From Promethearchaeati archaeon (GTDB lineage Archaea; Asgardarchaeota; Heimdallarchaeia; Heimdallarchaeales; Heimdallarchaeaceae), in NCBI GenBank assembly GCA_013166775.1, contig JABLTJ010000013.1:1-64000 (forward strand): a DNA stretch of 64,000 nt. The letters are read 5' to 3'. Position numbers and translations under genes: made by a program. This document shows, in pieces, positions 1 through 64,000 of this stretch. The first letter of the stretch is position 1; each line of letters starts with the position of its first letter. The notes under the pieces are model-generated. The model ran no database searches. It was not told the origin of the DNA and was given only the letters and a program-made list of their open reading frames with translations.

Positions 1-545
1 ATAAAATTTGCTCCTGTATAATCATAATCTTTGATTGTTTCTTTTACTACTTCTTCACTCATCTCCCAATTATTCAGCTCTAGTTTAGTCAAAAGTGCAT
101 AGAAGAACTTCTCTGAATCTGTTGTACTCTTAATAAAATATTTTCTATCATCATAATTGGTTAAATTTGATCTAATTGTACCATTATGGCAAAAAATAAA
201 CTCACGATTGTAATCGTACCAATAAAATGGATGGTTGTTAGTAATATTCACTTGAATTCCAGGAGAAGCTCTTCGAGCATGAGCTAATAAGAAATCAGTT
301 TCTAGTTTTACCCATTCAGGTGCTGGGTTTCTCTCATATATTGGTTCAATATATCTAGCTATTGCAAAATGACCTTTGCTAAGCATGGAGACTCCATAGC
401 CATCTCTATGGTCATGAATACTCGAAATGTTCCTCTCATGAATATCCTTCTTAGCTTGTCCAAAATAATCAGCGCAAGCTTGAATATATTCTTCATAGGT
501 AAGGTCTGAGAGTTTCTCACCTATTTGTAATAAGAGTCTGCACAT
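1..545 (-). CDS. Class II glutamine amidotransferase (YafJ/EgtC-like Ntn hydrolase); 3' end runs off the window
   Basis: Not in the ORF track; translated by hand from ATG at 545: MCRLLLQIG...HRDGYG...LAHARRAS...NNHPF...FCHNGTI...TTDSE. Cys2 nucleophile and the DGxG, HxRxA, NxHPF, HNG and TDSE motifs are typical of GATase II. Confidence 0.85.
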   Translation of the reverse strand, partial: MCRLLLQIGEKLSDLTYEEYIQACADYFGQAKKDIHERNISSIHDHRDGYGVSMLSKGHFAIARYIEPIYERNPAPEWVKLETDFLLAHARRASPGIQVNITNNHPFYWYDYNREFIFCHNGTIRSNLTNYDDRKYFIKSTTDSEKFFYALLTKLELNNWEMSEEVVKETIKDYDYTGANF

Positions 546-594
546 TTTCTTCTCAAAGCTAATTCGGATTACACTTTTTATGTGTTTCCAAAAT

Positions 595-1014
595 TCAAAA
601 TTCATTGGATGGAGTGAAAACAACAATATTAGATATAGTACTTTCTCTTGCAATAAAAAACAAAGTTAATGTATACTCGATACTCAGAGAGAAAGAACCT
701 GTGATAAGAATTTGCTTCATTTCTCCATCTGGGATGGATAAAGGTAATGAAGAATTTACTTTAATAAAAGCAACTTGCGGAGATAAAAAAAATGAGCCAT
801 TAAAAATTAGTTCAGAATTCATGGCTAAAACAGAAATATTTACTAAAAAACTACCAGTTCCAGCATCTGAGATAGTTGTATCGTGAATCAGAACTACAGG
901 ATATGGAGTATTTCTACTGAAATTAACAGACAAAATTATTGATAAAGCTCCGATAATTACAATTATTGATATTGTAAGTGTAATATACTCTTTTTTGCTT
1001 AGTTTTTTCTTCAT
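595..1014 (-). CDS. Hypothetical membrane-anchored protein
   Basis: 139 aa; basic N-terminus, one TM helix, then a small beta-rich domain. Confidence 0.55.
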   Translation of the reverse strand: MKKKLSKKEYITLTISIIVIIGALSIILSVNFSRNTPYPVVLIHDTTISDAGTGSFLVNISVLAMNSELIFNGSFFLSPQVAFIKVNSSLPLSIPDGEMKQILITGSFSLSIEYTLTLFFIARESTISNIVVFTPSNEF

Positions 1015-1110
1015 TTATTCTCAAATTAGATGTAACTCCTTTTTGAATAAGAGTATATAGATTGAGGGATTTCTAGACTCTGTATTTAAAATTAGTACTG
1101 GTCTAAAAAT

Positions 1111-2502
1111 TTATTCCCCTTCAATAACAACTGATACTATCTCTTTTTCTTCTTGAGAAGGAATTTTAGTAAATACAACCATATCTTTCTTTTTCACAAA
1201 CAATAGAGTAACTAAAGCTGAGAAGAATGCGATGATTGTTGTAATTAACAATATCACTTCAATTCCATAGGTTGTCAATCCTGCTATGTTCCAAGAATCA
1301 TATCTAAAATGATCATAAATTACTCCACCAATGATTGGTCCAATTACTGCACCTAAATTGAAGAACATTTGAACATTACCAAATTCTGATCCTCTTTTTT
1401 CAGCTTCAATCAAATCTGCTTGTAAAGCTCTGAAAGCAGGCATGTTCACCTGTTGAACCATCTGTCTACCAACGAATAATCCAATTAAAGCATAAAGTCC
1501 CATTTCGAATCCTAAGAAAAACAATAAAATACCTGAACTCATAGCTGTTATTATCACTAGAACTTTCTTGCTTGTTTTATCAGCAAGATAACCTCCAATT
1601 GGATTAAATACAACTCCAGCTATTCCAGCTATACCAAAAACATAACCTATGTAATTTGGAGATAGTAAATATCGTTCTTCCAAGAATAAAGAAAGAATTG
1701 GAAAAACCATACTAAAACCAAATCCATTTGAAAAACCCATAATAAATAGAGCTCTCAAACTACCAGTTCTTTCCTTCCAAAAGGAAGGTTTGAGGAACTC
1801 AGGAATGCTAGGTCGAATTTTAACTGTTACAATTATCACTTCTTTAATTGCTATGCCAATTTCCTTGATACTCATCTTGGCTTTCTGAGTTTTAGGATCA
1901 ATAACCATGAGATTGAAAACTATAAAAGAAATTGAAGATATTGCTCCCATGAAAAAAAATGCAACTCGAAATGCTGCAACTTCAGTATTAACAATCAATT
2001 CAGACAAAGAAAATAAACCTCCTCCAAGAAATGGTCCAACTGACCACCCCAAACTCATCGAAAGAATAAACCACCCTAAATTTCTTCCTCTTTTATCATT
2101 AGGAGATATATCAACAACAGCAGATTCAGCTATTGGCCATACCAAAGCAGATGCTATTCCTTGGAAGAATCGAACAAGGAAGAGAGACCAGAAAGCTTGT
2201 GCTAATCCAAAACCAAATGTAAGAATAACATACATAGCCATACCAACAACCATGAGAGGTTTTCTTCCAGCTTTGTCACTTATCTTTCCATAGAATGGTG
2301 CTAAAAATGCTCTAGAAATCATCATAGCAGAAGTTAATAAGCCTATTTGCGTCACAATATTTACCTTAACGAATCCCCAGTCCCACACATGGAAGAAGTT
2401 ATTTGCATAGATAGCCATAAAAGGGAGAATTGCACCAAATCCTAGGTTAACAATAAAACTGGAAAGCATTAATCCGAATAAGGTTTGAGTCTCTCTTCTC
2501 AT
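1111..2502 (-). CDS. MFS transporter (DHA1-like)
   Basis: About 12 TM helices; motif A GKISDKAGRK and the second-half GYLADKTSKK. Confidence 0.9.
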   Translation of the reverse strand: MRRETQTLFGLMLSSFIVNLGFGAILPFMAIYANNFFHVWDWGFVKVNIVTQIGLLTSAMMISRAFLAPFYGKISDKAGRKPLMVVGMAMYVILTFGFGLAQAFWSLFLVRFFQGIASALVWPIAESAVVDISPNDKRGRNLGWFILSMSLGWSVGPFLGGGLFSLSELIVNTEVAAFRVAFFFMGAISSISFIVFNLMVIDPKTQKAKMSIKEIGIAIKEVIIVTVKIRPSIPEFLKPSFWKERTGSLRALFIMGFSNGFGFSMVFPILSLFLEERYLLSPNYIGYVFGIAGIAGVVFNPIGGYLADKTSKKVLVIITAMSSGILLFFLGFEMGLYALIGLFVGRQMVQQVNMPAFRALQADLIEAEKRGSEFGNVQMFFNLGAVIGPIIGGVIYDHFRYDSWNIAGLTTYGIEVILLITTIIAFFSALVTLLFVKKKDMVVFTKIPSQEEKEIVSVVIEGE

Positions 2503-2604
2503 CGGACTTTCGTTTAAAAAATTATTTAAAAAGATTCTCTTGCATTTAGAATACTAATTCTTTCTAATCCTAACATTTTTTTAGTATAAGGAAAGTATGC
2601 TCTT

Positions 2605-3900
2605 ATGCCCGAAGAATCCTACATTCATGCATCAAAGGTTATTCCCTCTGAAAAAATAGTGCATCTTAGAGGGTGGATTTACAGAATTCGTAAGATGAAG
2701 GATAAAATATTTGTTGTCTTACGCGATGCTTCTGGTATTGTCCAATGTATTGGCTCAGAAGATCAACTTAAACCTGAAGCTTGGAATGCTTTAAACGAAG
2801 CAACAATAGAAAATGCTATTCATGTTGAAGGAAATCCAGTAGAGGATAACAGGGCGGTAAATAATGTTGAGATTCGTTTAACAGATTTCAAATTAATACA
2901 CAAAGGAGAAATCTTTCCGGTTGCTAAAGATCAAAGTAAAGAATTCATACTTAACAATACTCACTTATTCCTAAGAAGTTACAAATCAACAAATGTTTGG
3001 AAAGTTAAAGCAAATGTACTCAGAGCAGCTCGAGAGTGGTTTTTTGAAAATGATTTCTATGAAACAACTCCTCCCATTTTAACAGGGGCTGCTTGTGAAG
3101 GTGGTTCTACTTTATTCTCTATAAAGTACTTCGGAGAAACAGCTTATCTAAGTCAAAGTATACAACTTTATTTAGAAGCACTAATCTACAGTCTGGAAAA
3201 AGTCTATGCTATAACTCCTAGCTTCAGAGCAGAGAAAATGAGAACTAAAAGACATATCAACGAGTTCTGGCATATTGAAGGAGAAGAAGCTTGGATTGAT
3301 TTTGAAGGAAATATGAAAATTCAAGAGGAACTTGTCGCATACATTGTCCAATATGTTCTTGAACATAACAAAACTGAACTCAAAGAACTTGGTAGAGATG
3401 TTTCCACTCTTGAAACAATAAAAGCTCCTTTCAAAAAGATAAATTACAAAGAAGCAGTTGATACATTAAATGAAAATGGTTTCAATTTGAAATGGGACGA
3501 AGATATCAAAACAGAAGAAGAGAGAGCTCTTTCAAATATCATAGGAGAACCTTTCTTTGTCAGAGATTATCCTTCAAGCCACAAACCTTTCTACGTCAAA
3601 CTTCATGAAGACGATCCTAAATGGTGCTTTTCTGCAGATTTAATGGCACCAGAAGGTTTCGGAGAGATTATTACTGGTGGACAAAGAGAAGATGTTCTAG
3701 ATACACTGATTAGACGTATCCAAGAAGAAGGTTGGAAAGTTGAAGATTATTCATGGTATATTGATCTTAGAAAATATGGTTCAGTTCCACACTCTGGGTT
3801 TGGTCTAGGAGCAGAGAGACTCACATGGTGGTTATGCGGACTTGATGCAATTCAAGAGACATTACCATTTCCAAGAACAAGAAATAGGATTTATCCCTAA
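2605..3900 (+). CDS. asnS: Asparagine--tRNA ligase
   Basis: OB-fold N-terminus (RGW..R, F.VLRD), YLSQSxQLYLE, motif 2 FRAE...RHINEFW, motif 3 GSVPHSGFGLGAER, PFPR. Confidence 0.93.
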   Translation: MPEESYIHASKVIPSEKIVHLRGWIYRIRKMKDKIFVVLRDASGIVQCIGSEDQLKPEAWNALNEATIENAIHVEGNPVEDNRAVNNVEIRLTDFKLIHKGEIFPVAKDQSKEFILNNTHLFLRSYKSTNVWKVKANVLRAAREWFFENDFYETTPPILTGAACEGGSTLFSIKYFGETAYLSQSIQLYLEALIYSLEKVYAITPSFRAEKMRTKRHINEFWHIEGEEAWIDFEGNMKIQEELVAYIVQYVLEHNKTELKELGRDVSTLETIKAPFKKINYKEAVDTLNENGFNLKWDEDIKTEEERALSNIIGEPFFVRDYPSSHKPFYVKLHEDDPKWCFSADLMAPEGFGEIITGGQREDVLDTLIRRIQEEGWKVEDYSWYIDLRKYGSVPHSGFGLGAERLTWWLCGLDAIQETLPFPRTRNRIYP

Positions 3901-3978
3901 ATTTTTTCAATATCTTTTTTCACAACTTAATTTGATTAGATATTTAAGTATCCATATCCAGATTTCTTCAGAAGGAAG

Positions 3979-4476
3979 ATGGCATTTGGATTTGAAATAA
4001 TCAAAGATGGAATTTTTAAAAGAACCTACACAGTTTATGATTTAGCTCAAGATATAGAAGTATTTCAAGCTGAAGTAATTGGAATGTTTAGACCTGAGAT
4101 AATTATTAGTGAAATTAATGGTTATGAGGGATTGAGATGTATAAAAGCTAAAGGATGGAATGAGAGATGGTCTGTAGAAAAGAATGGAATCTCTCTTTTT
4201 GAATTCTATTCTAGTGGAGGAATTTGTAGTGGAGAGTATATTATTAAATTGGGCTCAAAGATTTACAGAGCTCCTAGATCTATGAGTTCATTTTACGAAT
4301 TCCATGATGATATTGGTAAAATCGTTTTTTCATTTAACAGAAGAACTTTCAGCGGAAACTGCATTGTAGAGGTTAGAGAGGATTTTGAACCGATGGTTGC
4401 TATAAGTACTGCATTTATTCTAAACTTCATTTTTGAACAACAAGTAACTGCAGCAGGTGTAGTAGCAGCAACTTAA
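3979..4476 (+). CDS. LURP-one/Tubby-C/scramblase-like protein
   Basis: Beta-strand repeats followed by a C-terminal hydrophobic helix (EPMVAISTAFIL); resembles 6396..6896. Confidence 0.55.
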   Translation: MAFGFEIIKDGIFKRTYTVYDLAQDIEVFQAEVIGMFRPEIIISEINGYEGLRCIKAKGWNERWSVEKNGISLFEFYSSGGICSGEYIIKLGSKIYRAPRSMSSFYEFHDDIGKIVFSFNRRTFSGNCIVEVREDFEPMVAISTAFILNFIFEQQVTAAGVVAAT

Positions 4477-4668
4477 ACAAAAACCAAAATCCTGAAATTT
4501 AGTTTTTCACTTTTTACTAGCGAAAATAGTAGTAATAATATTAAATAATAATCCAGAAAAGACAAACTTATTCAACCTAGATTTAGAATAAACTATTTCA
4601 TACGTCTAGTGAAAAGAATATTATTAAAAATACTTAAACTTTGGTTAAAAAAATAAGAAGAAGAAAAA

Positions 4669-5502
4669 TTATTGTTTTTCGTGTGCTTTATCAAAGAAAT
4701 GAGCTTTATGCAAGATTTTTCCTTCTTTATTGTGAGGTGTTCTTACAAGATGATTTACAGCTTTCTCCAATTCTCTAACTTCATCTGCAAGAAAACTTGC
4801 TTGTCTAACCATCTCATGGGCTGCTGCTACTTTAATAAGCTGTCTATCTTTATCTTTCTCTACGAAGCACCCATTCACATTAAGCTTTCCTGCTTCATTA
4901 AGAATGTTTAAAGCTGCCATAGCTTTAGGTCTTGAATATTCGTTAGTAAATGGATAGCTGGTAACTATTCCAATAGAAGAAAGATAATTGTTTGGTAATT
5001 CAGGCTTGGATCCTGTTTTGAGTTGACCAATAACATCATCAAATAGTTTGGTAATATAAGCGAAAACTCCTGTTGCACTGAAAGCAGTAATTATGTAACC
5101 ATTGAATAGACACATCTCTGTGGGATCGAGGAAGTCTAGTTTTGCTCCAATCATTGGATCAAAAGGTGCAATTATATAGCCTACACCTTCTTCCTTCCAC
5201 TTTGCACGCATCTCTTTATCTGCTGCATCAGAAACTACAATTACTGGATATTTTTCCTTGTATTTGTCAATTACAGATTGTGGACCTTTATCATTAGCAT
5301 TTGGTGAAATCATAACTAGTAAATCAGTTTCAACCTGATCAATGAGTGGGAACAGTCTTTCAGCTGCTTCGGGTTTCATTTTTGTTGAAGAGCTGATAAC
5401 AGTTGCATCGATGTCTGTTCTACTCGCTCTTTCATCTAACATTATGTCTACAAGTGTTGTTAACGTAATATTACCGATTTTTACAAATGTAATCTTAACC
5501 AT
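4669..5502 (-). CDS. mtd: F420-dependent methylenetetrahydromethanopterin dehydrogenase
   Basis: N-terminal MVKI..VKxGNI...D..LDERAxR, KMxP, ISPN...GP, DPMIGAK..FLDPTEM.LFN, AAAHEM, RTPH; start placed at MVKI (5502). Confidence 0.92.
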   Translation of the reverse strand: MVKITFVKIGNITLTTLVDIMLDERASRTDIDATVISSSTKMKPEAAERLFPLIDQVETDLLVMISPNANDKGPQSVIDKYKEKYPVIVVSDAADKEMRAKWKEEGVGYIIAPFDPMIGAKLDFLDPTEMCLFNGYIITAFSATGVFAYITKLFDDVIGQLKTGSKPELPNNYLSSIGIVTSYPFTNEYSRPKAMAALNILNEAGKLNVNGCFVEKDKDRQLIKVAAAHEMVRQASFLADEVRELEKAVNHLVRTPHNKEGKILHKAHFFDKAHEKQ

Positions 5503-5584
5503 ATTAATCAAACTGATTTATTTTCTCCCCTTTATTAATTTCATTGTATAAACAGAAAATAAAGTTTTGCTCTTTCGAATTTAA

Positions 5585-6349
5585 ATGAATAGTAATATTT
5601 TAGAATACAAGTATACAATACAATACAGAATGAAGAGAGATTTATTGCTTATTGGGACAATTTCCGTAATAATAATTGCATTCACTCTTTCTTTACTTAA
5701 TATCTATGTTTTCCCAAATATTTTCTATCAAACTGATATATATAGGAACACAAGTAGTCAGAATCAGCTAGAAATGTTATATGTTGCAGAGAACCTAGAT
5801 CTCAATGCAACTCTCTTTGAAATCTTTAATCAAACAATTTTCATAGGAGAATTTCCACAACGCAAGATTGTTAACATTACTGTAATGATAGAGAATATGG
5901 CAGCAAAAATCTCCGCAGCTTTTGATTCAGATGGTACTCTTTCCCCTAGAAGAATGAGGTTGGAATATAATGGTACAATTGTGGGTGCATTCAATGAATC
6001 AACTAAATATGAAGATTGGATCGAAAACGTTTTCGATGATGGAAATCTAGGCACCTACTTTGCTTTCCATAACTCCTCTGACGAATATGAAGTTTTTACA
6101 GCCTTTTCATCAATGGGAGTTCCTAACTATAATCTAAGTAGTGTGATCGGAAATTTAACTGAAATTTTCGAAAATCCAAATAGGAGACCAGATTTCGTTA
6201 TCTATCAGACTGTATATTATTTTGAAAGCAGAGGATTCTTGAATGAATATTCAATAGAATTTGAAAGAATAATTTTCATTAACAGTTTTGGAGATATTAA
6301 ACTATTTTTATCAAATGAAGGTCAATGGGAAGAACCTCTTCTCTTCTAA
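5585..6349 (+). CDS. Hypothetical membrane-anchored extracellular protein
   Basis: N-terminal TM helix, acidic domain with many N-x-S/T sequons. Confidence 0.6.
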   Translation: MNSNILEYKYTIQYRMKRDLLLIGTISVIIIAFTLSLLNIYVFPNIFYQTDIYRNTSSQNQLEMLYVAENLDLNATLFEIFNQTIFIGEFPQRKIVNITVMIENMAAKISAAFDSDGTLSPRRMRLEYNGTIVGAFNESTKYEDWIENVFDDGNLGTYFAFHNSSDEYEVFTAFSSMGVPNYNLSSVIGNLTEIFENPNRRPDFVIYQTVYYFESRGFLNEYSIEFERIIFINSFGDIKLFLSNEGQWEEPLLF

Positions 6350-6395
6350 TTTCCTTTTTCATAATCTTTAAATCTTCTAAAACGCTTTTTATGAC

Positions 6396-6896
6396 ATGGC
6401 AGCACAGCAACCATATGGTTTTCAAGTAAAACAAAGAATCCTTGCATTTAGAGCTACTTACGATATTATTGATGAAGCTACAGGACAACAAGTTTTTGTA
6501 GCAAAACGAAAAATCATGACTCTTACTCCAACTCTATGGATAGAAAATATGCAAGGTCAAGAAGTAGCTAGAGTAAAAGGAAATTTTCTGATTGGAACAA
6601 ATTGGAAAATTTCTCAAGGAGCTAATCTAGTTGGTTCAATAAAATTCCCACTAATAAGGTTATGTGGAATTAAATTTGACGTAGAATTAGCAGGAAACAA
6701 TTATACAGCTTCAGATATTCTTGGATGGTCTTTTACAGCTAGAGATTACAGTGGGAATGTAGGTTTTATGTTAGATAAAAAAGTTTTCAGAATCAAAGAT
6801 ACCTACAAAGTCGAAGTTTATCCTCCCCTTGAGCCTGTTTTAGCACTTGCAGCAGCATTAGCAATTGATTCTAAATTCTATCAAGGTAATAGATAG
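6396..6896 (+). CDS. LURP-one-related (Tubby C-terminal-like) protein
   Basis: F.VKQR...YDI.D...V....K, DTY.VEV...LALAAALAID C-terminal helix. Confidence 0.75.
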   Translation: MAAQQPYGFQVKQRILAFRATYDIIDEATGQQVFVAKRKIMTLTPTLWIENMQGQEVARVKGNFLIGTNWKISQGANLVGSIKFPLIRLCGIKFDVELAGNNYTASDILGWSFTARDYSGNVGFMLDKKVFRIKDTYKVEVYPPLEPVLALAAALAIDSKFYQGNR

Positions 6897-6963
6897 AATT
6901 TATTCTTTTTCTTTTCTTTTTTTGTTGAAAGGCTTTTAAAGAACAAGTTAACTCATCTATTTA

Positions 6964-7836
6964 ATGAGGTCTGAAATTAGGAAATTAATGGACAAACTTT
7001 CTGTTTCCAAATTTGAAAAGAAAGCTAAAGAACTCAGGTTAAGCATGTCTGATGGAGCATCATTACGAGTATTAAGGAGTACTCCACCAAAGGATAAATT
7101 TAATGGATATTCTATAGTTTTAATGGTTGGTTGGGGAACAATTGTTCCATCATGGGACTCACTCTTGATGGAAGCCATCAAGGACTTTGATTTGATATAT
7201 TTTGAATCAAGAGAAAAAGCTTCTAGTAATTTACCAAAGTCTTCAGAAGCTGGTATGGAGAGAATGGCTAAGGATATTCAGGAAATTGTAGAACAATTAG
7301 AACTAGATGAAAAGAAACTCATTCTTTTTGGTTCATGTTTTGGTGCTACTACTATCTGTTATGGAATGTTTAAAAACATGTATAATCCCTTTATGCCTGT
7401 TCTGATTGCACCTCCAGCTCGCTTTGAAGTTCCTCCAGTTTTGAGGCAACTAATCCCTTTTTCACCAACCTTTCTTTGGAAACCTTTCCAACCGATTGTA
7501 AGATGGTGGATTATTAGATTCAAAACTGAAGATGAAGTTCAAGCAGCGAAATATCTCCGTACTTTAGAAGAAGCAGATGCTAAAAAATGGAAGAGATTAG
7601 GTTTAAGATTAGCTTATAAAAGATATTGGAAAATCTTCCCCGAAATTAAGAATCATTCCCTTCTTATAGCTGCTGAAGCGGATAAGATGCATGATGCTAA
7701 AGTTACTAGAAAAATCAATGTTCTGATGGAAAACTCTATTTATGTTAATATGGGATCAAATAAAGACACTCATGCACCAGATATGGTTGACAAAATTAGA
7801 GAATATATTCCAATTTTCAAGGGAAAGAATTATTGA
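6964..7836 (+). CDS. Alpha/beta hydrolase fold protein
   Basis: Oxyanion-region VGWG, nucleophile elbow GSCFG, late Asp/His (ADKMH, DTH). Confidence 0.75.
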   Translation: MRSEIRKLMDKLSVSKFEKKAKELRLSMSDGASLRVLRSTPPKDKFNGYSIVLMVGWGTIVPSWDSLLMEAIKDFDLIYFESREKASSNLPKSSEAGMERMAKDIQEIVEQLELDEKKLILFGSCFGATTICYGMFKNMYNPFMPVLIAPPARFEVPPVLRQLIPFSPTFLWKPFQPIVRWWIIRFKTEDEVQAAKYLRTLEEADAKKWKRLGLRLAYKRYWKIFPEIKNHSLLIAAEADKMHDAKVTRKINVLMENSIYVNMGSNKDTHAPDMVDKIREYIPIFKGKNY

Positions 7837-7875
7837 AGCATTAACATTTAAAAGTCTCCTATTTTACTTTTTCTT

Positions 7876-8925
7876 GTGAAAATTAAGGCATTAGGTTTAG
7901 AAGAGATAAGATCTGTTGATTGGAATGTTGAAAAGGAATGTATTCAACTAATCGATCAACGTTTAATTCCGTTTGACTTCAAAATAAACGATTATAATAC
8001 TACTATAGATGTATGCAAAGCTATCCAAACAATGGTTGTGAGAGGAGCTCCTGCAATTGGTGCTACAGCGGCTTATGGAATTGTTGTTGCTTTAAAAGAA
8101 GTTGAAAACTATGAGGTTTCTGATAAAAAATCCAAACTAGATGAGAAATTAAAACAATTATTGGCTACCAGACCTACAGCTGTTGATTTAGTTAATTTTG
8201 CTTTAGAAACCTATCAAACAGCAATTAAAACAAATTTCTCGATAGAAGAAACTCTACTCAAAGCAGAATTATTAGCTAATGAGATGGTTAAAGATTGTAC
8301 TCAAATTGGAATCTATGGGGAGGAACTAATTAATGATGGAGATACAGTTCTTACACATTGCAATGCTGGACCAATGGCAACTATTGATAAAGGAACAGCT
8401 CTTGCACCTATTTTTAGAGCGAATGAAAAAGGAAAAAATGTTAAAGTATTAGTTGATGAAACAAGACCAAGGTTGCAAGGAGCTAAGATTACTGCATGGG
8501 AACTTGAACAAGAAGGAATTGACCACTACATTATATCTGATTCGGCAGCATCTTTTCTAATGTCCAAAAGGCAAGTGGATAAGGTTATTTTAGGTGCAGA
8601 TAGATGTTTAAAAGATGGAACAGTTTCTAACAAGATTGGTACTCTTTCTCTAGCAGTCAATGCCAAATATTTTGGGATACCATTCTATTCAGCTTTTCCC
8701 TGGACAACTTTGGATAAAGAATCAAAATCAATGGAAGAATTCGAAATAGAGTACAGAAACGAGGATGAAATAAAATATATCACAAGTGCTAAAGAGAAAA
8801 TTCTAGTAGCAAATCTAAATTCCAAAGCCCTTAATCCTGCATTTGATATCACTCCAGCAGAGCTAATAACAGGTTATATTACTCCAGATGGAATCTTAAG
8901 TAAAGAAGATTTAATGAAAAAATAA
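7876..8925 (+). CDS. mtnA: S-methyl-5-thioribose-1-phosphate isomerase (eIF2B-alpha-like family)
   Basis: LIDQRLIP, MVVRGAPAIG, TRPTAV, LTHCNAG, DETRPRLQGA, GADR, NKIGT, NPAFDITP. Confidence 0.9.
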   Translation: MKIKALGLEEIRSVDWNVEKECIQLIDQRLIPFDFKINDYNTTIDVCKAIQTMVVRGAPAIGATAAYGIVVALKEVENYEVSDKKSKLDEKLKQLLATRPTAVDLVNFALETYQTAIKTNFSIEETLLKAELLANEMVKDCTQIGIYGEELINDGDTVLTHCNAGPMATIDKGTALAPIFRANEKGKNVKVLVDETRPRLQGAKITAWELEQEGIDHYIISDSAASFLMSKRQVDKVILGADRCLKDGTVSNKIGTLSLAVNAKYFGIPFYSAFPWTTLDKESKSMEEFEIEYRNEDEIKYITSAKEKILVANLNSKALNPAFDITPAELITGYITPDGILSKEDLMKK

Positions 8926-8948
8926 AAAAATGAAAGATAAATCTTCAT

Positions 8949-10802
8949 TTATCTTCGTTTTCTAATTGTATAAGTTAATGCTAAAAGACTAATAATTCCA
9001 ATAGCCACATAAAGAACTTGAGGAGCATCTAAAGTAATTGTATTACTAGGTTCTGTAGGTTCATTTGGATCTGCAGGATTGACTTCTGCTTCTTCTACGA
9101 TTACAGTGACATCAACTACTGCTATGTTTCCATATGAATCATATGCATAAATTTCAAAGAAATAAGCTCCTATATCTAATGAAGAGAGATTATAACTAAC
9201 TTCTTTAGTTTCATTAAGGAAATATTCTTCATCTATAATGGTACCATTTAGATAAATCTCATAAAAACTAAGATTTTCATCAGATAAAAACCAATTGAGT
9301 TCTGCAGAATCTCCTTTTTTAATATGGATTGTTCCAATTAAACCATCTATTTCAGGAGCTACTGAATCTAAGGATCCATTTTCATATACATGAACAATTA
9401 TCTCAAGATAAGTTGTATGTCCTGACATATCATTTGCGAATATTGATAATATATAATCTCCAGGAGCTGTGATATTACCATCAAATGTATAATAGATATA
9501 CATATGGTCATAATTAAATCCATAATCTACAATCATTCCATCGAATTTCATCTCGAAGTAATTGGGATCATTGTCAAGAAGCTTCCAAACATTAGTTACT
9601 ACTGTTCCAATTTCATAATTGTATATTCCTGTTAATTCTACAATTACAGGCCATTCATGTCTTATATCGTTTAAAAACATATACCATGTAGAGTTATGAT
9701 TGTAATTATTGTCATCATAAAGTACAAACTTCAGCTCATGTCCTTGATCATTCATCATAATACTCTTTATATCTAAATCATAAGAGTAATACCCATTAGT
9801 AAGACCAGAAAATCCATCAATGAAAACTTCGTTCAAGTAGATCTCTAATGTCATCGAAGATGAAGAATCTTCCAAATCAAAATAGATTGAAAGAAAATCA
9901 CTTGGAATAATATCATAATTAAATCCATAGTCAATATCCAAACAGGGAATATCAGCATCTAAAACTGGTGTATAAGCAGCAGTGGATTCAAATAGTGTCC
10001 AATTCTCTGTCATTACATAGTAATCAGTAAAGTAATACTCAACATTCATACCTAAATCTGTGCTGTAATCAAAGAAATATGAGTTGAAGAAATCGTAATA
10101 TAAGAAATAGTATTCAAGCAAAAATCCTGTAGTGGCATCTACATAATAAACAATTTCATACCCATAATCATTATTTTCCAAATATGAAATGTTATAGTAA
10201 TCATATGGAGTTTGGAGATTAGAATCTTGGTAATAAGTATATACATCTATAGAATGAAGTGAGGAGATACCATTTACTGTATAAAATTTAGAAGTTGAAT
10301 GACTATATGAAGTAAAATCGAAGTAGGTTGAGAAGTCAAAATTCAAAATACCATCATAAACATCTGCATATGATAGATAACTGTCAGAACCTGTAGATAG
10401 TTGATTAAATGTAGAAGTAGTGTCAACTTCCCAATAGCTTCCTGGGTAGTTATAGGTATAGTTTCTGTGTATGTCATTCCTATAGTTGTCATAATAAGAC
10501 CAAGTGTATCTTCCATCAACATAAGTACTACTAGGAAGAGTTGTTCGAAAACTATGATATTCAGTAGCATTCAGTTCATAATGATCAAAAGTTTTGTAAG
10601 ATACATAATCTGGGAAAACTTCTGTTTCATACCAATATGATTCATCTATATCCCAATAAACAGTAAAATCAGATTTGTATAATAGCTGATCATCAACAAT
10701 TAGACCTTGATAAGCATTAACTGATGTAGTGATTGTAAAAACACCGACAAATATAGATAATGTTATTATTATGCATAATATGTAACCAAAACCCCTTTTC
10801 AA
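8949..10802 (-). CDS. Tyr/Asp-rich cell-surface protein with C-terminal Ig-like repeats and TM anchor
   Basis: Signal peptide; repeated W...D.N..Y.I...G.Y......D..G modules; P/T linker; TM plus RKRR. Confidence 0.7.
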   Translation of the reverse strand: MKRGFGYILCIIITLSIFVGVFTITTSVNAYQGLIVDDQLLYKSDFTVYWDIDESYWYETEVFPDYVSYKTFDHYELNATEYHSFRTTLPSSTYVDGRYTWSYYDNYRNDIHRNYTYNYPGSYWEVDTTSTFNQLSTGSDSYLSYADVYDGILNFDFSTYFDFTSYSHSTSKFYTVNGISSLHSIDVYTYYQDSNLQTPYDYYNISYLENNDYGYEIVYYVDATTGFLLEYYFLYYDFFNSYFFDYSTDLGMNVEYYFTDYYVMTENWTLFESTAAYTPVLDADIPCLDIDYGFNYDIIPSDFLSIYFDLEDSSSSMTLEIYLNEVFIDGFSGLTNGYYSYDLDIKSIMMNDQGHELKFVLYDDNNYNHNSTWYMFLNDIRHEWPVIVELTGIYNYEIGTVVTNVWKLLDNDPNYFEMKFDGMIVDYGFNYDHMYIYYTFDGNITAPGDYILSIFANDMSGHTTYLEIIVHVYENGSLDSVAPEIDGLIGTIHIKKGDSAELNWFLSDENLSFYEIYLNGTIIDEEYFLNETKEVSYNLSSLDIGAYFFEIYAYDSYGNIAVVDVTVIVEEAEVNPADPNEPTEPSNTITLDAPQVLYVAIGIISLLALTYTIRKRR

Positions 10803-10961
10803 AGGTGTTTCACCCCATTGAATCTACTCATTTTATCTATTTAAAACAACTGGTAGATTAGTCCGCAATTTCATCAAAATCATTCTCTAATTTACACTAA
10901 CAAAAGACAAGCGTAATATTGATTTTAGTAAAAAAAGATTAAAAGGTAGAGAATAAGTATT

Positions 10962-11918
10962 CTATTTTTTCTTTCTAAGGAATACGATTGTTATCCCAAT
11001 AGCAACTAAGCTAATAATTGCGCCAAAGAATGGAAATGGTATTGAACTAGCTTTAATTTCGATTTCATAAGGTGATAACTCAAATTGAGAATCAGAACTT
11101 GTATCTTTTTCTATCGATCTTATTAATAAACCGGTTTTAGATTCATAATACACTTCAATCTCGTCAACGTCATCCATTAAGAAAGCAAAGGTATTATCAT
11201 ATCTTACATGGAGAATATCATAGCTATTACCATTTGTTAACAGACTTCCTTCAGCTTCAACTAGACCATTAGTTGGTACGTATCGAATTGTATCTCCTAC
11301 ATTTGCATCTGGATTGATTGCAAAAGGAGTATATTTATGGTAATCTAAAAGATCATCATTGAAATATATAAAAAACAGAAGGTAGTACAGAACATCAATA
11401 TATATTGGACTTAAAGAATCCACATCTCCAAAAATATATGATGAGCCATCAATTGTTATTTTTGTATTATTCTGTTCCATCATTTCTCCTATAGTATCAA
11501 GGTAAATTACTGAAATCTCTAATGAAAAGGAAGCATTACTTGCAAGGATTCTTGCAGCAGGCAGAAATGTAGTTCTGTTATGTTCAAAAATCAAACTTGT
11601 GTAGGAAAATGTAGTTATATCCTCCAGTCCTAGAGGATTTTCTTGACCAGTAGCAACTTCCATTGTTGTAGTTATCTGAACAAAAGTGAATGTAGTTCCA
11701 ACATCATCAAAGATTTTATCTATATTAATGGTTATATCTGCTAATTCAAGATCAAAGACTGAAGTATTTGAATAGAGATATTTTCCTTTAACATAACTAT
11801 CGGCTTTTAAAGAGAGTTGATTAGATACCACAACTGCTTGAGAAAAAGCGGAGAAATTCATTGAAGCTATGAGTAGACCTAGTATGAAAACTGTAGAAAT
11901 TTTTACTCTTTTATTCAT
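10962..11918 (-). CDS. Secreted surface protein with C-terminal TM anchor (paralog of 11995..12984)
   Basis: Signal peptide, YYESKTGLLIR motif, P-F-TM-RKKK tail. Confidence 0.7.
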   Translation of the reverse strand: MNKRVKISTVFILGLLIASMNFSAFSQAVVVSNQLSLKADSYVKGKYLYSNTSVFDLELADITINIDKIFDDVGTTFTFVQITTTMEVATGQENPLGLEDITTFSYTSLIFEHNRTTFLPAARILASNASFSLEISVIYLDTIGEMMEQNNTKITIDGSSYIFGDVDSLSPIYIDVLYYLLFFIYFNDDLLDYHKYTPFAINPDANVGDTIRYVPTNGLVEAEGSLLTNGNSYDILHVRYDNTFAFLMDDVDEIEVYYESKTGLLIRSIEKDTSSDSQFELSPYEIEIKASSIPFPFFGAIISLVAIGITIVFLRKKK

Positions 11919-11994
11919 GGTGAAATATTATTATTAGAATCAAATAAATTAATATTTTGTAAGTTCAAGAAAAATATAAAGAAAAAAAAGGAAT

Positions 11995-12984
11995 TTACTT
12001 CCTCTTTCTTATGTATAAAACAAGGATTCCTACAGTAACTAAGCTTACTATAATACCCAATGTTGAGTAAGGGGTGAAACCGATTCCTCCTATATTTACA
12101 GTTCCAGGAACGAATTCGTATTGTTCGATACCGTCTTTCTCTATCATTCGTATAAGTAAACCTGTACTCGCTTCATAATATGCATGTACTTCAGGAGCAT
12201 CCCAGAAACTAAAAACAGAGTTATATTCATATTTCACATGAATAGTATCATATGAATCTCCATCAGATGTTGTTACTGCTGGTTTGTCGATAACTTCACC
12301 TAAATCTAGTGAATTCGCATCTGCATTATAGTAGTTAATGTTATCACCAACATTAGCAGTAGGAGAAATTCCTAAAAGAGTGTATGTCCAAAGTTCAGCG
12401 AGTCCAAAGTTTAGTAGCAAGTAGATAAACATTAGTCCTCCTAATTCGTCAGCTAATGAAACTGTATCTGCATAATCTCCCCAGATATACGATGATCCAT
12501 TTGCAAATGTAATCTTTGTATTGTTAAAATTGAATAAATCGTCTGCTGTTGTATAATCTAAGAGAGATATTTCATAATTATCAGTAGTGTTTCCAAAATA
12601 CAATCTTGCAGCTGGTAGGATTGTGGTTCTATTATCTGCCAAAATTAACTGTGTCATTTCAAAATCATCTATTTCACCCATATCTAAGGGATCAGTACCT
12701 GTTGCTGGAATTTCAAGTTCATATTTGATCTGAACAACATCTAAACTAACATCTGTTAGAGTGAAGATATCTTCAACAATGAGAGAAGGATAGCTCATAA
12801 GTTCATCTGTAACTGAAGCATTTGTGTATAGGAGTTTTCCTTCGACTGAATTTCCAACTTTTAGCTCTAATTTATCTGAAGTTACGATTGCTTTCGATAA
12901 GTCAGCAGCTATAATTGAAGATACTAAGAATCCCATAATAAAAATTCCTAAAAATACATTTTTTCTATTCATAGTAAGTACCAA
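11995..12984 (-). CDS. Secreted surface protein with C-terminal TM anchor (paralog of 10962..11918)
   Basis: Shares NRTTxLPAAR, NNTKIT, ANVGD, SYDxxHV and TGLLIRxIEKD with its neighbour; likely start MNRKN. Confidence 0.7.
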   Translation of the reverse strand: MVLTMNRKNVFLGIFIMGFLVSSIIAADLSKAIVTSDKLELKVGNSVEGKLLYTNASVTDELMSYPSLIVEDIFTLTDVSLDVVQIKYELEIPATGTDPLDMGEIDDFEMTQLILADNRTTILPAARLYFGNTTDNYEISLLDYTTADDLFNFNNTKITFANGSSYIWGDYADTVSLADELGGLMFIYLLLNFGLAELWTYTLLGISPTANVGDNINYYNADANSLDLGEVIDKPAVTTSDGDSYDTIHVKYEYNSVFSFWDAPEVHAYYEASTGLLIRMIEKDGIEQYEFVPGTVNIGGIGFTPYSTLGIIVSLVTVGILVLYIRKRK

Positions 12985-13132
12985 TATTGATTTTCCATTT
13001 TATGAATGTTTTCATATTCTTGTTATTCTGACTAAAATATCGTTGAGAATTCAATAAATAATTAGTGAATATGAAATAATATATATTATAGAGATAATGA
13101 AATTGAAAATAACAAATTATTTCATCTTGGAT

Positions 13133-13966
13133 CTATTTTTTAACAATTTTGGTTTTTTTCAAATAAATTTCAAGTTGTTCATAGTTCTGTGATACATCCA
13201 TATCCAAACCAAATCCTAAATCTTCAATAATTACCGTCCCCATTTTCATTTTGAAAGCTCTTTCCAGTGCGATCACTGCATCTTTTAATTTAGCGAATCT
13301 CAAAACTAATTTCACCATTTTTGGCCAAGTAGAAGGTTTTTTGAAAACATACCAAGCTACTGCCCAGAAAGATCGTTTTCTTCTTAACCTGTTGATGTCT
13401 GATATTATCTTCTGTCCATCTATTATACCTTTAACACTTAAAGCATAAAGTTCTCCGGGAAATATTTTGTGATCTCTAAAAGATCCAACTACTCTCCCTG
13501 CTTCTGGAAATTCTTTTAATGATAATTCATATGGTACAAGGGATTGTATAAAATCATAATCTTCCATTTCTGAAATAGCAACTAGAAATTCATCAATCCT
13601 TTCAACTGTTATAGCCGGTGTGTCTGCTGAGCAAATCACAAATTGATTGAAATTCTTACCTTTATCTTTTAAATATTCTAAACCAATAAGCAGTTTTTCG
13701 TTAAAATCAGCAAAAAAGTCTACAGGTATATATTCCACTTCTGACCCAAAATCAATATCATCTCTTGAAACTCCAAGTGCATAAATTCCTTCAATCTTTT
13801 TGGATTTAACAAGCTCTTCTACTACCCACTGAATTACTGGTTTTCCTAATATAGGAAGTAAGCATTTGGCCTTGTATTTCTCTTCAGGATCAAGAACTTG
13901 CATTATTTCTCTTCGAATATCTTTATCCCTCCCAGACATTAGAAAGATAGGAAACTGTTTTGTCAT
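13133..13966 (-). CDS. MobA-like NTP-transferase (copy 1 of 3)
   Basis: SGRD...KCLLPILGKPVI.WV, SADTP, C-terminal LDMD. Confidence 0.8.
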   Translation of the reverse strand: MTKQFPIFLMSGRDKDIRREIMQVLDPEEKYKAKCLLPILGKPVIQWVVEELVKSKKIEGIYALGVSRDDIDFGSEVEYIPVDFFADFNEKLLIGLEYLKDKGKNFNQFVICSADTPAITVERIDEFLVAISEMEDYDFIQSLVPYELSLKEFPEAGRVVGSFRDHKIFPGELYALSVKGIIDGQKIISDINRLRRKRSFWAVAWYVFKKPSTWPKMVKLVLRFAKLKDAVIALERAFKMKMGTVIIEDLGFGLDMDVSQNYEQLEIYLKKTKIVKK

Positions 13967-14060
13967 TCACATGTCACCAGTTACGGAAAACTTCCTACTT
14001 TAAAAATTCTTTCCAGAAACATAGCAACAATTATATGCAAATGAGTTTCTACAGTCCTTG

Positions 14061-14741
14061 ATGCTTCCAGGGACATTGTCTTTGATATTCTTCGTAATAG
14101 AATTCGTCATTCTAATAGTTGTAATAATATTCAATAGGGATCATCCTTTCTTCTAGTCTATTGTTGGTTTATTAGGATTGCTTCAATTATATCAGCTATC
14201 AGAATGGTTAATTTGTATAGGAGTTAATGAAAATATTACTGGAAGAATAGCTTATGTAATAATTACTTTTCTACCTCCTTTGGGTTATTATCTGAGCACC
14301 AGAATTGTTCAATGGAAGTTTCCTGATTATTGGATAGGTTTTGCTGCTACTACAGCTTTTTCGCTCTATTATCTTATAATCCCCAATTCTGTGAATCTTA
14401 TTGATTGTAATCCTCTTTATGCAATCTATAAGCATAACTTATCCATTTATTATGGCATTTACTACATTGGCATATTAGCTTACAGCATTTTGTTTCTGGT
14501 AGCTCATACTATTTGGAAAAAGGAGAAAATAGAGAGAAAATTGAGTATCCTGCTGCTTGTAGGATATCTATCATTTTTAGTTCCCATGTATCTAATGGTT
14601 CTGATTGATTCTTCGTTTATCAACACAGTTACAAGTATAATGTGTAAATATGCTTTACTTCTTGCAGTAACTTTAGGTGTATTTTCTTTTATTAAACCAA
14701 AAAATAAGCAATTAAAGCTAAATGTCAAGACTACTGATTAA
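14061..14741 (+). pseudogene. Multi-TM membrane protein (7TM sensor-like) interrupted by an in-frame TAG at 14154-14156
   Basis: ATG at 14061 reads MLPGTLSLIFFVIEFVILIVVIIFNRDHPFF*SIVGLLG, in frame with the 14178..14741 ORF. Confidence 0.6.
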
Positions 14742-14768
14742 ATTATTCTGAGATAGTTTTTAGCTCAT

Positions 14769-15602
14769 TTATGTGATTTCAATATTATGAATTTTGGCTA
14801 CATATTGTCTGATTTTATCATAATCTTCTGGAAGATCCATATCCATAGCTAAACCAGGATCTTCTATTACTACGCAATCGGCTTTTATTTTAAATGCTCG
14901 AGAAACAGCTATAGCTGCATCTTTCAGCGTCCCTATTTTAAGAACAATTTTGATAATTTTAGACCAAGAACTAGGACGTTTAGCAACCAACCACAAAGTT
15001 CTCCAAAAAGATTTTTTATTTCTAAGTTCTGGATCAGTAAAACTATCTATCACATCCTGTAGCTCATTAATTACCCTAGGACTGAAATAAGCAATTTCAC
15101 CTTGGAGTATATTTATATCTTTGAATCTTCCCACTCCCCTTTTATGATTAGGGATTACAGCTGCTAATATTTCCTCTGGAACTCCACCAATAACAAAATC
15201 ATACCCTTTCCTCTCATGAACAGCTTCGATGAATTGATCAATGGCTTCAGCTTGAATTCCTGGACAATCACCGCTACAGAATATTAATTTGTCTGTTAAT
15301 TTCCCTGCTTTAGTAATATAATCCAAACCAGCTTTATACTTTTGGCTAATTCGAGAACATGGATCTACAGGTATGAAATGAACAGGATCATTTATTTTTA
15401 CATCCTTTTCTGTCAAACCTAAGATGTAAACATCGTCTACATATTTCGATTTTAGGAATGCCTCAACTACCCATTCTATTACAGTTTTTCCTAAAAATGG
15501 CAATGCAACTTTGGAGGTATATTTTCCATTTGGATCAAGTGCTTTCAATAAATCTCTTCTTTCCAAATCTCTTCCAGCTAGTAATAGAATAGGATATTTC
15601 AT
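14769..15602 (-). CDS. MobA-like NTP-transferase (copy 2 of 3)
   Basis: LLAGRD...KVALPFLGK, SGDCP, MDMDLPEDY. Confidence 0.8.
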   Translation of the reverse strand: MKYPILLLAGRDLERRDLLKALDPNGKYTSKVALPFLGKTVIEWVVEAFLKSKYVDDVYILGLTEKDVKINDPVHFIPVDPCSRISQKYKAGLDYITKAGKLTDKLIFCSGDCPGIQAEAIDQFIEAVHERKGYDFVIGGVPEEILAAVIPNHKRGVGRFKDINILQGEIAYFSPRVINELQDVIDSFTDPELRNKKSFWRTLWLVAKRPSSWSKIIKIVLKIGTLKDAAIAVSRAFKIKADCVVIEDPGLAMDMDLPEDYDKIRQYVAKIHNIEIT

Positions 15603-15667
15603 AACGTTATACTAATTTAAGATTATATTATTTAAAGCATTCCAGTGCAACTATAGCAATTTCAGGT

Positions 15668-16543
15668 TTACTTAACACCGGGAATATAGGGAATATTCTT
15701 TGTTTTACTTACATATCTCTTTAGTTTTTCATAATCTTCAGGAAGATCCATGTCCATTCCAAAAGCTGCATCAGAGATAATAACAGCCTTAGCAGTTACT
15801 TTAGCCATTCTAGAAACTAGCTTTTCTGCTCCTGCTAAAGAAAGCCTCCCCATTATGAATTTTAAAATCAAAAACCAAGTACTAGGACGCTTTAAAACAA
15901 GTTTAACAATTGGTGTGACAGCACTCATTTTCTTTGTTCGTTTGTTTATTTTTATTTTTCTTCGCCTACTACCTATTTCACTAATTATGTTATTTCTTTG
16001 CACTATCCCATATTCACTCATTGCGAAAAGTTCTCCTGGAAAAACATGTATATCAGAAAGTTTACCTACAACTCTCTGATGGTTAGGAAATACTTTCTTT
16101 GTAACATCATCAGGAACTACTGATTGAACATAATCATAGTGTTGCAAATCCTCTATTGCTTCAAAGAATTGATTTATTCCTTCAACTGTAATTCCAGGTG
16201 TATCTGATGAGGAAACTACAATGAATGTGTTATCTTTTCCTACAGAACGCAGATATTTAATTCCTGCTAATAATTTTTCTGCATACGTTGAAGCTGTTGG
16301 AACATCAACATAGTGTACAGGATAATCAAATTTTGCCATGTCTTCAGTTATTCCTAGAAGATACAAATCCTCTACATGTGGACTCTTACGTAATTCTTCT
16401 AGCTGCCAATCCATTACTCTTTTTCCAAGAAAAGGTAGAAGAGCTTTGGTGTTGTATTTACTATCTGGATCTAGTTCCACTATCAATTTTCGCTTTTCAT
16501 AATCTCTTCCACAGAACACAAACACAGGATATTTCGTAACCAA
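15668..16543 (-). CDS. MobA-like NTP-transferase (copy 3 of 3)
   Basis: CGRD...KALLPFLGK, SSDTP, MDMDLPEDY; start set at TTG 16543 by alignment with the paralogs (ORF track starts at 16609). Confidence 0.8.
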   Translation of the reverse strand: MVTKYPVFVFCGRDYEKRKLIVELDPDSKYNTKALLPFLGKRVMDWQLEELRKSPHVEDLYLLGITEDMAKFDYPVHYVDVPTASTYAEKLLAGIKYLRSVGKDNTFIVVSSSDTPGITVEGINQFFEAIEDLQHYDYVQSVVPDDVTKKVFPNHQRVVGKLSDIHVFPGELFAMSEYGIVQRNNIISEIGSRRRKIKINKRTKKMSAVTPIVKLVLKRPSTWFLILKFIMGRLSLAGAEKLVSRMAKVTAKAVIISDAAFGMDMDLPEDYEKLKRYVSKTKNIPYIPGVK

Positions 16544-16677
16544 ATTGATAACCAAATTTAAGAAAATCTCATCATTTAAAAAATATTGGTTGCGATTATC
16601 ACTTTCCACAGAGGAGGGAATATGAGATTGTACATATGTTTAAATATCCTCTAGACGTGTGTTTGTTTGCAGATATT

Positions 16678-16682
16678 GGTGA
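16678..16682 (+). promoter_or_regulatory. Archaeal Shine-Dalgarno GGTGA (same motif precedes herA and mre11 on the minus strand)
   Basis: GGTGATTAAATG directly before ORF 16687. Confidence 0.55.
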
Positions 16683-16686
16683 TTAA

Positions 16687-17166
16687 ATGGCCTTAAAAGA
16701 TGGTGATGTTTTAAAATGGTACCTCAAGGGAGTACAAAAAAGTGCAGAAATTCGTAAAAAAGAGATAGTGGAATTCAAAAAATGGAAAAAAAAGAAACTT
16801 CCAGAAGGTATCAAGTATAAGAAGAAGAAATATCCTGAAGTAGAAAAATGGAAGGAAGAAAAATTAGCAACTTGTGAAACCAACGAAAGAAAAGGGATAT
16901 GTAGAGGATTTGTTTTCATGGTTTATGGGCTTAAGTATGCTCTTGAAAGAGTGAAAAATGCCATTGCAGTTGCTTATGTTTGGGTTATATTCTCGATAGG
17001 ATTTGTTAAGAATTGGTTAGCCGATGCTTTTAGAATGGGTTGGCTACTAGGAGTTTTCATAATCTGTGCAGTTCTTCTATGGATTTGGAAACCTTTGCGT
17101 CCAGCACATAAAGAGCAACCAGCAGTTAGTACGACACCTGCAAGTACAACACAACAACAATATTAA
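16687..17166 (+). CDS. Hypothetical Lys-rich membrane protein
   Basis: GGTGA SD just upstream; very basic N-terminal half, 2-3 hydrophobic segments, T/Q-rich tail. Confidence 0.6.
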   Translation: MALKDGDVLKWYLKGVQKSAEIRKKEIVEFKKWKKKKLPEGIKYKKKKYPEVEKWKEEKLATCETNERKGICRGFVFMVYGLKYALERVKNAIAVAYVWVIFSIGFVKNWLADAFRMGWLLGVFIICAVLLWIWKPLRPAHKEQPAVSTTPASTTQQQY

Positions 17167-17220
17167 CCTCTTTGAAGGAAAGCATGAACTCTAATCTTAT
17201 TCAGATATTTCTTTTCTTTT

Positions 17221-17973
17221 TCACTTCTTTTTTCCAACAGATGCCAAGTAAATTACAAATTCTTCTTCACCATCTAAACGCATAAGTTCATTGAATTGAT
17301 CGTCGTGAAATGCACCTACAGCACAGACTCCAACGTTAATATTCTCTGCAGCAATGTAGAGATTTTGACATACATGTCCAGCATCAATATGCAGGTATCT
17401 ATATCCTCTCTCCACATAACGCCAACACATTCTATAAGGAACAGCGACCCAGATAAATGTAACTGCATCGTTTTTCACCATCTTTTGATCATAAGCTGCT
17501 TCAACAATTTTATCAGCAATACCTTCTTCCAAAACATATTCAACCAATTTATGTTCAAGTGCAACGTATCTGTAAATTCCTACCTCTAAAGTTTCAACAT
17601 TGTTTACAAGCAGAAATGTCTCAAAAGCATGTCTAGCTCCTGCAGAGGGCACTGTTCTCAAGGTAGCTGATTCTTGATAAACTTCTTTTACACCTTGAGT
17701 ACACCATAATAACCATGAAAGCTCTTCTAATGTTAACTTATTAACAGAATAGGTTCTAACGCTTCTTCTTTCTTCAATTGCTTTTCTAAGAGGATAATCT
17801 TTAATATCCAATTCTTGAGGTTCAGGTAATTTGAAACTTCTCATTTTGTGTGCATATTCAAGCTCTAATGGAGGTTGAGGAAGTCCAGTTATTTGATCTG
17901 AAGTAGAAGTATGTACATATGTAGTTTTTTTCATGAATTCTTTTCCAATATGATTTTTTTTCAATTTAGACAC
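17221..17973 (-). CDS. SagB/ThcOx-family nitroreductase-like dehydrogenase
   Basis: RRSVR, LS.LLW..QG, RTVPSAGARH, RY..RGYRY...DAGH..QN. Confidence 0.88.
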   Translation of the reverse strand: MSKLKKNHIGKEFMKKTTYVHTSTSDQITGLPQPPLELEYAHKMRSFKLPEPQELDIKDYPLRKAIEERRSVRTYSVNKLTLEELSWLLWCTQGVKEVYQESATLRTVPSAGARHAFETFLLVNNVETLEVGIYRYVALEHKLVEYVLEEGIADKIVEAAYDQKMVKNDAVTFIWVAVPYRMCWRYVERGYRYLHIDAGHVCQNLYIAAENINVGVCAVGAFHDDQFNELMRLDGEEEFVIYLASVGKKK

Positions 17974-18093
17974 CTTCTAAAATAAATTGAATCGGGTATT
18001 ATTAATTTTAACCCATAAAATGTTAAAATTAAGATCAATTGATGTAATTCGCAAAGAAAAAAGATATAATGAGAACAAAACATAATTAAGCTA

Positions 18094-19800
18094 TTGATAG
18101 CTAATACAAATTATTCTGAAATTTCCACTAGAAAGTATCTGTGCGAAAAAAGATTGAATGATATATTATTCCTTATTCCTATATTTTTTTCCGGAATCGC
18201 TTATTTTTTTATACCTTTTATTTGGATAGCTAAGTTAGAAATAAAGAATACTTTTGTAAACAAAGAGGATTTAATTGCTAATTTGGGGATTATACAAAAT
18301 GAAACAAATATAATGCTAGGCATTATGAAAGACATGGAGTTCCAACTAGGAATATTAGTTCTAAGTGGTTTGATTATACTTATTTCAATAATTTTAGCTA
18401 GATTTCATCCAAGAAAAACAGGTTTATTTTTGATCATATTTTCAATCTTAAGGATTGATGAATTTATACGTTTTCAAGCTCAAATACAATACTCTTCTCA
18501 TGGTGCAGGATCTGCAATTATGTTTCTTAGAGCAGCAATAATGTATAATTTGGAAATAAATCCAACTTATCTTATTCTTCAATTTTTTATTCACTTAAGT
18601 TTAGTTTTTGCAGGATTATTTCTTCTATTTCTCCCACTTTCAAAATTTCGTAAAGAATTTACCAAATCTAATAATCTTGAGAAAATCATGAAAACACCAA
18701 AAGAGAAATTCATCTCGAGAGTTACAACATTTTTCCCTTTTTTTGCCATCTTTTCAATTAGTTTGTTAGGAATGCTCATAGCTGCTAATCTACAACTTTT
18801 AACTCTTAACTGGGAAGCTTCTTTATTTATAATTTATTTAGTCTTCATAATTCTTTTAATTATTTTTTTTATGGGGATTATTTTTCTATTAAATAAGATA
18901 ATAGAACCAATTTATCCTCAGAATAAATCTAGAAAAATTACGGAATACATTATTTCAGCATCATTTTTTATTCTATTATCTGTTTTCATCATTTTTTTTT
19001 GGGCAGATCAGTTTGATACAATTTCTTTAACATTAAATTATATTCTTGTGAATATTTTTGGAAAGACAGGAATAAATCCGGAAAGAAAGCTTGTATTGAG
19101 CTCATTAAATTATCTCTTTGTTTTCATTATTCCTTTATTACTAACATCTCTTGTATTGTATTTTCTAATGAAGAGAAAGATAAAAATTGAGAAAAAAGCA
19201 AAGCAAGATTCAGACTTTATAGATTTTATAACAAAAACTAAGAAAAGTCACATTTTGACTCTTTTCTTGCTCTTGATAGTTTTTGGGTTACCCTCGAATC
19301 TCATACTTCAAGGTTCAAATATTTTCTCCAGTTTAACAATAACAAATACTTCTGCTTCAGATTCATTTGGACTAAAATGGAATAGTAGTAATATAATACA
19401 GATTCTCGATCTGGAGGTCTTCTCTAATTCCTCTTTTTTTATCAACATTAATTTCACTCATAGTTATCACAATATCCCTTTATTCATGAGACAGGATTTT
19501 ATTTTTGTGAACCAAATTATAGTTGACAGTGATTACAATGATTTTTTTGATTCATGTTGGAATTTCTCTTATTTGGAAATAGTTCCAGCAGAAACCACTT
19601 ATGAATACAATATTGGGAATGATACTCGTGGATATAATTTTTATCTAAAAAACTCAGGGGAATATTTGTTAACTGGAACATTTAATGAAAGTGTTGTCAT
19701 AGGCCAAAAACTGAATGTTTTTTTGTCTTTTGAACAATATTCTGAAGTGAATGAAATCATAGTACTTTCAAATATTCAGAATACTACTATTGAACTCTAG
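18094..19800 (+). CDS. Hypothetical polytopic membrane protein with C-terminal extracellular domain
   Basis: About 9-10 hydrophobic segments, very AT-rich; start uncertain. Confidence 0.55.
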   Translation: MIANTNYSEISTRKYLCEKRLNDILFLIPIFFSGIAYFFIPFIWIAKLEIKNTFVNKEDLIANLGIIQNETNIMLGIMKDMEFQLGILVLSGLIILISIILARFHPRKTGLFLIIFSILRIDEFIRFQAQIQYSSHGAGSAIMFLRAAIMYNLEINPTYLILQFFIHLSLVFAGLFLLFLPLSKFRKEFTKSNNLEKIMKTPKEKFISRVTTFFPFFAIFSISLLGMLIAANLQLLTLNWEASLFIIYLVFIILLIIFFMGIIFLLNKIIEPIYPQNKSRKITEYIISASFFILLSVFIIFFWADQFDTISLTLNYILVNIFGKTGINPERKLVLSSLNYLFVFIIPLLLTSLVLYFLMKRKIKIEKKAKQDSDFIDFITKTKKSHILTLFLLLIVFGLPSNLILQGSNIFSSLTITNTSASDSFGLKWNSSNIIQILDLEVFSNSSFFININFTHSYHNIPLFMRQDFIFVNQIIVDSDYNDFFDSCWNFSYLEIVPAETTYEYNIGNDTRGYNFYLKNSGEYLLTGTFNESVVIGQKLNVFLSFEQYSEVNEIIVLSNIQNTTIEL

Positions 19801-19803
19801 ATT

Positions 19804-20649
19804 TTAGTTTCTTTTAGTAAATGAAGCTACTATCATACCATAATATGTTGGGCATTCATAGATACAAAGATTATTTCTTAAATTCGTTTCTTCAAGAATT
19901 CCTTGTAGAATCAACATCTGCCACACACTATCAGGTTTTGCATGATCAACGAATACTTCAGTGAAATCCAATAATTTGTGTAGTTCATCTCTTTGAATCA
20001 TTTGGTATACTTTGTCATCGAAAATTTTTGAAGCTGTATCATAGCCATAAGGCCCTTCTTCATCATGTGCATGCCCATGATCTGCGCTAGCAATAAAAAC
20101 TACCTCTTTGTTTTCGCTAATGCTCAGTTGGTTGATTATTCTTCCTACCTCGATTAAATTTTCCCAAGGAATTTCTCTAGAAGGAGTTATGAGAACCATT
20201 GGAGGAATTTCTAGTTTGTTCTTTGTATAAATTTGGTTTATGAACCACATTGGAATAAAAGTTCCCCAATCCATTATCATTGCTGAAAATTCTCCATCTG
20301 CAGCCCCATAATTCACTGAAACAACGGGAAGGTCAGCTTGTTTTATGTTTTTATAAAGTGTTAATCCAAACTCTCTTTCACATGAGAATTTCAGTTCCAC
20401 TGATTTGGTTTTATCTTCATTCCACCATGTTCCTTGGCACCATTCAGTTGTAATTACGCCTATTTGTCCATCAATTCTTAGATTATGTGGAGATGATATG
20501 ACTATAATATCTGGTTTACAAGCGAATATTTCTTTGGCTACATCTTCCATTCCTTTAATCAATTTCTTCCAGTCTTGTCCAGTATTTGGATATAACTCAG
20601 GTATAAGATCAAATCCATGAGGTAGGATTGCTGAATAATTTATAGGCAT
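19804..20649 (-). CDS. LigB/Memo-like class III extradiol dioxygenase-fold protein
   Basis: LPHG, PD.IVISSPH, ASADHGH, YE.PTYYG. Confidence 0.8.
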   Translation of the reverse strand: MPINYSAILPHGFDLIPELYPNTGQDWKKLIKGMEDVAKEIFACKPDIIVISSPHNLRIDGQIGVITTEWCQGTWWNEDKTKSVELKFSCEREFGLTLYKNIKQADLPVVSVNYGAADGEFSAMIMDWGTFIPMWFINQIYTKNKLEIPPMVLITPSREIPWENLIEVGRIINQLSISENKEVVFIASADHGHAHDEEGPYGYDTASKIFDDKVYQMIQRDELHKLLDFTEVFVDHAKPDSVWQMLILQGILEETNLRNNLCIYECPTYYGMIVASFTKRN

Positions 20650-20748
20650 AATTAGACATTCGAGTTGTATTTTTTTAGTCTTTCCTATAAATCTGATAAA
20701 TTCAAAGTCACAAGAGATAAAGATAAAAAATCGTTTTAGAATTGGATA

Positions 20749-22329
20749 TTGATGAGCAAACGATGGGGATTGGGTTTAAGCATTCTTTTCATAATGGCTT
20801 TCATAGGGCAGACTCATTCACCATCAATTTATTCTAATAACATAAAAACTATGTTAGGAAATCCAGATATAACCATCAAGGAGGGTAGTTTTGATGGTTA
20901 CAATCTTTTTGTGCTGGAACGAAAATTTGTTTCAAATTGGACAACAATAGATATGAACCTTTTAATTGTAGATATGGAAGGTCAAGTTCATTATCAAAGG
21001 CAGATAGCTGATGGAATAATTTTAGCTGATTATTCTGCTGAATTTGTAAATTCTACTACAATTCTTTTTGGAGATTCAAGTGGAGCTAATTTGTGGAACA
21101 TCTATACTGATGAAGTTGAGAAATTATCAGTTTTAGGGCATCACGATTATGAAATGAATATGAATAATAACTCCATTTTTACATTAACTTCCTTTCTAGA
21201 AGAAATAGAATCAGTAGAATACAGATTTGATAAAATAATAGAAGTCGATTTAACTACAGGTTTGAAAATTTGGGAAGTAGATACTCAGTCATTTATTTCA
21301 CATAATCACTATTGTCCCTATCTAGATTCTGAGGAAGATATAGCAGATCTTACTCATTCAAATACTATCATATATGATGATCAAGATGATACTATTTATC
21401 TAAATTGCCGAAATACTAACACATTCTACAAATTAGATCATAAAACTGGTGATTTAATCTGGGCTTTAGGAGAGTACGGAGATTTTGATCTATTTGATAT
21501 AGATGGGAATCAGAAGGATATCCTCTTCTATCATGGTCATGCTCTTGAGAAGATTAGTGACGATACTTTCATCTACTTTGATAATGATGAACATAATCAG
21601 GATAATCTATTGCAACACAAATCTAGAATAATAGAGATACAAGTCGATGAAGTTGAAAAAAAAGCACAGATTGTATGGGAATGGGCTTCCCCTAGCAAAT
21701 ATTTCTCAGCTTGGTGGGGGGATGCAGATAAACTCCCAAATAATAACAGACTTGGGACTTTTGGAACGATGTATCATGAGGGCTCAACTGCTATTGGAGC
21801 AAGACTGGTTGAAGTTGATAACTCAGGAGAGATTGTTTGGGAGATGAATTTCCCTAAAGAAGGTGAAATTGGATATGGTGTTTATAGTATGGACAGAATA
21901 CATTTTTCACCAATAATAGGAATAAACACAACCTATTGGGTAAAATCAGGTGAAGAAGCATCGGTAAATTGGCAAGCTTATAATAATTTCAGAAATAAAT
22001 ACCCATTATTTGGAAAGTATAGAGTATTTCTTGAAGGGGATTTAGTTGACAATGATAATGTAGAATTCACTCGATATTGGCAACCAACTGATTTAGATGT
22101 TAATCTTGGTTTACTTCAGGATGGTGAGTATAATTTAACTATCCAACTTGAGGATGATTCCAATCACATAAAAACACAATTTGTTAATCTCACTGTATCC
22201 AAATACCCTCCAGAAGAAACTAATAGAAATGATGGTTTTGGTATTCTTTCAACGTCCTATGCTTTTTTATTTATGATAACATTTGTTATCTATTCTAAAA
22301 AAAGAAAACAAAACTTTAGAGAAAAATAG
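20749..22329 (+). CDS. Aryl-sulfate sulfotransferase (ASST)-like beta-propeller, membrane-anchored
   Basis: GHHD, DLTHSN, HGH, FDN, W.W...GDADKLPNNN; signal peptide and C-terminal TM plus KKRK. Confidence 0.78.
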   Translation: MMSKRWGLGLSILFIMAFIGQTHSPSIYSNNIKTMLGNPDITIKEGSFDGYNLFVLERKFVSNWTTIDMNLLIVDMEGQVHYQRQIADGIILADYSAEFVNSTTILFGDSSGANLWNIYTDEVEKLSVLGHHDYEMNMNNNSIFTLTSFLEEIESVEYRFDKIIEVDLTTGLKIWEVDTQSFISHNHYCPYLDSEEDIADLTHSNTIIYDDQDDTIYLNCRNTNTFYKLDHKTGDLIWALGEYGDFDLFDIDGNQKDILFYHGHALEKISDDTFIYFDNDEHNQDNLLQHKSRIIEIQVDEVEKKAQIVWEWASPSKYFSAWWGDADKLPNNNRLGTFGTMYHEGSTAIGARLVEVDNSGEIVWEMNFPKEGEIGYGVYSMDRIHFSPIIGINTTYWVKSGEEASVNWQAYNNFRNKYPLFGKYRVFLEGDLVDNDNVEFTRYWQPTDLDVNLGLLQDGEYNLTIQLEDDSNHIKTQFVNLTVSKYPPEETNRNDGFGILSTSYAFLFMITFVIYSKKRKQNFREK

Positions 22330-22338
22330 AAGGGGATG

Positions 22339-23640
22339 TTATGATTTTAACTCATAAGCATCTAAATCTCTCAATCTAAAGGAAAATATAGCAGCGATTG
22401 CCAGTATTACAGCATAGAGAATGAAATTAAATACATCATTATCGAAACCAAACATTACAATTGTAATAAGAGCTATTCCGCCTAACTGTCCTATCCACAT
22501 TAACCAACCATTAGATGTTTCTTCAGGCAATGGATGAGTTATTTCTGCTGCAAAAGTCAACCCTATTGGTAAAGCGGAGATTAATAGAAAACCAAAGAAG
22601 AATCCTATGATACAATGAGCTATATATTGTGGTATAAAGGAAGTGACATACTTCTCAATTATGAAGAACAACAATGTTAATACAGCTCCGGAAATAGCAT
22701 TGATAATTAGGAAAATCTTTCTTTTCCGATATTTATCTGAAAGCGTAGAAAGCGTAATTGCACCTGCTATACCTCCGACTATCATAGTCCCTCCTAAGAT
22801 GCCAAAGAGATCATCAGGAACGAAACCGGGTACAGAAGAATTGAATATTGACTTATACAAATCCGCCATAACCGTGGATACTGCATTGAATGTACCTGCT
22901 CCGAATAGGAATAAAACTAACAAGATATTAAAATCGCGATTTTTAAAGAGATCCAAAGTTCCCTTAGTCTCGAAAACTTTAGTTTTATCACTATAAGCAT
23001 TGGCAGGAGTTTCAGGTTTATCTCTAACGAATAACAAATAGATTACCATGAAAGCGAGGGCAATACCACCATAGATATAAAGCATAACAGTTGGGTCTTG
23101 ATACCTAGGATCAAGTGGATCATTTGATACTAGAAATGGTGTAATTAGCATTCCGAGTAATACGCCTAGCAAAACAAACATCGTTCCTAAACTTGTTGCA
23201 AGTGCTTTTTCTTTCTCACCAAACCAATTTGTGGACACTTTTGTAAAGGAATTTAGTAAGAAGGGTTGCCCTATCGCACATCCAATTTGGAAAATTAACA
23301 CCCAATGATACTGGTGAGAAACAGCTCTTAAAATCCCGAAAATTCCTGTGAGTATAACTCCTATCCCAGTACCCCATTTCAAACCAAATTTATCGATTGC
23401 TAATGCAGCGGGAATATTCATTGGAATATATACAATCATAAACACTAATGAAAGCATGAAAATTGCATTAGTACTTTGACCATAGAAAGAAGTTGCTGAC
23501 GGAGTAATTGCTGCGAATGTTATCCAAATTATCTGATTGATTAGTGTCACTAAACCAAATAGAAGCAACACAATCCAACGATAACTGTATACTTTGTAAT
23601 CACTAATTTCTGTAGAATTCATACGGTTAGGTAAAATCAC
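22339..23640 (-). CDS. MFS transporter, FLVCR/SLC49-like
   Basis: YKVYSYRWIVL...WITFA, GQPFLL...S.NWF..E.A.ATS, AE.THP.PE..SNG. Confidence 0.82.
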   Translation of the reverse strand: MILPNRMNSTEISDYKVYSYRWIVLLLFGLVTLINQIIWITFAAITPSATSFYGQSTNAIFMLSLVFMIVYIPMNIPAALAIDKFGLKWGTGIGVILTGIFGILRAVSHQYHWVLIFQIGCAIGQPFLLNSFTKVSTNWFGEKEKALATSLGTMFVLLGVLLGMLITPFLVSNDPLDPRYQDPTVMLYIYGGIALAFMVIYLLFVRDKPETPANAYSDKTKVFETKGTLDLFKNRDFNILLVLFLFGAGTFNAVSTVMADLYKSIFNSSVPGFVPDDLFGILGGTMIVGGIAGAITLSTLSDKYRKRKIFLIINAISGAVLTLLFFIIEKYVTSFIPQYIAHCIIGFFFGFLLISALPIGLTFAAEITHPLPEETSNGWLMWIGQLGGIALITIVMFGFDNDVFNFILYAVILAIAAIFSFRLRDLDAYELKS

Positions 23641-23782
23641 TAATTTATAAAATTTAATCTTTTGGAGGATTGGGGAATTTCATTTTGTCAGTAAATTTCC
23701 ACCTTTAAATATTAAAAATAAACCATGAAATAACAAACTCTTCAGACTCTTCGAAGTACTAATTCTAATGAAATTGTTTCTT

Positions 23783-24634
23783 TTAACCTGTGTATCTAAT
23801 GAATGTTCCTTCTCTATATTCAGTAAAAGCTGTTCTGATTTCTTCTTGAGTGTTCATCACTATTGGCCCATGCCAAGCAACAGGTTCTCCTATTGGTTTC
23901 CCAGAGATTAGTAAGAATCTGAGTAAACTATCTTCTGTTGAGATTTTAATAACATCTCCATCCTCGAAGAGAATAAGATTATCTTTATTTAGAAGAGGAT
24001 TATGTTCTAAATTGAAATAACCTTCACCTTGGATAACATATGCAAAAACATTATGTCCTTTCTTTACTCGATGAACAAATTCAGAATCTTGCGTGATTGT
24101 TATATCAAGATATTCAGGTTCTGTGATGATATCTTGAACAGGGCCTTTAGTTCCCTTAACTTCTCCACAAATTATTTTGATTTTAGCACCACCAACTTCG
24201 ATTTCAGGAATATCTTCTTTCTTGATATCACGATAACGAGGATTCATCATTTTGTGTGAGCTAGGCAGATTAGCCCATAATTGGAAACCACCCATCAATC
24301 CCTCTGCTCTTTCAGGCATTTCTTGATGAATAATCCCATTTCCTGCAGTCATCCATTGTACATCACCAGATTCAATTACACCTGCGTTCCCAAGACTATC
24401 TTCATGTTTAATTTTACCATGAAGCATGTAGGTTATTGTTTCTATTCCTCGATGAGGATGCCAAGGAAAACCAGCTATGTAATCTTCAGGATTATCTGAA
24501 TGAAAGTCATCTAATAATAAGAAAGGATCTAATTTTGGATGATCCTGCCCAAAAGCTCTCTTAAGTTTAACTCCAGCACCTTCCATTGTCTCCTTGCTCT
24601 TTAAAACACTATGGATTTTTCTCTCTTCAAGCAA
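23783..24634 (-). CDS. Pirin family protein
   Basis: EGAG, DPFLLLD, HPHRGIET, WMTAG.GI.H.E, QLWANLP, GPIVMN. Confidence 0.93.
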   Translation of the reverse strand: MLEERKIHSVLKSKETMEGAGVKLKRAFGQDHPKLDPFLLLDDFHSDNPEDYIAGFPWHPHRGIETITYMLHGKIKHEDSLGNAGVIESGDVQWMTAGNGIIHQEMPERAEGLMGGFQLWANLPSSHKMMNPRYRDIKKEDIPEIEVGGAKIKIICGEVKGTKGPVQDIITEPEYLDITITQDSEFVHRVKKGHNVFAYVIQGEGYFNLEHNPLLNKDNLILFEDGDVIKISTEDSLLRFLLISGKPIGEPVAWHGPIVMNTQEEIRTAFTEYREGTFIRYTG

Positions 24635-24798
24635 ATAAGCACCAAAGGTAAGTTTACTAAAGATAATATATAAACTTTATATCTGTAAGGAATTTACAAA
24701 ATATTCTCAATTATGTTTACCAAATTTGATTATTTGAGAAATCCTCTTCCTTATATAAGCAAAAATCACTTTGTACATAATAGTTAGGAGATAGAAAA

Positions 24799-25245
24799 AT
24801 GGATAAAATAATCTACCATTCAATTGTTCTTGAGTGCGTAACTCATACAGCATTTGAATATTTTACTGATAATAAATTACTCGAAGAATGGTTAACAAAA
24901 GAAGCAGATGTAGAACCAGAAGTAGGAGGAAAATATGAATTATTTTGGGTTCCTGAGGACAAAGAAAATGATAGTACAATAGGATGTAAAATTCTTGCTC
25001 TCCAACATGATAAATTCCTTTCCTTCGAATGGAAAGGACCTAAAATGTACAAACACTTCATGAATAATGTAAGACCTTTGACTAATGTAGTTGTGACTTT
25101 TATTCCAATAGATGGAGGTACTGAGATTCATTTACTGCATACAGGATGGAGAGATTCACCAGAATGGGAAGAAGCTAGATTATGGTTTGAAAATCAATGG
25201 GAATTATCGTTTGCTAGCCTTCAACAATGCTTAATCAAGGAGTAA
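24799..25245 (+). CDS. SRPBCC/AHA1-like domain protein
   Basis: FTD..L..W, GG.Y, LSFEW, T.V.VTF....GT...L.HTGW, C-terminal W...L. Confidence 0.85.
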   Translation: MDKIIYHSIVLECVTHTAFEYFTDNKLLEEWLTKEADVEPEVGGKYELFWVPEDKENDSTIGCKILALQHDKFLSFEWKGPKMYKHFMNNVRPLTNVVVTFIPIDGGTEIHLLHTGWRDSPEWEEARLWFENQWELSFASLQQCLIKE

Positions 25246-25315
25246 GAATATCTCTTCTTGTTAATGATTTCATTTCCAAAAATACTTAAGTATTGAAAAA
25301 AAACACTTTAATCCT

Positions 25316-25722
25316 ATGATGGGTTTTTCAGAAATTAAAACCAAGAAATACTCTCTGTGGATGAAATATTTCATAATAGGTGCAAGTTGTGCAGCGTTGA
25401 TATTCATAATAGTTGTTTCTATACTTTATTTCACTCTTAACCTATCAATTAGAAATTTGTTTATTTCGCTTTGTCTAGGGAATATCATATTAGGGATTAT
25501 TCCTGGGCTTATTTCAAAAAAAGAAGAACTTTTTAGTTTTTAGGTTTTGCTTATTTAGGATCTTTGATTTGTAGCATTGTAGGTCTCTTACTAATAGGTT
25601 GGAGATTCAATTTGTATAGATTTTCATTCATAATTTAGTATTTATTTTTAGCAATATCGGAACTAATAATCATAGCATTAATTACTCATCTTCTTCATTT
25701 TAGACACGAATCAAAAAAATGA
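25316..25722 (+). pseudogene. Small 4-TM membrane protein, frameshifted with an internal TAG
   Basis: ORF 25316..25543 (2 TM) continues in another frame as LGFAYLGSLICSIVGLLLIGWRFNLYRFSFII*YLFLAISELIIIALITHLLHFRHESKK; homopolymers A7 (25516-25522) and T5 (25537-25541) lie at the shift. Confidence 0.5.
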
Positions 25723-25784
25723 AAAATCTACTTCTTTATATAGTGATAACTTTGCACTAAGATAGACTTAAAAGATAGGTTTAG

Positions 25785-28700
25785 GTGTGGATATTGTATA
25801 AGAACTCAATTGAGGTTATAGGCGCTCAAGAGAACAATTTACGTAATATCTCAGTTGAGATTCCACATGATAAGTTAATTGTTATTTCGGGCATCTCTGG
25901 AAGTGGAAAGAGTTCACTTGCTTTTGATACAATTTATCTCGAAGCACAGAGAAGATATATGGAAACTTTATCAGCTTATGCAAGGCAATTTATAGGTAAT
26001 TTTGACAGACCGCAAGTTGAGCATATTGATGGTTTACGACCAACAATTTCTATTGATCAGAAAACTATATCGAGGAATCCAAGAAGTACAGTTGGTACCC
26101 TCACTGAGATTTATGATTACATGAGAGTACTTTTTGCAAGAGTAGGAATACCTCATTGTCCAGATTGTAAAATTAGGATTGAAGCACAACCTTCAGATCA
26201 AGTAATTGAACAGATATTTGCATCTTTTGAAGGACAAAGGATCAAAATAGTTGCTCCAATTTTCGAGAAGAGGAAAGGTGAGTATAGAAAGGAATTAGCT
26301 CAATGGAAAGAAGATGGTTATGTCAGATTAATAGTTGATGGTAAAGAAGTGAACTTAGATGATGAAGAAGTTCAATTAGAGAGATATGTTGCTCATGATT
26401 TAGAAATTATTGTTGACAGGAATCGATGTGAAAGAAAGAATGAGCCTTTGATTCTTGATAGTGTCAACCTAGCACTCGAGCTCTCAAAAGGTAGGATTAA
26501 GATAATTGGAGAGAAAGAAGAAAGAGTATACTCAACAAAACTAGTCTGTCCAGAGTGCGGATTAGCTGTAAATGAATTCAATCCTAGAGACTTCTCGCAC
26601 AATACAGCTGTTGGTGCTTGTAAGAGATGTAAAGGACTAGGACAAATTGCTGAGATATCTCCTCAAAAGTTCATAGTTAATCATGATCTTTCAATCGCTG
26701 ATGGTGCCATTGCGACAATGACGAAGAACAAAAAACACATCACATATGCTTCTATAGGTTTGAAAAATATCAATGTAATTGTCCAAGAACACGGATATGA
26801 TATTAACACACCAATAAAGGATTTAACTGAAGATCAACTCGATAAACTACTTTATGGAACAGGTAGACAAGAATATCACTTGACATGGAACTGGGATAGT
26901 CAAGCAGCTAAATGGAGTGGGAAGGGTGAGTGGACCACTAGATGGAGAGGATTAATCCCAGCAACAATGGAAGCTTACTACAGACTTACGTCAGAACATA
27001 GGAAGCAAATATTAGAAGAGCTCATGGAACAAACAAAATGCCCTGATTGTAAGGGAATGAGACTCAAGCCCGAGAGTTTAGCTGTTTTGTTCAATGGGAA
27101 AAATATCTCTGAACTCAATAGATTAGAAATTGATGAGTGTTTAAAATTCTTCGAGGGAGTTAAGCTTACTAAAGAAGAGGAGATAATAGGGAAACCTCTA
27201 CTAAAAGAAATTAAAAATAGATTATCATTCTTGTTGAAAGTAGGATTACATTATCTAACAATGAACAGAGCTGCGAGTGAGTTGAGCGGAGGAGAAGCTC
27301 AAAGAACAAGATTAGCAACTCAAATAGGTTCAAAGCTACAAGGAGTAAATTATGTCTTAGATGAGCCTTCAATAGGATTAGCTAATAGAGACAACCAAAA
27401 GCTGTTGAGTTCTCTGAAAACTCTCAGAGATGGAGGGAATACAGTCATAGTTGTTGAACATGATGAAGATACTCTTCGTTCAGCTGATCTGCTGTTAGAT
27501 TTAGGTCCAGGAGCAGGAGATGATGGTGGAGAAGTACTATTCCTCATGGATCCAAAGGAATTATCTGAAAAAAATTCAAAGAATTCTATCACTGCAAAAT
27601 ATCTATTGGGATTAGATGAGATTGAGATACCTAAGAAAAGGAGAACAAGTAAAAAATTCCTTACTCTCAAAGGTGCATCTCATAATAACTTAAAGCAGAT
27701 AGATGTAAGCATCCCTTTAGGAACATTCACATGTGTTACTGGAGTTTCAGGAAGTGGTAAGTCTTCTTTAGTTGCAGATACACTTTATCCAATTCTAGTA
27801 AATAAACTTCATAATGGAAAACAAAAACCAGGTCGATACAAGAGTATAGAAGGCTCAGAGAACATTGACAAAGTTGTCGTAATTGATCAATCACCTATAG
27901 GTAGAACGTCAAGATCTAATCCTGCAACCTATACAAAAGTAATGGATCATATTAGAGATTTGTTTGCAACTATTCCAACAGCTAAGATTAGAGGGTATTC
28001 CAAAACTAGATTCAGTTTTAATACAAAATTAGGTAGATGTGAAGCGTGTAAAGGGCATGGTTATAATAAGATAGAAATGACCCTTCTTCCCGACGTTGAA
28101 GTTGAATGTGAAATTTGCAAAAGCAAAAGATATGATGATGAGACTCTGAAAATCAAATATCAAGGTCATTCTATAGCTGACATACTTAACATGACTGTAA
28201 GTAGAGCAATGGGAGTGTTTGAAAATATACCTAAAATTCAGCGTATTTTGAAGACTTTAATTGATGTCGGATTGGATTATATACAGCTCGGGCAATCAAG
28301 TACAACTATATCTGGTGGAGAAGCCCAGAGGATAAAACTTAGCAGAGAACTATCAAAGATATCTACAGGTAATACCCTGTATATCCTCGATGAATCGACA
28401 ACGGGATTAAGTTTTGAAGATATTAAAAAGCTGTTAAATGTTCTTCAAAGATTGGTTGATAAGGGAAATACAGTATTAATTATAGAGCATAATTTAGATG
28501 TCATCAAAGTAGCTGATTTTGTCATAGATTTAGGTCCTGATGGCGGAGAAGAAAATGGTGGGTATCTAGTAGATTTAGGTACTCCAGAAGAAATTCTTGA
28601 AAATGAGCTTTCATATACTGGACAAGCGTTGAAGAAAGTACTAACTGATGATTACATAGAGGAAGAAGTAGAACCTATAAAAATAGAAAAAGAGGATTTA

Positions 28701-31544
28701 GATCCATCAAAATATCTGTATGTGAGAGGAGCAACAAAGAATAATCTCAAAAGTATAAATTTAGACATTCCAAAAGAAAAACTTGTTGTAATCACAGGAC
28801 CTAGCGGTTCAGGTAAAAGCTCTTTAGCTATAGATACTCTTTTTGCAGAAGGGCAAAGAAGGTTTGTAGAATCATTAAGTAGTTATGCACGGCAGTTTCT
28901 TACAAAAGCTGAAAGAGCTGATGTTGATGATATAATTGGTTTGACACCCTCAATAGCTATAGATCAGCATTCTATTTCTAAGAATCCAAGATCAATTGTT
29001 GCAACTACTACAGAAATTTATGATTATCTCCGACTTCTTTATGCAAAAGTGGGTATACCTCATTGTCCAGTATGCAATATTGTTTTAAAAAATAGAACGT
29101 CGGATGAAATAGCTAAATTAGTACTAAAGGAATATGAATCTGAAAACATAATTATCGCATCTTCTTTATCAAATGGCGAAGAAGTGAATATTAAAGAAAC
29201 AATCAAGGAAATTCAAAAACAAGGATATAATAGAATTGTAATAGATGGGAAAGACTATCTAGTAGATGAACAGATAAAAGTAAAAAAATCTTCCTCATTA
29301 TCTGTAGTAATTGATAGAATAGAAGTGAATAAAGAAAACATATCTAGGACAGCTGAATCAATAGAAGCTGCAGTAAGTGTTGGCAAAGGGAGAGTTGAGA
29401 TCTATTATAATGGAGAGAGAAGTATTTATTCAATAAATGCTGAATGTATAGATCATGAATATGAAGCTCCATCTGAAATCCATCCAAGACTTTTCAGCTT
29501 TAATCACTATTCAGGAGCATGCTCAAATTGCACAGGGTTGGGAACAATAAGAAAATTTGATATAAGAAAGATAGTCAAGAATTGGGATAAATCGATAAGT
29601 CAAGGCGCTATAGGTCCATATTCTTCTCAAAGAATGTCTAATCCTAACTCTTGGAGAAGAGCAATGCTTGATTCTGTAGCTAAACATTTCGATTTCACAA
29701 TGGATACACCAATGAAAGATTTAACTCCTCAACAACTGGATGGTTTATTTTACGGCTCAAAAGGTAAAGATGTATCAATTAGAATCATTCGAGAAAGAGA
29801 AAAATCTTCTTCAGAATATACTAGAAGTGGACCATGGGAAGGACTCATTCAAAGATGGGTTACTTGGATGACCACTGAAACTGAATCACGATACATTAGT
29901 CAAAGAAAAGAACAGATGCATCAATATTATAGCGAGTATAAATGCACAGATTGTAATGGACGAAAATTAAAAACAGAAGTTCTTGCGATAACAGTAGGAG
30001 ATAAATCGATAAACGATCTTTCTACCTATGCAGTTGATGATTTTCTTGACTTCCTTAATACTTTGAAGCTTAATAAAAGAAGAGCAAAGATAGCGGATAG
30101 GATTATAGTTGAGTTAAAGAAAAGAGCTGAATATCTAACTGATGTGGGTTTGAGTTATCTTACTCTAGATAGACGTTCAAGCACTTTATCTAATGGAGAA
30201 GCCCAAAGAATAAGACTCGCTTCACAGATTGGGAGTGGACTTATAGGTGTCACTTATGTCCTAGATGAACCAACAATAGGTCTACACCCAAGAGATATAG
30301 ATAAGCTGCTTACAACATTGAAGAGACTAAGAGATAATGGAAATCATGTTATCGTTGTTGAGCATGATGACATCATAATTAAAGAATCAGATCACATGAT
30401 TGAACTTGGCCCACTAGGTGGAGATCAAGGGGGGGATGTAGTTGCTGAAGGGAATACTACTAAACTTCTACAGCGAGAAGATTCTTTGACTGCAAGCTAT
30501 CTTTCTGGTTCAAAGAAAATTAAAACACCTAAGAATCGAAGGAAAGCGGAATCTTCTATTGAATTAAAAGGAGCATCTCAAAACAATTTGAAACAAATAG
30601 ATGTTGAATTCGGAAAAGGAATATTTACTGCAGTAACTGGTGTCAGTGGGGCAGGTAAATCGTCTCTTGTAATTGACACACTTCAGAAAGGACTTGAAAA
30701 GAATATTCAAGGCAAAAGAACAGAAGTTGGTAAATATAAGTCACTTACAAATTTTGAAGGTATAAACAAAGTAATAGTCGTTGATCAATCCTCTTTGAGT
30801 AAATCAAGAAGGTCAAATCCATCTACGTATTTAGGAGTACAAGATAATATAAGAGATTTCTTTGCTCTTTTACCAGAATCAAAAGCTAGAGGTTTCACAC
30901 CAGGTCATTTCAGTTTCAACACATACAAAGGTCAATGTAATGAGTGTCGAGGATTAGGACATAAAAGAATAGAGTTGCTCTTTCTTTCAGATGTTTGGGT
31001 TTTATGCCCGAGTTGTAAAGGGAAGAAATACAAAAAACCTATTCTAACAGCAAGATATAGAAAAAAATCTATTGCTGATATTTTAGAGATGACTATAGAG
31101 GAAGCATGTGAACTATTTTCGAACATAGAAAATATACGTAGACCTCTTCAATTAGCAGTAGATGTAGGGCTAGGATATCTACGAATGGGACAACCTACAA
31201 CTACAATAAGTGGAGGGGAAGCAGAAAGGTTGAAAATAGCTAGAGAATTGTCAAAGAAAACACATGATAAAAGTATCTATTTATTGGATGAACCTTCACA
31301 AGGATTACACTTCTACGATATTGAAAAACTTGTTAATATTCTGCATCGTTTAGCAGATGAAGGAAACTCAATTGTTGTTATTGATCATAATATGGACATA
31401 ATAAAGAACGCAGATAGGATTATAGATTTAGGTCCTGAAGGTGGGACTAGAAATGGTGGATATTTAGTAGCTAAAGGAACACCTGAGGAGATTATCAATC
31501 AACAGGAAGGGTATACATGGGAGTATCTTAAGCAAGCTTCCTAG
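25785..31544 (+). CDS. uvrA: Excinuclease ABC subunit A, tandem double-length form (two complete UvrA units)
   Basis: Four Walker A motifs (GISGSGKS, GVSGSGKS, GPSGSGKS, GVSGAGKS), four signature motifs, E.QRR..E.LS.YARQF twice, CxxC zinc modules. Confidence 0.95.
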   Translation: MWILYKNSIEVIGAQENNLRNISVEIPHDKLIVISGISGSGKSSLAFDTIYLEAQRRYMETLSAYARQFIGNFDRPQVEHIDGLRPTISIDQKTISRNPRSTVGTLTEIYDYMRVLFARVGIPHCPDCKIRIEAQPSDQVIEQIFASFEGQRIKIVAPIFEKRKGEYRKELAQWKEDGYVRLIVDGKEVNLDDEEVQLERYVAHDLEIIVDRNRCERKNEPLILDSVNLALELSKGRIKIIGEKEERVYSTKLVCPECGLAVNEFNPRDFSHNTAVGACKRCKGLGQIAEISPQKFIVNHDLSIADGAIATMTKNKKHITYASIGLKNINVIVQEHGYDINTPIKDLTEDQLDKLLYGTGRQEYHLTWNWDSQAAKWSGKGEWTTRWRGLIPATMEAYYRLTSEHRKQILEELMEQTKCPDCKGMRLKPESLAVLFNGKNISELNRLEIDECLKFFEGVKLTKEEEIIGKPLLKEIKNRLSFLLKVGLHYLTMNRAASELSGGEAQRTRLATQIGSKLQGVNYVLDEPSIGLANRDNQKLLSSLKTLRDGGNTVIVVEHDEDTLRSADLLLDLGPGAGDDGGEVLFLMDPKELSEKNSKNSITAKYLLGLDEIEIPKKRRTSKKFLTLKGASHNNLKQIDVSIPLGTFTCVTGVSGSGKSSLVADTLYPILVNKLHNGKQKPGRYKSIEGSENIDKVVVIDQSPIGRTSRSNPATYTKVMDHIRDLFATIPTAKIRGYSKTRFSFNTKLGRCEACKGHGYNKIEMTLLPDVEVECEICKSKRYDDETLKIKYQGHSIADILNMTVSRAMGVFENIPKIQRILKTLIDVGLDYIQLGQSSTTISGGEAQRIKLSRELSKISTGNTLYILDESTTGLSFEDIKKLLNVLQRLVDKGNTVLIIEHNLDVIKVADFVIDLGPDGGEENGGYLVDLGTPEEILENELSYTGQALKKVLTDDYIEEEVEPIKIEKEDLDPSKYLYVRGATKNNLKSINLDIPKEKLVVITGPSGSGKSSLAIDTLFAEGQRRFVESLSSYARQFLTKAERADVDDIIGLTPSIAIDQHSISKNPRSIVATTTEIYDYLRLLYAKVGIPHCPVCNIVLKNRTSDEIAKLVLKEYESENIIIASSLSNGEEVNIKETIKEIQKQGYNRIVIDGKDYLVDEQIKVKKSSSLSVVIDRIEVNKENISRTAESIEAAVSVGKGRVEIYYNGERSIYSINAECIDHEYEAPSEIHPRLFSFNHYSGACSNCTGLGTIRKFDIRKIVKNWDKSISQGAIGPYSSQRMSNPNSWRRAMLDSVAKHFDFTMDTPMKDLTPQQLDGLFYGSKGKDVSIRIIREREKSSSEYTRSGPWEGLIQRWVTWMTTETESRYISQRKEQMHQYYSEYKCTDCNGRKLKTEVLAITVGDKSINDLSTYAVDDFLDFLNTLKLNKRRAKIADRIIVELKKRAEYLTDVGLSYLTLDRRSSTLSNGEAQRIRLASQIGSGLIGVTYVLDEPTIGLHPRDIDKLLTTLKRLRDNGNHVIVVEHDDIIIKESDHMIELGPLGGDQGGDVVAEGNTTKLLQREDSLTASYLSGSKKIKTPKNRRKAESSIELKGASQNNLKQIDVEFGKGIFTAVTGVSGAGKSSLVIDTLQKGLEKNIQGKRTEVGKYKSLTNFEGINKVIVVDQSSLSKSRRSNPSTYLGVQDNIRDFFALLPESKARGFTPGHFSFNTYKGQCNECRGLGHKRIELLFLSDVWVLCPSCKGKKYKKPILTARYRKKSIADILEMTIEEACELFSNIENIRRPLQLAVDVGLGYLRMGQPTTTISGGEAERLKIARELSKKTHDKSIYLLDEPSQGLHFYDIEKLVNILHRLADEGNSIVVIDHNMDIIKNADRIIDLGPEGGTRNGGYLVAKGTPEEIINQQEGYTWEYLKQAS

Positions 31545-31699
31545 AAGTATTCAAACTATTTTTTATAGAAACTACAATCTTACGAATTGTCTGCTCTTAC
31601 ATTTAGGTCTATTCTAATAATTAAAATTAGGCGAAATTCTTAATAAGTGTCTTAAACTAATATAAAGTAATTTCAGTAATTGGAAAGTCTCTGATAGGT

Positions 31700-33691
31700 A
31701 TGGATCGCAAAAAAAAAAATAGAGTTAAATGCTCTTTTCTGATTATTTTATTCTTCAATTTCAGTTATTCAACAAGCTTTAATTCTAAAAGTTTTAACTA
31801 TCCTCAACTTGTTCTAAAAACTACAGGAGGGGGGATTTTACCAGACTATGCAATGTTTATTACACAGAATTTAAGAGATATTGGAATATATGTTAAAATC
31901 CAAATTGAAGAATGGTCGGTTCTTTATGGTAAGGAGCTTTCCCCATGCAATTATGATTTAGCAATTATTAAGATGAATTTTAATCAATTTTATCCCCATC
32001 CCTCTATATATTTCTCCAATAATGGTTCAAAAAACCTTCTTTTTAAAAATACAGATTTGCCTTATTGGAGGTTTAATGAAGAAATGCTTACTTTGATGAA
32101 TCAAGTAGATGATGATGAAAGACAGCAGATCTATTATGATTGGCAGCAGCAGCTAATGGATAAGATTCTACCTTGTCTTCCTCTTTTCAATTATCAGAAG
32201 CAAATTTCAACATGGTCTACTTTGGAAGGATATAACGTCAATTGGTCTATTTCGAATAATATGCCTTATCTCTCATTTAATGAAACTCATGAGGGACAAG
32301 AGAGCACAGATGAATTCATATTCAGTGATTCAAGTTTTCAAAATCTTAATCCTTTAATGTATACTGATGATTCAAGTGTGAATTTAGCCAGCTTTCTTAC
32401 TGAACAAATTATTCAAATTTCTCCTGAAAATGAGATACTAAAAACTGGATTAATTTATGATTGGGAAGAGGTGAACGAGAGCTATTATCGTTTCTTTGTA
32501 AGAGATAATATCTATTGGAATCCTTCATACAACATAACAGAAAGAACTGAAAACTCACCTCCTTTAAGTATTCTCACTACTCCACTGATGAGTGGTTTAA
32601 AAGGTGATATTAGCAATGGAACTAATCAAAAAGTAACTGCAAAAGATGTTGCTTTTACACTTCTTTCTTTAGCCACACAAAATTCAAGTAAATATTACGA
32701 TCAATATAATTGGATTAGAAGAATAGATATGAATTCAACAAATGATTTAATTTTTTCAATTTTGGTTGATTCCAATCCTCAAACGAAAGAACTAGATTTG
32801 TTTCAAGGTATTCTTTTCAATTTCCTTTTCATGTTGAATGTTCCTTGTTTACCAGAATTTTTCTTAAATTCTAGTGATGAAACAATATTTTATACTTCTG
32901 GTAGCATACCAGTGAAAGGACTTTACAATGCAAAGAATTCAGTTCAGTGGAACACATATAGTTGTTCAGCTTTTGGCTGTGGGAAGTATATGTTGGATTA
33001 TACTCATAGAAATGTAGAGACTCTTCTTCAAGCAAATCCTAATTGGTTCGGAATAGGTCCTCGAGAGGGTAATAATCAGTCTCTATCTATAGAAAAGGTA
33101 AAAATAAGAGATATTTCAGATGATTTCACTTCTTTAGAGGAATTTAAAGCTGGAAAGCTCGATTTGATGGATGTCACTTCTTTTAAATCTGAAAGTGTAA
33201 AAATGCAAATTGACGATAGATTCGAAATTCATGACACCCTCTCAAGTGATATGACATGTCTTGTTTTCAATTTAGATAGACCTTTTATTGGAGGTGCTGA
33301 CAATTATGTTTTTATGGATACCCCTGGTAAAGAAGAATATACAAAAGGTGTTGCTATTCGTAAAGCAATCTGTTATGCGATAGATCGAGAAGAGATGAAT
33401 GAGATTTTACATGATGGAGATTACATAATTTCTCATAATCCTATCCCACCATTTTTCTCATTCTACTATTATGACAATATTATCAAGTACTATAGAGATT
33501 TAGATGCTGCTTACGAATGGTTGAGGGCTTCTGGACGTGGTGTGTATCTTACTATATATTATCCCGAAGATCATAGTGATGCTTTCTTTATTCTAACATG
33601 GATTATCGTTGTCGCTGCTAGTTTACAAGTACTAGTTATAATTTTGAATCGTTTAAGCAAATTAAATAGGAGAAATAAAAAATATGTGTAG
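31700..33691 (+). CDS. Family 5 (Opp/Dpp-like) solute-binding protein, circularly permuted, C-terminal TM anchor
   Basis: LNP, VTAKDVAFT, GCGKY, FKAGKLD, LVFN, IRKAI.YAIDR; the L.DIGI.V.I..EW and R..IY...Q..L...P.LPL blocks lie at the N-terminus. Confidence 0.78.
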   Translation: MDRKKKNRVKCSFLIILFFNFSYSTSFNSKSFNYPQLVLKTTGGGILPDYAMFITQNLRDIGIYVKIQIEEWSVLYGKELSPCNYDLAIIKMNFNQFYPHPSIYFSNNGSKNLLFKNTDLPYWRFNEEMLTLMNQVDDDERQQIYYDWQQQLMDKILPCLPLFNYQKQISTWSTLEGYNVNWSISNNMPYLSFNETHEGQESTDEFIFSDSSFQNLNPLMYTDDSSVNLASFLTEQIIQISPENEILKTGLIYDWEEVNESYYRFFVRDNIYWNPSYNITERTENSPPLSILTTPLMSGLKGDISNGTNQKVTAKDVAFTLLSLATQNSSKYYDQYNWIRRIDMNSTNDLIFSILVDSNPQTKELDLFQGILFNFLFMLNVPCLPEFFLNSSDETIFYTSGSIPVKGLYNAKNSVQWNTYSCSAFGCGKYMLDYTHRNVETLLQANPNWFGIGPREGNNQSLSIEKVKIRDISDDFTSLEEFKAGKLDLMDVTSFKSESVKMQIDDRFEIHDTLSSDMTCLVFNLDRPFIGGADNYVFMDTPGKEEYTKGVAIRKAICYAIDREEMNEILHDGDYIISHNPIPPFFSFYYYDNIIKYYRDLDAAYEWLRASGRGVYLTIYYPEDHSDAFFILTWIIVVAASLQVLVIILNRLSKLNRRNKKYV

Positions 33692-33774
33692 AATATTACA
33701 CAAAAATAGTTATCTTTGTATAAAATATAAGATATTTGAGAAATTTGTAACTAAATGATATAAATGTGGTAAGT

Positions 33775-34272
33775 ATGGATAAGGGAAGAATAAATGAAGT
33801 AGGAGAGTTATTGGAAGTTGCCCCTTCTAATTTAAAAGAATCTAAATTTAAAGTATTAGTAAAACGACTTACTTATCCTCTGGCCCAGATTGCATTTTTT
33901 ATATTTTCTATTATTTCAGGAATTTTACTTGGATATTGGGAAAGTCAAATACAAATAGGTTACCCTTTTAATCAAATCACAAGAATTTATAGAGCAGGGA
34001 TTCCGACTCTCTTGATTATCCATAGTGGAAATACGCTATTTTCGATAAAAAATCGCAAGAAATATCGTATTTCAAATTTCCTAACAGGATCTATAGTTAT
34101 TATTAATCTGATACTGTCTGCGATTAGTTTCTTTTTTATCTATAAATTTATGGATGCAAATCTAGGTCTTAGTGCTTCAGTTCGTTATGGTACTTTCCAT
34201 AAGAATATAGATAAAATAATTATTTCAAAGATTTCTTCAACTATGAAAGAGGTGTATTATTTAGAAGTGTGA
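33775..34272 (+). CDS. 3-TM membrane protein, putative radical-SAM substrate A (C-terminal RYG motif)
   Basis: Paralog of the next two genes; INEVGxLLE N-terminus, GYWE..GYP loop, SVRYGTF; ATG 33775 chosen by alignment. Confidence 0.7.
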   Translation: MDKGRINEVGELLEVAPSNLKESKFKVLVKRLTYPLAQIAFFIFSIISGILLGYWESQIQIGYPFNQITRIYRAGIPTLLIIHSGNTLFSIKNRKKYRISNFLTGSIVIINLILSAISFFFIYKFMDANLGLSASVRYGTFHKNIDKIIISKISSTMKEVYYLEV

Positions 34273-34278
34273 TTTAAT

Positions 34279-34734
34279 ATGAACGATGAGAAAATAAACG
34301 AAGTTGGAAACTTGTTGGAAATAGATTCTTCAGATATTCAAGAATCAAAACAAAAAAAAATCTGGAAAAAACTAATTTTCCCTGTTGTTCAAATTTCAAC
34401 TATCGTCCTTTCAGCAATCTTAGGTGCTTTAATGGGATACTGGGAAAATAACAGATCATCAGGTTATCCTGCTTCATGGCTTTACCCAAGGATTTTCTTT
34501 TTAGGTCCGATAGCGCTTTTTGGTTTCATTGTAGGAAACATATCAATATCCTCAAAGAACTATAAAAAAATTGGATTAAGAGGTGTTTATGCAGCTATTA
34601 TTATTTTTATGAATATATTGATCTCTGTAGCAAGCTTAGCTTTTACTTATATGGCAATTCGAACTACACCACCAGTGATTCTAGGTAGTTATGTAATGTA
34701 TGGTACTTATAAAAAGCCAAAATATGGAAAATAA
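34279..34734 (+). CDS. 3-TM membrane protein, putative radical-SAM substrate B (C-terminal MYG motif)
   Basis: INEVGNLLEIDSSDIQESK, GYWE..SGYP, SSKNYKK, PPVILGSYVMYGTY. Confidence 0.75.
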   Translation: MNDEKINEVGNLLEIDSSDIQESKQKKIWKKLIFPVVQISTIVLSAILGALMGYWENNRSSGYPASWLYPRIFFLGPIALFGFIVGNISISSKNYKKIGLRGVYAAIIIFMNILISVASLAFTYMAIRTTPPVILGSYVMYGTYKKPKYGK

Positions 34735-34744
34735 GTGGTTGAAT

Positions 34745-35212
34745 TTGAATAAAGAGAAATTAGATGAAACTGGAAAAGTGTTGAATGTTGATTCTTCAGA
34801 TATTCAAAAATCAAAATCAAAACAAATCTTGAAGAAACTTATTTTTCCTCTTGTTCAGGTTTCAACTATCATTCTTTCAGCAACCTCAGGAGCTTTACTG
34901 GGATATTTGGAGAAAAAAGAACCATCAGGTTATCCATATGCATGGGATTTCCCGAAGATTTACTTTTTTGGCCCAATGGCACTTCTAGGTTTTAGTACAG
35001 GGAATATATTAATATCTTCAAAAAACTATAAGAAAACCGGATTAAGAGGTACTTCTGCTAGCATTATTGTTTTTCTAAGTATAGTTATCTCAGTAGCAAG
35101 CTTAGTTTTTATTTATATGGCTGTTCAAAATCCACCACCTCCTCTTCAAGGATACGTTCCGCCATTTAATGTTTCAATAGATTATGATACCTTTAGAAAG
35201 AGAAATTTATAA
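34745..35212 (+). CDS. 3-TM membrane protein, paralog C (degenerate DYD motif)
   Basis: TTG 34745 gives MNKEKLDETGKVLNVDSSDIQKSK, aligning with A and B; ends SIDYDTFRK. Confidence 0.7.
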   Translation: MNKEKLDETGKVLNVDSSDIQKSKSKQILKKLIFPLVQVSTIILSATSGALLGYLEKKEPSGYPYAWDFPKIYFFGPMALLGFSTGNILISSKNYKKTGLRGTSASIIVFLSIVISVASLVFIYMAVQNPPPPLQGYVPPFNVSIDYDTFRKRNL

Positions 35213-35222
35213 TGTGATTAAT

Positions 35223-36287
35223 ATGAAATATAATCTTGATTGCGCAGTTTGGGAATTAACTCTTGAATGTAATCTTAAGTGTAAACATTGTGGTTCTAGT
35301 GCAGGAAAGGCTAGAAAAAACGAGTTAACTACTCAAGAATGCTTCAATCTTTGCGAAGATTTATCAGAAGTTGGTTGTAGAGAAGTTAGTTTAATGGGTG
35401 GGGAACCTTTTGTAAGAGAAGATTGGAATGAAATAGCCTGGTGTGTTAAAGATTTAGGGATGGATTTAGCTTTTGTAAGTAATGGAATACTCATTCCTCA
35501 AGTAATAGAGAAGCTTAATCTATTAGAACCTGTAGTAGTTGGAGTTTCTCTTGATGGTGTAAAAGAAACACATGATTATATTAGAAGAAAAGGATCTTAT
35601 GACGCAGCTCATCAAGCTATAGAACTACTCTTGGAAAATGATATTCAAACGACTGTAATAACCACAATAAGTAAAACAAATTTCAAAGAATTATTGGAAT
35701 TGAAGAAACTCATTTATGGAAAAGGAATAAACTGGCAAATTCAAGTATGTATGCCATTTGGATATTTTGATCCATCTTTAGTAATTAGTCAAGAAGAATA
35801 TTATGCTTCTGCTATGTTTATTGTTTCAGAACGGATAAAAAACAAATTCAAAGACATGCCTGTGGTAGGAGCACATTGTTATGGTTATTTCTCTCATTTA
35901 CTTCCAAGAAACAATCGATGGGATGGTTGTACTGCAGGAAGATCCACAGTTGGTTTAACTTCAGAAGGTTCAGTAGTTGGGTGTTTATCAATGGGGAATA
36001 ACCAATTTATTGAAGGTAATGTGAGAGATAGAAGTTTCAAAGAGATCTGGGAAGATCCTAATTCTTTTGCTTATAATAGAAATTTCAAACGAGATGATTT
36101 CGGTGAAAATTGCATTGATTGTTTTTACGGAGAAAAATGTAAAGGTGGATGTAACTCAACATCTTATCACCTTACAAAGAAATTTCATAACACACCTTTA
36201 TGTTTAAGAAAAATAGAAGAAAAGTTGTTTGATGTGAAGATTCCTAAGAAAGAAAGATCCAATGTCCAAGAAGTGAAATCATTATGA
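35223..36287 (+). CDS. Radical SAM/SPASM protein, PlpX-like peptide/protein maturase (splicease-like)
   Basis: AVWELTLECNLKCKHCGS (CxxxCxxC), GGEP, VSLDG..ETHD, WQIQ, WDGCTAG...G..GC.S, EGNVR, CxxC-x5-CxGGC...C SPASM; ATG 35223 follows a GTGAT SD. Confidence 0.88.
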   Translation: MKYNLDCAVWELTLECNLKCKHCGSSAGKARKNELTTQECFNLCEDLSEVGCREVSLMGGEPFVREDWNEIAWCVKDLGMDLAFVSNGILIPQVIEKLNLLEPVVVGVSLDGVKETHDYIRRKGSYDAAHQAIELLLENDIQTTVITTISKTNFKELLELKKLIYGKGINWQIQVCMPFGYFDPSLVISQEEYYASAMFIVSERIKNKFKDMPVVGAHCYGYFSHLLPRNNRWDGCTAGRSTVGLTSEGSVVGCLSMGNNQFIEGNVRDRSFKEIWEDPNSFAYNRNFKRDDFGENCIDCFYGEKCKGGCNSTSYHLTKKFHNTPLCLRKIEEKLFDVKIPKKERSNVQEVKSL

Positions 36288-37570
36288 TAAAATTGAATCT
36301 AGGTTGTGGTATTTTTTACAAACCAGGATATATAAACATTGATCTTGTTGAAGATAAAATTGCTGATCAGATTGCTGACGTTACCAACCTTCCTTATGAG
36401 GAAAATAGTGTAGATCTAATAGAAGCATCTCATATAATTGAACATTTTGATGTAAATCAAGTTCCTTTTGTTCTTTCTGAATGGTACAGAATTTTGAAAC
36501 CAGGTGGGAAACTAGAGATTGAAATACCAAATTTGTTAAAATCTGTAATTAAACTGAAATTAAGTAAGTACAGAAAACAATTATTAACTTTGAAATTTCT
36601 GTTTGGAGTAGATTATAGAGGGAATATTCACAAGATAGGTTTTACAAGATTATTCTTAAAAAAATCTCTTTCCAGAACAGGTTTCAAAAAAATTAGAAGA
36701 AAGAAACAAAGAAGCTTCAAAGAAGAAAGAGGTATGAGATACCAGGCAAGCAAACCATTAGATGCTGATTTATCAAAAAAGAAACATTTTATTACTACTT
36801 TCCGTTCAGAAATCAACTCTAATTTTGAAATAAAAGAGACTTTATTCTATGAAGTTTTAGAGAACAACTGTTTCTTATCGCTTTTTAATATTCTACCTGA
36901 AAATATTCAGAAATTTTTCAACACATTTAGGATAACTAATTTCTGTGCTTCTCTATCAATAATTCATCCTAAATTATCTAAAATCTTTCTCGAGATATTT
37001 CCTGAAAATCAGACAAATGAAATCAACAAAGAAGTATTAGACTATCTTGATGAAATTAAATTTCAATCTCTACTTCTAACTGATTGGATAAAGTGGAGAA
37101 AAGATCAATTTAATTTTCCCATTTCTATAACCAAATTCTTCAATCACTGGACATGGAAAATTAATCAAATGTTAAACAAAAAAACTGATTTTAAGAAAAT
37201 GTTGAGCTACTTAACGTCTTTAGAACAAAACTCTAATGAATTTTTCTCAATTGAGATTATTAATATTCAATCACTCAGACTAGCTAATCAAGGAATAAGA
37301 GCTTTTGAAAAGGAGATTTTTGTAGAAGCTAAAAAGCTTCTTGAAGAGAGTCTTAGAATGAATCCTTCAAATATTGAAGCAAATCTAAATCTTGCACGTC
37401 TTCTTAGAAAACTAGATCACAATCCAAATCAAATATCTAACTTATATGAATTTGTTCTGTCTGATTTATCTAATAGGAGAATTAAAAGGAAAATAAGGAA
37501 AGAGTATCAATTGATTCTCCTTAACAAGGAGAAAAAAGAAGAATTGAGTCCAATTCAATTGAGAAGTTAA
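36284..37570 (+). CDS. Class I SAM-dependent methyltransferase fused to a C-terminal helical/TPR domain
   Basis: KLNLGCG, YINID, SVD.I.ASH.IEH, EW.RILKPGG; TPR-like A..LLEESLRMNPSN.EA.LNLA; ATGA overlap with the rSAM gene. Confidence 0.8.
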   Translation: MIKLNLGCGIFYKPGYINIDLVEDKIADQIADVTNLPYEENSVDLIEASHIIEHFDVNQVPFVLSEWYRILKPGGKLEIEIPNLLKSVIKLKLSKYRKQLLTLKFLFGVDYRGNIHKIGFTRLFLKKSLSRTGFKKIRRKKQRSFKEERGMRYQASKPLDADLSKKKHFITTFRSEINSNFEIKETLFYEVLENNCFLSLFNILPENIQKFFNTFRITNFCASLSIIHPKLSKIFLEIFPENQTNEINKEVLDYLDEIKFQSLLLTDWIKWRKDQFNFPISITKFFNHWTWKINQMLNKKTDFKKMLSYLTSLEQNSNEFFSIEIINIQSLRLANQGIRAFEKEIFVEAKKLLEESLRMNPSNIEANLNLARLLRKLDHNPNQISNLYEFVLSDLSNRRIKRKIRKEYQLILLNKEKKEELSPIQLRS

Positions 37571-37625
37571 AATTTATTTTTTAAATCACAAAAGATATCA
37601 ATGAGTAAGGAGAATTTTAAAAAGA

Positions 37626-38873
37626 ATGACTATAAAGAACTTTGGAGTTACGAAAGAATCAGCTGAAAAACTAGAAACTGAAGATGATTTAGCAGTTTTT
37701 CGCGATAAATTTTACATACCTGAAAACACAATTTACATGAACGGTAATTCTTTAGGATTACTACCTAAGAAGGGAGAAAAAACTCTCTTACGAGTTTTAG
37801 AAGAATGGAAAACTGGTGGAGTCCAAGGTTGGGTAAATATTGAGAAACCTTGGTTTTTTTTTGCTGAGAAATTGGGTGAAAAAGCTGCTTTTCTAGTTGG
37901 AGCTAAATCTTCTGAAGTTATCGCAACAGGTACTACTACAATTAACATTCATTCATTGATCAGTACATTTTATGAACCTGAAGGGAAGAAAACTAAGATT
38001 CTAGCTGATGTATTGAATTTTCCTACAGATATTTATGCCCTTCAAAGTCAAGTTAAACTAAAAGGACTAAATCCTGAAGAACACTTGGTTCTAGTTAAAA
38101 GCAAAGATGGAAGATTCTTAGATGAGCAAACTATTGTCGATGCCATGACTGATGAAATAGCTATTATTCTGTTGCCATCAGCTCTGTTTAGAAGTGGTCA
38201 ACTCTTAGATATGAAATACTTAACTGAAGAAGCTCATAAAAGAGGAATTTTAATCGGATGGGACTGTTCTCATTCAGTTGGAGTTGTTCCCCATTATTTT
38301 GATGAATGGGGAGTTGATTTCGCAGTCTGGTGTAGTTACAAATATCTCAATGCGGGTCCAGGTGCAAGTGCATTTCTTTATATCAACGAGAAACACTTTA
38401 CCAAAGAAGCTGCATTATCAGGTTGGTTTGGTTATGTAAAAGAGAAACAATTTGAGTTGAACTTACATTTTGAACAAGCGAAAAATGCAGGAGGGTGGCA
38501 GATATCATCCCCATCAATTTTAGGTTCAGCAGCACTTGAAGGAGCATTAGATCTTATATTAGAAGCAGGAATAGATGAAATTAGAGAAAAATCATTGAAG
38601 ATGACTTCCTATATGATTTTCCTTGTTGATGAATTGCTTTCTGGAGAGCCATATAACTTCTCTATTGGAACACCGAGAGAAAAGGAGAGAAGAGGAGGTC
38701 ATGTAGCTTTAGAGCACAAAGAAGCATACAAAATACATGAAGAATTACTAAAGAAAAATGTAGTACATGATTTCCGTCCTCCGAACATTGTTCGTATCAC
38801 TCCATCAGCTCTCTACAATACTTATACAGAGATATGGGAAGTAATTTCCATCATAAAGAGTCTGTTTGATTGA
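37626..38873 (+). CDS. kynU: Kynureninase
   Basis: YMNGNSLGL, FPTD.Y, WDCSHSVG, WCSYKYLNAGPG (PLP Lys), GWFG, RGGHV, DFR.P. Confidence 0.93.
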   Translation: MTIKNFGVTKESAEKLETEDDLAVFRDKFYIPENTIYMNGNSLGLLPKKGEKTLLRVLEEWKTGGVQGWVNIEKPWFFFAEKLGEKAAFLVGAKSSEVIATGTTTINIHSLISTFYEPEGKKTKILADVLNFPTDIYALQSQVKLKGLNPEEHLVLVKSKDGRFLDEQTIVDAMTDEIAIILLPSALFRSGQLLDMKYLTEEAHKRGILIGWDCSHSVGVVPHYFDEWGVDFAVWCSYKYLNAGPGASAFLYINEKHFTKEAALSGWFGYVKEKQFELNLHFEQAKNAGGWQISSPSILGSAALEGALDLILEAGIDEIREKSLKMTSYMIFLVDELLSGEPYNFSIGTPREKERRGGHVALEHKEAYKIHEELLKKNVVHDFRPPNIVRITPSALYNTYTEIWEVISIIKSLFD

Positions 38874-38941
38874 TTCAGCAATTATCCGAGTCTTTGAAAA
38901 CATTTAATATGCACATTTTTTTCTTCATTTTAAGTGGTTAA

Positions 38942-39922
38942 ATGTTAGCTGTCGAAACCTCAAAGTTAACAAAAGATTATAAAACGAAGGAAGCATTCCT
39001 TAGAGCTGTAGATACTCTGGATTTAGCAATAGAAGAATCAGAAATTTACAGCTTATTAGGTCCAAACGGAGCAGGGAAAACTACTAGTGTTAGGATATTA
39101 GCTGGTCTCCTTAGACCCACTGACGGAAATGCAAAAGTACTCGGTTTAGATATAATCAAAGATGCCCAGGAAATAAGAAGTAATGTTGGTTTGTTAACAG
39201 AAACTCCTGCTTTGTATGAACGTTTAACAGTCCGTCGGAATCTTGAATTTATAGCAGATTTGTATGATGTTCCAAAAGAGGAAGTTAAACCAAGGATTGA
39301 AGAGATTATTGACCTTTTTGAGATATCAGAAAAAATAGATGAACCAGCAGGTGCCCTTTCTAAAGGTATGAAACAAAAAGTAGCTATAGCTAGAGCAATG
39401 TTTCATGACCCCAAAATCATCTTTCTAGATGAACCAACAGCATCATTAGCACCTGAATCAGCAAAGATAGTAAGAGAGCAGATTCAGAAACTTGCTAAAA
39501 CAGAACACAGAACTTTTTTCATTTGTACACATAATCTGTTTGAAGCTGAAATCCTTTCTTCAAGAGTAGGGATAATTAATAGAGGGAGTCTTGTTGCAGA
39601 AGGAACACCAGCAGAATTGCGAGATTTACACAAAGATCAGCGAATTACAGTTTTTCGTTTCACAAAATGGGATAATGCTCTAAAGAATTTCTTTGAAGAT
39701 TTAGATTTAGAACTTATAGAAATTGACCAAAATCAAAAATCTATTTCAGCAATCATTCCTCAAGTAGAAAAACAAACTCCTACCATTATAGAGAATCTTG
39801 TCAAACAGAAGTATTCTATGGTAGAAGTACGTCATGAATATCCCACACTGGAAAAAATATACTTGGAGTTAGTTGAGACGGAGAGTATTCCAAGAGAAGA
39901 AGAGGAGGAGATAGAAGAATGA
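38942..39922 (+). CDS. ABC transporter ATP-binding protein (exporter type)
   Basis: GPNGAGKT, LSKGM, FLDEPT, CTH. Confidence 0.92.
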   Translation: MLAVETSKLTKDYKTKEAFLRAVDTLDLAIEESEIYSLLGPNGAGKTTSVRILAGLLRPTDGNAKVLGLDIIKDAQEIRSNVGLLTETPALYERLTVRRNLEFIADLYDVPKEEVKPRIEEIIDLFEISEKIDEPAGALSKGMKQKVAIARAMFHDPKIIFLDEPTASLAPESAKIVREQIQKLAKTEHRTFFICTHNLFEAEILSSRVGIINRGSLVAEGTPAELRDLHKDQRITVFRFTKWDNALKNFFEDLDLELIEIDQNQKSISAIIPQVEKQTPTIIENLVKQKYSMVEVRHEYPTLEKIYLELVETESIPREEEEEIEE

Positions 39923-40737
39923 AATGGAGAAGAATTTGGGCGATGGTTAAAAAGGACATAAGAGAGTTTGTCAAATCTAAATACGTATTATCAGTAATTA
40001 TCTTGATGCCTTTGTTTTTTGCGATATTATTTCCGATTACTTCAGTTCTTCCAATTGCAAAACTTGATCCTGCAGAATTTGGAGATGAATCAATTGGTGG
40101 ATTCGTAGAAACTATGTTCAACAAGGTTATAGATAATTGGGAAACTCTTCATCCTCAAGTCCAAACCCTTGTTTTATTGTCGTATGCAATGTTTATAGCT
40201 GTGCTTTTACTACCTATTATCATTCCAGCTGTTACAGCTTCTGAAACAGTTGTAGGAGAAAAAGAAAGGAAAACAATGGAAGCTATTCTAGCATCTCCTA
40301 TGTCTGAATCCGAAATTGTAATCGGAAAGATTATTTCTTCCTTCTTACCTTCAGTAATAGGAACTCTGGTTGCATCAATTGCTTACATGATATTCATTGA
40401 TATTTTACTCTATCCACATCTAGGATTTATACTGTTTCCTGATTTACTCTCTATGGTGTTCGTATTTATCATAAGCCCATTAGTTTCAATAATTAGTGTA
40501 GAATTGATGATTATGGTTTCAACTAGAGTAACAAGTGTAAGAGATGCTTATCAAATAGGTTCACTAGTTGTTTTGCCATTGATAGGACTTATAGTTTTCG
40601 AGATGCTTGGATTGTTATTAAACTCTGTTGCAACTCTGTTAGGAAGTATAGCTGTATTGATAATAATTATAATTGGTCTATTCAAAATAGCTACAAGTAT
40701 ATTCGACAGAGAAAGGGCAATTGTAAAAATGGTTTAA
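39919..40737 (+). CDS. ABC-2 type permease
   Basis: 6 TM; GEKERKTMEAIL.SP...I..GK motif; ATGA overlap with the ATPase. Confidence 0.88.
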   Translation: MKWRRIWAMVKKDIREFVKSKYVLSVIILMPLFFAILFPITSVLPIAKLDPAEFGDESIGGFVETMFNKVIDNWETLHPQVQTLVLLSYAMFIAVLLLPIIIPAVTASETVVGEKERKTMEAILASPMSESEIVIGKIISSFLPSVIGTLVASIAYMIFIDILLYPHLGFILFPDLLSMVFVFIISPLVSIISVELMIMVSTRVTSVRDAYQIGSLVVLPLIGLIVFEMLGLLLNSVATLLGSIAVLIIIIIGLFKIATSIFDRERAIVKMV

Positions 40738-40763
40738 ACAAAAAATGAAAAGAAATAGGTACC

Positions 40764-42755
40764 CTATTTCTTCTTCTTTACTATAACTGAAATTACTACA
40801 ATAGCTATCATAATTACATAAGACTCTAAAGCTGATTTATTTGGATTATCTGGATTCAGTGGATCATAACTATTTTCTACCTCTTCTCCGTCAGATATAC
40901 CATCACCATCAGTATCATTGTTGTTTGGATCTGTGAGATGGATTAAAACCTCATCACCATCAGTTAAACCATCAGCATCTGAATCTTTTTCTGTTGGATC
41001 AGTTTCATAATCATTAACTTCGTCTCCATCTAAGAGTCCGTCTAAATCAGTATCATTGTTGTTTGGATTAGTAAAATAGACTTGCACCTCTTCACCGTCT
41101 TTCAATCCGTCTTCATCTGTGTCATCATTCTTTGGGTCTGTTTCATATTCATTAACTTCTTCGCCATCTTTTAATCCATCACTATCAGTATCACTTTTCA
41201 TTGGATGTGTATTAAGAGCATATTCCTCAATGTTAGTTAAATCATCGTCATCTGGATCTTCAGCAGAATCATCATTCCATGGATCAAGGTTCTTTTCAAC
41301 TTCCCATTTCGGGTCCATTCCATCGTCATCTGTGTCTTCCAAAGGATATAAATCTGAAGTTCCTGCAGTTCCTCCGATTGGATAATCTCCTGTACCTGAC
41401 CAATCATCCCAATAATTTCCTTTCTCTGTACTTGTATTATACCATATATTATCTAGTCCATCATCTTTTACCTGTGTTCCACCATTGTTATTTTCAATGA
41501 AGATATTTCTATAGATTTTATTGTTGTCTGAAGTATCTCCCCAACCGGCAAGGTTAATCCCATGCTCAGTACAGTATTTGATTACATTCTGATAAATTTC
41601 ACAATAATTTGATTCAGCAAAATACATTCCATATTGAGTACTGGTTTCAATAAAATTATTTCTTATTATTATATACTCAGACATCGGAAGATACATTCCA
41701 TATTCCCAATTATCTTTACATGTATTGTTATCTATAATACAGTAAGTAGACAAATCAACATAGATTCCTATATTTTGTCCTTGGCAAAGATTATTTCGGA
41801 TAATAACATTACTAGAGAATTCATAAACATATATCCCAAAATCTCCATCTTCATCATATTGATTGTTTTCTATGATAACATTTGTTGATTTATGCACAGT
41901 AATAGTTCTATCTTCTAGTTTATTATGAGCAATATTTACATTATTAGAACCCGTTACTTCAATACCACAATAATTATTTTCAATAATCACATCATTACAA
42001 TAGAAAAGAAATATTCCCTTAGAAGGAGATTTCATCTCTTGATTTATTATTTGAATATCACTACAATCAATTAGAAAAATCTGACCATAATCTGAAGCTG
42101 AAAAAGTTAGACTTGAATTACCAACAAACCAAGCTATAGGTTTTCCATTTAGAGTATTATCGTTGATTTGCATTGTCGAAACTTCAGATAAATCAACATC
42201 ATACATGATACTAATTCCACCTTGAGTAAATTCATTATCTTCTATAACTACAAAGGGTGAATACTCAATATGTATCCCACCCCATTCATTGTTTTCCAGT
42301 GTATTATTAGCAATTATTGCATAAGATGCACTATACAAAATGATTCCTCCGTGTGTATCCCTTATTGTGTTTTCCAGAATCTGGACAGTATTGAGTCCTA
42401 CTGATGAAATATAAATTGCAATTGTAAAGCCTTCTATCAAACAATTTTGAATTACAAAATTTTTAGTAGTAGATGTTATCTCTATTGCAGTACCTGAATC
42501 AGCAGAGATATGATAATCCTCTATTCTGTAGGGATTACCTGGAGATCCATCTCCTGGGAATCCATATGATATGAAATCAGCATCGCTATCAATTTCAATC
42601 GGCAAATAAATTGTATATGTAAGATTCGAGGAATTATTTTCTTCCAGATAGGTTGCTAGATTTGTTCGTGATAAAAGTGATAGATATAACATGAATAACA
42701 AAAAAACCAAAAAAATCGATAGTACTTTTTTTCCATTATTTCTTTTATTTTTCAT
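40764..42755 (-). CDS. Surface protein: right-handed beta-helix (NosD/CASH) plus bacterial TSP3-like Ca-binding repeats, TM anchor
   Basis: PI.I..D.DF...GDGS..NPY.I, GI.L....N.I.NN repeats, GNYWDDW, DTDxDGLxDGxE repeats, TM plus KKKK. Confidence 0.82.
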   Translation of the reverse strand: MKNKRNNGKKVLSIFLVFLLFMLYLSLLSRTNLATYLEENNSSNLTYTIYLPIEIDSDADFISYGFPGDGSPGNPYRIEDYHISADSGTAIEITSTTKNFVIQNCLIEGFTIAIYISSVGLNTVQILENTIRDTHGGIILYSASYAIIANNTLENNEWGGIHIEYSPFVVIEDNEFTQGGISIMYDVDLSEVSTMQINDNTLNGKPIAWFVGNSSLTFSASDYGQIFLIDCSDIQIINQEMKSPSKGIFLFYCNDVIIENNYCGIEVTGSNNVNIAHNKLEDRTITVHKSTNVIIENNQYDEDGDFGIYVYEFSSNVIIRNNLCQGQNIGIYVDLSTYCIIDNNTCKDNWEYGMYLPMSEYIIIRNNFIETSTQYGMYFAESNYCEIYQNVIKYCTEHGINLAGWGDTSDNNKIYRNIFIENNNGGTQVKDDGLDNIWYNTSTEKGNYWDDWSGTGDYPIGGTAGTSDLYPLEDTDDDGMDPKWEVEKNLDPWNDDSAEDPDDDDLTNIEEYALNTHPMKSDTDSDGLKDGEEVNEYETDPKNDDTDEDGLKDGEEVQVYFTNPNNNDTDLDGLLDGDEVNDYETDPTEKDSDADGLTDGDEVLIHLTDPNNNDTDGDGISDGEEVENSYDPLNPDNPNKSALESYVIMIAIVVISVIVKKKK
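40850..41340 (-). repeat. About 7 acidic coding repeats (DTDxDGLxDGxEV...TDP), roughly 23 aa / 69 nt period
   Basis: Visible in the translation of 40764..42755; boundaries approximate. Confidence 0.8.
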
Positions 42756-42861
42756 TTTTTTAACCCTTAATATACTTTAAATATACCTAAGGTTTTGTTC
42801 TTTAATCTAATAAACTTTACGGGATTCATATTAATATCAAAATAAAATAAGATTTGTTTGT

Positions 42862-43803
42862 TTATTTCTTTCTTTTTTCCTTTCTTCTAATTTTCTCTCT
42901 TTCTTTTCTTTCTTTCTTATATTTCTTCAACATTAGCTTATCTAATTGCTCATCAGTTAATTCTGGAGGTTCAATTAGAGACTCTGGATTTTCTATTAGA
43001 CTTTTGAAAAGTTCGATAGTTGGTCCTGTGTAACTTCCTGGCGCTATTCTATCATCAATATTGATTTTTAACTCCATTACTTCTTTGATCTCTATTTCAT
43101 CTGTTTCTTCATTAACAATTGGAGCTTTGTGGATTTTACCTAGTGTTATCAACAAGCTTGTTGTTCCAAGTTCAAAGAGATGATGATAAACTGCAGGTAT
43201 GTTAATAGATCCTAAATGCGCAAGAAACACTGAAGCCCACATAGGTATATCTTTTGTTAGCGAATAGATGGGCATATTGCGATCATCTGTCCATTTCAAA
43301 AGCCAGAAAATGAATCTAATCAAAAATCTAGGCATTGCTCCCCAGAATTTAACATCTTCCTCGTTTTTATTTACACCATAACGAGCTTCATATATTTCTG
43401 CGTTAATTATCTTCTGAACAGTTTCCAGAGTTTCAAAGGGATTGAATTCAATCATTGCATTAATTTCTTCTCCATCTTCAGTCTTTTCTTTTTTAACAAC
43501 AAAAGCGAATAGTATTTGATTTCGTTGCCATAACCTTTTTCCAGCTACGAATCTATTAATTTTATATCTAAGAGCTATTGTTCTGACAGCTGCTGTAAGA
43601 TAAATTTGAAACAATGTGAGCTTTTCTTCATCCTTTCGATTTTTGTTATATTCTTCTAAAAATTCATAAGTATGTGTTAGATCCACTTGAGTCTTAAAAT
43701 AGATAGAACTATCTACTTTTCTTTTCATTATGTAAAATTCCATTTCATGGAATTTTGATGTTTTAACTAATTCAGCATCAGGTCTTCTTGGCATGATAAT
43801 CAC
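42862..43803 (-). CDS. Stand-alone 2-oxoacid dehydrogenase E2-like acyltransferase domain
   Basis: VDLT, INRF, LGS, LGKI...P, IDDRIAPG; no lipoyl domain. Confidence 0.75.
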   Translation of the reverse strand: MIIMPRRPDAELVKTSKFHEMEFYIMKRKVDSSIYFKTQVDLTHTYEFLEEYNKNRKDEEKLTLFQIYLTAAVRTIALRYKINRFVAGKRLWQRNQILFAFVVKKEKTEDGEEINAMIEFNPFETLETVQKIINAEIYEARYGVNKNEEDVKFWGAMPRFLIRFIFWLLKWTDDRNMPIYSLTKDIPMWASVFLAHLGSINIPAVYHHLFELGTTSLLITLGKIHKAPIVNEETDEIEIKEVMELKINIDDRIAPGSYTGPTIELFKSLIENPESLIEPPELTDEQLDKLMLKKYKKERKEREKIRRKEKRKK

Positions 43804-43893
43804 TTATATCGCTAATTACTATTTAAATAGAAGTAACTTTTTTATGAGTAGAATCACTCTTATATATTTATTTCTTCAAAAAAAAGAAGGAAA

Positions 43894-44394
43894 TTACCAC
43901 TTATTGATGTGGATTTTCTCTTCATTGTAACGATCTGATGGTTCCTTTTCTTCTGCAGGATACCCAATTGGTATAATATTGATTGGAAAAACATCTGAAG
44001 GCATTTCTAGTAAATCTTGGAATGCTTTAGTTCTTCCCTCATTAGGGTAGATTCCGCACCAAACTGCTCCCAATCCTAATGCATGAGCTGCTAAGAGGAT
44101 ATTCTGTGATGCAGCGGAACAGTCTTGTATCCAAAAACCTTCTCGTACTTTCTTACTAGTATCACAACACACTACTATCGCAATAGGAGTTTCAAGAGTC
44201 ATTTTTGCGTATTGATGGAGTTCTGGAACTTTATCTAGAATATCTCTGTCTCTTATCACTAAAAATTCCCATGGTTGCATATTTCCAGCAGAAGGGGAAG
44301 CCATTGCTGCTCTAAGAATGGATTCTATCTGTTCCTCTGAGACAGGTTTATCCATGAATTTTCTAATACTTCTTCTTGTTAAAATATTGTCCAA
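43894..44394 (-). CDS. Nitroreductase family protein
   Basis: RRSIRKF, SPSAGNMQPWEF, QDCSAASQNILLAA..LGLG..W, IGYP. Confidence 0.92.
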   Translation of the reverse strand: MDNILTRRSIRKFMDKPVSEEQIESILRAAMASPSAGNMQPWEFLVIRDRDILDKVPELHQYAKMTLETPIAIVVCCDTSKKVREGFWIQDCSAASQNILLAAHALGLGAVWCGIYPNEGRTKAFQDLLEMPSDVFPINIIPIGYPAEEKEPSDRYNEEKIHINKW

Positions 44395-44489
44395 ATAATC
44401 ACCTTTAGAATTTTCTTTGTTCTATGTTCTATAAAAGTTTTGGACAGATAATAGTAAAACTCAAAAGTGAGTCTATTCTGTTTAGTGTA

Positions 44490-45422
44490 ATGGATATTGG
44501 TTTATCGATTCCTATAGTGATGTCAGCTGAAGAAAAGGAAGAATATGCTAGAACAGCAAAGGAAATAGGAATTGATAGTATTTGGATTGGTGATAATCCT
44601 CCAGTAAACAATGCTTTCCTTGATATTGGAAGATTATTTTCTAGTGTTAAAGATTTGAACTTCTGGACGGGAATAACGTCTCCTTTCTATTATTCAGTTG
44701 AAGTTTTATTTTCCCTAAGTGTCTGGTTTGCTCGAAATTATCCAGGAAGATTCGGTCTAGGTTTGGGAATCGGTAATATGGATATTATTGATGATGTGAG
44801 TATCAGAGCTCAACCTTTCAGCAACTTTAAGAAGGAAATTGATAGGTTATTACAAATAATTAGAGTAAGAGAAGAAAAACAGAATGAAGATGACTTTCCC
44901 CCTCTTGCTATAGGTGGATTAGGCAATAAAATGATGAATTTAGCATTCGAAACAGTAGATAATTTTCTCTTGAATAGCATATCAGTTTTTGATTTGGAAA
45001 GAACGATGATTCAACTAGAGGATAGTCTTCTTAGTGGTCCTAAAGGAACGAATATCATCCCCTATGGAATGCTGCAAATCACAGACAAAACTGAAGATAT
45101 GTCTCTTACACTTTGGAATATTGCTAAAGATATTGCCAAAAGCTGCTCAAAAACCATACTAAAATCTCATGGATACTCAGCTCAAATGGTACAAAAAATA
45201 CGAGAATTACCTAGGGAGAGGCAGTATGAAGTCCCAAAAGGAGAGATTGTTCAAATAGTCAATGATTTTTCCATTATTGGTTCAAAGGAAGAAATAATTG
45301 AAAGATTGAAAACCTTCAAACAATACAGTGAAAACAAGAAAATTCAAGGAATCGTATTCGGTTGGATCTACTCAGAAAATCAATGGGATGAACTAAAAGA
45401 GATTGTTAGTTTTCTAAAATAA
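44490..45422 (+). CDS. Luciferase-like (LLM) flavin/F420-dependent oxidoreductase, Mer-like, divergent
   Basis: MDIGL, A...GIDSIWIGD, GITSP, PGRF.LGLG.G, IGGLG.KM..LA, IIGS.EE; likely start MDIG (ORF track starts at 44424). Confidence 0.7.
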   Translation: MDIGLSIPIVMSAEEKEEYARTAKEIGIDSIWIGDNPPVNNAFLDIGRLFSSVKDLNFWTGITSPFYYSVEVLFSLSVWFARNYPGRFGLGLGIGNMDIIDDVSIRAQPFSNFKKEIDRLLQIIRVREEKQNEDDFPPLAIGGLGNKMMNLAFETVDNFLLNSISVFDLERTMIQLEDSLLSGPKGTNIIPYGMLQITDKTEDMSLTLWNIAKDIAKSCSKTILKSHGYSAQMVQKIRELPRERQYEVPKGEIVQIVNDFSIIGSKEEIIERLKTFKQYSENKKIQGIVFGWIYSENQWDELKEIVSFLK

Positions 45423-45425
45423 CCA

Positions 45426-46226
45426 TTAATTATTCTTGAGGAAATCATATAAAAATTCAAGATTTTTCCAGATAAAGGTTGGTTTAAAATTTGATTCATA
45501 AGCATCTTTTTCATTTGAATCTCCTGTTAGAACTAAAGCACTATAGGTGCTTGCAATATTTGCCATTTGTATGTCTGTTTCTAATCTATCTCCTATGATT
45601 AAAACTTCTGATTTTTTGATATCTCTTCCTTTCATACTTAATTTAATCATGATATCGTTTGGTTTACCAAAAACCATATCAGGAGTTCGATTTGTAGCTT
45701 CTTTGAACATTTTCAAGAAAGATCCAACATCAGGAATCTTTCCATCATCAGTAGGACAGGTCTTATCGGCATGAGTAGCATAGAAAGGGATTCTTTTATC
45801 TCTCTGGAGTAATAGGGCTACTGTTTTTATTTTGTCATAGGTTAATGTTTTATCATACCCCAAAACAATAGCTTCAGGATTTTCAGAGTTTTGTTCTATT
45901 CCATTTCTTTTAAATTCCTCTACCATCAGAGGTGCTCCTACAATGTAGCTAGAAGAAATGTTTTTTTTCTTGAGATATTCAATTGATGCTTGAATAGAAG
46001 TAAACAAATTGGAATAATCAAGTTCAATATCTAATGTTTCCTCTAATCTTTGTTTGTTTTCTTCTGGTGAATAGGAAGAATTATTAGAAATTATAACAAA
46101 ATCCATTTCTTTCTCTTTCAATAATTCAAGCACTTTTGTTGCATATAGTAATGGCTGTGAACCTAAAAGAAGCGTTCCATCAACATCGAAAATAAATAAT
46201 TGGATTTTATTAAGAATAACTTCCAA
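45426..46226 (-). CDS. HAD-IIA hydrolase (NagD-like)
   Basis: FDVDGTL, SNNS, GKP, IGDRLETDI, LVLTG. Confidence 0.9.
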   Translation of the reverse strand: MEVILNKIQLFIFDVDGTLLLGSQPLLYATKVLELLKEKEMDFVIISNNSSYSPEENKQRLEETLDIELDYSNLFTSIQASIEYLKKKNISSSYIVGAPLMVEEFKRNGIEQNSENPEAIVLGYDKTLTYDKIKTVALLLQRDKRIPFYATHADKTCPTDDGKIPDVGSFLKMFKEATNRTPDMVFGKPNDIMIKLSMKGRDIKKSEVLIIGDRLETDIQMANIASTYSALVLTGDSNEKDAYESNFKPTFIWKNLEFLYDFLKNN

Positions 46227-46244
46227 CTTAATAGCCTCTATAGA

Positions 46245-47735
46245 TTATTCTTTAGGAGTCTCCTGAATATCTTGCTCTTCATCAATCTTTGTTTCATGCA
46301 AATCCTTAGTTTCTTTTTCTCTTGAGAACAAGTTCTTGAAGAAAGCTTGTGTTCTCTTTGCTCCAGATACAGTAACTTCCTTTGTTTTATTATAAGCTGG
46401 AGTTAATCTTTCTTTTACTGTCGAAAATGCACTTACTTTTTGTTCTCTTTCTTTCAAGATTTTATTTGCTGTTCTTCTATTTCTCATTTCATCTGCAAAG
46501 ACAGTCTTTTCTATTTCATCAAGTGTTGCTAAGATTTGTTCAATTTTTTCAGTGCTCAACTCTTCTCCTAATGGCAGTTTAACTAATCCCAATGGACTTA
46601 ATTCAAACACTGGAAAATTACCCTCTAAGAGCGCTAATTTGAGAGTACCTTTCAACTTAATACTTGACTTCAGATGTATATCTTTCTCTTTTATTGTCAT
46701 TAATTTAAGATTAAATACATCACCTTTTGATTTTATCAACTTGTAGGTTTCGTGAATATCTTCACCCTCAGAATCAGCTATAGTTCTTATGGCATTTATC
46801 CATGAAATCTTTTTTTCAAATAAAACCAATCTTTCTTGTAGTCCTTCCTTTATTGAAAATAAAGACGTCTTGTTTATTTCAAATTGTTGTTGAAGTTCTT
46901 TGAATTTCTTTGAGAACTCTTTGGTTATACCCCTTCTTGGTAGACTAACTCTGAGATTGTTCATTTCTTCTAGTTTTAATCCAGCTTTTGATGCATAATT
47001 ATCAGTTTTAAGTATCTGTTCACTTGATTTGTCAATCTCAAATTCATTTGAAACAACATTTCCTTCCTCAACTAGTTTTTCAGCTTCTTCTGCTAGAATC
47101 TGCATTCTACATGTTCGAAGAATTAATTCATACTCACCAAGTTCATTTTCCACTTCTTCGAGTTTCTCATTCAAATACCCATAAAATTCTGATACATCAA
47201 AAGAACCTGAAGAAAGTTTTTGGTATTCATCCCTGAGAGCACCAAGTTTTCCTACAATTTCTGAAATAGTTTCCTCGTAAGCTTGGCTTTTTGCTAGAAT
47301 TTCATCTAGAGATAATCCTTTCAAGAAAGAAAGCTTACTTCGTATTTCTTTCTTTATTGTTGGAATTGTCTCCTCTATGTGTTTCTTTCTTTTAGACATA
47401 AGAATAGTATCTAATCTTTGAGAATCTCCCTGTAATCTGCTTTCAGCTGTTTCTAAATCTGAAAATAGATTGAAAACCAGTTTGTTTAGAAGATAGTCAT
47501 TGAAATACTTTGTAGCTATTTTTTCAGCTTCTCGAACAAGAGGAATAACTTTAACTAGATGTTCATTGATTCTGATGTAATGATAATTTATCTCCTCAAA
47601 AGTATAGAGAGTACTGTTTTTTAACATCTCTCCAGTAGTTTGAAGATCATGGTTAACAGTTTTTAATAATACATCAGCTTCAGATTTGACTTCTTTAACC
47701 TTCTTAGGAAGAGGACGAAGTGTTCCGGGTATCAT
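46245..47735 (-). CDS. Hypothetical long helical/coiled-coil protein
   Basis: 496 aa, E/K/L-rich heptads, no recognisable motif. Confidence 0.65.
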   Translation of the reverse strand: MIPGTLRPLPKKVKEVKSEADVLLKTVNHDLQTTGEMLKNSTLYTFEEINYHYIRINEHLVKVIPLVREAEKIATKYFNDYLLNKLVFNLFSDLETAESRLQGDSQRLDTILMSKRKKHIEETIPTIKKEIRSKLSFLKGLSLDEILAKSQAYEETISEIVGKLGALRDEYQKLSSGSFDVSEFYGYLNEKLEEVENELGEYELILRTCRMQILAEEAEKLVEEGNVVSNEFEIDKSSEQILKTDNYASKAGLKLEEMNNLRVSLPRRGITKEFSKKFKELQQQFEINKTSLFSIKEGLQERLVLFEKKISWINAIRTIADSEGEDIHETYKLIKSKGDVFNLKLMTIKEKDIHLKSSIKLKGTLKLALLEGNFPVFELSPLGLVKLPLGEELSTEKIEQILATLDEIEKTVFADEMRNRRTANKILKEREQKVSAFSTVKERLTPAYNKTKEVTVSGAKRTQAFFKNLFSREKETKDLHETKIDEEQDIQETPKE

Positions 47736-47789
47736 GAACTATAGATAAACCAGCCGAGTAATAAATATTATTGAGAAGGAAAAAATAAA

Positions 47790-49922
47790 CTATCCTTCCG
47801 ATTCTTCCTCTATTTCAGTTGTAGAAGGATAATAGTTAGCAACACTACCAGTTTTTGTTGACTGGATTGTAATTAGCGGAGCTCTAAATCTTCTTCTTAT
47901 ATTTGTGTGAGTAATAAGAAATATCTGGGAGAATTTCTTTTCAGCTATCAACCCTTCTATCACTTTATCTCTTCTTTCTTCATCTAAAGATCCAAGAGGT
48001 TCATCTAGAACAAGAACATCCATTTTGGGAGGTTGATAGGGAGATGTTTTCAGAGGTCTTATCCGTTTGAGAAGATCGCTTATACCGATTCTTAAACCCA
48101 AACCTATTGCAGCTTTGTCTCCACCTGAAAGCAGATTCTGACTCTTAACAAAACCAGATTCTTCATCCTTTATGCTCATAACTAGAGTTTTTTGTCTTGT
48201 AGGTTCAAGGTAAAGTTCCGAATATCTACCTCTTGTAAACAAAAAGATATATGCACTTGTAGATCGTTGGATATTAGCTAGCATCTTATTTGAGATTAAA
48301 TCTTCTGCAATAAATCCTTCAACATATTTCTGAACTGATTGTATCAAAGCTATCTGATAATTTATTTTTTCTATTTCCTCTTCCTTCGCTTTATTCTCCT
48401 TAATTTGCTTTTTTAATTGAGAATTCCTTTCATGTTTCTCTTTTATGCTAACAATTTTATTCTTTTTATCTTGTTCCTTAGAAATTTTATTTTGACTTGT
48501 TTGATTAACTTGATCGTAGAGCTCTTCAAAAGAAGACAAGTTGTAGTTTTTAGCTAATTCTTCTGTTGATTTAGCTTTAAATCCTTTCAATGCATCAAGT
48601 ATACTCTTTTCCAAATCCTTCTTTGATTTTTCAATTCCGTTAAGCTCAGTTAAGTCCTCTTTTATATTTTCCACTTGATTCTTATTTTGAATTGTTTCTT
48701 TATTTTCTTGTTCAATCTTCTTGATTTCCTCTTCTTTTTCCTTTATTTCATCAGATTTCTTTGAAATTCCTTTTGTTAAAATAGGTATATTTTGTCTTGA
48801 TAATTCCAGTAACTCTTTCAGTTTAGCTTCATTAATTTCTTGTTCACACACTTCACATGTAGGATCCTTATTTTCCTCTAATGATGCACTTTCGAGACTT
48901 TTCCTTCTGTTTGAAAAAGTTTCTAACTCAAGTTCCAAATTGATTCTTTCTTCACGTAAAGAGTTTATTGACTCTCTAATCTGCTCTTGACTCTTATTCA
49001 AGCTAACAATTTTTTTGTCAAATTCCCCAATTTTCGATTCTACTTCTTTATCTGATATTGGGAGAGTTAGATCATATTTTTTAGATAACTGTTCAATTGA
49101 ACGTATTTTAGATAAAATAATATTCTCAATGGATAGAACTTGATTAGATAATCCATCAATATCCTTCAAATCTTTCAATTCTGGCAGTTTTTGGAGAGTA
49201 TTTTCTAATTCATCTATTGCTTTCTCTATTGCTTTTACATTTCTTTTGGTAACTTCAATAGATTCAGTTATTTCTTCTAATTCTTTCTGAATATCCTCTG
49301 TTTCTCTAACTATTCTTTTCTTTTCTTTTTCTTCTTCAAGAACCGATTTTCGTTTCTTCACTACCTCAATAGCTTTGTCTCTGTAGTAATCGAGTTGAAA
49401 AAGCTCATAAACTATATCTCTTAATTCTGCTCCTTTTGCTTCTGCTAGAGCTTGAACAGAACCTTGACGAACTACAAGTGTATTTAGAATCTTCTCTTTG
49501 TTGATGTTAAGCAGAGATGTAATTTTCTTTTCTACATCAGGTACACCTTCGCTAAGAAGCTTCTGATTGGTTGATAAACCAACTAGAGCTTTATCTCTAT
49601 CGATTTCCATTAAACTTGCTAAAACAGGCTTTTTCTTCCCGTGTTCCCTTTTAATCAAATAGCATTTGTTATCAAGTTCAAATGCAACTTCAACATCAGT
49701 TTCTGATTGACCTCGTTTGATCAAATCCTCTTTATTTCCTAATTCTTTTGTAGTTGTAGGATCATAGAATAATGCATAGAAGATTGCGTCAAATAAGCTT
49801 GATTTTCCTGTTGAGTTTTCACCCTCTACAAAAAGAAGTCCTTCTGGAAAAATCCCTTGTTTAGGGATTTGAACCTCACTATAGCATTTGAAATTTTTAG
49901 CAGAAATCCACAATATTCTCAT
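47790..49922 (-). CDS. rad50: Rad50/SbcC ATPase
   Basis: NFKCY, Walker A GENSTGKS, Q-loop RQG, hook CEVC, LSGG, LDEP, SLD, ITH. Confidence 0.88.
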   Translation of the reverse strand: MRILWISAKNFKCYSEVQIPKQGIFPEGLLFVEGENSTGKSSLFDAIFYALFYDPTTTKELGNKEDLIKRGQSETDVEVAFELDNKCYLIKREHGKKKPVLASLMEIDRDKALVGLSTNQKLLSEGVPDVEKKITSLLNINKEKILNTLVVRQGSVQALAEAKGAELRDIVYELFQLDYYRDKAIEVVKKRKSVLEEEKEKKRIVRETEDIQKELEEITESIEVTKRNVKAIEKAIDELENTLQKLPELKDLKDIDGLSNQVLSIENIILSKIRSIEQLSKKYDLTLPISDKEVESKIGEFDKKIVSLNKSQEQIRESINSLREERINLELELETFSNRRKSLESASLEENKDPTCEVCEQEINEAKLKELLELSRQNIPILTKGISKKSDEIKEKEEEIKKIEQENKETIQNKNQVENIKEDLTELNGIEKSKKDLEKSILDALKGFKAKSTEELAKNYNLSSFEELYDQVNQTSQNKISKEQDKKNKIVSIKEKHERNSQLKKQIKENKAKEEEIEKINYQIALIQSVQKYVEGFIAEDLISNKMLANIQRSTSAYIFLFTRGRYSELYLEPTRQKTLVMSIKDEESGFVKSQNLLSGGDKAAIGLGLRIGISDLLKRIRPLKTSPYQPPKMDVLVLDEPLGSLDEERRDKVIEGLIAEKKFSQIFLITHTNIRRRFRAPLITIQSTKTGSVANYYPSTTEIEEESEG

Positions 49923-49932
49923 ATTAATCCCC

Positions 49933-51207
49933 TCACTCCTCTTCCTCCTCCTGAGTGGATTCTATAGGTCCTGAAAATACTTCGTCAATTATCTGTGCTC
50001 CCATGTCAATGAAAATTCTTGCTTGATCTTCATTTTCTAATCCTAGAGATCTTATGTACCGTTCGAAATCATCGACTGGGTCATCGATTAGATATTCGTG
50101 AATCTTAGCCCCTTTCTCATGACTTATTGGTGCTCTTTTCGATAGGTCATAAGAATCCCATCTAAATTCTAGTATATTATATGCATCTGTAAATACCTCT
50201 TGTTGGATTTCTAAAAGAATATCTTCCATACTCCACCAATTAGATAGGAGAACTGAACCATCAATTTTAATTTTAAACCGAGTAGCTGATTCACCTGCAA
50301 ACTTCTCTTTATAAGCTTTAATTTTTTCTCGGATGATTTCTTCAAAATCACTAGGATTAGTTTGTGTAGTGAGGGTAATATTCGTTTGATGCATTTTTCT
50401 TTTTGTTTCAATTTTTCTAGGTGTTACCTTAGGAACCTCACCTTTCTGTACTTCGACTTCCAAAACACCTTTTGTATGTCCCCTTTCAGCAAAAGTGTGT
50501 TTTTCAGTACTACCACTTTGCCATGCGTTCGTTTTTGTACTTCCTTGTTTATGATCATGTCCGAGTGCTACATAGTCATAAGAAAAATCAAAAAGTAGAC
50601 TATGTAAATCCTCCCCTCTTTGCATTCCATGAGCAACAGCAATAGATATTTTGGAAGAATCAGGTTGTTGATTGTTTCTTAGCCATTCTTCATAGCTTTT
50701 CTCTATGTGTGGAGCTCTACCAAATTTGAAATAAGGGAAAAGAAAGAAAACAACTTCATCAAATTCAAGTTTGAGAGGTTTGTTATCCAAAATTGCTTTT
50801 TTTAGTTGATAATTTGTAAATGTATAAACATTCCCTGGAAAAGCTGCTTGAATGAATTCAATTGTACTATAATTTCTTGTGAGATATGACCCATGATTAC
50901 CATCAATTATTATAACTGGTACTTTGTATTTTGTTTTCTCAAAGAAGTTTTTCAATTCTTTTATTACATAAGTTCGGGAATATTCTGTTGGTCCTGCTAG
51001 ATATCTACCAACAGGAATATCAAATAAATCACCAGAATGTACAACATAATCATAATCAGTTTCTGCTGCAATTTCCAGTGTTTTTTTGAAACCCAAACAA
51101 TAGTCTTCTTCTATCCAAGTTACTCTATTACTGATCTTCCATGCATCTCGTACATCTCTGAATCGACGGTGTGATACATGAGTATCTGAAAAATGAAGTA
51201 TTTTCAT
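49933..51207 (-). CDS. mre11: Mre11/SbcD nuclease
   Basis: SDTH, GDLFD, GNH, AHG, ALGHDH metallophosphoesterase motifs; adjacent to rad50. Confidence 0.88.
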   Translation of the reverse strand: MKILHFSDTHVSHRRFRDVRDAWKISNRVTWIEEDYCLGFKKTLEIAAETDYDYVVHSGDLFDIPVGRYLAGPTEYSRTYVIKELKNFFEKTKYKVPVIIIDGNHGSYLTRNYSTIEFIQAAFPGNVYTFTNYQLKKAILDNKPLKLEFDEVVFFLFPYFKFGRAPHIEKSYEEWLRNNQQPDSSKISIAVAHGMQRGEDLHSLLFDFSYDYVALGHDHKQGSTKTNAWQSGSTEKHTFAERGHTKGVLEVEVQKGEVPKVTPRKIETKRKMHQTNITLTTQTNPSDFEEIIREKIKAYKEKFAGESATRFKIKIDGSVLLSNWWSMEDILLEIQQEVFTDAYNILEFRWDSYDLSKRAPISHEKGAKIHEYLIDDPVDDFERYIRSLGLENEDQARIFIDMGAQIIDEVFSGPIESTQEEEEE

Positions 51208-51220
51208 TATTTTTTCACCA

Positions 51221-53038
51221 TTACATTATCGGGACTTCAGTTGATTTTCTTTTTGATTTCTCTAATTCTAAAACTTTGTGCGGATCCTTAAAGAAAGGTA
51301 ATTGTTGCTCGATATAAAAAGGAACATTACTAACCTTTACTGGAAGAGGGATATTTTTGAGAGAGTTTGTTAGTATTGCTTCTCCTCGGCCCAGAACTTT
51401 GAATTCGTTTTCATATCCCATAATATTATTACTTGCATTAGTTATAGCTTGCCTGATTTCGATTTCATTACCAAGCATCATATTCAACTCAGTATTTGTA
51501 TTCGCTAAAATTATGGGTTCCATTGAAGAGATATTTTGAGTTATGAGTAACAAACCTATCCTAAATTTTCTTCCTTGGCGTGAAATGTCAATGAAAATAT
51601 TGCCTTCTTTGGACATTTGAGCTCCTAAAATACTTGGTGCTTCCTCAACAGTAACCATAACAATAGGTAGTTCCTTTATTGATTTCATCATGAAATCATC
51701 AGTACCAACTTTCTCGTTTGTATAGATATCTTGAATTGAGTATTTAGAATTGGGAGACTCACCTAAAAGTTCACTTGCTATTTCTTTTGGAAGTTTGTTT
51801 TTAACTTGTTCTTTGAATTGTTTCCACTTTGTAGATGACATTAGAGCTTGACGGAGTGAAAACAGTGTTCGAGCAACCATTGTTATGACAACAAACTGCT
51901 CTGTAGACGATAATAAAGCAGTACTAAAATTATAGAAATGACCTTGTTCTAAATTGTAGATTATTTCTGCTAAATCACTGTAATTATCCTTTGTGAAAAT
52001 TGTTGATCTAATAATGGGATATAATCGTCTCCTGACTGCACTAACTGTTCCTTTAGCAAAACCATAAGTTTCGTCTTCTGGAGCTGTTTCAATAGTGGTA
52101 ACCCAATCATCTTGTTTACCTCGAGTAACACTCATATATCCGAGCATTTGATCTGAAACAGACATAACAGAAGTGATATCACTTATGGCTAGATCTTGTC
52201 TTCTGAATCGTAGAGGTTTAGATATTTTTTGCATTTCTTTTGAAATAGCAGATAAATCCCTTGTAAGATAGAATTTATCCCCAAAAAGAGCATCAAAATG
52301 TTTTTGATCTCCTTTAAGTGTAGCATTAGCTATATCTAAAACACCTTTAGTTTTATTTTCGAAAGTTAAACCTTTCATATACTCATCATGTACATCCACC
52401 ATGAAGACTGAAAGTCTTTCATTTAAAGGAGCATTGCTCAATAATTTAGTAAGATTATTTCTCAGAGCTGATGTAATGAATGTCAGCATAAAGAATGATT
52501 TTCCAGCTCCAGTAGTTCCAGCTACTTGAAGATGCATTGGGAGTGATTCCAGATCAATTTTTATTGGTATATCCATTGTTGATGTACCAATCAGCAATTT
52601 TCCTATCTCAATATCAGTTCCTACCTCTTCTTGTAATAGACTGCTTAGAGCTCCTGGACTTTCTGCACCTCTATAAACCTCAGAGAAATGTGGGGGAAGT
52701 GTTCGTGGTTTCTTGAAAATCCATTTTCCTTTCTTCGCGTCAAATTCACTGTAACCCATGAGCAATCCATGAACTTTGACTAACTTTTCTGATTCAACTC
52801 TTGCAATGTAAGCTTCTCTGTTTCTTAGAAAATTCGCTGCAATTTCTCCCATATCTCGGATGTTTCTGAGAATGTTTTCATAATTCATAACACGAAACAG
52901 GAAGACTTGAGTTCCTTTAGGGGGTTTAATTACTAGTATTTCTCCAATTTGGAATCGAATATCTGTACATACAACTGTTAAAGTTGATATATCTCCTTCT
53001 GCTAGTATGCCAATTGGTTCTGCTAACTCTAATTTCAT
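51221..53038 (-). CDS. herA: HerA DNA translocase/helicase
   Basis: N-terminal HAS barrel, H...AGTTGAGKS, DVHDEY, VEEAP, RQGRKF, ITQ. Confidence 0.88.
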   Translation of the reverse strand: MKLELAEPIGILAEGDISTLTVVCTDIRFQIGEILVIKPPKGTQVFLFRVMNYENILRNIRDMGEIAANFLRNREAYIARVESEKLVKVHGLLMGYSEFDAKKGKWIFKKPRTLPPHFSEVYRGAESPGALSSLLQEEVGTDIEIGKLLIGTSTMDIPIKIDLESLPMHLQVAGTTGAGKSFFMLTFITSALRNNLTKLLSNAPLNERLSVFMVDVHDEYMKGLTFENKTKGVLDIANATLKGDQKHFDALFGDKFYLTRDLSAISKEMQKISKPLRFRRQDLAISDITSVMSVSDQMLGYMSVTRGKQDDWVTTIETAPEDETYGFAKGTVSAVRRRLYPIIRSTIFTKDNYSDLAEIIYNLEQGHFYNFSTALLSSTEQFVVITMVARTLFSLRQALMSSTKWKQFKEQVKNKLPKEIASELLGESPNSKYSIQDIYTNEKVGTDDFMMKSIKELPIVMVTVEEAPSILGAQMSKEGNIFIDISRQGRKFRIGLLLITQNISSMEPIILANTNTELNMMLGNEIEIRQAITNASNNIMGYENEFKVLGRGEAILTNSLKNIPLPVKVSNVPFYIEQQLPFFKDPHKVLELEKSKRKSTEVPIM

Positions 53039-53048
53039 TTTTTCACCT

Positions 53049-54392
53049 TTATAATAATCCTAATCTTTTTCTTGGATGAATAAACATCTTTGGATTTTCA
53101 CCTTGTTCTGCGAAATAGTCTATTAACTGGTCTGCTACCACATCTCTTTCAGAGAATTTAACTAATGTGGTATGATGGGCAAAAGCTAAATCGAAGAAAT
53201 AGCCATAATACCTAACATCTCTTGCTAACCAATCAATTTCTTGAAACATTTTCAATTCATTTTCTCTTTCTTTCTTTTTATCAGATGATCTAATCTTCTC
53301 CTTCCACCACTTTTCATCAATATCAATTCTCAATATAGGAACCTCAGATGAGAAATGAAAAAGGTACGTAACACCATAAGCTGGAGGGATATGCGGTCGA
53401 TCTTTGAGTATGTTAAGAGTTTTACTTTCACGTGGAGGTGTTGGAACTCTTACAAACCATTTTTTCTCTGAACCTAAGCTCTTTTCTAAATCTTGAGCTA
53501 TTCTGTAAATAAAAGGAAAGGTTGTAGTTTTGCTTACTGCAACAACACAAGTTTCTTTTTCAATTGCTTTTAAACATAAATCCCTTAATAAGTAGTTAGA
53601 AGCTAATCTTGGTTGCTTTTGTTTAGGGGACAGGAGCATATTCATTGAGCCATCTAAGAAGAGATATTTGAGCTTCAAATCAGATTTTAATAGAGCATTG
53701 GCTAATGAATATTCGAGAATTTCACGAAATTGGTCATACCATCCTCTAGGAGCATTAGATCCAGGAGAAACCATCCATGAAGAAAAATCCTCAATATCAT
53801 CTCTGTATAACCTCAGATTTAGCTGCTTAGCTGTCATAACAATCTTCGTTTTAGTATCTAATTTTGGAACAGGATCATTCGGACGTTTCAGTTTGAATGC
53901 CTCTGCAACAATATTTCCTAAAACTCGAATAACAACATCCAGTAGTTTTTCCCCATAATTGTAATTTATGTAAGTTAGAAAATCATCCCAAACTTCATCT
54001 GAATTATCTTCTCGTAACAATACCAATCTTAGAATTCCTTCAGGGGATGTACAAATGGGGGGAAGTATATCAAGCTGTTTTGTTGTTCCTTTATTAAAAA
54101 CAGTTTGATCAGCAGCAAATGCAGCAGTCATGAGATGAATGGATATATCGTTTAGGGACACTAGACTGTCAGCACCAGAACCATCAATCGCTGCAATATT
54201 GAAATTTTCATTCTCAAAAATTGATGGATATGGTTCAAATATTTGCAGTTTTGATGTGAGATATTTGAGATCTTCTTGATACGCTTCATCAGATTTTTGT
54301 TCTATCAACTTGAATTTTGAATATACTTTCGCGAACTCTTTCTCTAGGGATTTATCGAAAAAAACTTGCATTGAAGAGACTCCTCCTATCAA
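53049..54392 (-). CDS. nurA: NurA nuclease
   Basis: AAIDGS, E, LFLDGS, AVSK, R.D, GY...L..AH; start probably MQVFF. Confidence 0.82.
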   Translation of the reverse strand: MIGGVSSMQVFFDKSLEKEFAKVYSKFKLIEQKSDEAYQEDLKYLTSKLQIFEPYPSIFENENFNIAAIDGSGADSLVSLNDISIHLMTAAFAADQTVFNKGTTKQLDILPPICTSPEGILRLVLLREDNSDEVWDDFLTYINYNYGEKLLDVVIRVLGNIVAEAFKLKRPNDPVPKLDTKTKIVMTAKQLNLRLYRDDIEDFSSWMVSPGSNAPRGWYDQFREILEYSLANALLKSDLKLKYLFLDGSMNMLLSPKQKQPRLASNYLLRDLCLKAIEKETCVVAVSKTTTFPFIYRIAQDLEKSLGSEKKWFVRVPTPPRESKTLNILKDRPHIPPAYGVTYLFHFSSEVPILRIDIDEKWWKEKIRSSDKKKERENELKMFQEIDWLARDVRYYGYFFDLAFAHHTTLVKFSERDVVADQLIDYFAEQGENPKMFIHPRKRLGLL

Positions 54393-54529
54393 TTGTGATT
54401 TTGTATTATTAAAATATTTTTGGGGAGTACACTAAAAGTGTTATAAGTATGAAACTGAAAATTATGCTTCAAAAGCATTTTTTTTCTCCATTTCGAGAAC
54501 ATATTTATAAATAGACGATGTTGTAAATA

Positions 54530-55150
54530 TTGATAGGGAAAAATAAATTGAAAAGTCTTAAGGAGATTAGACGATACCTGAATATGGTTGAGGGAGAAAA
54601 TATTCTACGTAGATATTTTGTTATGAATGGTTTTGATGGAGCCTTAACTGCTTTTGGAATAATACTAGGTACATGGATAGCACAAAATTATAGTGATCCT
54701 AAAACCTTAATCTTTGCTGGAATAGGTGCAAGTTTTGCAATGGGAGTTTCAGGATTTACAATTGCCTACCTTACTGAAAAAGCTGAAAGAGTAAGAGAAA
54801 TTAAAGAATTAGAAGAACAGATGGTTGCTGATTTAAATGACACTGCAATAACTAAAGCTAGTTTCTGGACTTCATTAGTTGTATCATTTGTTGATGGTCT
54901 TTCACCCTTTCTATTCTCACTTGCTGCAATGATACCTTTCTTCTTTGTCTATATAGGTCTGCCAATGCTCACAGCGTACATTATCTCAACAGTAATAGTA
55001 ACCGTTGAGGTGATAGTTCTTGGACTATTCTTAGGAGCAGTTTCCAAAGAAAACAAAATTATGTATGCCTTAAAGATTCTCCCAGCTGCTCTGCTAGTAG
55101 CAGGTTTGACTTATCTTCTTGAACTCATCTCCAGGATAGGTGGGGGATAG
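54530..55150 (+). CDS. VIT1/CCC1-family transporter
   Basis: RRYFVMNGFDG.L...GII.G, AMG.S...YL.E.AE. Confidence 0.82.
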   Translation: MIGKNKLKSLKEIRRYLNMVEGENILRRYFVMNGFDGALTAFGIILGTWIAQNYSDPKTLIFAGIGASFAMGVSGFTIAYLTEKAERVREIKELEEQMVADLNDTAITKASFWTSLVVSFVDGLSPFLFSLAAMIPFFFVYIGLPMLTAYIISTVIVTVEVIVLGLFLGAVSKENKIMYALKILPAALLVAGLTYLLELISRIGGG

Positions 55151-55210
55151 AATTCAATCCTTCCTCTTTTTAGGGTAAAACTAAATAATGGATAATTTTA
55201 CAGTAGGTTA

Positions 55211-56569
55211 ATGTCTAAGAAGAAACCTAAGCCTAAACCTAATGATGTCATTATAGTTGGTGCAGGAATAGCAGGATGTGTGCTTGCTTTCCATTTAGCT
55301 ACAGCAGATAGGAAAGTAATTGTTTTTGAGAAAAAGACTAGAGAAGAAATGGGTCCAGATTGGTGCGATTCAGTAGAGAAAGAAGCTTTTTCATTCTCAG
55401 GCATACCTCCTCCTAAAGGTAAAGAAAAGAAAGCAGAGAGAGATCATGCAGCTATATTATCACCTGATTTTAGTAAAATAATTCATTTGGATTCCTATAA
55501 TCAATGGATTGTCGATAGAAAGTTACTTCATGAAAGATTAGTTGGAATGGCAGAAAAAGCTGGTGCGGAATTCGTATTTGAAACTGAAATTGTTGAACCT
55601 ATGGGAAAAGGTCAATGGGTTGTTGGAGTTAAGAAGAAAGATGGAAAAGTAGAAAATGCTCGTTTAATCGTAGACTGTTCAGGTGAAGAGAGAATTTTAG
55701 GTAAGAATATCGAAATATTGGATCTGAATCTTAAGCTCCCTGAAACAGATATTGTTGATGCTTACAGAGAACTCCATAAGGTTGACTCAAAAGATATTGA
55801 ATGGGGAGGACACAAAATAGAGCAGAATGTTCTATATTATCGATATGGGTATGAAAAAGGATATAGCTGGCTAAACTTTGAGGATTTAGAACACTTAGAT
55901 ATTGGTGCAGGCGTTGGAAAGGGTTTCTCCAATAGATCTGCAAAGGCAATAGTAAATGATTATATCAATTCAAACAAAGAAATTCAGAAAGAAAAATTAA
56001 GAGGAGGAGGAGGGAAGATTGTGGTTAGAAGACCATTAACATTAGTATGGTATGGTTTTATGATGGTTGGAGAAGCTGCTGCTCAAGTTTTGCCATCTAT
56101 GGGATTCGGAACAGGTTCATCTATGAAAGCAGCTAAAATTGCAGCTGAAGTTGCACTAAAAGCTCTTCAGAGAAAAGAACTTTCAATTGATGGATTGTGG
56201 GAATACCAAGTAAGATATATAAAAGAGAGAGGAAGAGATGTTGCTGCTCTGGACATGATGAGAAATGGTTTACAACAATTTTCAGAAGAAGAAGCGTCTT
56301 TTCTTATCAACAAAGGTATTTTTTCGAAAAATGACTTTGAGAAACTAATTAATGCAAAATATCCTAAAGTAAATATTTTCAAGCAAATAGATTCAATGTT
56401 AAAAGGAATTTCAAGACCAAAGTTGATGTGGAAGATGAGAAAAGTAGCTCAGAGATCAAACAAAATCTTTAGTCATTATAGAAAAATGCCCAAAGAATAT
56501 GATTCCAAGAAATACCTTGCATGGATGCTAGGACACATGCATTTGTTTGAAGAAATAAGAAAAGAATAG
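55211..56569 (+). CDS. Geranylgeranyl reductase-family FAD oxidoreductase
   Basis: GAGIAG, V.EK, DR, IVDCSG, GYSW, GAG, VGEAA..V.P..G.G. Confidence 0.8.
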   Translation: MSKKKPKPKPNDVIIVGAGIAGCVLAFHLATADRKVIVFEKKTREEMGPDWCDSVEKEAFSFSGIPPPKGKEKKAERDHAAILSPDFSKIIHLDSYNQWIVDRKLLHERLVGMAEKAGAEFVFETEIVEPMGKGQWVVGVKKKDGKVENARLIVDCSGEERILGKNIEILDLNLKLPETDIVDAYRELHKVDSKDIEWGGHKIEQNVLYYRYGYEKGYSWLNFEDLEHLDIGAGVGKGFSNRSAKAIVNDYINSNKEIQKEKLRGGGGKIVVRRPLTLVWYGFMMVGEAAAQVLPSMGFGTGSSMKAAKIAAEVALKALQRKELSIDGLWEYQVRYIKERGRDVAALDMMRNGLQQFSEEEASFLINKGIFSKNDFEKLINAKYPKVNIFKQIDSMLKGISRPKLMWKMRKVAQRSNKIFSHYRKMPKEYDSKKYLAWMLGHMHLFEEIRKE

Positions 56570-56594
56570 TACTTTTTGCCTATATATTTAAAAA

Positions 56595-57479
56595 ATGAAA
56601 AGTTTCTTTTATGTTATGGATGAATCCGAAAACGATTTTCGGTTCATATTGGAGAATGTACTTTGTATAGAGGATAGTAGTCAAATTACAGTTCAGCTTA
56701 TTAATATTATTGAGGGAGTCAAGTGGGATATATCTTGTATTAATGATGAGGTTAGATTTCTTTCTAAAAACTTCAAATCAGAGGGAGTTGAGATAACATC
56801 ACCCAATTTCAGGAAAATATATAGCGGAGCACATAGAAGAAAACTTCCAATTCTGCATCTCTATGATACTGAAAAAGAAATCTCTGGTGCTTTTCCATTA
56901 AAATTGATATCCAGAATCTGGAAATTATCAATAAGAGAGAAATTGGGAAGCATAAAAATGGTTCCATTTGAAGATGATCCATCTAGAGCGAAATATCTAG
57001 AAATAGAATTTCAGAGCGGTTTATTTAGAGTTAGGGGAGTCCATCAACTTTTCCCAACAGAAGACTATTTTCAGACTAATGTGGAATATTCAAAAAAATA
57101 CGCTTTGGCTTATGAAAAATTCAAGGAAATAACACCGTTTACAGTAGACAGAATAATTGATCTTCTTTCAACAGATAAAATAGCAGCGTCTTTTGAAGCG
57201 TGGGAGAACGATCCAGTTCAATATGACATTCCAGGTGTAGATACTGCAAACATTTACTTAGCTAGGAAACTTGCAGATGAATTAAATGCAGAAGAATTAG
57301 ATATTCTAGTTAAACAAATAAGAGAGATTATGACTGAAACTGATTGGGAAGATTTTACAGATAAACAAACAATCGAGCGATATTCTCATTTTCTTAAATA
57401 TGTGAAGAAGATAAGGACAATAAAGAAGAAAGAACCACCTGAAGATTATACTCCTTTTACAGATTACTTTGATATTTAG
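56595..57479 (+). CDS. Hypothetical protein
   Basis: 294-aa soluble ORF, codirectional, no motif recognised. Confidence 0.55.
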   Translation: MKSFFYVMDESENDFRFILENVLCIEDSSQITVQLINIIEGVKWDISCINDEVRFLSKNFKSEGVEITSPNFRKIYSGAHRRKLPILHLYDTEKEISGAFPLKLISRIWKLSIREKLGSIKMVPFEDDPSRAKYLEIEFQSGLFRVRGVHQLFPTEDYFQTNVEYSKKYALAYEKFKEITPFTVDRIIDLLSTDKIAASFEAWENDPVQYDIPGVDTANIYLARKLADELNAEELDILVKQIREIMTETDWEDFTDKQTIERYSHFLKYVKKIRTIKKKEPPEDYTPFTDYFDI

Positions 57480-57494
57480 AAAGAAAAAGAGAGA

Positions 57495-59003
57495 TTAGTT
57501 TTTCTTCCTTCTTCTAAATATTAAAATGAAGTTACTCGCAACCAACAATGTTGTAGTAATAGTAATAATTGTAATTCGAGTTTCTGTTGCAGAATTCTGG
57601 TGTCCAGATTCAATTGAGAAATCAAGTTCACTTACTGGACTTGCCATCCACAATCTAGGTCCTGCTGTAATGCCTACACGGATTTTACTAGTTACTACAT
57701 AGACTTTTTCTATATTCTCTCCATTGCAATACAGACGTGTTTTATTGCCATTACTTGTAAGTATTGATTGAGTAACATTCCACCCATTATCATCCTCAAT
57801 GATTGTAACAACACCTAAGGAGCCAGGATAATCTGGTGTTTCTAATTCCAATGTAAATTCATCTGGTGTCTCATCTAATTCCAGAATTTCAATTCCATAA
57901 TATCTATGTTCAATATTAGTAAAAGTTCTCGGTAAATTAGAAACAGGTCTTCTAGTTAATATATGATAATCTGCATTGATAAAACCATATAAGTCCTCAT
58001 AGATCCCAAGTTCATCAATTGTGCAAGCTGTAATAAAATTGAGAAAAATCTCATTGAATGTAATTTCTAATCCGTGGTTTGAAAGTACATACTCTATTCC
58101 TTCTGGACCATCCAAATCATCAATTCCTATTAAATCCTTGATAATCTGGATTCCATACTTCTCTGCTATATAGAACAGAAACATATAACCTGCACCATAA
58201 CTTGCATAGGAATGATATCCTTCGTCAAAATAGAGTAAAGATACTGAAGGATTTTCCGAATAATAGTACGCTGAATAAGTTATGTTTAAACTCATTCCAC
58301 CTTGCATAAAGGATGAGTTCGACATATAACCTGCATTATACATAGAAAATTCAGCTAATCCTTCAATAAGAAAAACAGCTTCATCTAAATCGTAATTAAA
58401 CAAAAACAAATGGTTTGTTTCGTGACATATAACGCCAATTGTGTTTATAAGAGGCATCTCTGAGTTTACAAAAACCATTTCTCGGTTATTTGAATAAGGA
58501 TATCCAACCAGTTCATTATGTTGTAGATAATAACTCCCTACTCCTTCAACAAGAAATACAGTTATTCTAGGATCGCTATCTATATCCCCCAATGTTCCAG
58601 CTGGATCTCCCATCAGTTCATAGTTTTTCGGATAAATGGTTTCATCAAACTCAAAACTATAAATCTCACTTCTTCTTATTGCTTCATTCTGCCCTAAGGA
58701 ATTTATTGTTCTATTATCCATGTAAATATAACACTGATCTCCAACAGCTAATAGAGTGGCTCTAACCTCAAACCAGTCATTAGTTTGAAGATTAGCTGTC
58801 CAGAAATCTTCTTGATCACCAAAATTATGTATTGATAGTACCTTAGGATTGCTATCAGCAATTTTTTGTTCAATTTTATAGATAGGGTTTTCTTCTAACT
58901 CTAGATTATTTGTTTCAGTAGATAATACATCAACTGTGTTAGTAGAAAAGAGAGGAAAAAGTAGAAGTGAAATTAATAATAAGAAATTTCTAAATTTAAC
59001 CAT
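57495..59003 (-). CDS. Secreted, membrane-anchored zinc metallopeptidase (gluzincin-like)
   Basis: Signal peptide, DID.D, HETNH (HExxH) plus EGLAE, C-terminal TM plus RRRKK. Confidence 0.78.
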   Translation of the reverse strand: MVKFRNFLLLISLLLFPLFSTNTVDVLSTETNNLELEENPIYKIEQKIADSNPKVLSIHNFGDQEDFWTANLQTNDWFEVRATLLAVGDQCYIYMDNRTINSLGQNEAIRRSEIYSFEFDETIYPKNYELMGDPAGTLGDIDSDPRITVFLVEGVGSYYLQHNELVGYPYSNNREMVFVNSEMPLINTIGVICHETNHLFLFNYDLDEAVFLIEGLAEFSMYNAGYMSNSSFMQGGMSLNITYSAYYYSENPSVSLLYFDEGYHSYASYGAGYMFLFYIAEKYGIQIIKDLIGIDDLDGPEGIEYVLSNHGLEITFNEIFLNFITACTIDELGIYEDLYGFINADYHILTRRPVSNLPRTFTNIEHRYYGIEILELDETPDEFTLELETPDYPGSLGVVTIIEDDNGWNVTQSILTSNGNKTRLYCNGENIEKVYVVTSKIRVGITAGPRLWMASPVSELDFSIESGHQNSATETRITIITITTTLLVASNFILIFRRRKKN

Positions 59004-59105
59004 TCTGACCAGTATTAAGGTGTAAAAAGCACTAATAAAGATATGTAAAAAAAGATAAGAGAACGTTCATTAATTTACTAATATCTGCATTCATTATATT
59101 AATTA

Positions 59106-59669
59106 TTAAGTCTTTATCTTTTCTGCTAATTCTCTAACATCTGCAAGTAATTGTACATTCTTAGCTGCATCCCCAATATTCTCTGCAGTTCCATGAACTA
59201 TTCCTAGATTTTCTCCTTTGAAATAATGAATTAAATATTTTATTGAATTAATAGCATTTTGCACTCCTGATCCTTCGACACTACTATTTCCATAAACAAA
59301 CATTGAAGCAAATTTCTTTCCATCTAAAGCATGCCCACCTTTTACATGTAGAGCAACTAAACGATCAATAAACAGCTTCAATTGACCAGAGTAATTATAC
59401 CAATAAACAGGGGAAGCGAAGACAAAGATATCAGTTTCTAGAATTGTTGGATAGAGAGTGTTCATAACATCATCTTGAACACATTTTAAAGGAAAATCTT
59501 TGTAGCACCAGAAACAACCTTGACAAGGCTTTATATTCAGATCATTAAGTTTGAAAATTTCCACATCGTTATTGCTCTCTTCTAAAATTTTCGATAGTTT
59601 CTCAACTAAAACAGCTGTATTGCCTTTTTTTCGAGGACTACCATTAAGAATCAATACTTTTTTCATCAA
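59106..59669 (-). CDS. Flavodoxin-like iron-sulfur flavoprotein / NADPH-dependent FMN reductase
   Basis: GSPRKKGNT, CQGCFWC-x6-C, SPVYW, K.FIDR. Confidence 0.88.
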   Translation of the reverse strand: MMKKVLILNGSPRKKGNTAVLVEKLSKILEESNNDVEIFKLNDLNIKPCQGCFWCYKDFPLKCVQDDVMNTLYPTILETDIFVFASPVYWYNYSGQLKLFIDRLVALHVKGGHALDGKKFASMFVYGNSSVEGSGVQNAINSIKYLIHYFKGENLGIVHGTAENIGDAAKNVQLLADVRELAEKIKT

Positions 59670-59753
59670 AGGAACAAACTTTTAGATAATTATAAGAATT
59701 TTCCAAGATAACAAGAAAAAACTGAAATAATCATGTGAAGGAGATTATCATAG

Positions 59754-60587
59754 ATGATATATGAAATCGAAAGAAAAGACTATCCAAAAGTATTGAAACT
59801 TTTTAGTCAATTATCAGATGATCATATGTCAGTAGTTGTAGCTTTAGAGCATAATTATCCAAGTAGAATTTTTGTAGATAATCTAGATTCACCAAAGAGT
59901 GGTTTAATTTATCTTGGTAAAAGAACATTAGGTTTCTCAGGTAGAAGTGATAACAAGCAATTTAATGATGAACTTAAGGAATTATTGAACAAAGAAATTC
60001 TTCCTCTCTTAAAAAACGAATTAAAAGTTAGAGAAGTAATCATCAGGTATGATGATAGCTGGGAAGATGAATTGAAGTCTTTTTTGAACGATTTAGTAGA
60101 ACATCAACTTGGTAATTATATTTTCAGTGACTTGAAATACGATTATAACAAAAATAAACTCCCAGATGGTTATGAGTATGTTGCTATCGATTCAGATTTG
60201 TTGAAACGAGAGGATCTAAAGAATTTCTACATTGTCGAAAGGTGGGTGAGAGGTTGTTACTTAGGTACAGAAGATTATTTATCCCGAGGTTTTGGTTTCT
60301 GTATAATCCATGAAAAGAAAGAAATCGCTAGCGTCTGTTTTTGTAATTACATATCCAAAGATAGGAAAAGATGTGAGATAGGTATAATCACCTCTGAAGA
60401 ACATAGAAAAAAAGGTTTAGCAAAAAATCTTGTCTCTTATACCGTTTCTCATGGTTTGAAACTCAATATTCAGAGAATAGACTGGCAATCACGATTAAGT
60501 AATATAGGCAGTATAAAAACTGCTGAAGCAGTTGGTTTTCAACTTGAAAAAACCTACATAGGATATGTCTTGGAATATACTCAATGA
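59754..60587 (+). CDS. GNAT family N-acetyltransferase
   Basis: G.I.VD...P N-terminal domain; EIGI.T.EEHRKKGLA, N.GS...A..VGF. Confidence 0.85.
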   Translation: MIYEIERKDYPKVLKLFSQLSDDHMSVVVALEHNYPSRIFVDNLDSPKSGLIYLGKRTLGFSGRSDNKQFNDELKELLNKEILPLLKNELKVREVIIRYDDSWEDELKSFLNDLVEHQLGNYIFSDLKYDYNKNKLPDGYEYVAIDSDLLKREDLKNFYIVERWVRGCYLGTEDYLSRGFGFCIIHEKKEIASVCFCNYISKDRKRCEIGIITSEEHRKKGLAKNLVSYTVSHGLKLNIQRIDWQSRLSNIGSIKTAEAVGFQLEKTYIGYVLEYTQ

Positions 60588-60623
60588 TATATAAGATTGT
60601 CAATGTAACATATTAGTTGTTTT

Positions 60624-62052
60624 CTAAATACTAGGTGTTCCCATTTCTTTATGTAAGTGTTTTTGATCTGTAATTGTTATAGGCTCTACCCAGTGAACTG
60701 GAGTTACTTCAATTAATCTTCCTTTCACATTCAAGAAATCTCCTAAGATTTTAGGTTTATCCTTTTGCTTTCTCTGATAAGGTCTTTTCAAAATCAGAGC
60801 GAATAGCCATTCAGCTGAAAAGAGATATCTTCCTTTTTCCCAAATCCAAAGAATGAAAAACCATAATCCCATCTCGAGAGCAATTAAAAAGAATGTCCAA
60901 CCAATGTTCAATCCTCCTGTAGTCCTAAATCCTGGATCAGTCCATCCGAAAAGTTGTGTTATACCCCAAAGAGCAACTCTAAGAACTGCTTGAATTGATG
61001 CAAATGAATAAACTGATAAACAGAGAAAACCTGCTCTTCGACTAAATCTGGATATTCTTAATCTTCGTTCCCAATTTACTTTTCTGCTAAACTCCATACT
61101 GGCCATCAAACTTAGAACAACAATTAACAGCATTCCAATTGTTACAAATACAAACCATGTTGGATGAACATGAAAATCTACTAACATGAATGGATCTTCG
61201 GGAATCTTTTCCACAACAAATAACCAGAAAGCGCCAAAAGCCATTGTGAACCCTGCAATTCCATATCCCCATGATAAGAATTTTTTCTTATTCGGAGGTT
61301 TTTCTTGAGCAATAAAGATTCCTAGTATCGATCCTACCGCACTATATGCAAAATGAGGTAACAAAGGTGATTCCCGAGCATTGAACTGATTTCCAATCAT
61401 CCGCAGAATGTAATCCCACCATCCTTTATCTCCAATTTTATCTAGATGTTCTTCTGTATGCAAATTTACTCCCCAGAAAGTCATTGAAGCTTCATGAATA
61501 GCTGGAGCTGGGAAGATGAACAAGCAACCAACGACAGCGAACACTATTGCCATAACTATAGGTTTCTTTGTTTTCTCATTAGAAGTTAAGAAGAAGAACA
61601 ATACTGAAGAAATCATAATAGCCCAAGCAATATTAGCAAACTGATCTGCATGGTAAATGTTTTGCCATTCTAGACTTGCAGTTCCTGTTGTTACCCACTC
61701 TAATGATGGACCCCATTGAGCAAGGAATACGTAAAAGAACATTGCCCACATCCATAGGAAAAGCCCTTTTGTAAACTCTTGAGCAAGAATAACTCTCCTT
61801 GGAACACCTCTTCTCAGCTTAGCAAACATGATAAACATGTGAATTGCTGCACTCATAAGAAGGAATAATCCTCTCCAATGACCAAAAACAACTATCAATC
61901 CCATGAGAATATAACCTGCTAAAGTTAATTCACCAGGATTTGTTTCAGCTACTCGTTGAACTTGACTAACAAGCATAAATGTGTGAACCACCAAATTGCC
62001 TAGTATAGCCCACCCTCGTAGAATATCAAAGGAGATAATTCGTTCAGCCATG
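60624..62052 (-). CDS. Polytopic membrane protein, HGSNAT/DUF1624-like acyltransferase family
   Basis: RI.SFDILRG.A.....VH, F....A, P..P...Y..G, SL.VY; start MAER (ORF track starts at 62108). Confidence 0.65.
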
Positions 62053-62120
62053 ATATTTTGTTCTGTCCTTAGGGTTATAAAAACATTATCCGAAGAAGAA
62101 AGAGACAAATGATGAAGAGA

Positions 62121-64000
62121 TTATATTCGTTTTCTCTTTATCTGTTCTATATTAGCATGAATGAGTCTTCTCATATTTGGAGTTATAGCAGAAATATCTA
62201 CATCAAATACTAGAAATGGCATATTGTTTTCCAAATAAATCGGTTTAAGTATTGCTTGTGAAATCTTGTATGGAAGACAATTCATTGGTCCTGTAAGAAT
62301 TAAAGAATCAAAGGAATTCTCACTTAAAGCTTCTAATCCAGTCCCTATTGTTGGAATTGCCTCACCAAAAATTAATGGACTTATCACTGGTTTAGATTGT
62401 TTGAAAATTTCTTTTAAATCGTTATGTTTAGCATAAAGAAGTCCCGTTTTTTCGAATCTTTTTCTCTCTTTCTTATCTGCTAAATGCAATAATTGCAATC
62501 CAATTTTGCTGAATAGAATTACTCTTGAGTATCTATTCCAAGGAGTAGCTAAGCATCTGAGTATGGTAGAGAATTGATCAGGAGTTTTCTTCCATTGGTG
62601 TGAGAGAAGGTGACTTTGATAATGGAGACTATAGAGAGCAAGCTCGAAATAATCTGCTGATTTAACTAGTACTTTGTGTTTACTATATATTTCTCTTAAT
62701 TCTTTCAGGAAAAACGGACTAAAACGAACAAAGAAATCTCCATTGATTAAAACCTTGGGATAATCCTTTGGCGAACCGATTGTTGGAATTGTAGATATTT
62801 GTTTTATTAGTCTTTTTGCTCCTTTTCGTAAATTCTTCGTATGAGTAAAACCTTTTAGAAATTCTCCCCAGTATTTTTGAAGAAGATCTAGACTTCCTTC
62901 CTCCCCAACTACATGTAGTGCACTTTCAATCTCTGTCATTATATCAGCAATTAGAATAATAGGAGGACCAAAACGAAGGATATCAAATAAAGGAATTCCT
63001 AAGTATTGAGTAAGATAATCAAATCTATAGAGAAAAACATCTTTCATTTCATTTGTCTCTAAGAATTTTTCCGCATAATGATAATAACTATAAACGGCGC
63101 AGGGAGAACCACCTCTTAAAGCTAAATATCCAATTACATCTCCTGGTTCTCTTTTCTCATAAACGGACATCATATGACCAAGCACAATTGGAAGAGGGAT
63201 ACATTCCTTACCAGAACTATATCTCAAACCTTTAACAGGATAATCAAGAATAATATCCGAAGATTCTCCAACATGAAAACCCAAAGCTTTGAAACCTCTT
63301 AGAGAAAGATCAGAGTGATATTTCGAGAAACTAAAGAAATTTAGTTTTATTCTTGGATCTTTTATATCTAGTTTCTTACCTTCTGAAGTGTAAACTACGA
63401 CCTTTCCACCTCGTTTCTTTATTTTAGCAATTTGGAAGGGTTTGTCTTCTGATTTACTCTCGCTTTTCTTGAAATTATTGATGATCTCGAGATAAGCTTC
63501 AAGCCTTGTCTGGACTCCAGCATCAGCTGTATGAGCATCTAGTTCCAGAATTAAATATGGTTTTGTTTTTAATTCCGTTCGAACATAATTTTGCACAAAA
63601 GCATCTATTGTGCAACTAAAGCTGTTAATATAAAGTAAGAACAAATTTTCATTTTCTAAAGATAGGTCTATTGCAGCTTTAACATAATTTGCAAAATACC
63701 ATGGAATATCAGCATCCCCTGTTTTTTCTAGGAAATCAAAAGGTATCACAGAGATTCCCATACTTGCTAATTTCTTTGGAATTAGTAGGGATGTTTCCGG
63801 AGGAAAAGCGTTATAGCTTCTTCCAACTAATAAGATTCCTGTTTCGTCTGTTCCTTTTAATTTCTCAATTGCTTCTTTACCTAATTTTAGAAATGTAGCT
63901 TCAACTTTGTTTTGAACTGCAACAGCTTTATCATAAGCTGCTTTAGCTAGCTTCCTTGATTGTTGAAGGTTAACAACAGCCATTTCAACCAATCCTTTAT
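62121..64000 (-). CDS. 2-hydroxyacyl-CoA dehydratase activase-related multidomain protein, C-terminal part (5' end beyond the window)
   Basis: GR.YN, SFSC..D, LELD.H.ADAG..TR.EA, G.EC.P, G.C, GE, P.NC.P; frame is open to 64000. Confidence 0.8.
   Translation of the reverse strand, partial: KGLVEMAVVNLQQSRKLAKAAYDKAVAVQNKVEATFLKLGKEAIEKLKGTDETGILLVGRSYNAFPPETSLLIPKKLASMGISVIPFDFLEKTGDADIPWYFANYVKAAIDLSLENENLFLLYINSFSCTIDAFVQNYVRTELKTKPYLILELDAHTADAGVQTRLEAYLEIINNFKKSESKSEDKPFQIAKIKKRGGKVVVYTSEGKKLDIKDPRIKLNFFSFSKYHSDLSLRGFKALGFHVGESSDIILDYPVKGLRYSSGKECIPLPIVLGHMMSVYEKREPGDVIGYLALRGGSPCAVYSYYHYAEKFLETNEMKDVFLYRFDYLTQYLGIPLFDILRFGPPIILIADIMTEIESALHVVGEEGSLDLLQKYWGEFLKGFTHTKNLRKGAKRLIKQISTIPTIGSPKDYPKVLINGDFFVRFSPFFLKELREIYSKHKVLVKSADYFELALYSLHYQSHLLSHQWKKTPDQFSTILRCLATPWNRYSRVILFSKIGLQLLHLADKKERKRFEKTGLLYAKHNDLKEIFKQSKPVISPLIFGEAIPTIGTGLEALSENSFDSLILTGPMNCLPYKISQAILKPIYLENNMPFLVFDVDISAITPNMRRLIHANIEQIKRKRI

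Follow-up and report, generated by a model that had tools for sequence, protein, structure and literature searches.

At a rough probability of 45 %, the cassette at positions 33775-37570 of the window (the whole stretch of 64,000 nucleotides that was analysed) is a self-contained three-part maturation system, in which a radical SAM/SPASM enzyme (rSAM) and a methyltransferase-TPR fusion act on three small membrane proteins as substrates, with tyramine excision as the likeliest reaction. As judged from its sequence, the rSAM most likely rewrites the tail Tyr of these proteins, possibly by splicing of the backbone. The locus belongs to an uncharacterised type of archaeal cassette with three adjacent parts and with an invariant Tyr-Pro and an invariant tail Tyr in the small proteins. 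Its gene order, the family placement of its enzyme, the co-conservation of its parts and their invariant residues are observed features.

Gene layout

The ORF list of the window contains five tightly coupled, codirectional ORFs in this region, all of them, like the motifs given below, on the + strand. The gene of substrate paralogue A (33775..34272, 165 amino acids from ATG 33775, profile match with E 1e-33) is separated by 6 nt from that of paralogue B (34279..34734, 151 amino acids), the end of which overlaps by 11 nt with that of paralogue C (34724..35212, 162 amino acids). The start of C, ATG 34724, agrees with the public gene call P0004. After a gap of 10 nt follows the radical SAM/SPASM maturase (35223..36287, 354 amino acids), which carries a CX3CX2C cluster motif and a full SPASM cysteine set. 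The ATGA at 36284-36287 is common to its stop codon and to the start of the class I SAM methyltransferase-TPR fusion (36284..37570). The original prediction of a tight five-gene cluster was verified in its coordinates, gaps, overlaps and ATGA coupling, and the host, taken to be an Asgard-like archaeon, is a Heimdall-group Asgard archaeon. The longest ORF of gene A begins at GTG 33766; ATG 33775 was used here.

In the fusion protein, a methyltransferase (residues 1-159; Pfam Methyltransf_11, 1e-9) is joined to an all-helical TPR-like part (residues 166-412) with weak TPR matches. Both domains were confirmed by fold in the AlphaFold2 model (pLDDT 93.9): VIA-align gave a Z of 15 to class I methyltransferases and, over 325-414, a Z of 12.6 to a TPR protein.

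The small membrane proteins

Pairwise identities among A, B and C range from 36 to 57 %. A consists of a leader-like N-terminal helix, three TM helices and a long tail; in the AlphaFold2 model of B (pLDDT 86.6), helices at residues 3-12, 17-57, 72-98 and 102-128 precede a coil tail (129-151). The mutual identity and the three long helices modelled in B bear out the claim of three paralogous 3-TM proteins. In an alignment of 60 homologues from 30 loci (alignment A3, mean column identity 19 %), only Y63 and P64, located after TM1, and Y141, in the tail (numbering of B), are invariant. Tyr and Pro of the first motif are present in 98 % and 91 %, respectively, of all 89 profile hits. These residues lie in the G-Y-P motifs of A (33958..33966, in the loop after TM1, computed from the ORF), B (34462..34470) and C (34928..34936, read directly and from the alignment). 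The tail motifs read V-R-Y-G-T-F in A (34180..34197), V-M-Y-G-T-Y in B (34693..34710, direct reading) and, with Asp instead of Gly, I-D-Y-D-T-F in C (35177..35194, direct reading), exactly as they had been given before. As the tail Tyr is invariant across 60 homologues that share a mean column identity of 19 %, the motif is more than a chance resemblance. The invariant Tyr-Pro after TM1 and the methyltransferase as an obligatory partner had no place in the original prediction.

Of the expected YG motif, the Tyr stood in all 60 homologues and the Gly did not, being variable family-wide. Within the subclade of this cassette, the Gly is conserved in ~65-80 %; D or N takes its place in the remainder, also at loci that have no Gly-bearing paralogue at all (L016, L018 and L019), and S, A or F does so in sister subclades. 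Y-D of copy C differs by one base from Y-G (GGT to GAT), and the orthologue P0003 retains it in an identical IDYDTFRKRN. The residue X preceding the tail Tyr is highly variable, as it is in spliceotides, and the second residue after it (position 143 of B) is a beta-branched Val or Thr in at least 90 % of the 60 aligned sequences. In the homologues, 8-27 residues follow the tail motif.

In bitopic and soluble relatives, both Tyr motifs are found 5-6 residues apart in one core that reads Y-x-P-G-T-x-Y-[GASF]-[TS]-[VI]-S..D-F, so the 3-TM form resembles a TM hairpin inserted between two core halves. The K+R charge pattern, read by the positive-inside rule (9.6 vs 3.85; 32 of 33 members), predicts both motifs on the outer face. 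Somewhat less probable than tyramine excision is that the same enzyme and substrates perform another chemistry, namely a cross-link (C-C or C-O) or a Tyr-centred change at the tail Tyr and the Tyr-Pro, with further modification by the methyltransferase. Two invariant Tyr positions that face one side of the membrane together, a spacing of 5-6 residues that is typical of macrocycles, a hairpin that splits one core, a dispensable Gly and the beta-branched Y+2 would all suit such a reaction. Cross-links are also the usual product of characterised rSAM/SPASM peptide maturases (PqqE, MftC, StrB, DarE), and the enzymes of PQQ, mycofactocin (PqqE, MftC), triceptides and darobactin perform cross-linking or other Tyr-centred chemistry. 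Against this, the motifs of 3-TM and Helarchaeota forms are separated by a variable 25-80 residues, an uncommon distance for cross-links in peptides, and Tyr-Pro is absent from the reference-family partners, which have YG[V/T] in common. Moreover, spliceases rather than PqqE or MftC are the nearest characterised enzymes by score, tree and signature residues (see below).

Distribution and co-conservation

The trio of rSAM, methyltransferase and Tyr-motif proteins recurs in Asgard archaea, Thermoplasmatota, DPANN and some bacteria. Among 28 species loci with an rSAM at least 50 % identical, at least one homologue of A, B or C was found within 3 kb of the rSAM in 26; one of the other two contains soluble peptides ending in PPxYGVY and one is a contig without flank. 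That rSAM homologues of other Asgard genomes would adjoin xYG-tailed proteins was thus confirmed, and the same was seen in Thermoplasmatota. In 151 sampled Asgard genomes the rSAM is present in 23, the methyltransferase in 25 and both in 22, which means that the methyltransferase accompanies the rSAM in 22 of 23 rSAM-bearing genomes; the two genes are adjacent in 65 of 85 loci. The rSAM is patchily distributed, as it occurs in those 23 of 151 Asgard genomes and in one of nine other genomes of the genus of the host.

The radical SAM enzyme

The rSAM matches Pfam Radical_SAM (1e-22) and SPASM (2e-8); 657 homologues were found, and C16, C20, C23 and seven further Cys residues are invariant in an alignment of 35 homologues. 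Its best NCBIfam matches are TIGR03913 (199.1 bits) and TIGR04103 (194.9 bits), followed by one of 146 bits. Both splicease-related families therefore stand ~50 bits above any other NCBIfam family, as they do in 10 relatives. These scores amount to about one third of the curated cut-off of TIGR03913 (591.75 bits) and 27 % of that of TIGR04103 (725 bits), and a search of the whole genome with TIGR04103 gave the same single match, below the cut-off. The enzyme has no C-terminal extension as found in both reference families: the match to TIGR04103 spans profile positions 4-345 of 412 and that to TIGR03913 stops at 356 of 477.

A careful IQ-TREE analysis united TIGR04103, TIGR03913, TIGR04133, an Agathobacter enzyme and the rSAM family of the cassette in one superclade (support 100/98), with MftC, AhbD-like enzymes (including those of Asgard archaea), TIGR04347 and Bacillus enzymes outside it; outgroup sampling was limited, and NirJ and PqqE, absent from the trees, were compared by NCBIfam score only. 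A quick tree of 74 rows gave the same grouping (97 SH-aLRT). Residues L14, G24, R31, Q172, Q174, G221, W233 and G253 are invariant in the rSAM family of the cassette and are shared by five of five splicease-family references and by 0-1 of 10 outgroup sequences. By sequence, the rSAM belongs to a sister family inside the superclade that contains the spliceases, and is a member of neither TIGR04103 nor TIGR03913. The PlpX-type identity proposed originally is thus right in that these are the nearest curated families, and goes too far in making the enzyme one of them. The enzyme motifs listed with it are present, with one small departure: the last G-C comes after three residues where two had been given.

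A role of the rSAM in cofactor or haem biosynthesis (as an enzyme of the AhbC/AhbD, NirJ, PqqE or MftC type), with an incidental position next to the membrane proteins, is highly improbable and largely refuted. Weak scores to these families do exist, i.e., 140.2 bits for MftC (cut-off 265 bits) and 131, 129, 112 and 81 bits for the set of AhbC, AhbD, NirJ and PqqE (AhbD 131, NirJ 129, PqqE 81; cut-offs 381-650), but every one is below those of the splicease families and far under its own cut-off. Since the tree places the rSAM apart from the MftC and AhbD-like rows, and NirJ and PqqE, which are outside the tree sampling, score lower, the clustering with cofactor enzymes that had been considered at the outset was not found. 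There are no haem, PQQ or mycofactocin genes nearby, and the patchy distribution and the strict linkage to substrates and methyltransferase likewise speak against such a role.

Proposed mechanism

In the preferred reading, that of a three-part maturation system, the substrates would be small membrane proteins with three TM helices preceded by a cytoplasmic, leader-like helix at the N-terminus, a Tyr-Pro in the first outer loop and a tail x-Y-[G/D]-[T/V]-[Y/F]. The rSAM would bind them in the cytoplasm and modify the tail Tyr, presumably by excising a tyramine unit. On the charge pattern, the outer-face tail lies away from the cytoplasmic Fe-S enzyme, which counts against the proposal. Because of this pattern, and with the last TM helix ~25-45 residues from the C-terminus, modification would need to occur ahead of the insertion of TM3 and the tail, in the style of tail-anchored proteins. 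The methyltransferase-TPR protein would be an obligatory third part, serving either for methylation or, by means of its TPR-like domain, for holding the precursor. Neither the invariant Tyr-Pro nor this obligatory methyltransferase is accounted for by tyramine excision. The frequent replacement of Gly also argues against splicing at a plain X-Y-G site: A (R-Y-G) and B (M-Y-G) have the X-Tyr-Gly of a splice site and C (D-Y-D) does not. A D-Y-G site is left unspliced by the characterised enzyme RcsX (PMC11626197).

A complex of the rSAM with B, three [4Fe-4S] clusters and SAM was predicted with a score of 0.59 (runs 0.47, 0.75 and 0.59), which lends weak support to binding; the best of three controls reached 0.20. 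The runs coincide in 86 % or more of their contacts, and the pLDDT of the partner is at least 73. In the calibration, from which the input alignments and riding ligands used here differ, 58 of 80 solved complexes and two of 110 mismatched pairs attained the mark; those that did so at 0.60 or less were seven of the 80 solved complexes and both passing mismatches.

This modest score, the predicted separation of tail and enzyme and the nature of A, B and C as integral membrane proteins without a significant Pfam or NCBIfam match or a known RiPP leader family are what might be expected if they were accessory proteins (anchor, transporter or immunity protein), the true substrate being encoded elsewhere or a small molecule. 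We consider this unlikely, as soluble peptides of 46-85 amino acids that keep only the two motifs adjoin relatives of the enzyme pair, and repeated cores (AGTYYGTVSSKDVYKAGTYYGTISIRDF) occur in some relatives that are soluble and resemble classic RiPP precursors. In addition, the substrate genes vary from 1 to 7 tandem paralogues, conservation in the small proteins is confined to the three residues and the leader-like helix, and the compared neighbourhoods contain no further conserved gene besides the cassette parts. B gave a chance-level match to UriT (E 0.0014).

More doubtful than the preferred reading is the wider idea that Asgard and other archaea would place a reactive, non-proteinogenic backbone element on the tail of membrane proteins of the tail-anchored style before their insertion, and then display the finished tail at the surface of the cell. 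Either the alpha-ketoamide left by tyramine excision or a Tyr-Tyr staple between the Tyr-Pro loop and the tail would form this element, with the methyltransferase-TPR protein as modifier or holdase. Radical SAM enzymes would then edit the backbone of integral membrane proteins, as opposed to that of secreted peptides.

Comparison with known systems

Two types of tyramine spliceases are known: type I, PlpX/PcpX with PlpY (TIGR04103), and type II, the binary RhaX/RcsX/RasX systems (PMC11414181, PMC11626197, PMC10533398). Archaeal spliceotide clusters are reportedly listed by Scott et al. 2022 (Chem 8:2659), as cited in PMC11626197. The rSAM shares with spliceases the superclade and the motifs WQxQ, HCGS..AG..R and WxGC, whereas identity is ~33 % and the C-terminal extension is missing. 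As in spliceotide systems, multi-copy precursors with X-Tyr-Gly followed by Val or Thr, and with a variable X, are adjacent to the enzyme. The precursors are, however, integral membrane proteins instead of Nif11 or NHLP peptides; they carry the Tyr-Pro as a second invariant motif and often lack the Gly, and the cassette has an obligatory methyltransferase-TPR, no protease or exporter, and archaeal hosts. As in the binary systems, a separate Y protein is lacking, and the N-terminal helix of the precursor could serve as leader helix. No PlpY/RRE helper, Nif11 or NHLP partner and no small helper gene was found at the locus, nor does the enzyme begin with an RRE. A literature search found no description of membrane-protein substrates of such enzymes, in agreement with the original view that no system of this architecture had been described.

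YG motifs are also present in partners of other enzymes of the superclade: a Nostoc Nif11 precursor carries LYGL, DUF1843/DUF1842 proteins PYGV and MYGV, a TIGR04133 lipoprotein EYGS, and VMYGTGVRM forms the end of an Agathobacter peptide that lacks annotation. The 'GDL motif peptide-associated' maturases of TIGR03913 (Burkholderia, Azospirillum), the function of which has been termed unknown (PMC10994174), give the best NCBIfam score and have paralogous tandem partners with P/M-Y-G-V. Some of these are whole folded proteins, DUF1842 being a beta-barrel (PMC10994174). In an Aureibacter variant, a class I methyltransferase follows the enzyme. Tyr-Gly is located N-terminal to a helical domain there and C-terminally, after a TM helix, in the cassette; Pfam detected no DUF1843/DUF1842 domain in A, B or C, unlike in the partners at TIGR03913 reference loci.

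The precursor of mycofactocin, MftA, ends in Gly-Val-Tyr and is matured by MftC. This rSAM/SPASM enzyme acts on a Tyr beside a beta-branched residue, and many tails of the cassette family read Y-G-V-Y. The cassette motif is not C-terminal, though, its second aromatic residue is often replaced by Phe, Ile or Ala, and there is no MftB. MftC identity was rejected on the score, the position outside the superclade and the residues that follow the motif.

The cassette of Promethearchaeum syntrophicum MK-D1 (NZ_CP042905.2, 1573117-1586142) consists of the same three parts, with an rSAM that is 65 % identical and three substrates with tails Y-N, Y-D and Y-G. Its gene order differs, the rSAM and the methyltransferase preceding the substrates. 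As MK-D1 is in culture, the cassette is directly testable in this organism.

Organization of the cassette

Five co-directional, coupled ORFs on the forward strand make up the cassette. Three paralogous 3-TM proteins, A (33775-34272), B (34279-34734) and C (34724-35212), are the candidate substrates and share 36-57 % pairwise identity; they are followed by the genes of a radical SAM/SPASM enzyme (rSAM, 35223-36287; Pfam Radical_SAM and SPASM) and of a methyltransferase-TPR fusion (MT-TPR, 36284-37570; Pfam Methyltransf_11 with weak TPR matches). A and B are separated by 6 nt, B and C overlap by 11 nt, C and the rSAM gene lie 10 nt apart, and the last two genes share an ATGA. This arrangement and the tails VRYGTF (A), VMYGTY (B) and IDYDTF (C, one base away from Y-G) were read directly and are as originally described. 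The AlphaFold2 model of B (60-row alignment, pLDDT 86.6) has a short N-terminal helix (residues 3-12), three long helices (17-57, 72-98 and 102-128), and its tail is a coil. The whole genome (3.85 Mb, 88.7 % complete) contains one copy of the cassette. The sequence from 33700 to 37600 was matched in marine-sediment and cold-seep DNA runs only, no RNA run being listed, and a scan for bacterial-type promoters and terminators, which is not applicable to archaea, performed no better than on shuffles.

Placement of the radical SAM enzyme

The best-scoring NCBIfam families for the rSAM were TIGR03913, a maturase family with DUF1843/DUF1842 partners (199 bits), and TIGR04103, the PlpX-type spliceases (195 bits). 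The third-ranked family followed at 146 bits, and MftC, AhbD, NirJ and PqqE scored 140, 131, 129 and 81 bits; the ranking was identical for ten relatives of the enzyme. Reference enzymes for phylogenetic analysis were obtained by tblastn against plasmids and comprised a Nostoc TIGR04103 enzyme, TIGR03913 enzymes of Burkholderia and Azospirillum, an Aureibacter relative, and MftC, TIGR04347 and TIGR04133 enzymes; AhbD-like Asgard proteins were also included. A quick tree of 74 rows and a careful one of 36 rows agreed in topology. In these, the rSAM family (support 88/94) shares a long branch with TIGR04103, TIGR03913, TIGR04133 and an enzyme of Agathobacter (support 100/98), while MftC, the AhbD-like proteins, TIGR04347 and one Bacillus enzyme fall outside it. 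Eight family-invariant residues are common to all five splicease-family references and occur in at most one of ten outgroups; they lie within the motifs named in the original prediction (HCGS..AG..R, WQxQ, GY and WxGC). The enzyme therefore does not cluster with haem or cofactor biosynthesis enzymes, as judged by trees for MftC and AhbD-like proteins and by NCBIfam score for NirJ and PqqE.

The rSAM is still no member of TIGR04103 or TIGR03913 themselves; it scored below the curated cut-off in every one of the families named and, unlike the enzymes of these two families, has no C-terminal extension. A sequence search against solved structures retrieved distant SPASM enzymes only (SkfB, 5e-16; PqqE, 4e-11).

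Distribution and gene linkage

Homologues of the rSAM number in the hundreds (43-86 % identity). A survey in which each species was represented by a single genome yielded 80 loci, from Asgard hosts (Heimdall-, Hod-, Thor-, Hel- and Loki-type), other archaea (Thermoplasmatota, Undinarchaeota and Nanohaloarchaeota) and bacteria (Elusimicrobiota, Margulisiibacteriota, Nitrospiraceae, Smithellaceae and Geobacteraceae). One of the Asgard hosts is the cultured Promethearchaeum syntrophicum MK-D1, in which the cassette is complete (NZ_CP042905.2; 6001-9849 of locus L013) and includes three candidate substrates (8435-8881, 8891-9382 and 9379-9849 of the locus).

A direct homology search with B retrieved three close relatives only, and its family was detectable solely through enzyme neighbourhoods and an iterated profile. 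For the linkage count, loci were grouped by the enzyme alone and the small proteins were counted afterwards. One to seven homologues of A, B and C were located at most 3 kb from the enzyme in 26 of the 28 loci with an enzyme at least 50 % identical. One of the other two encodes three soluble peptides of 46-65 aa ending in PPxYGVY, and the other sits on a contig of 1.1 kb that has no flanking sequence. The MT-TPR gene adjoins the enzyme gene in 65/85 loci, the exceptions being mostly truncated contigs. Of 151 evenly sampled Asgard genomes, 23 encode the enzyme, 25 the methyltransferase and 22 both; among nine other genomes of the genus of this organism, the enzyme was found in one. Enzyme, methyltransferase and small proteins thus form an accessory, patchily distributed trio rather than a housekeeping system.

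Conservation of the candidate substrates

Across 60 homologues with a mean column identity of 19 %, only Tyr63, Pro64 and Tyr141 (B numbering) are invariant, the first two in the loop after TM1 and the third in the tail; position 143 is Val or Thr in at least 90 %. The tail Tyr of the proposed YG motif therefore stood, and its Gly did not: D or N recurs after the Tyr, even in the sole paralogue of a locus (three loci), and the MK-D1 copies carry Y-N, Y-D and Y-G. Since the C orthologue on a related contig has an identical IDYDTFRKRN, Y-D is a maintained variant. The position before the tail Tyr varies greatly, as in spliceotides. Many homologues also share a leader-like motif in the N-terminal helix, x-E-[IV]-G-x-x-L-x-V-x-x-x-D-[IL].

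Relatives in Thorarchaeota and other Asgard archaea are bitopic proteins with a leader-like domain, one TM helix and a tail of about 25 residues. Those in Thermoplasmata are soluble peptides of 57-85 aa; in some cases the core is repeated and two or three rSAM genes stand in tandem. The sister subclades have a common core, Y-x-P-G-[TS]-x-Y-[G/A/S/F]-[TS]-[VI]-S-x-x-D-F, on the two tyrosines of which the profile of the 3-TM proteins places Tyr-Pro and the tail Tyr. By this alignment, A, B and C look like the same bipartite core, split by an inserted TM hairpin; in the Helarchaeota peptides (locus L005, 4475-4615, 4590-4754 and 4791-4988) a hydrophilic linker takes the position of the hairpin.

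At two Thermoplasmatota loci (L037 and L038; e.g. L038, 5609-5866), soluble precursors with the core repeated two or three times (DVYKAGTYYGTVSSK...) have three rSAM/SPASM paralogues on their flanks, which belong to different subclades of the enzyme family.

An X-Y-G site is common to the partner proteins across the splicease-related superclade: a Nif11 precursor of Nostoc has a C-terminal IALYGLPPELF, TIGR03913 partners (DUF1843/DUF1842) carry TPYGVA, AMYGVA and PMYGVG, and a TIGR04133 lipoprotein has CEYGS directly past its lipobox. The Agathobacter enzyme (A. rectalis plasmid NZ_CP143948.1; 2992-4146 of locus L087), from a human gut bacterium, is the nearest bacterial relative of the rSAM (37 % identity). 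An unannotated small ORF directly upstream of its gene, likely its precursor, ends in VMYGTGVRM (...KNLFGPVMYGTGVRM), with the same VMYGT as in B. Natural PlpXY sites include MYG and LYG, and the engineered splice tags GGPIRPGYGLPI and GAVAAGYGVVFPG retain a Y-G-L or Y-G-V context (PMC10533398). On the sequences compared, this shared site is the best argument for a conserved chemistry.

An MFS transporter gene is located 3' of the Agathobacter enzyme gene. On plasmid pAT1 of Aureibacter tunicatorum (2150-4920 of locus L090), three DUF1843 peptides, two of them with Y-A in place of Y-G, are encoded together with a TIGR03913-like rSAM and a class I methyltransferase; partnership with a methyltransferase and replacement of the Gly therefore also occur in a bacterial sister family.

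Predicted complex and topology

Modelling of the enzyme together with B, SAM and three [4Fe-4S] clusters gave scores of 0.47, 0.75 and 0.59 (median 0.59; best of three controls 0.20). In the calibration, from which this run departs in its custom alignments and riding ligands, 58 of 80 solved complexes attained the mark, against 2 of 110 mismatched pairs; only seven of the solved complexes attained it at 0.60 or below, as did both passing mismatches. Contact agreement between runs was at least 86 % and partner pLDDT at least 73. The predicted complex lends weak support to the pairing.

In 33 three-TM members, Lys plus Arg averaged 9.6 for the N-terminal flank plus loop 2 and 3.85 for loop 1 plus the tail, the former being larger in 32 of the 33. 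From this asymmetry, the positive-inside rule predicts a cytoplasmic leader-like helix and an outward orientation of both Tyr motifs; the bitopic relatives conform to this pattern. Action before membrane insertion would then be required of an Fe-S enzyme in the cytoplasm. Such timing is plausible because the last TM helix, about 25-45 residues from the C-terminus, would emerge from the ribosome only at termination, as in tail-anchored proteins.

Nature of the proposed modification

Spliceases excise tyramine at XYG, and binary systems use a leader helix and no Y protein (PMC11414181); RcsX did not splice a DYG site (PMC11626197). Spliceotide clusters reportedly occur in bacterial and archaeal genomes (PMC11626197, citing Scott et al. 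2022). In the literature found, backbone splicing is documented so far for bacterial peptides and engineered proteins. Our search returned no paper on archaeal or membrane-protein splicease substrates, none for TIGR03913, none joining tyramine, radical SAM and Asgard and none joining Asgard, RiPP and SPASM; the DUF1843 papers did not mention splicing.

The enzyme probably modifies the tail Tyr of A, B and C. That the modification is tyramine excision, as originally proposed, is tentative, with a probability of roughly 45 %. The observed cassette, the superclade placement and the locus linkage held up; membership in a named family and an invariant Gly did not. Another Tyr-centred chemistry involving the Tyr-Pro motif, such as a cross-link, is a possible though less probable outcome, kept as a strong rival mainly because the bipartite Tyr-Pro/tail-Tyr core is without counterpart in described spliceotide precursors. 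MftC-like action on G-V-Y within Y-G-V-Y was rejected, given that the motif does not lie at the C-terminus and its second aromatic residue varies.

If tyramine excision is correct, native backbone editing of membrane proteins would occur in archaea close to the ancestor of eukaryotes, with a new substrate class, a new obligatory partner (MT-TPR) and the cell-biological question of how a segment destined for the cell exterior is modified by an Fe-S enzyme of the cytoplasm. The system is directly testable, with soluble candidate substrates in Helarchaeota and Thermoplasmata and the cassette in cultured MK-D1, for which existing proteome data could be searched again for the modification. Should the chemistry prove not to be splicing, the cassette would still represent an uncharacterised Tyr-directed rSAM modification, conserved in Asgard archaea, Thermoplasmatota, DPANN and several phyla of bacteria.

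The methyltransferase-TPR protein

In the AlphaFold2 model of MT-TPR (pLDDT 93.9, pTM 0.90), a class I SAM methyltransferase domain spans residues 1-159 (VIA-align Z ~15, rmsd ~3 Å over ~148 residues). The part from 166 to 412 consists of helices throughout, and 325-414 gave a TPR-like match (Z 12.6). Among the invariant residues of the protein are the G-x-G that binds SAM and acidic positions. Foldseek and VIA-align searches with the model matched only generic class I methyltransferases and a generic TPR; the RiPP methyltransferases CgnL, LahSb and CypM were among the fold matches without preference, from which substrate specificity is not readable. An Atlas search with the helical domain gave TPR-like leads only, all below 0.9. 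MT-TPR may add a methyl group to the product or to the tyrosine of Tyr-Pro, or may hold the hydrophobic precursor.

Neighbouring genes

A lipoprotein-like SBP_bac_5 gene (31700-33691), a kynureninase gene (37626-38873) and an ABC-2 transporter (38942-40737) were rejected as parts of the cassette, since their adjacency is not conserved at other loci. The kynureninase, encoded on the forward strand directly 3' of the cassette, is full-length (TIGR01814, 367 bits, above cut-off), here in an Asgard archaeon. Upstream, a 1919-aa protein (25785-31544, forward strand) consists of two complete UvrA units in tandem, with two UvrA_inter and two UvrA_DNA-bind stretches (Pfam) and four ABC ATPase sites; UvrA is usually about 940 aa long. 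On the reverse strand, 40764-42755 encodes a 663-aa surface protein that combines NosD/right-handed beta-helix repeats with successive bacterial TSP3 repeats (Asp-rich, calcium-binding) and is anchored by a TM segment at its C-terminus.
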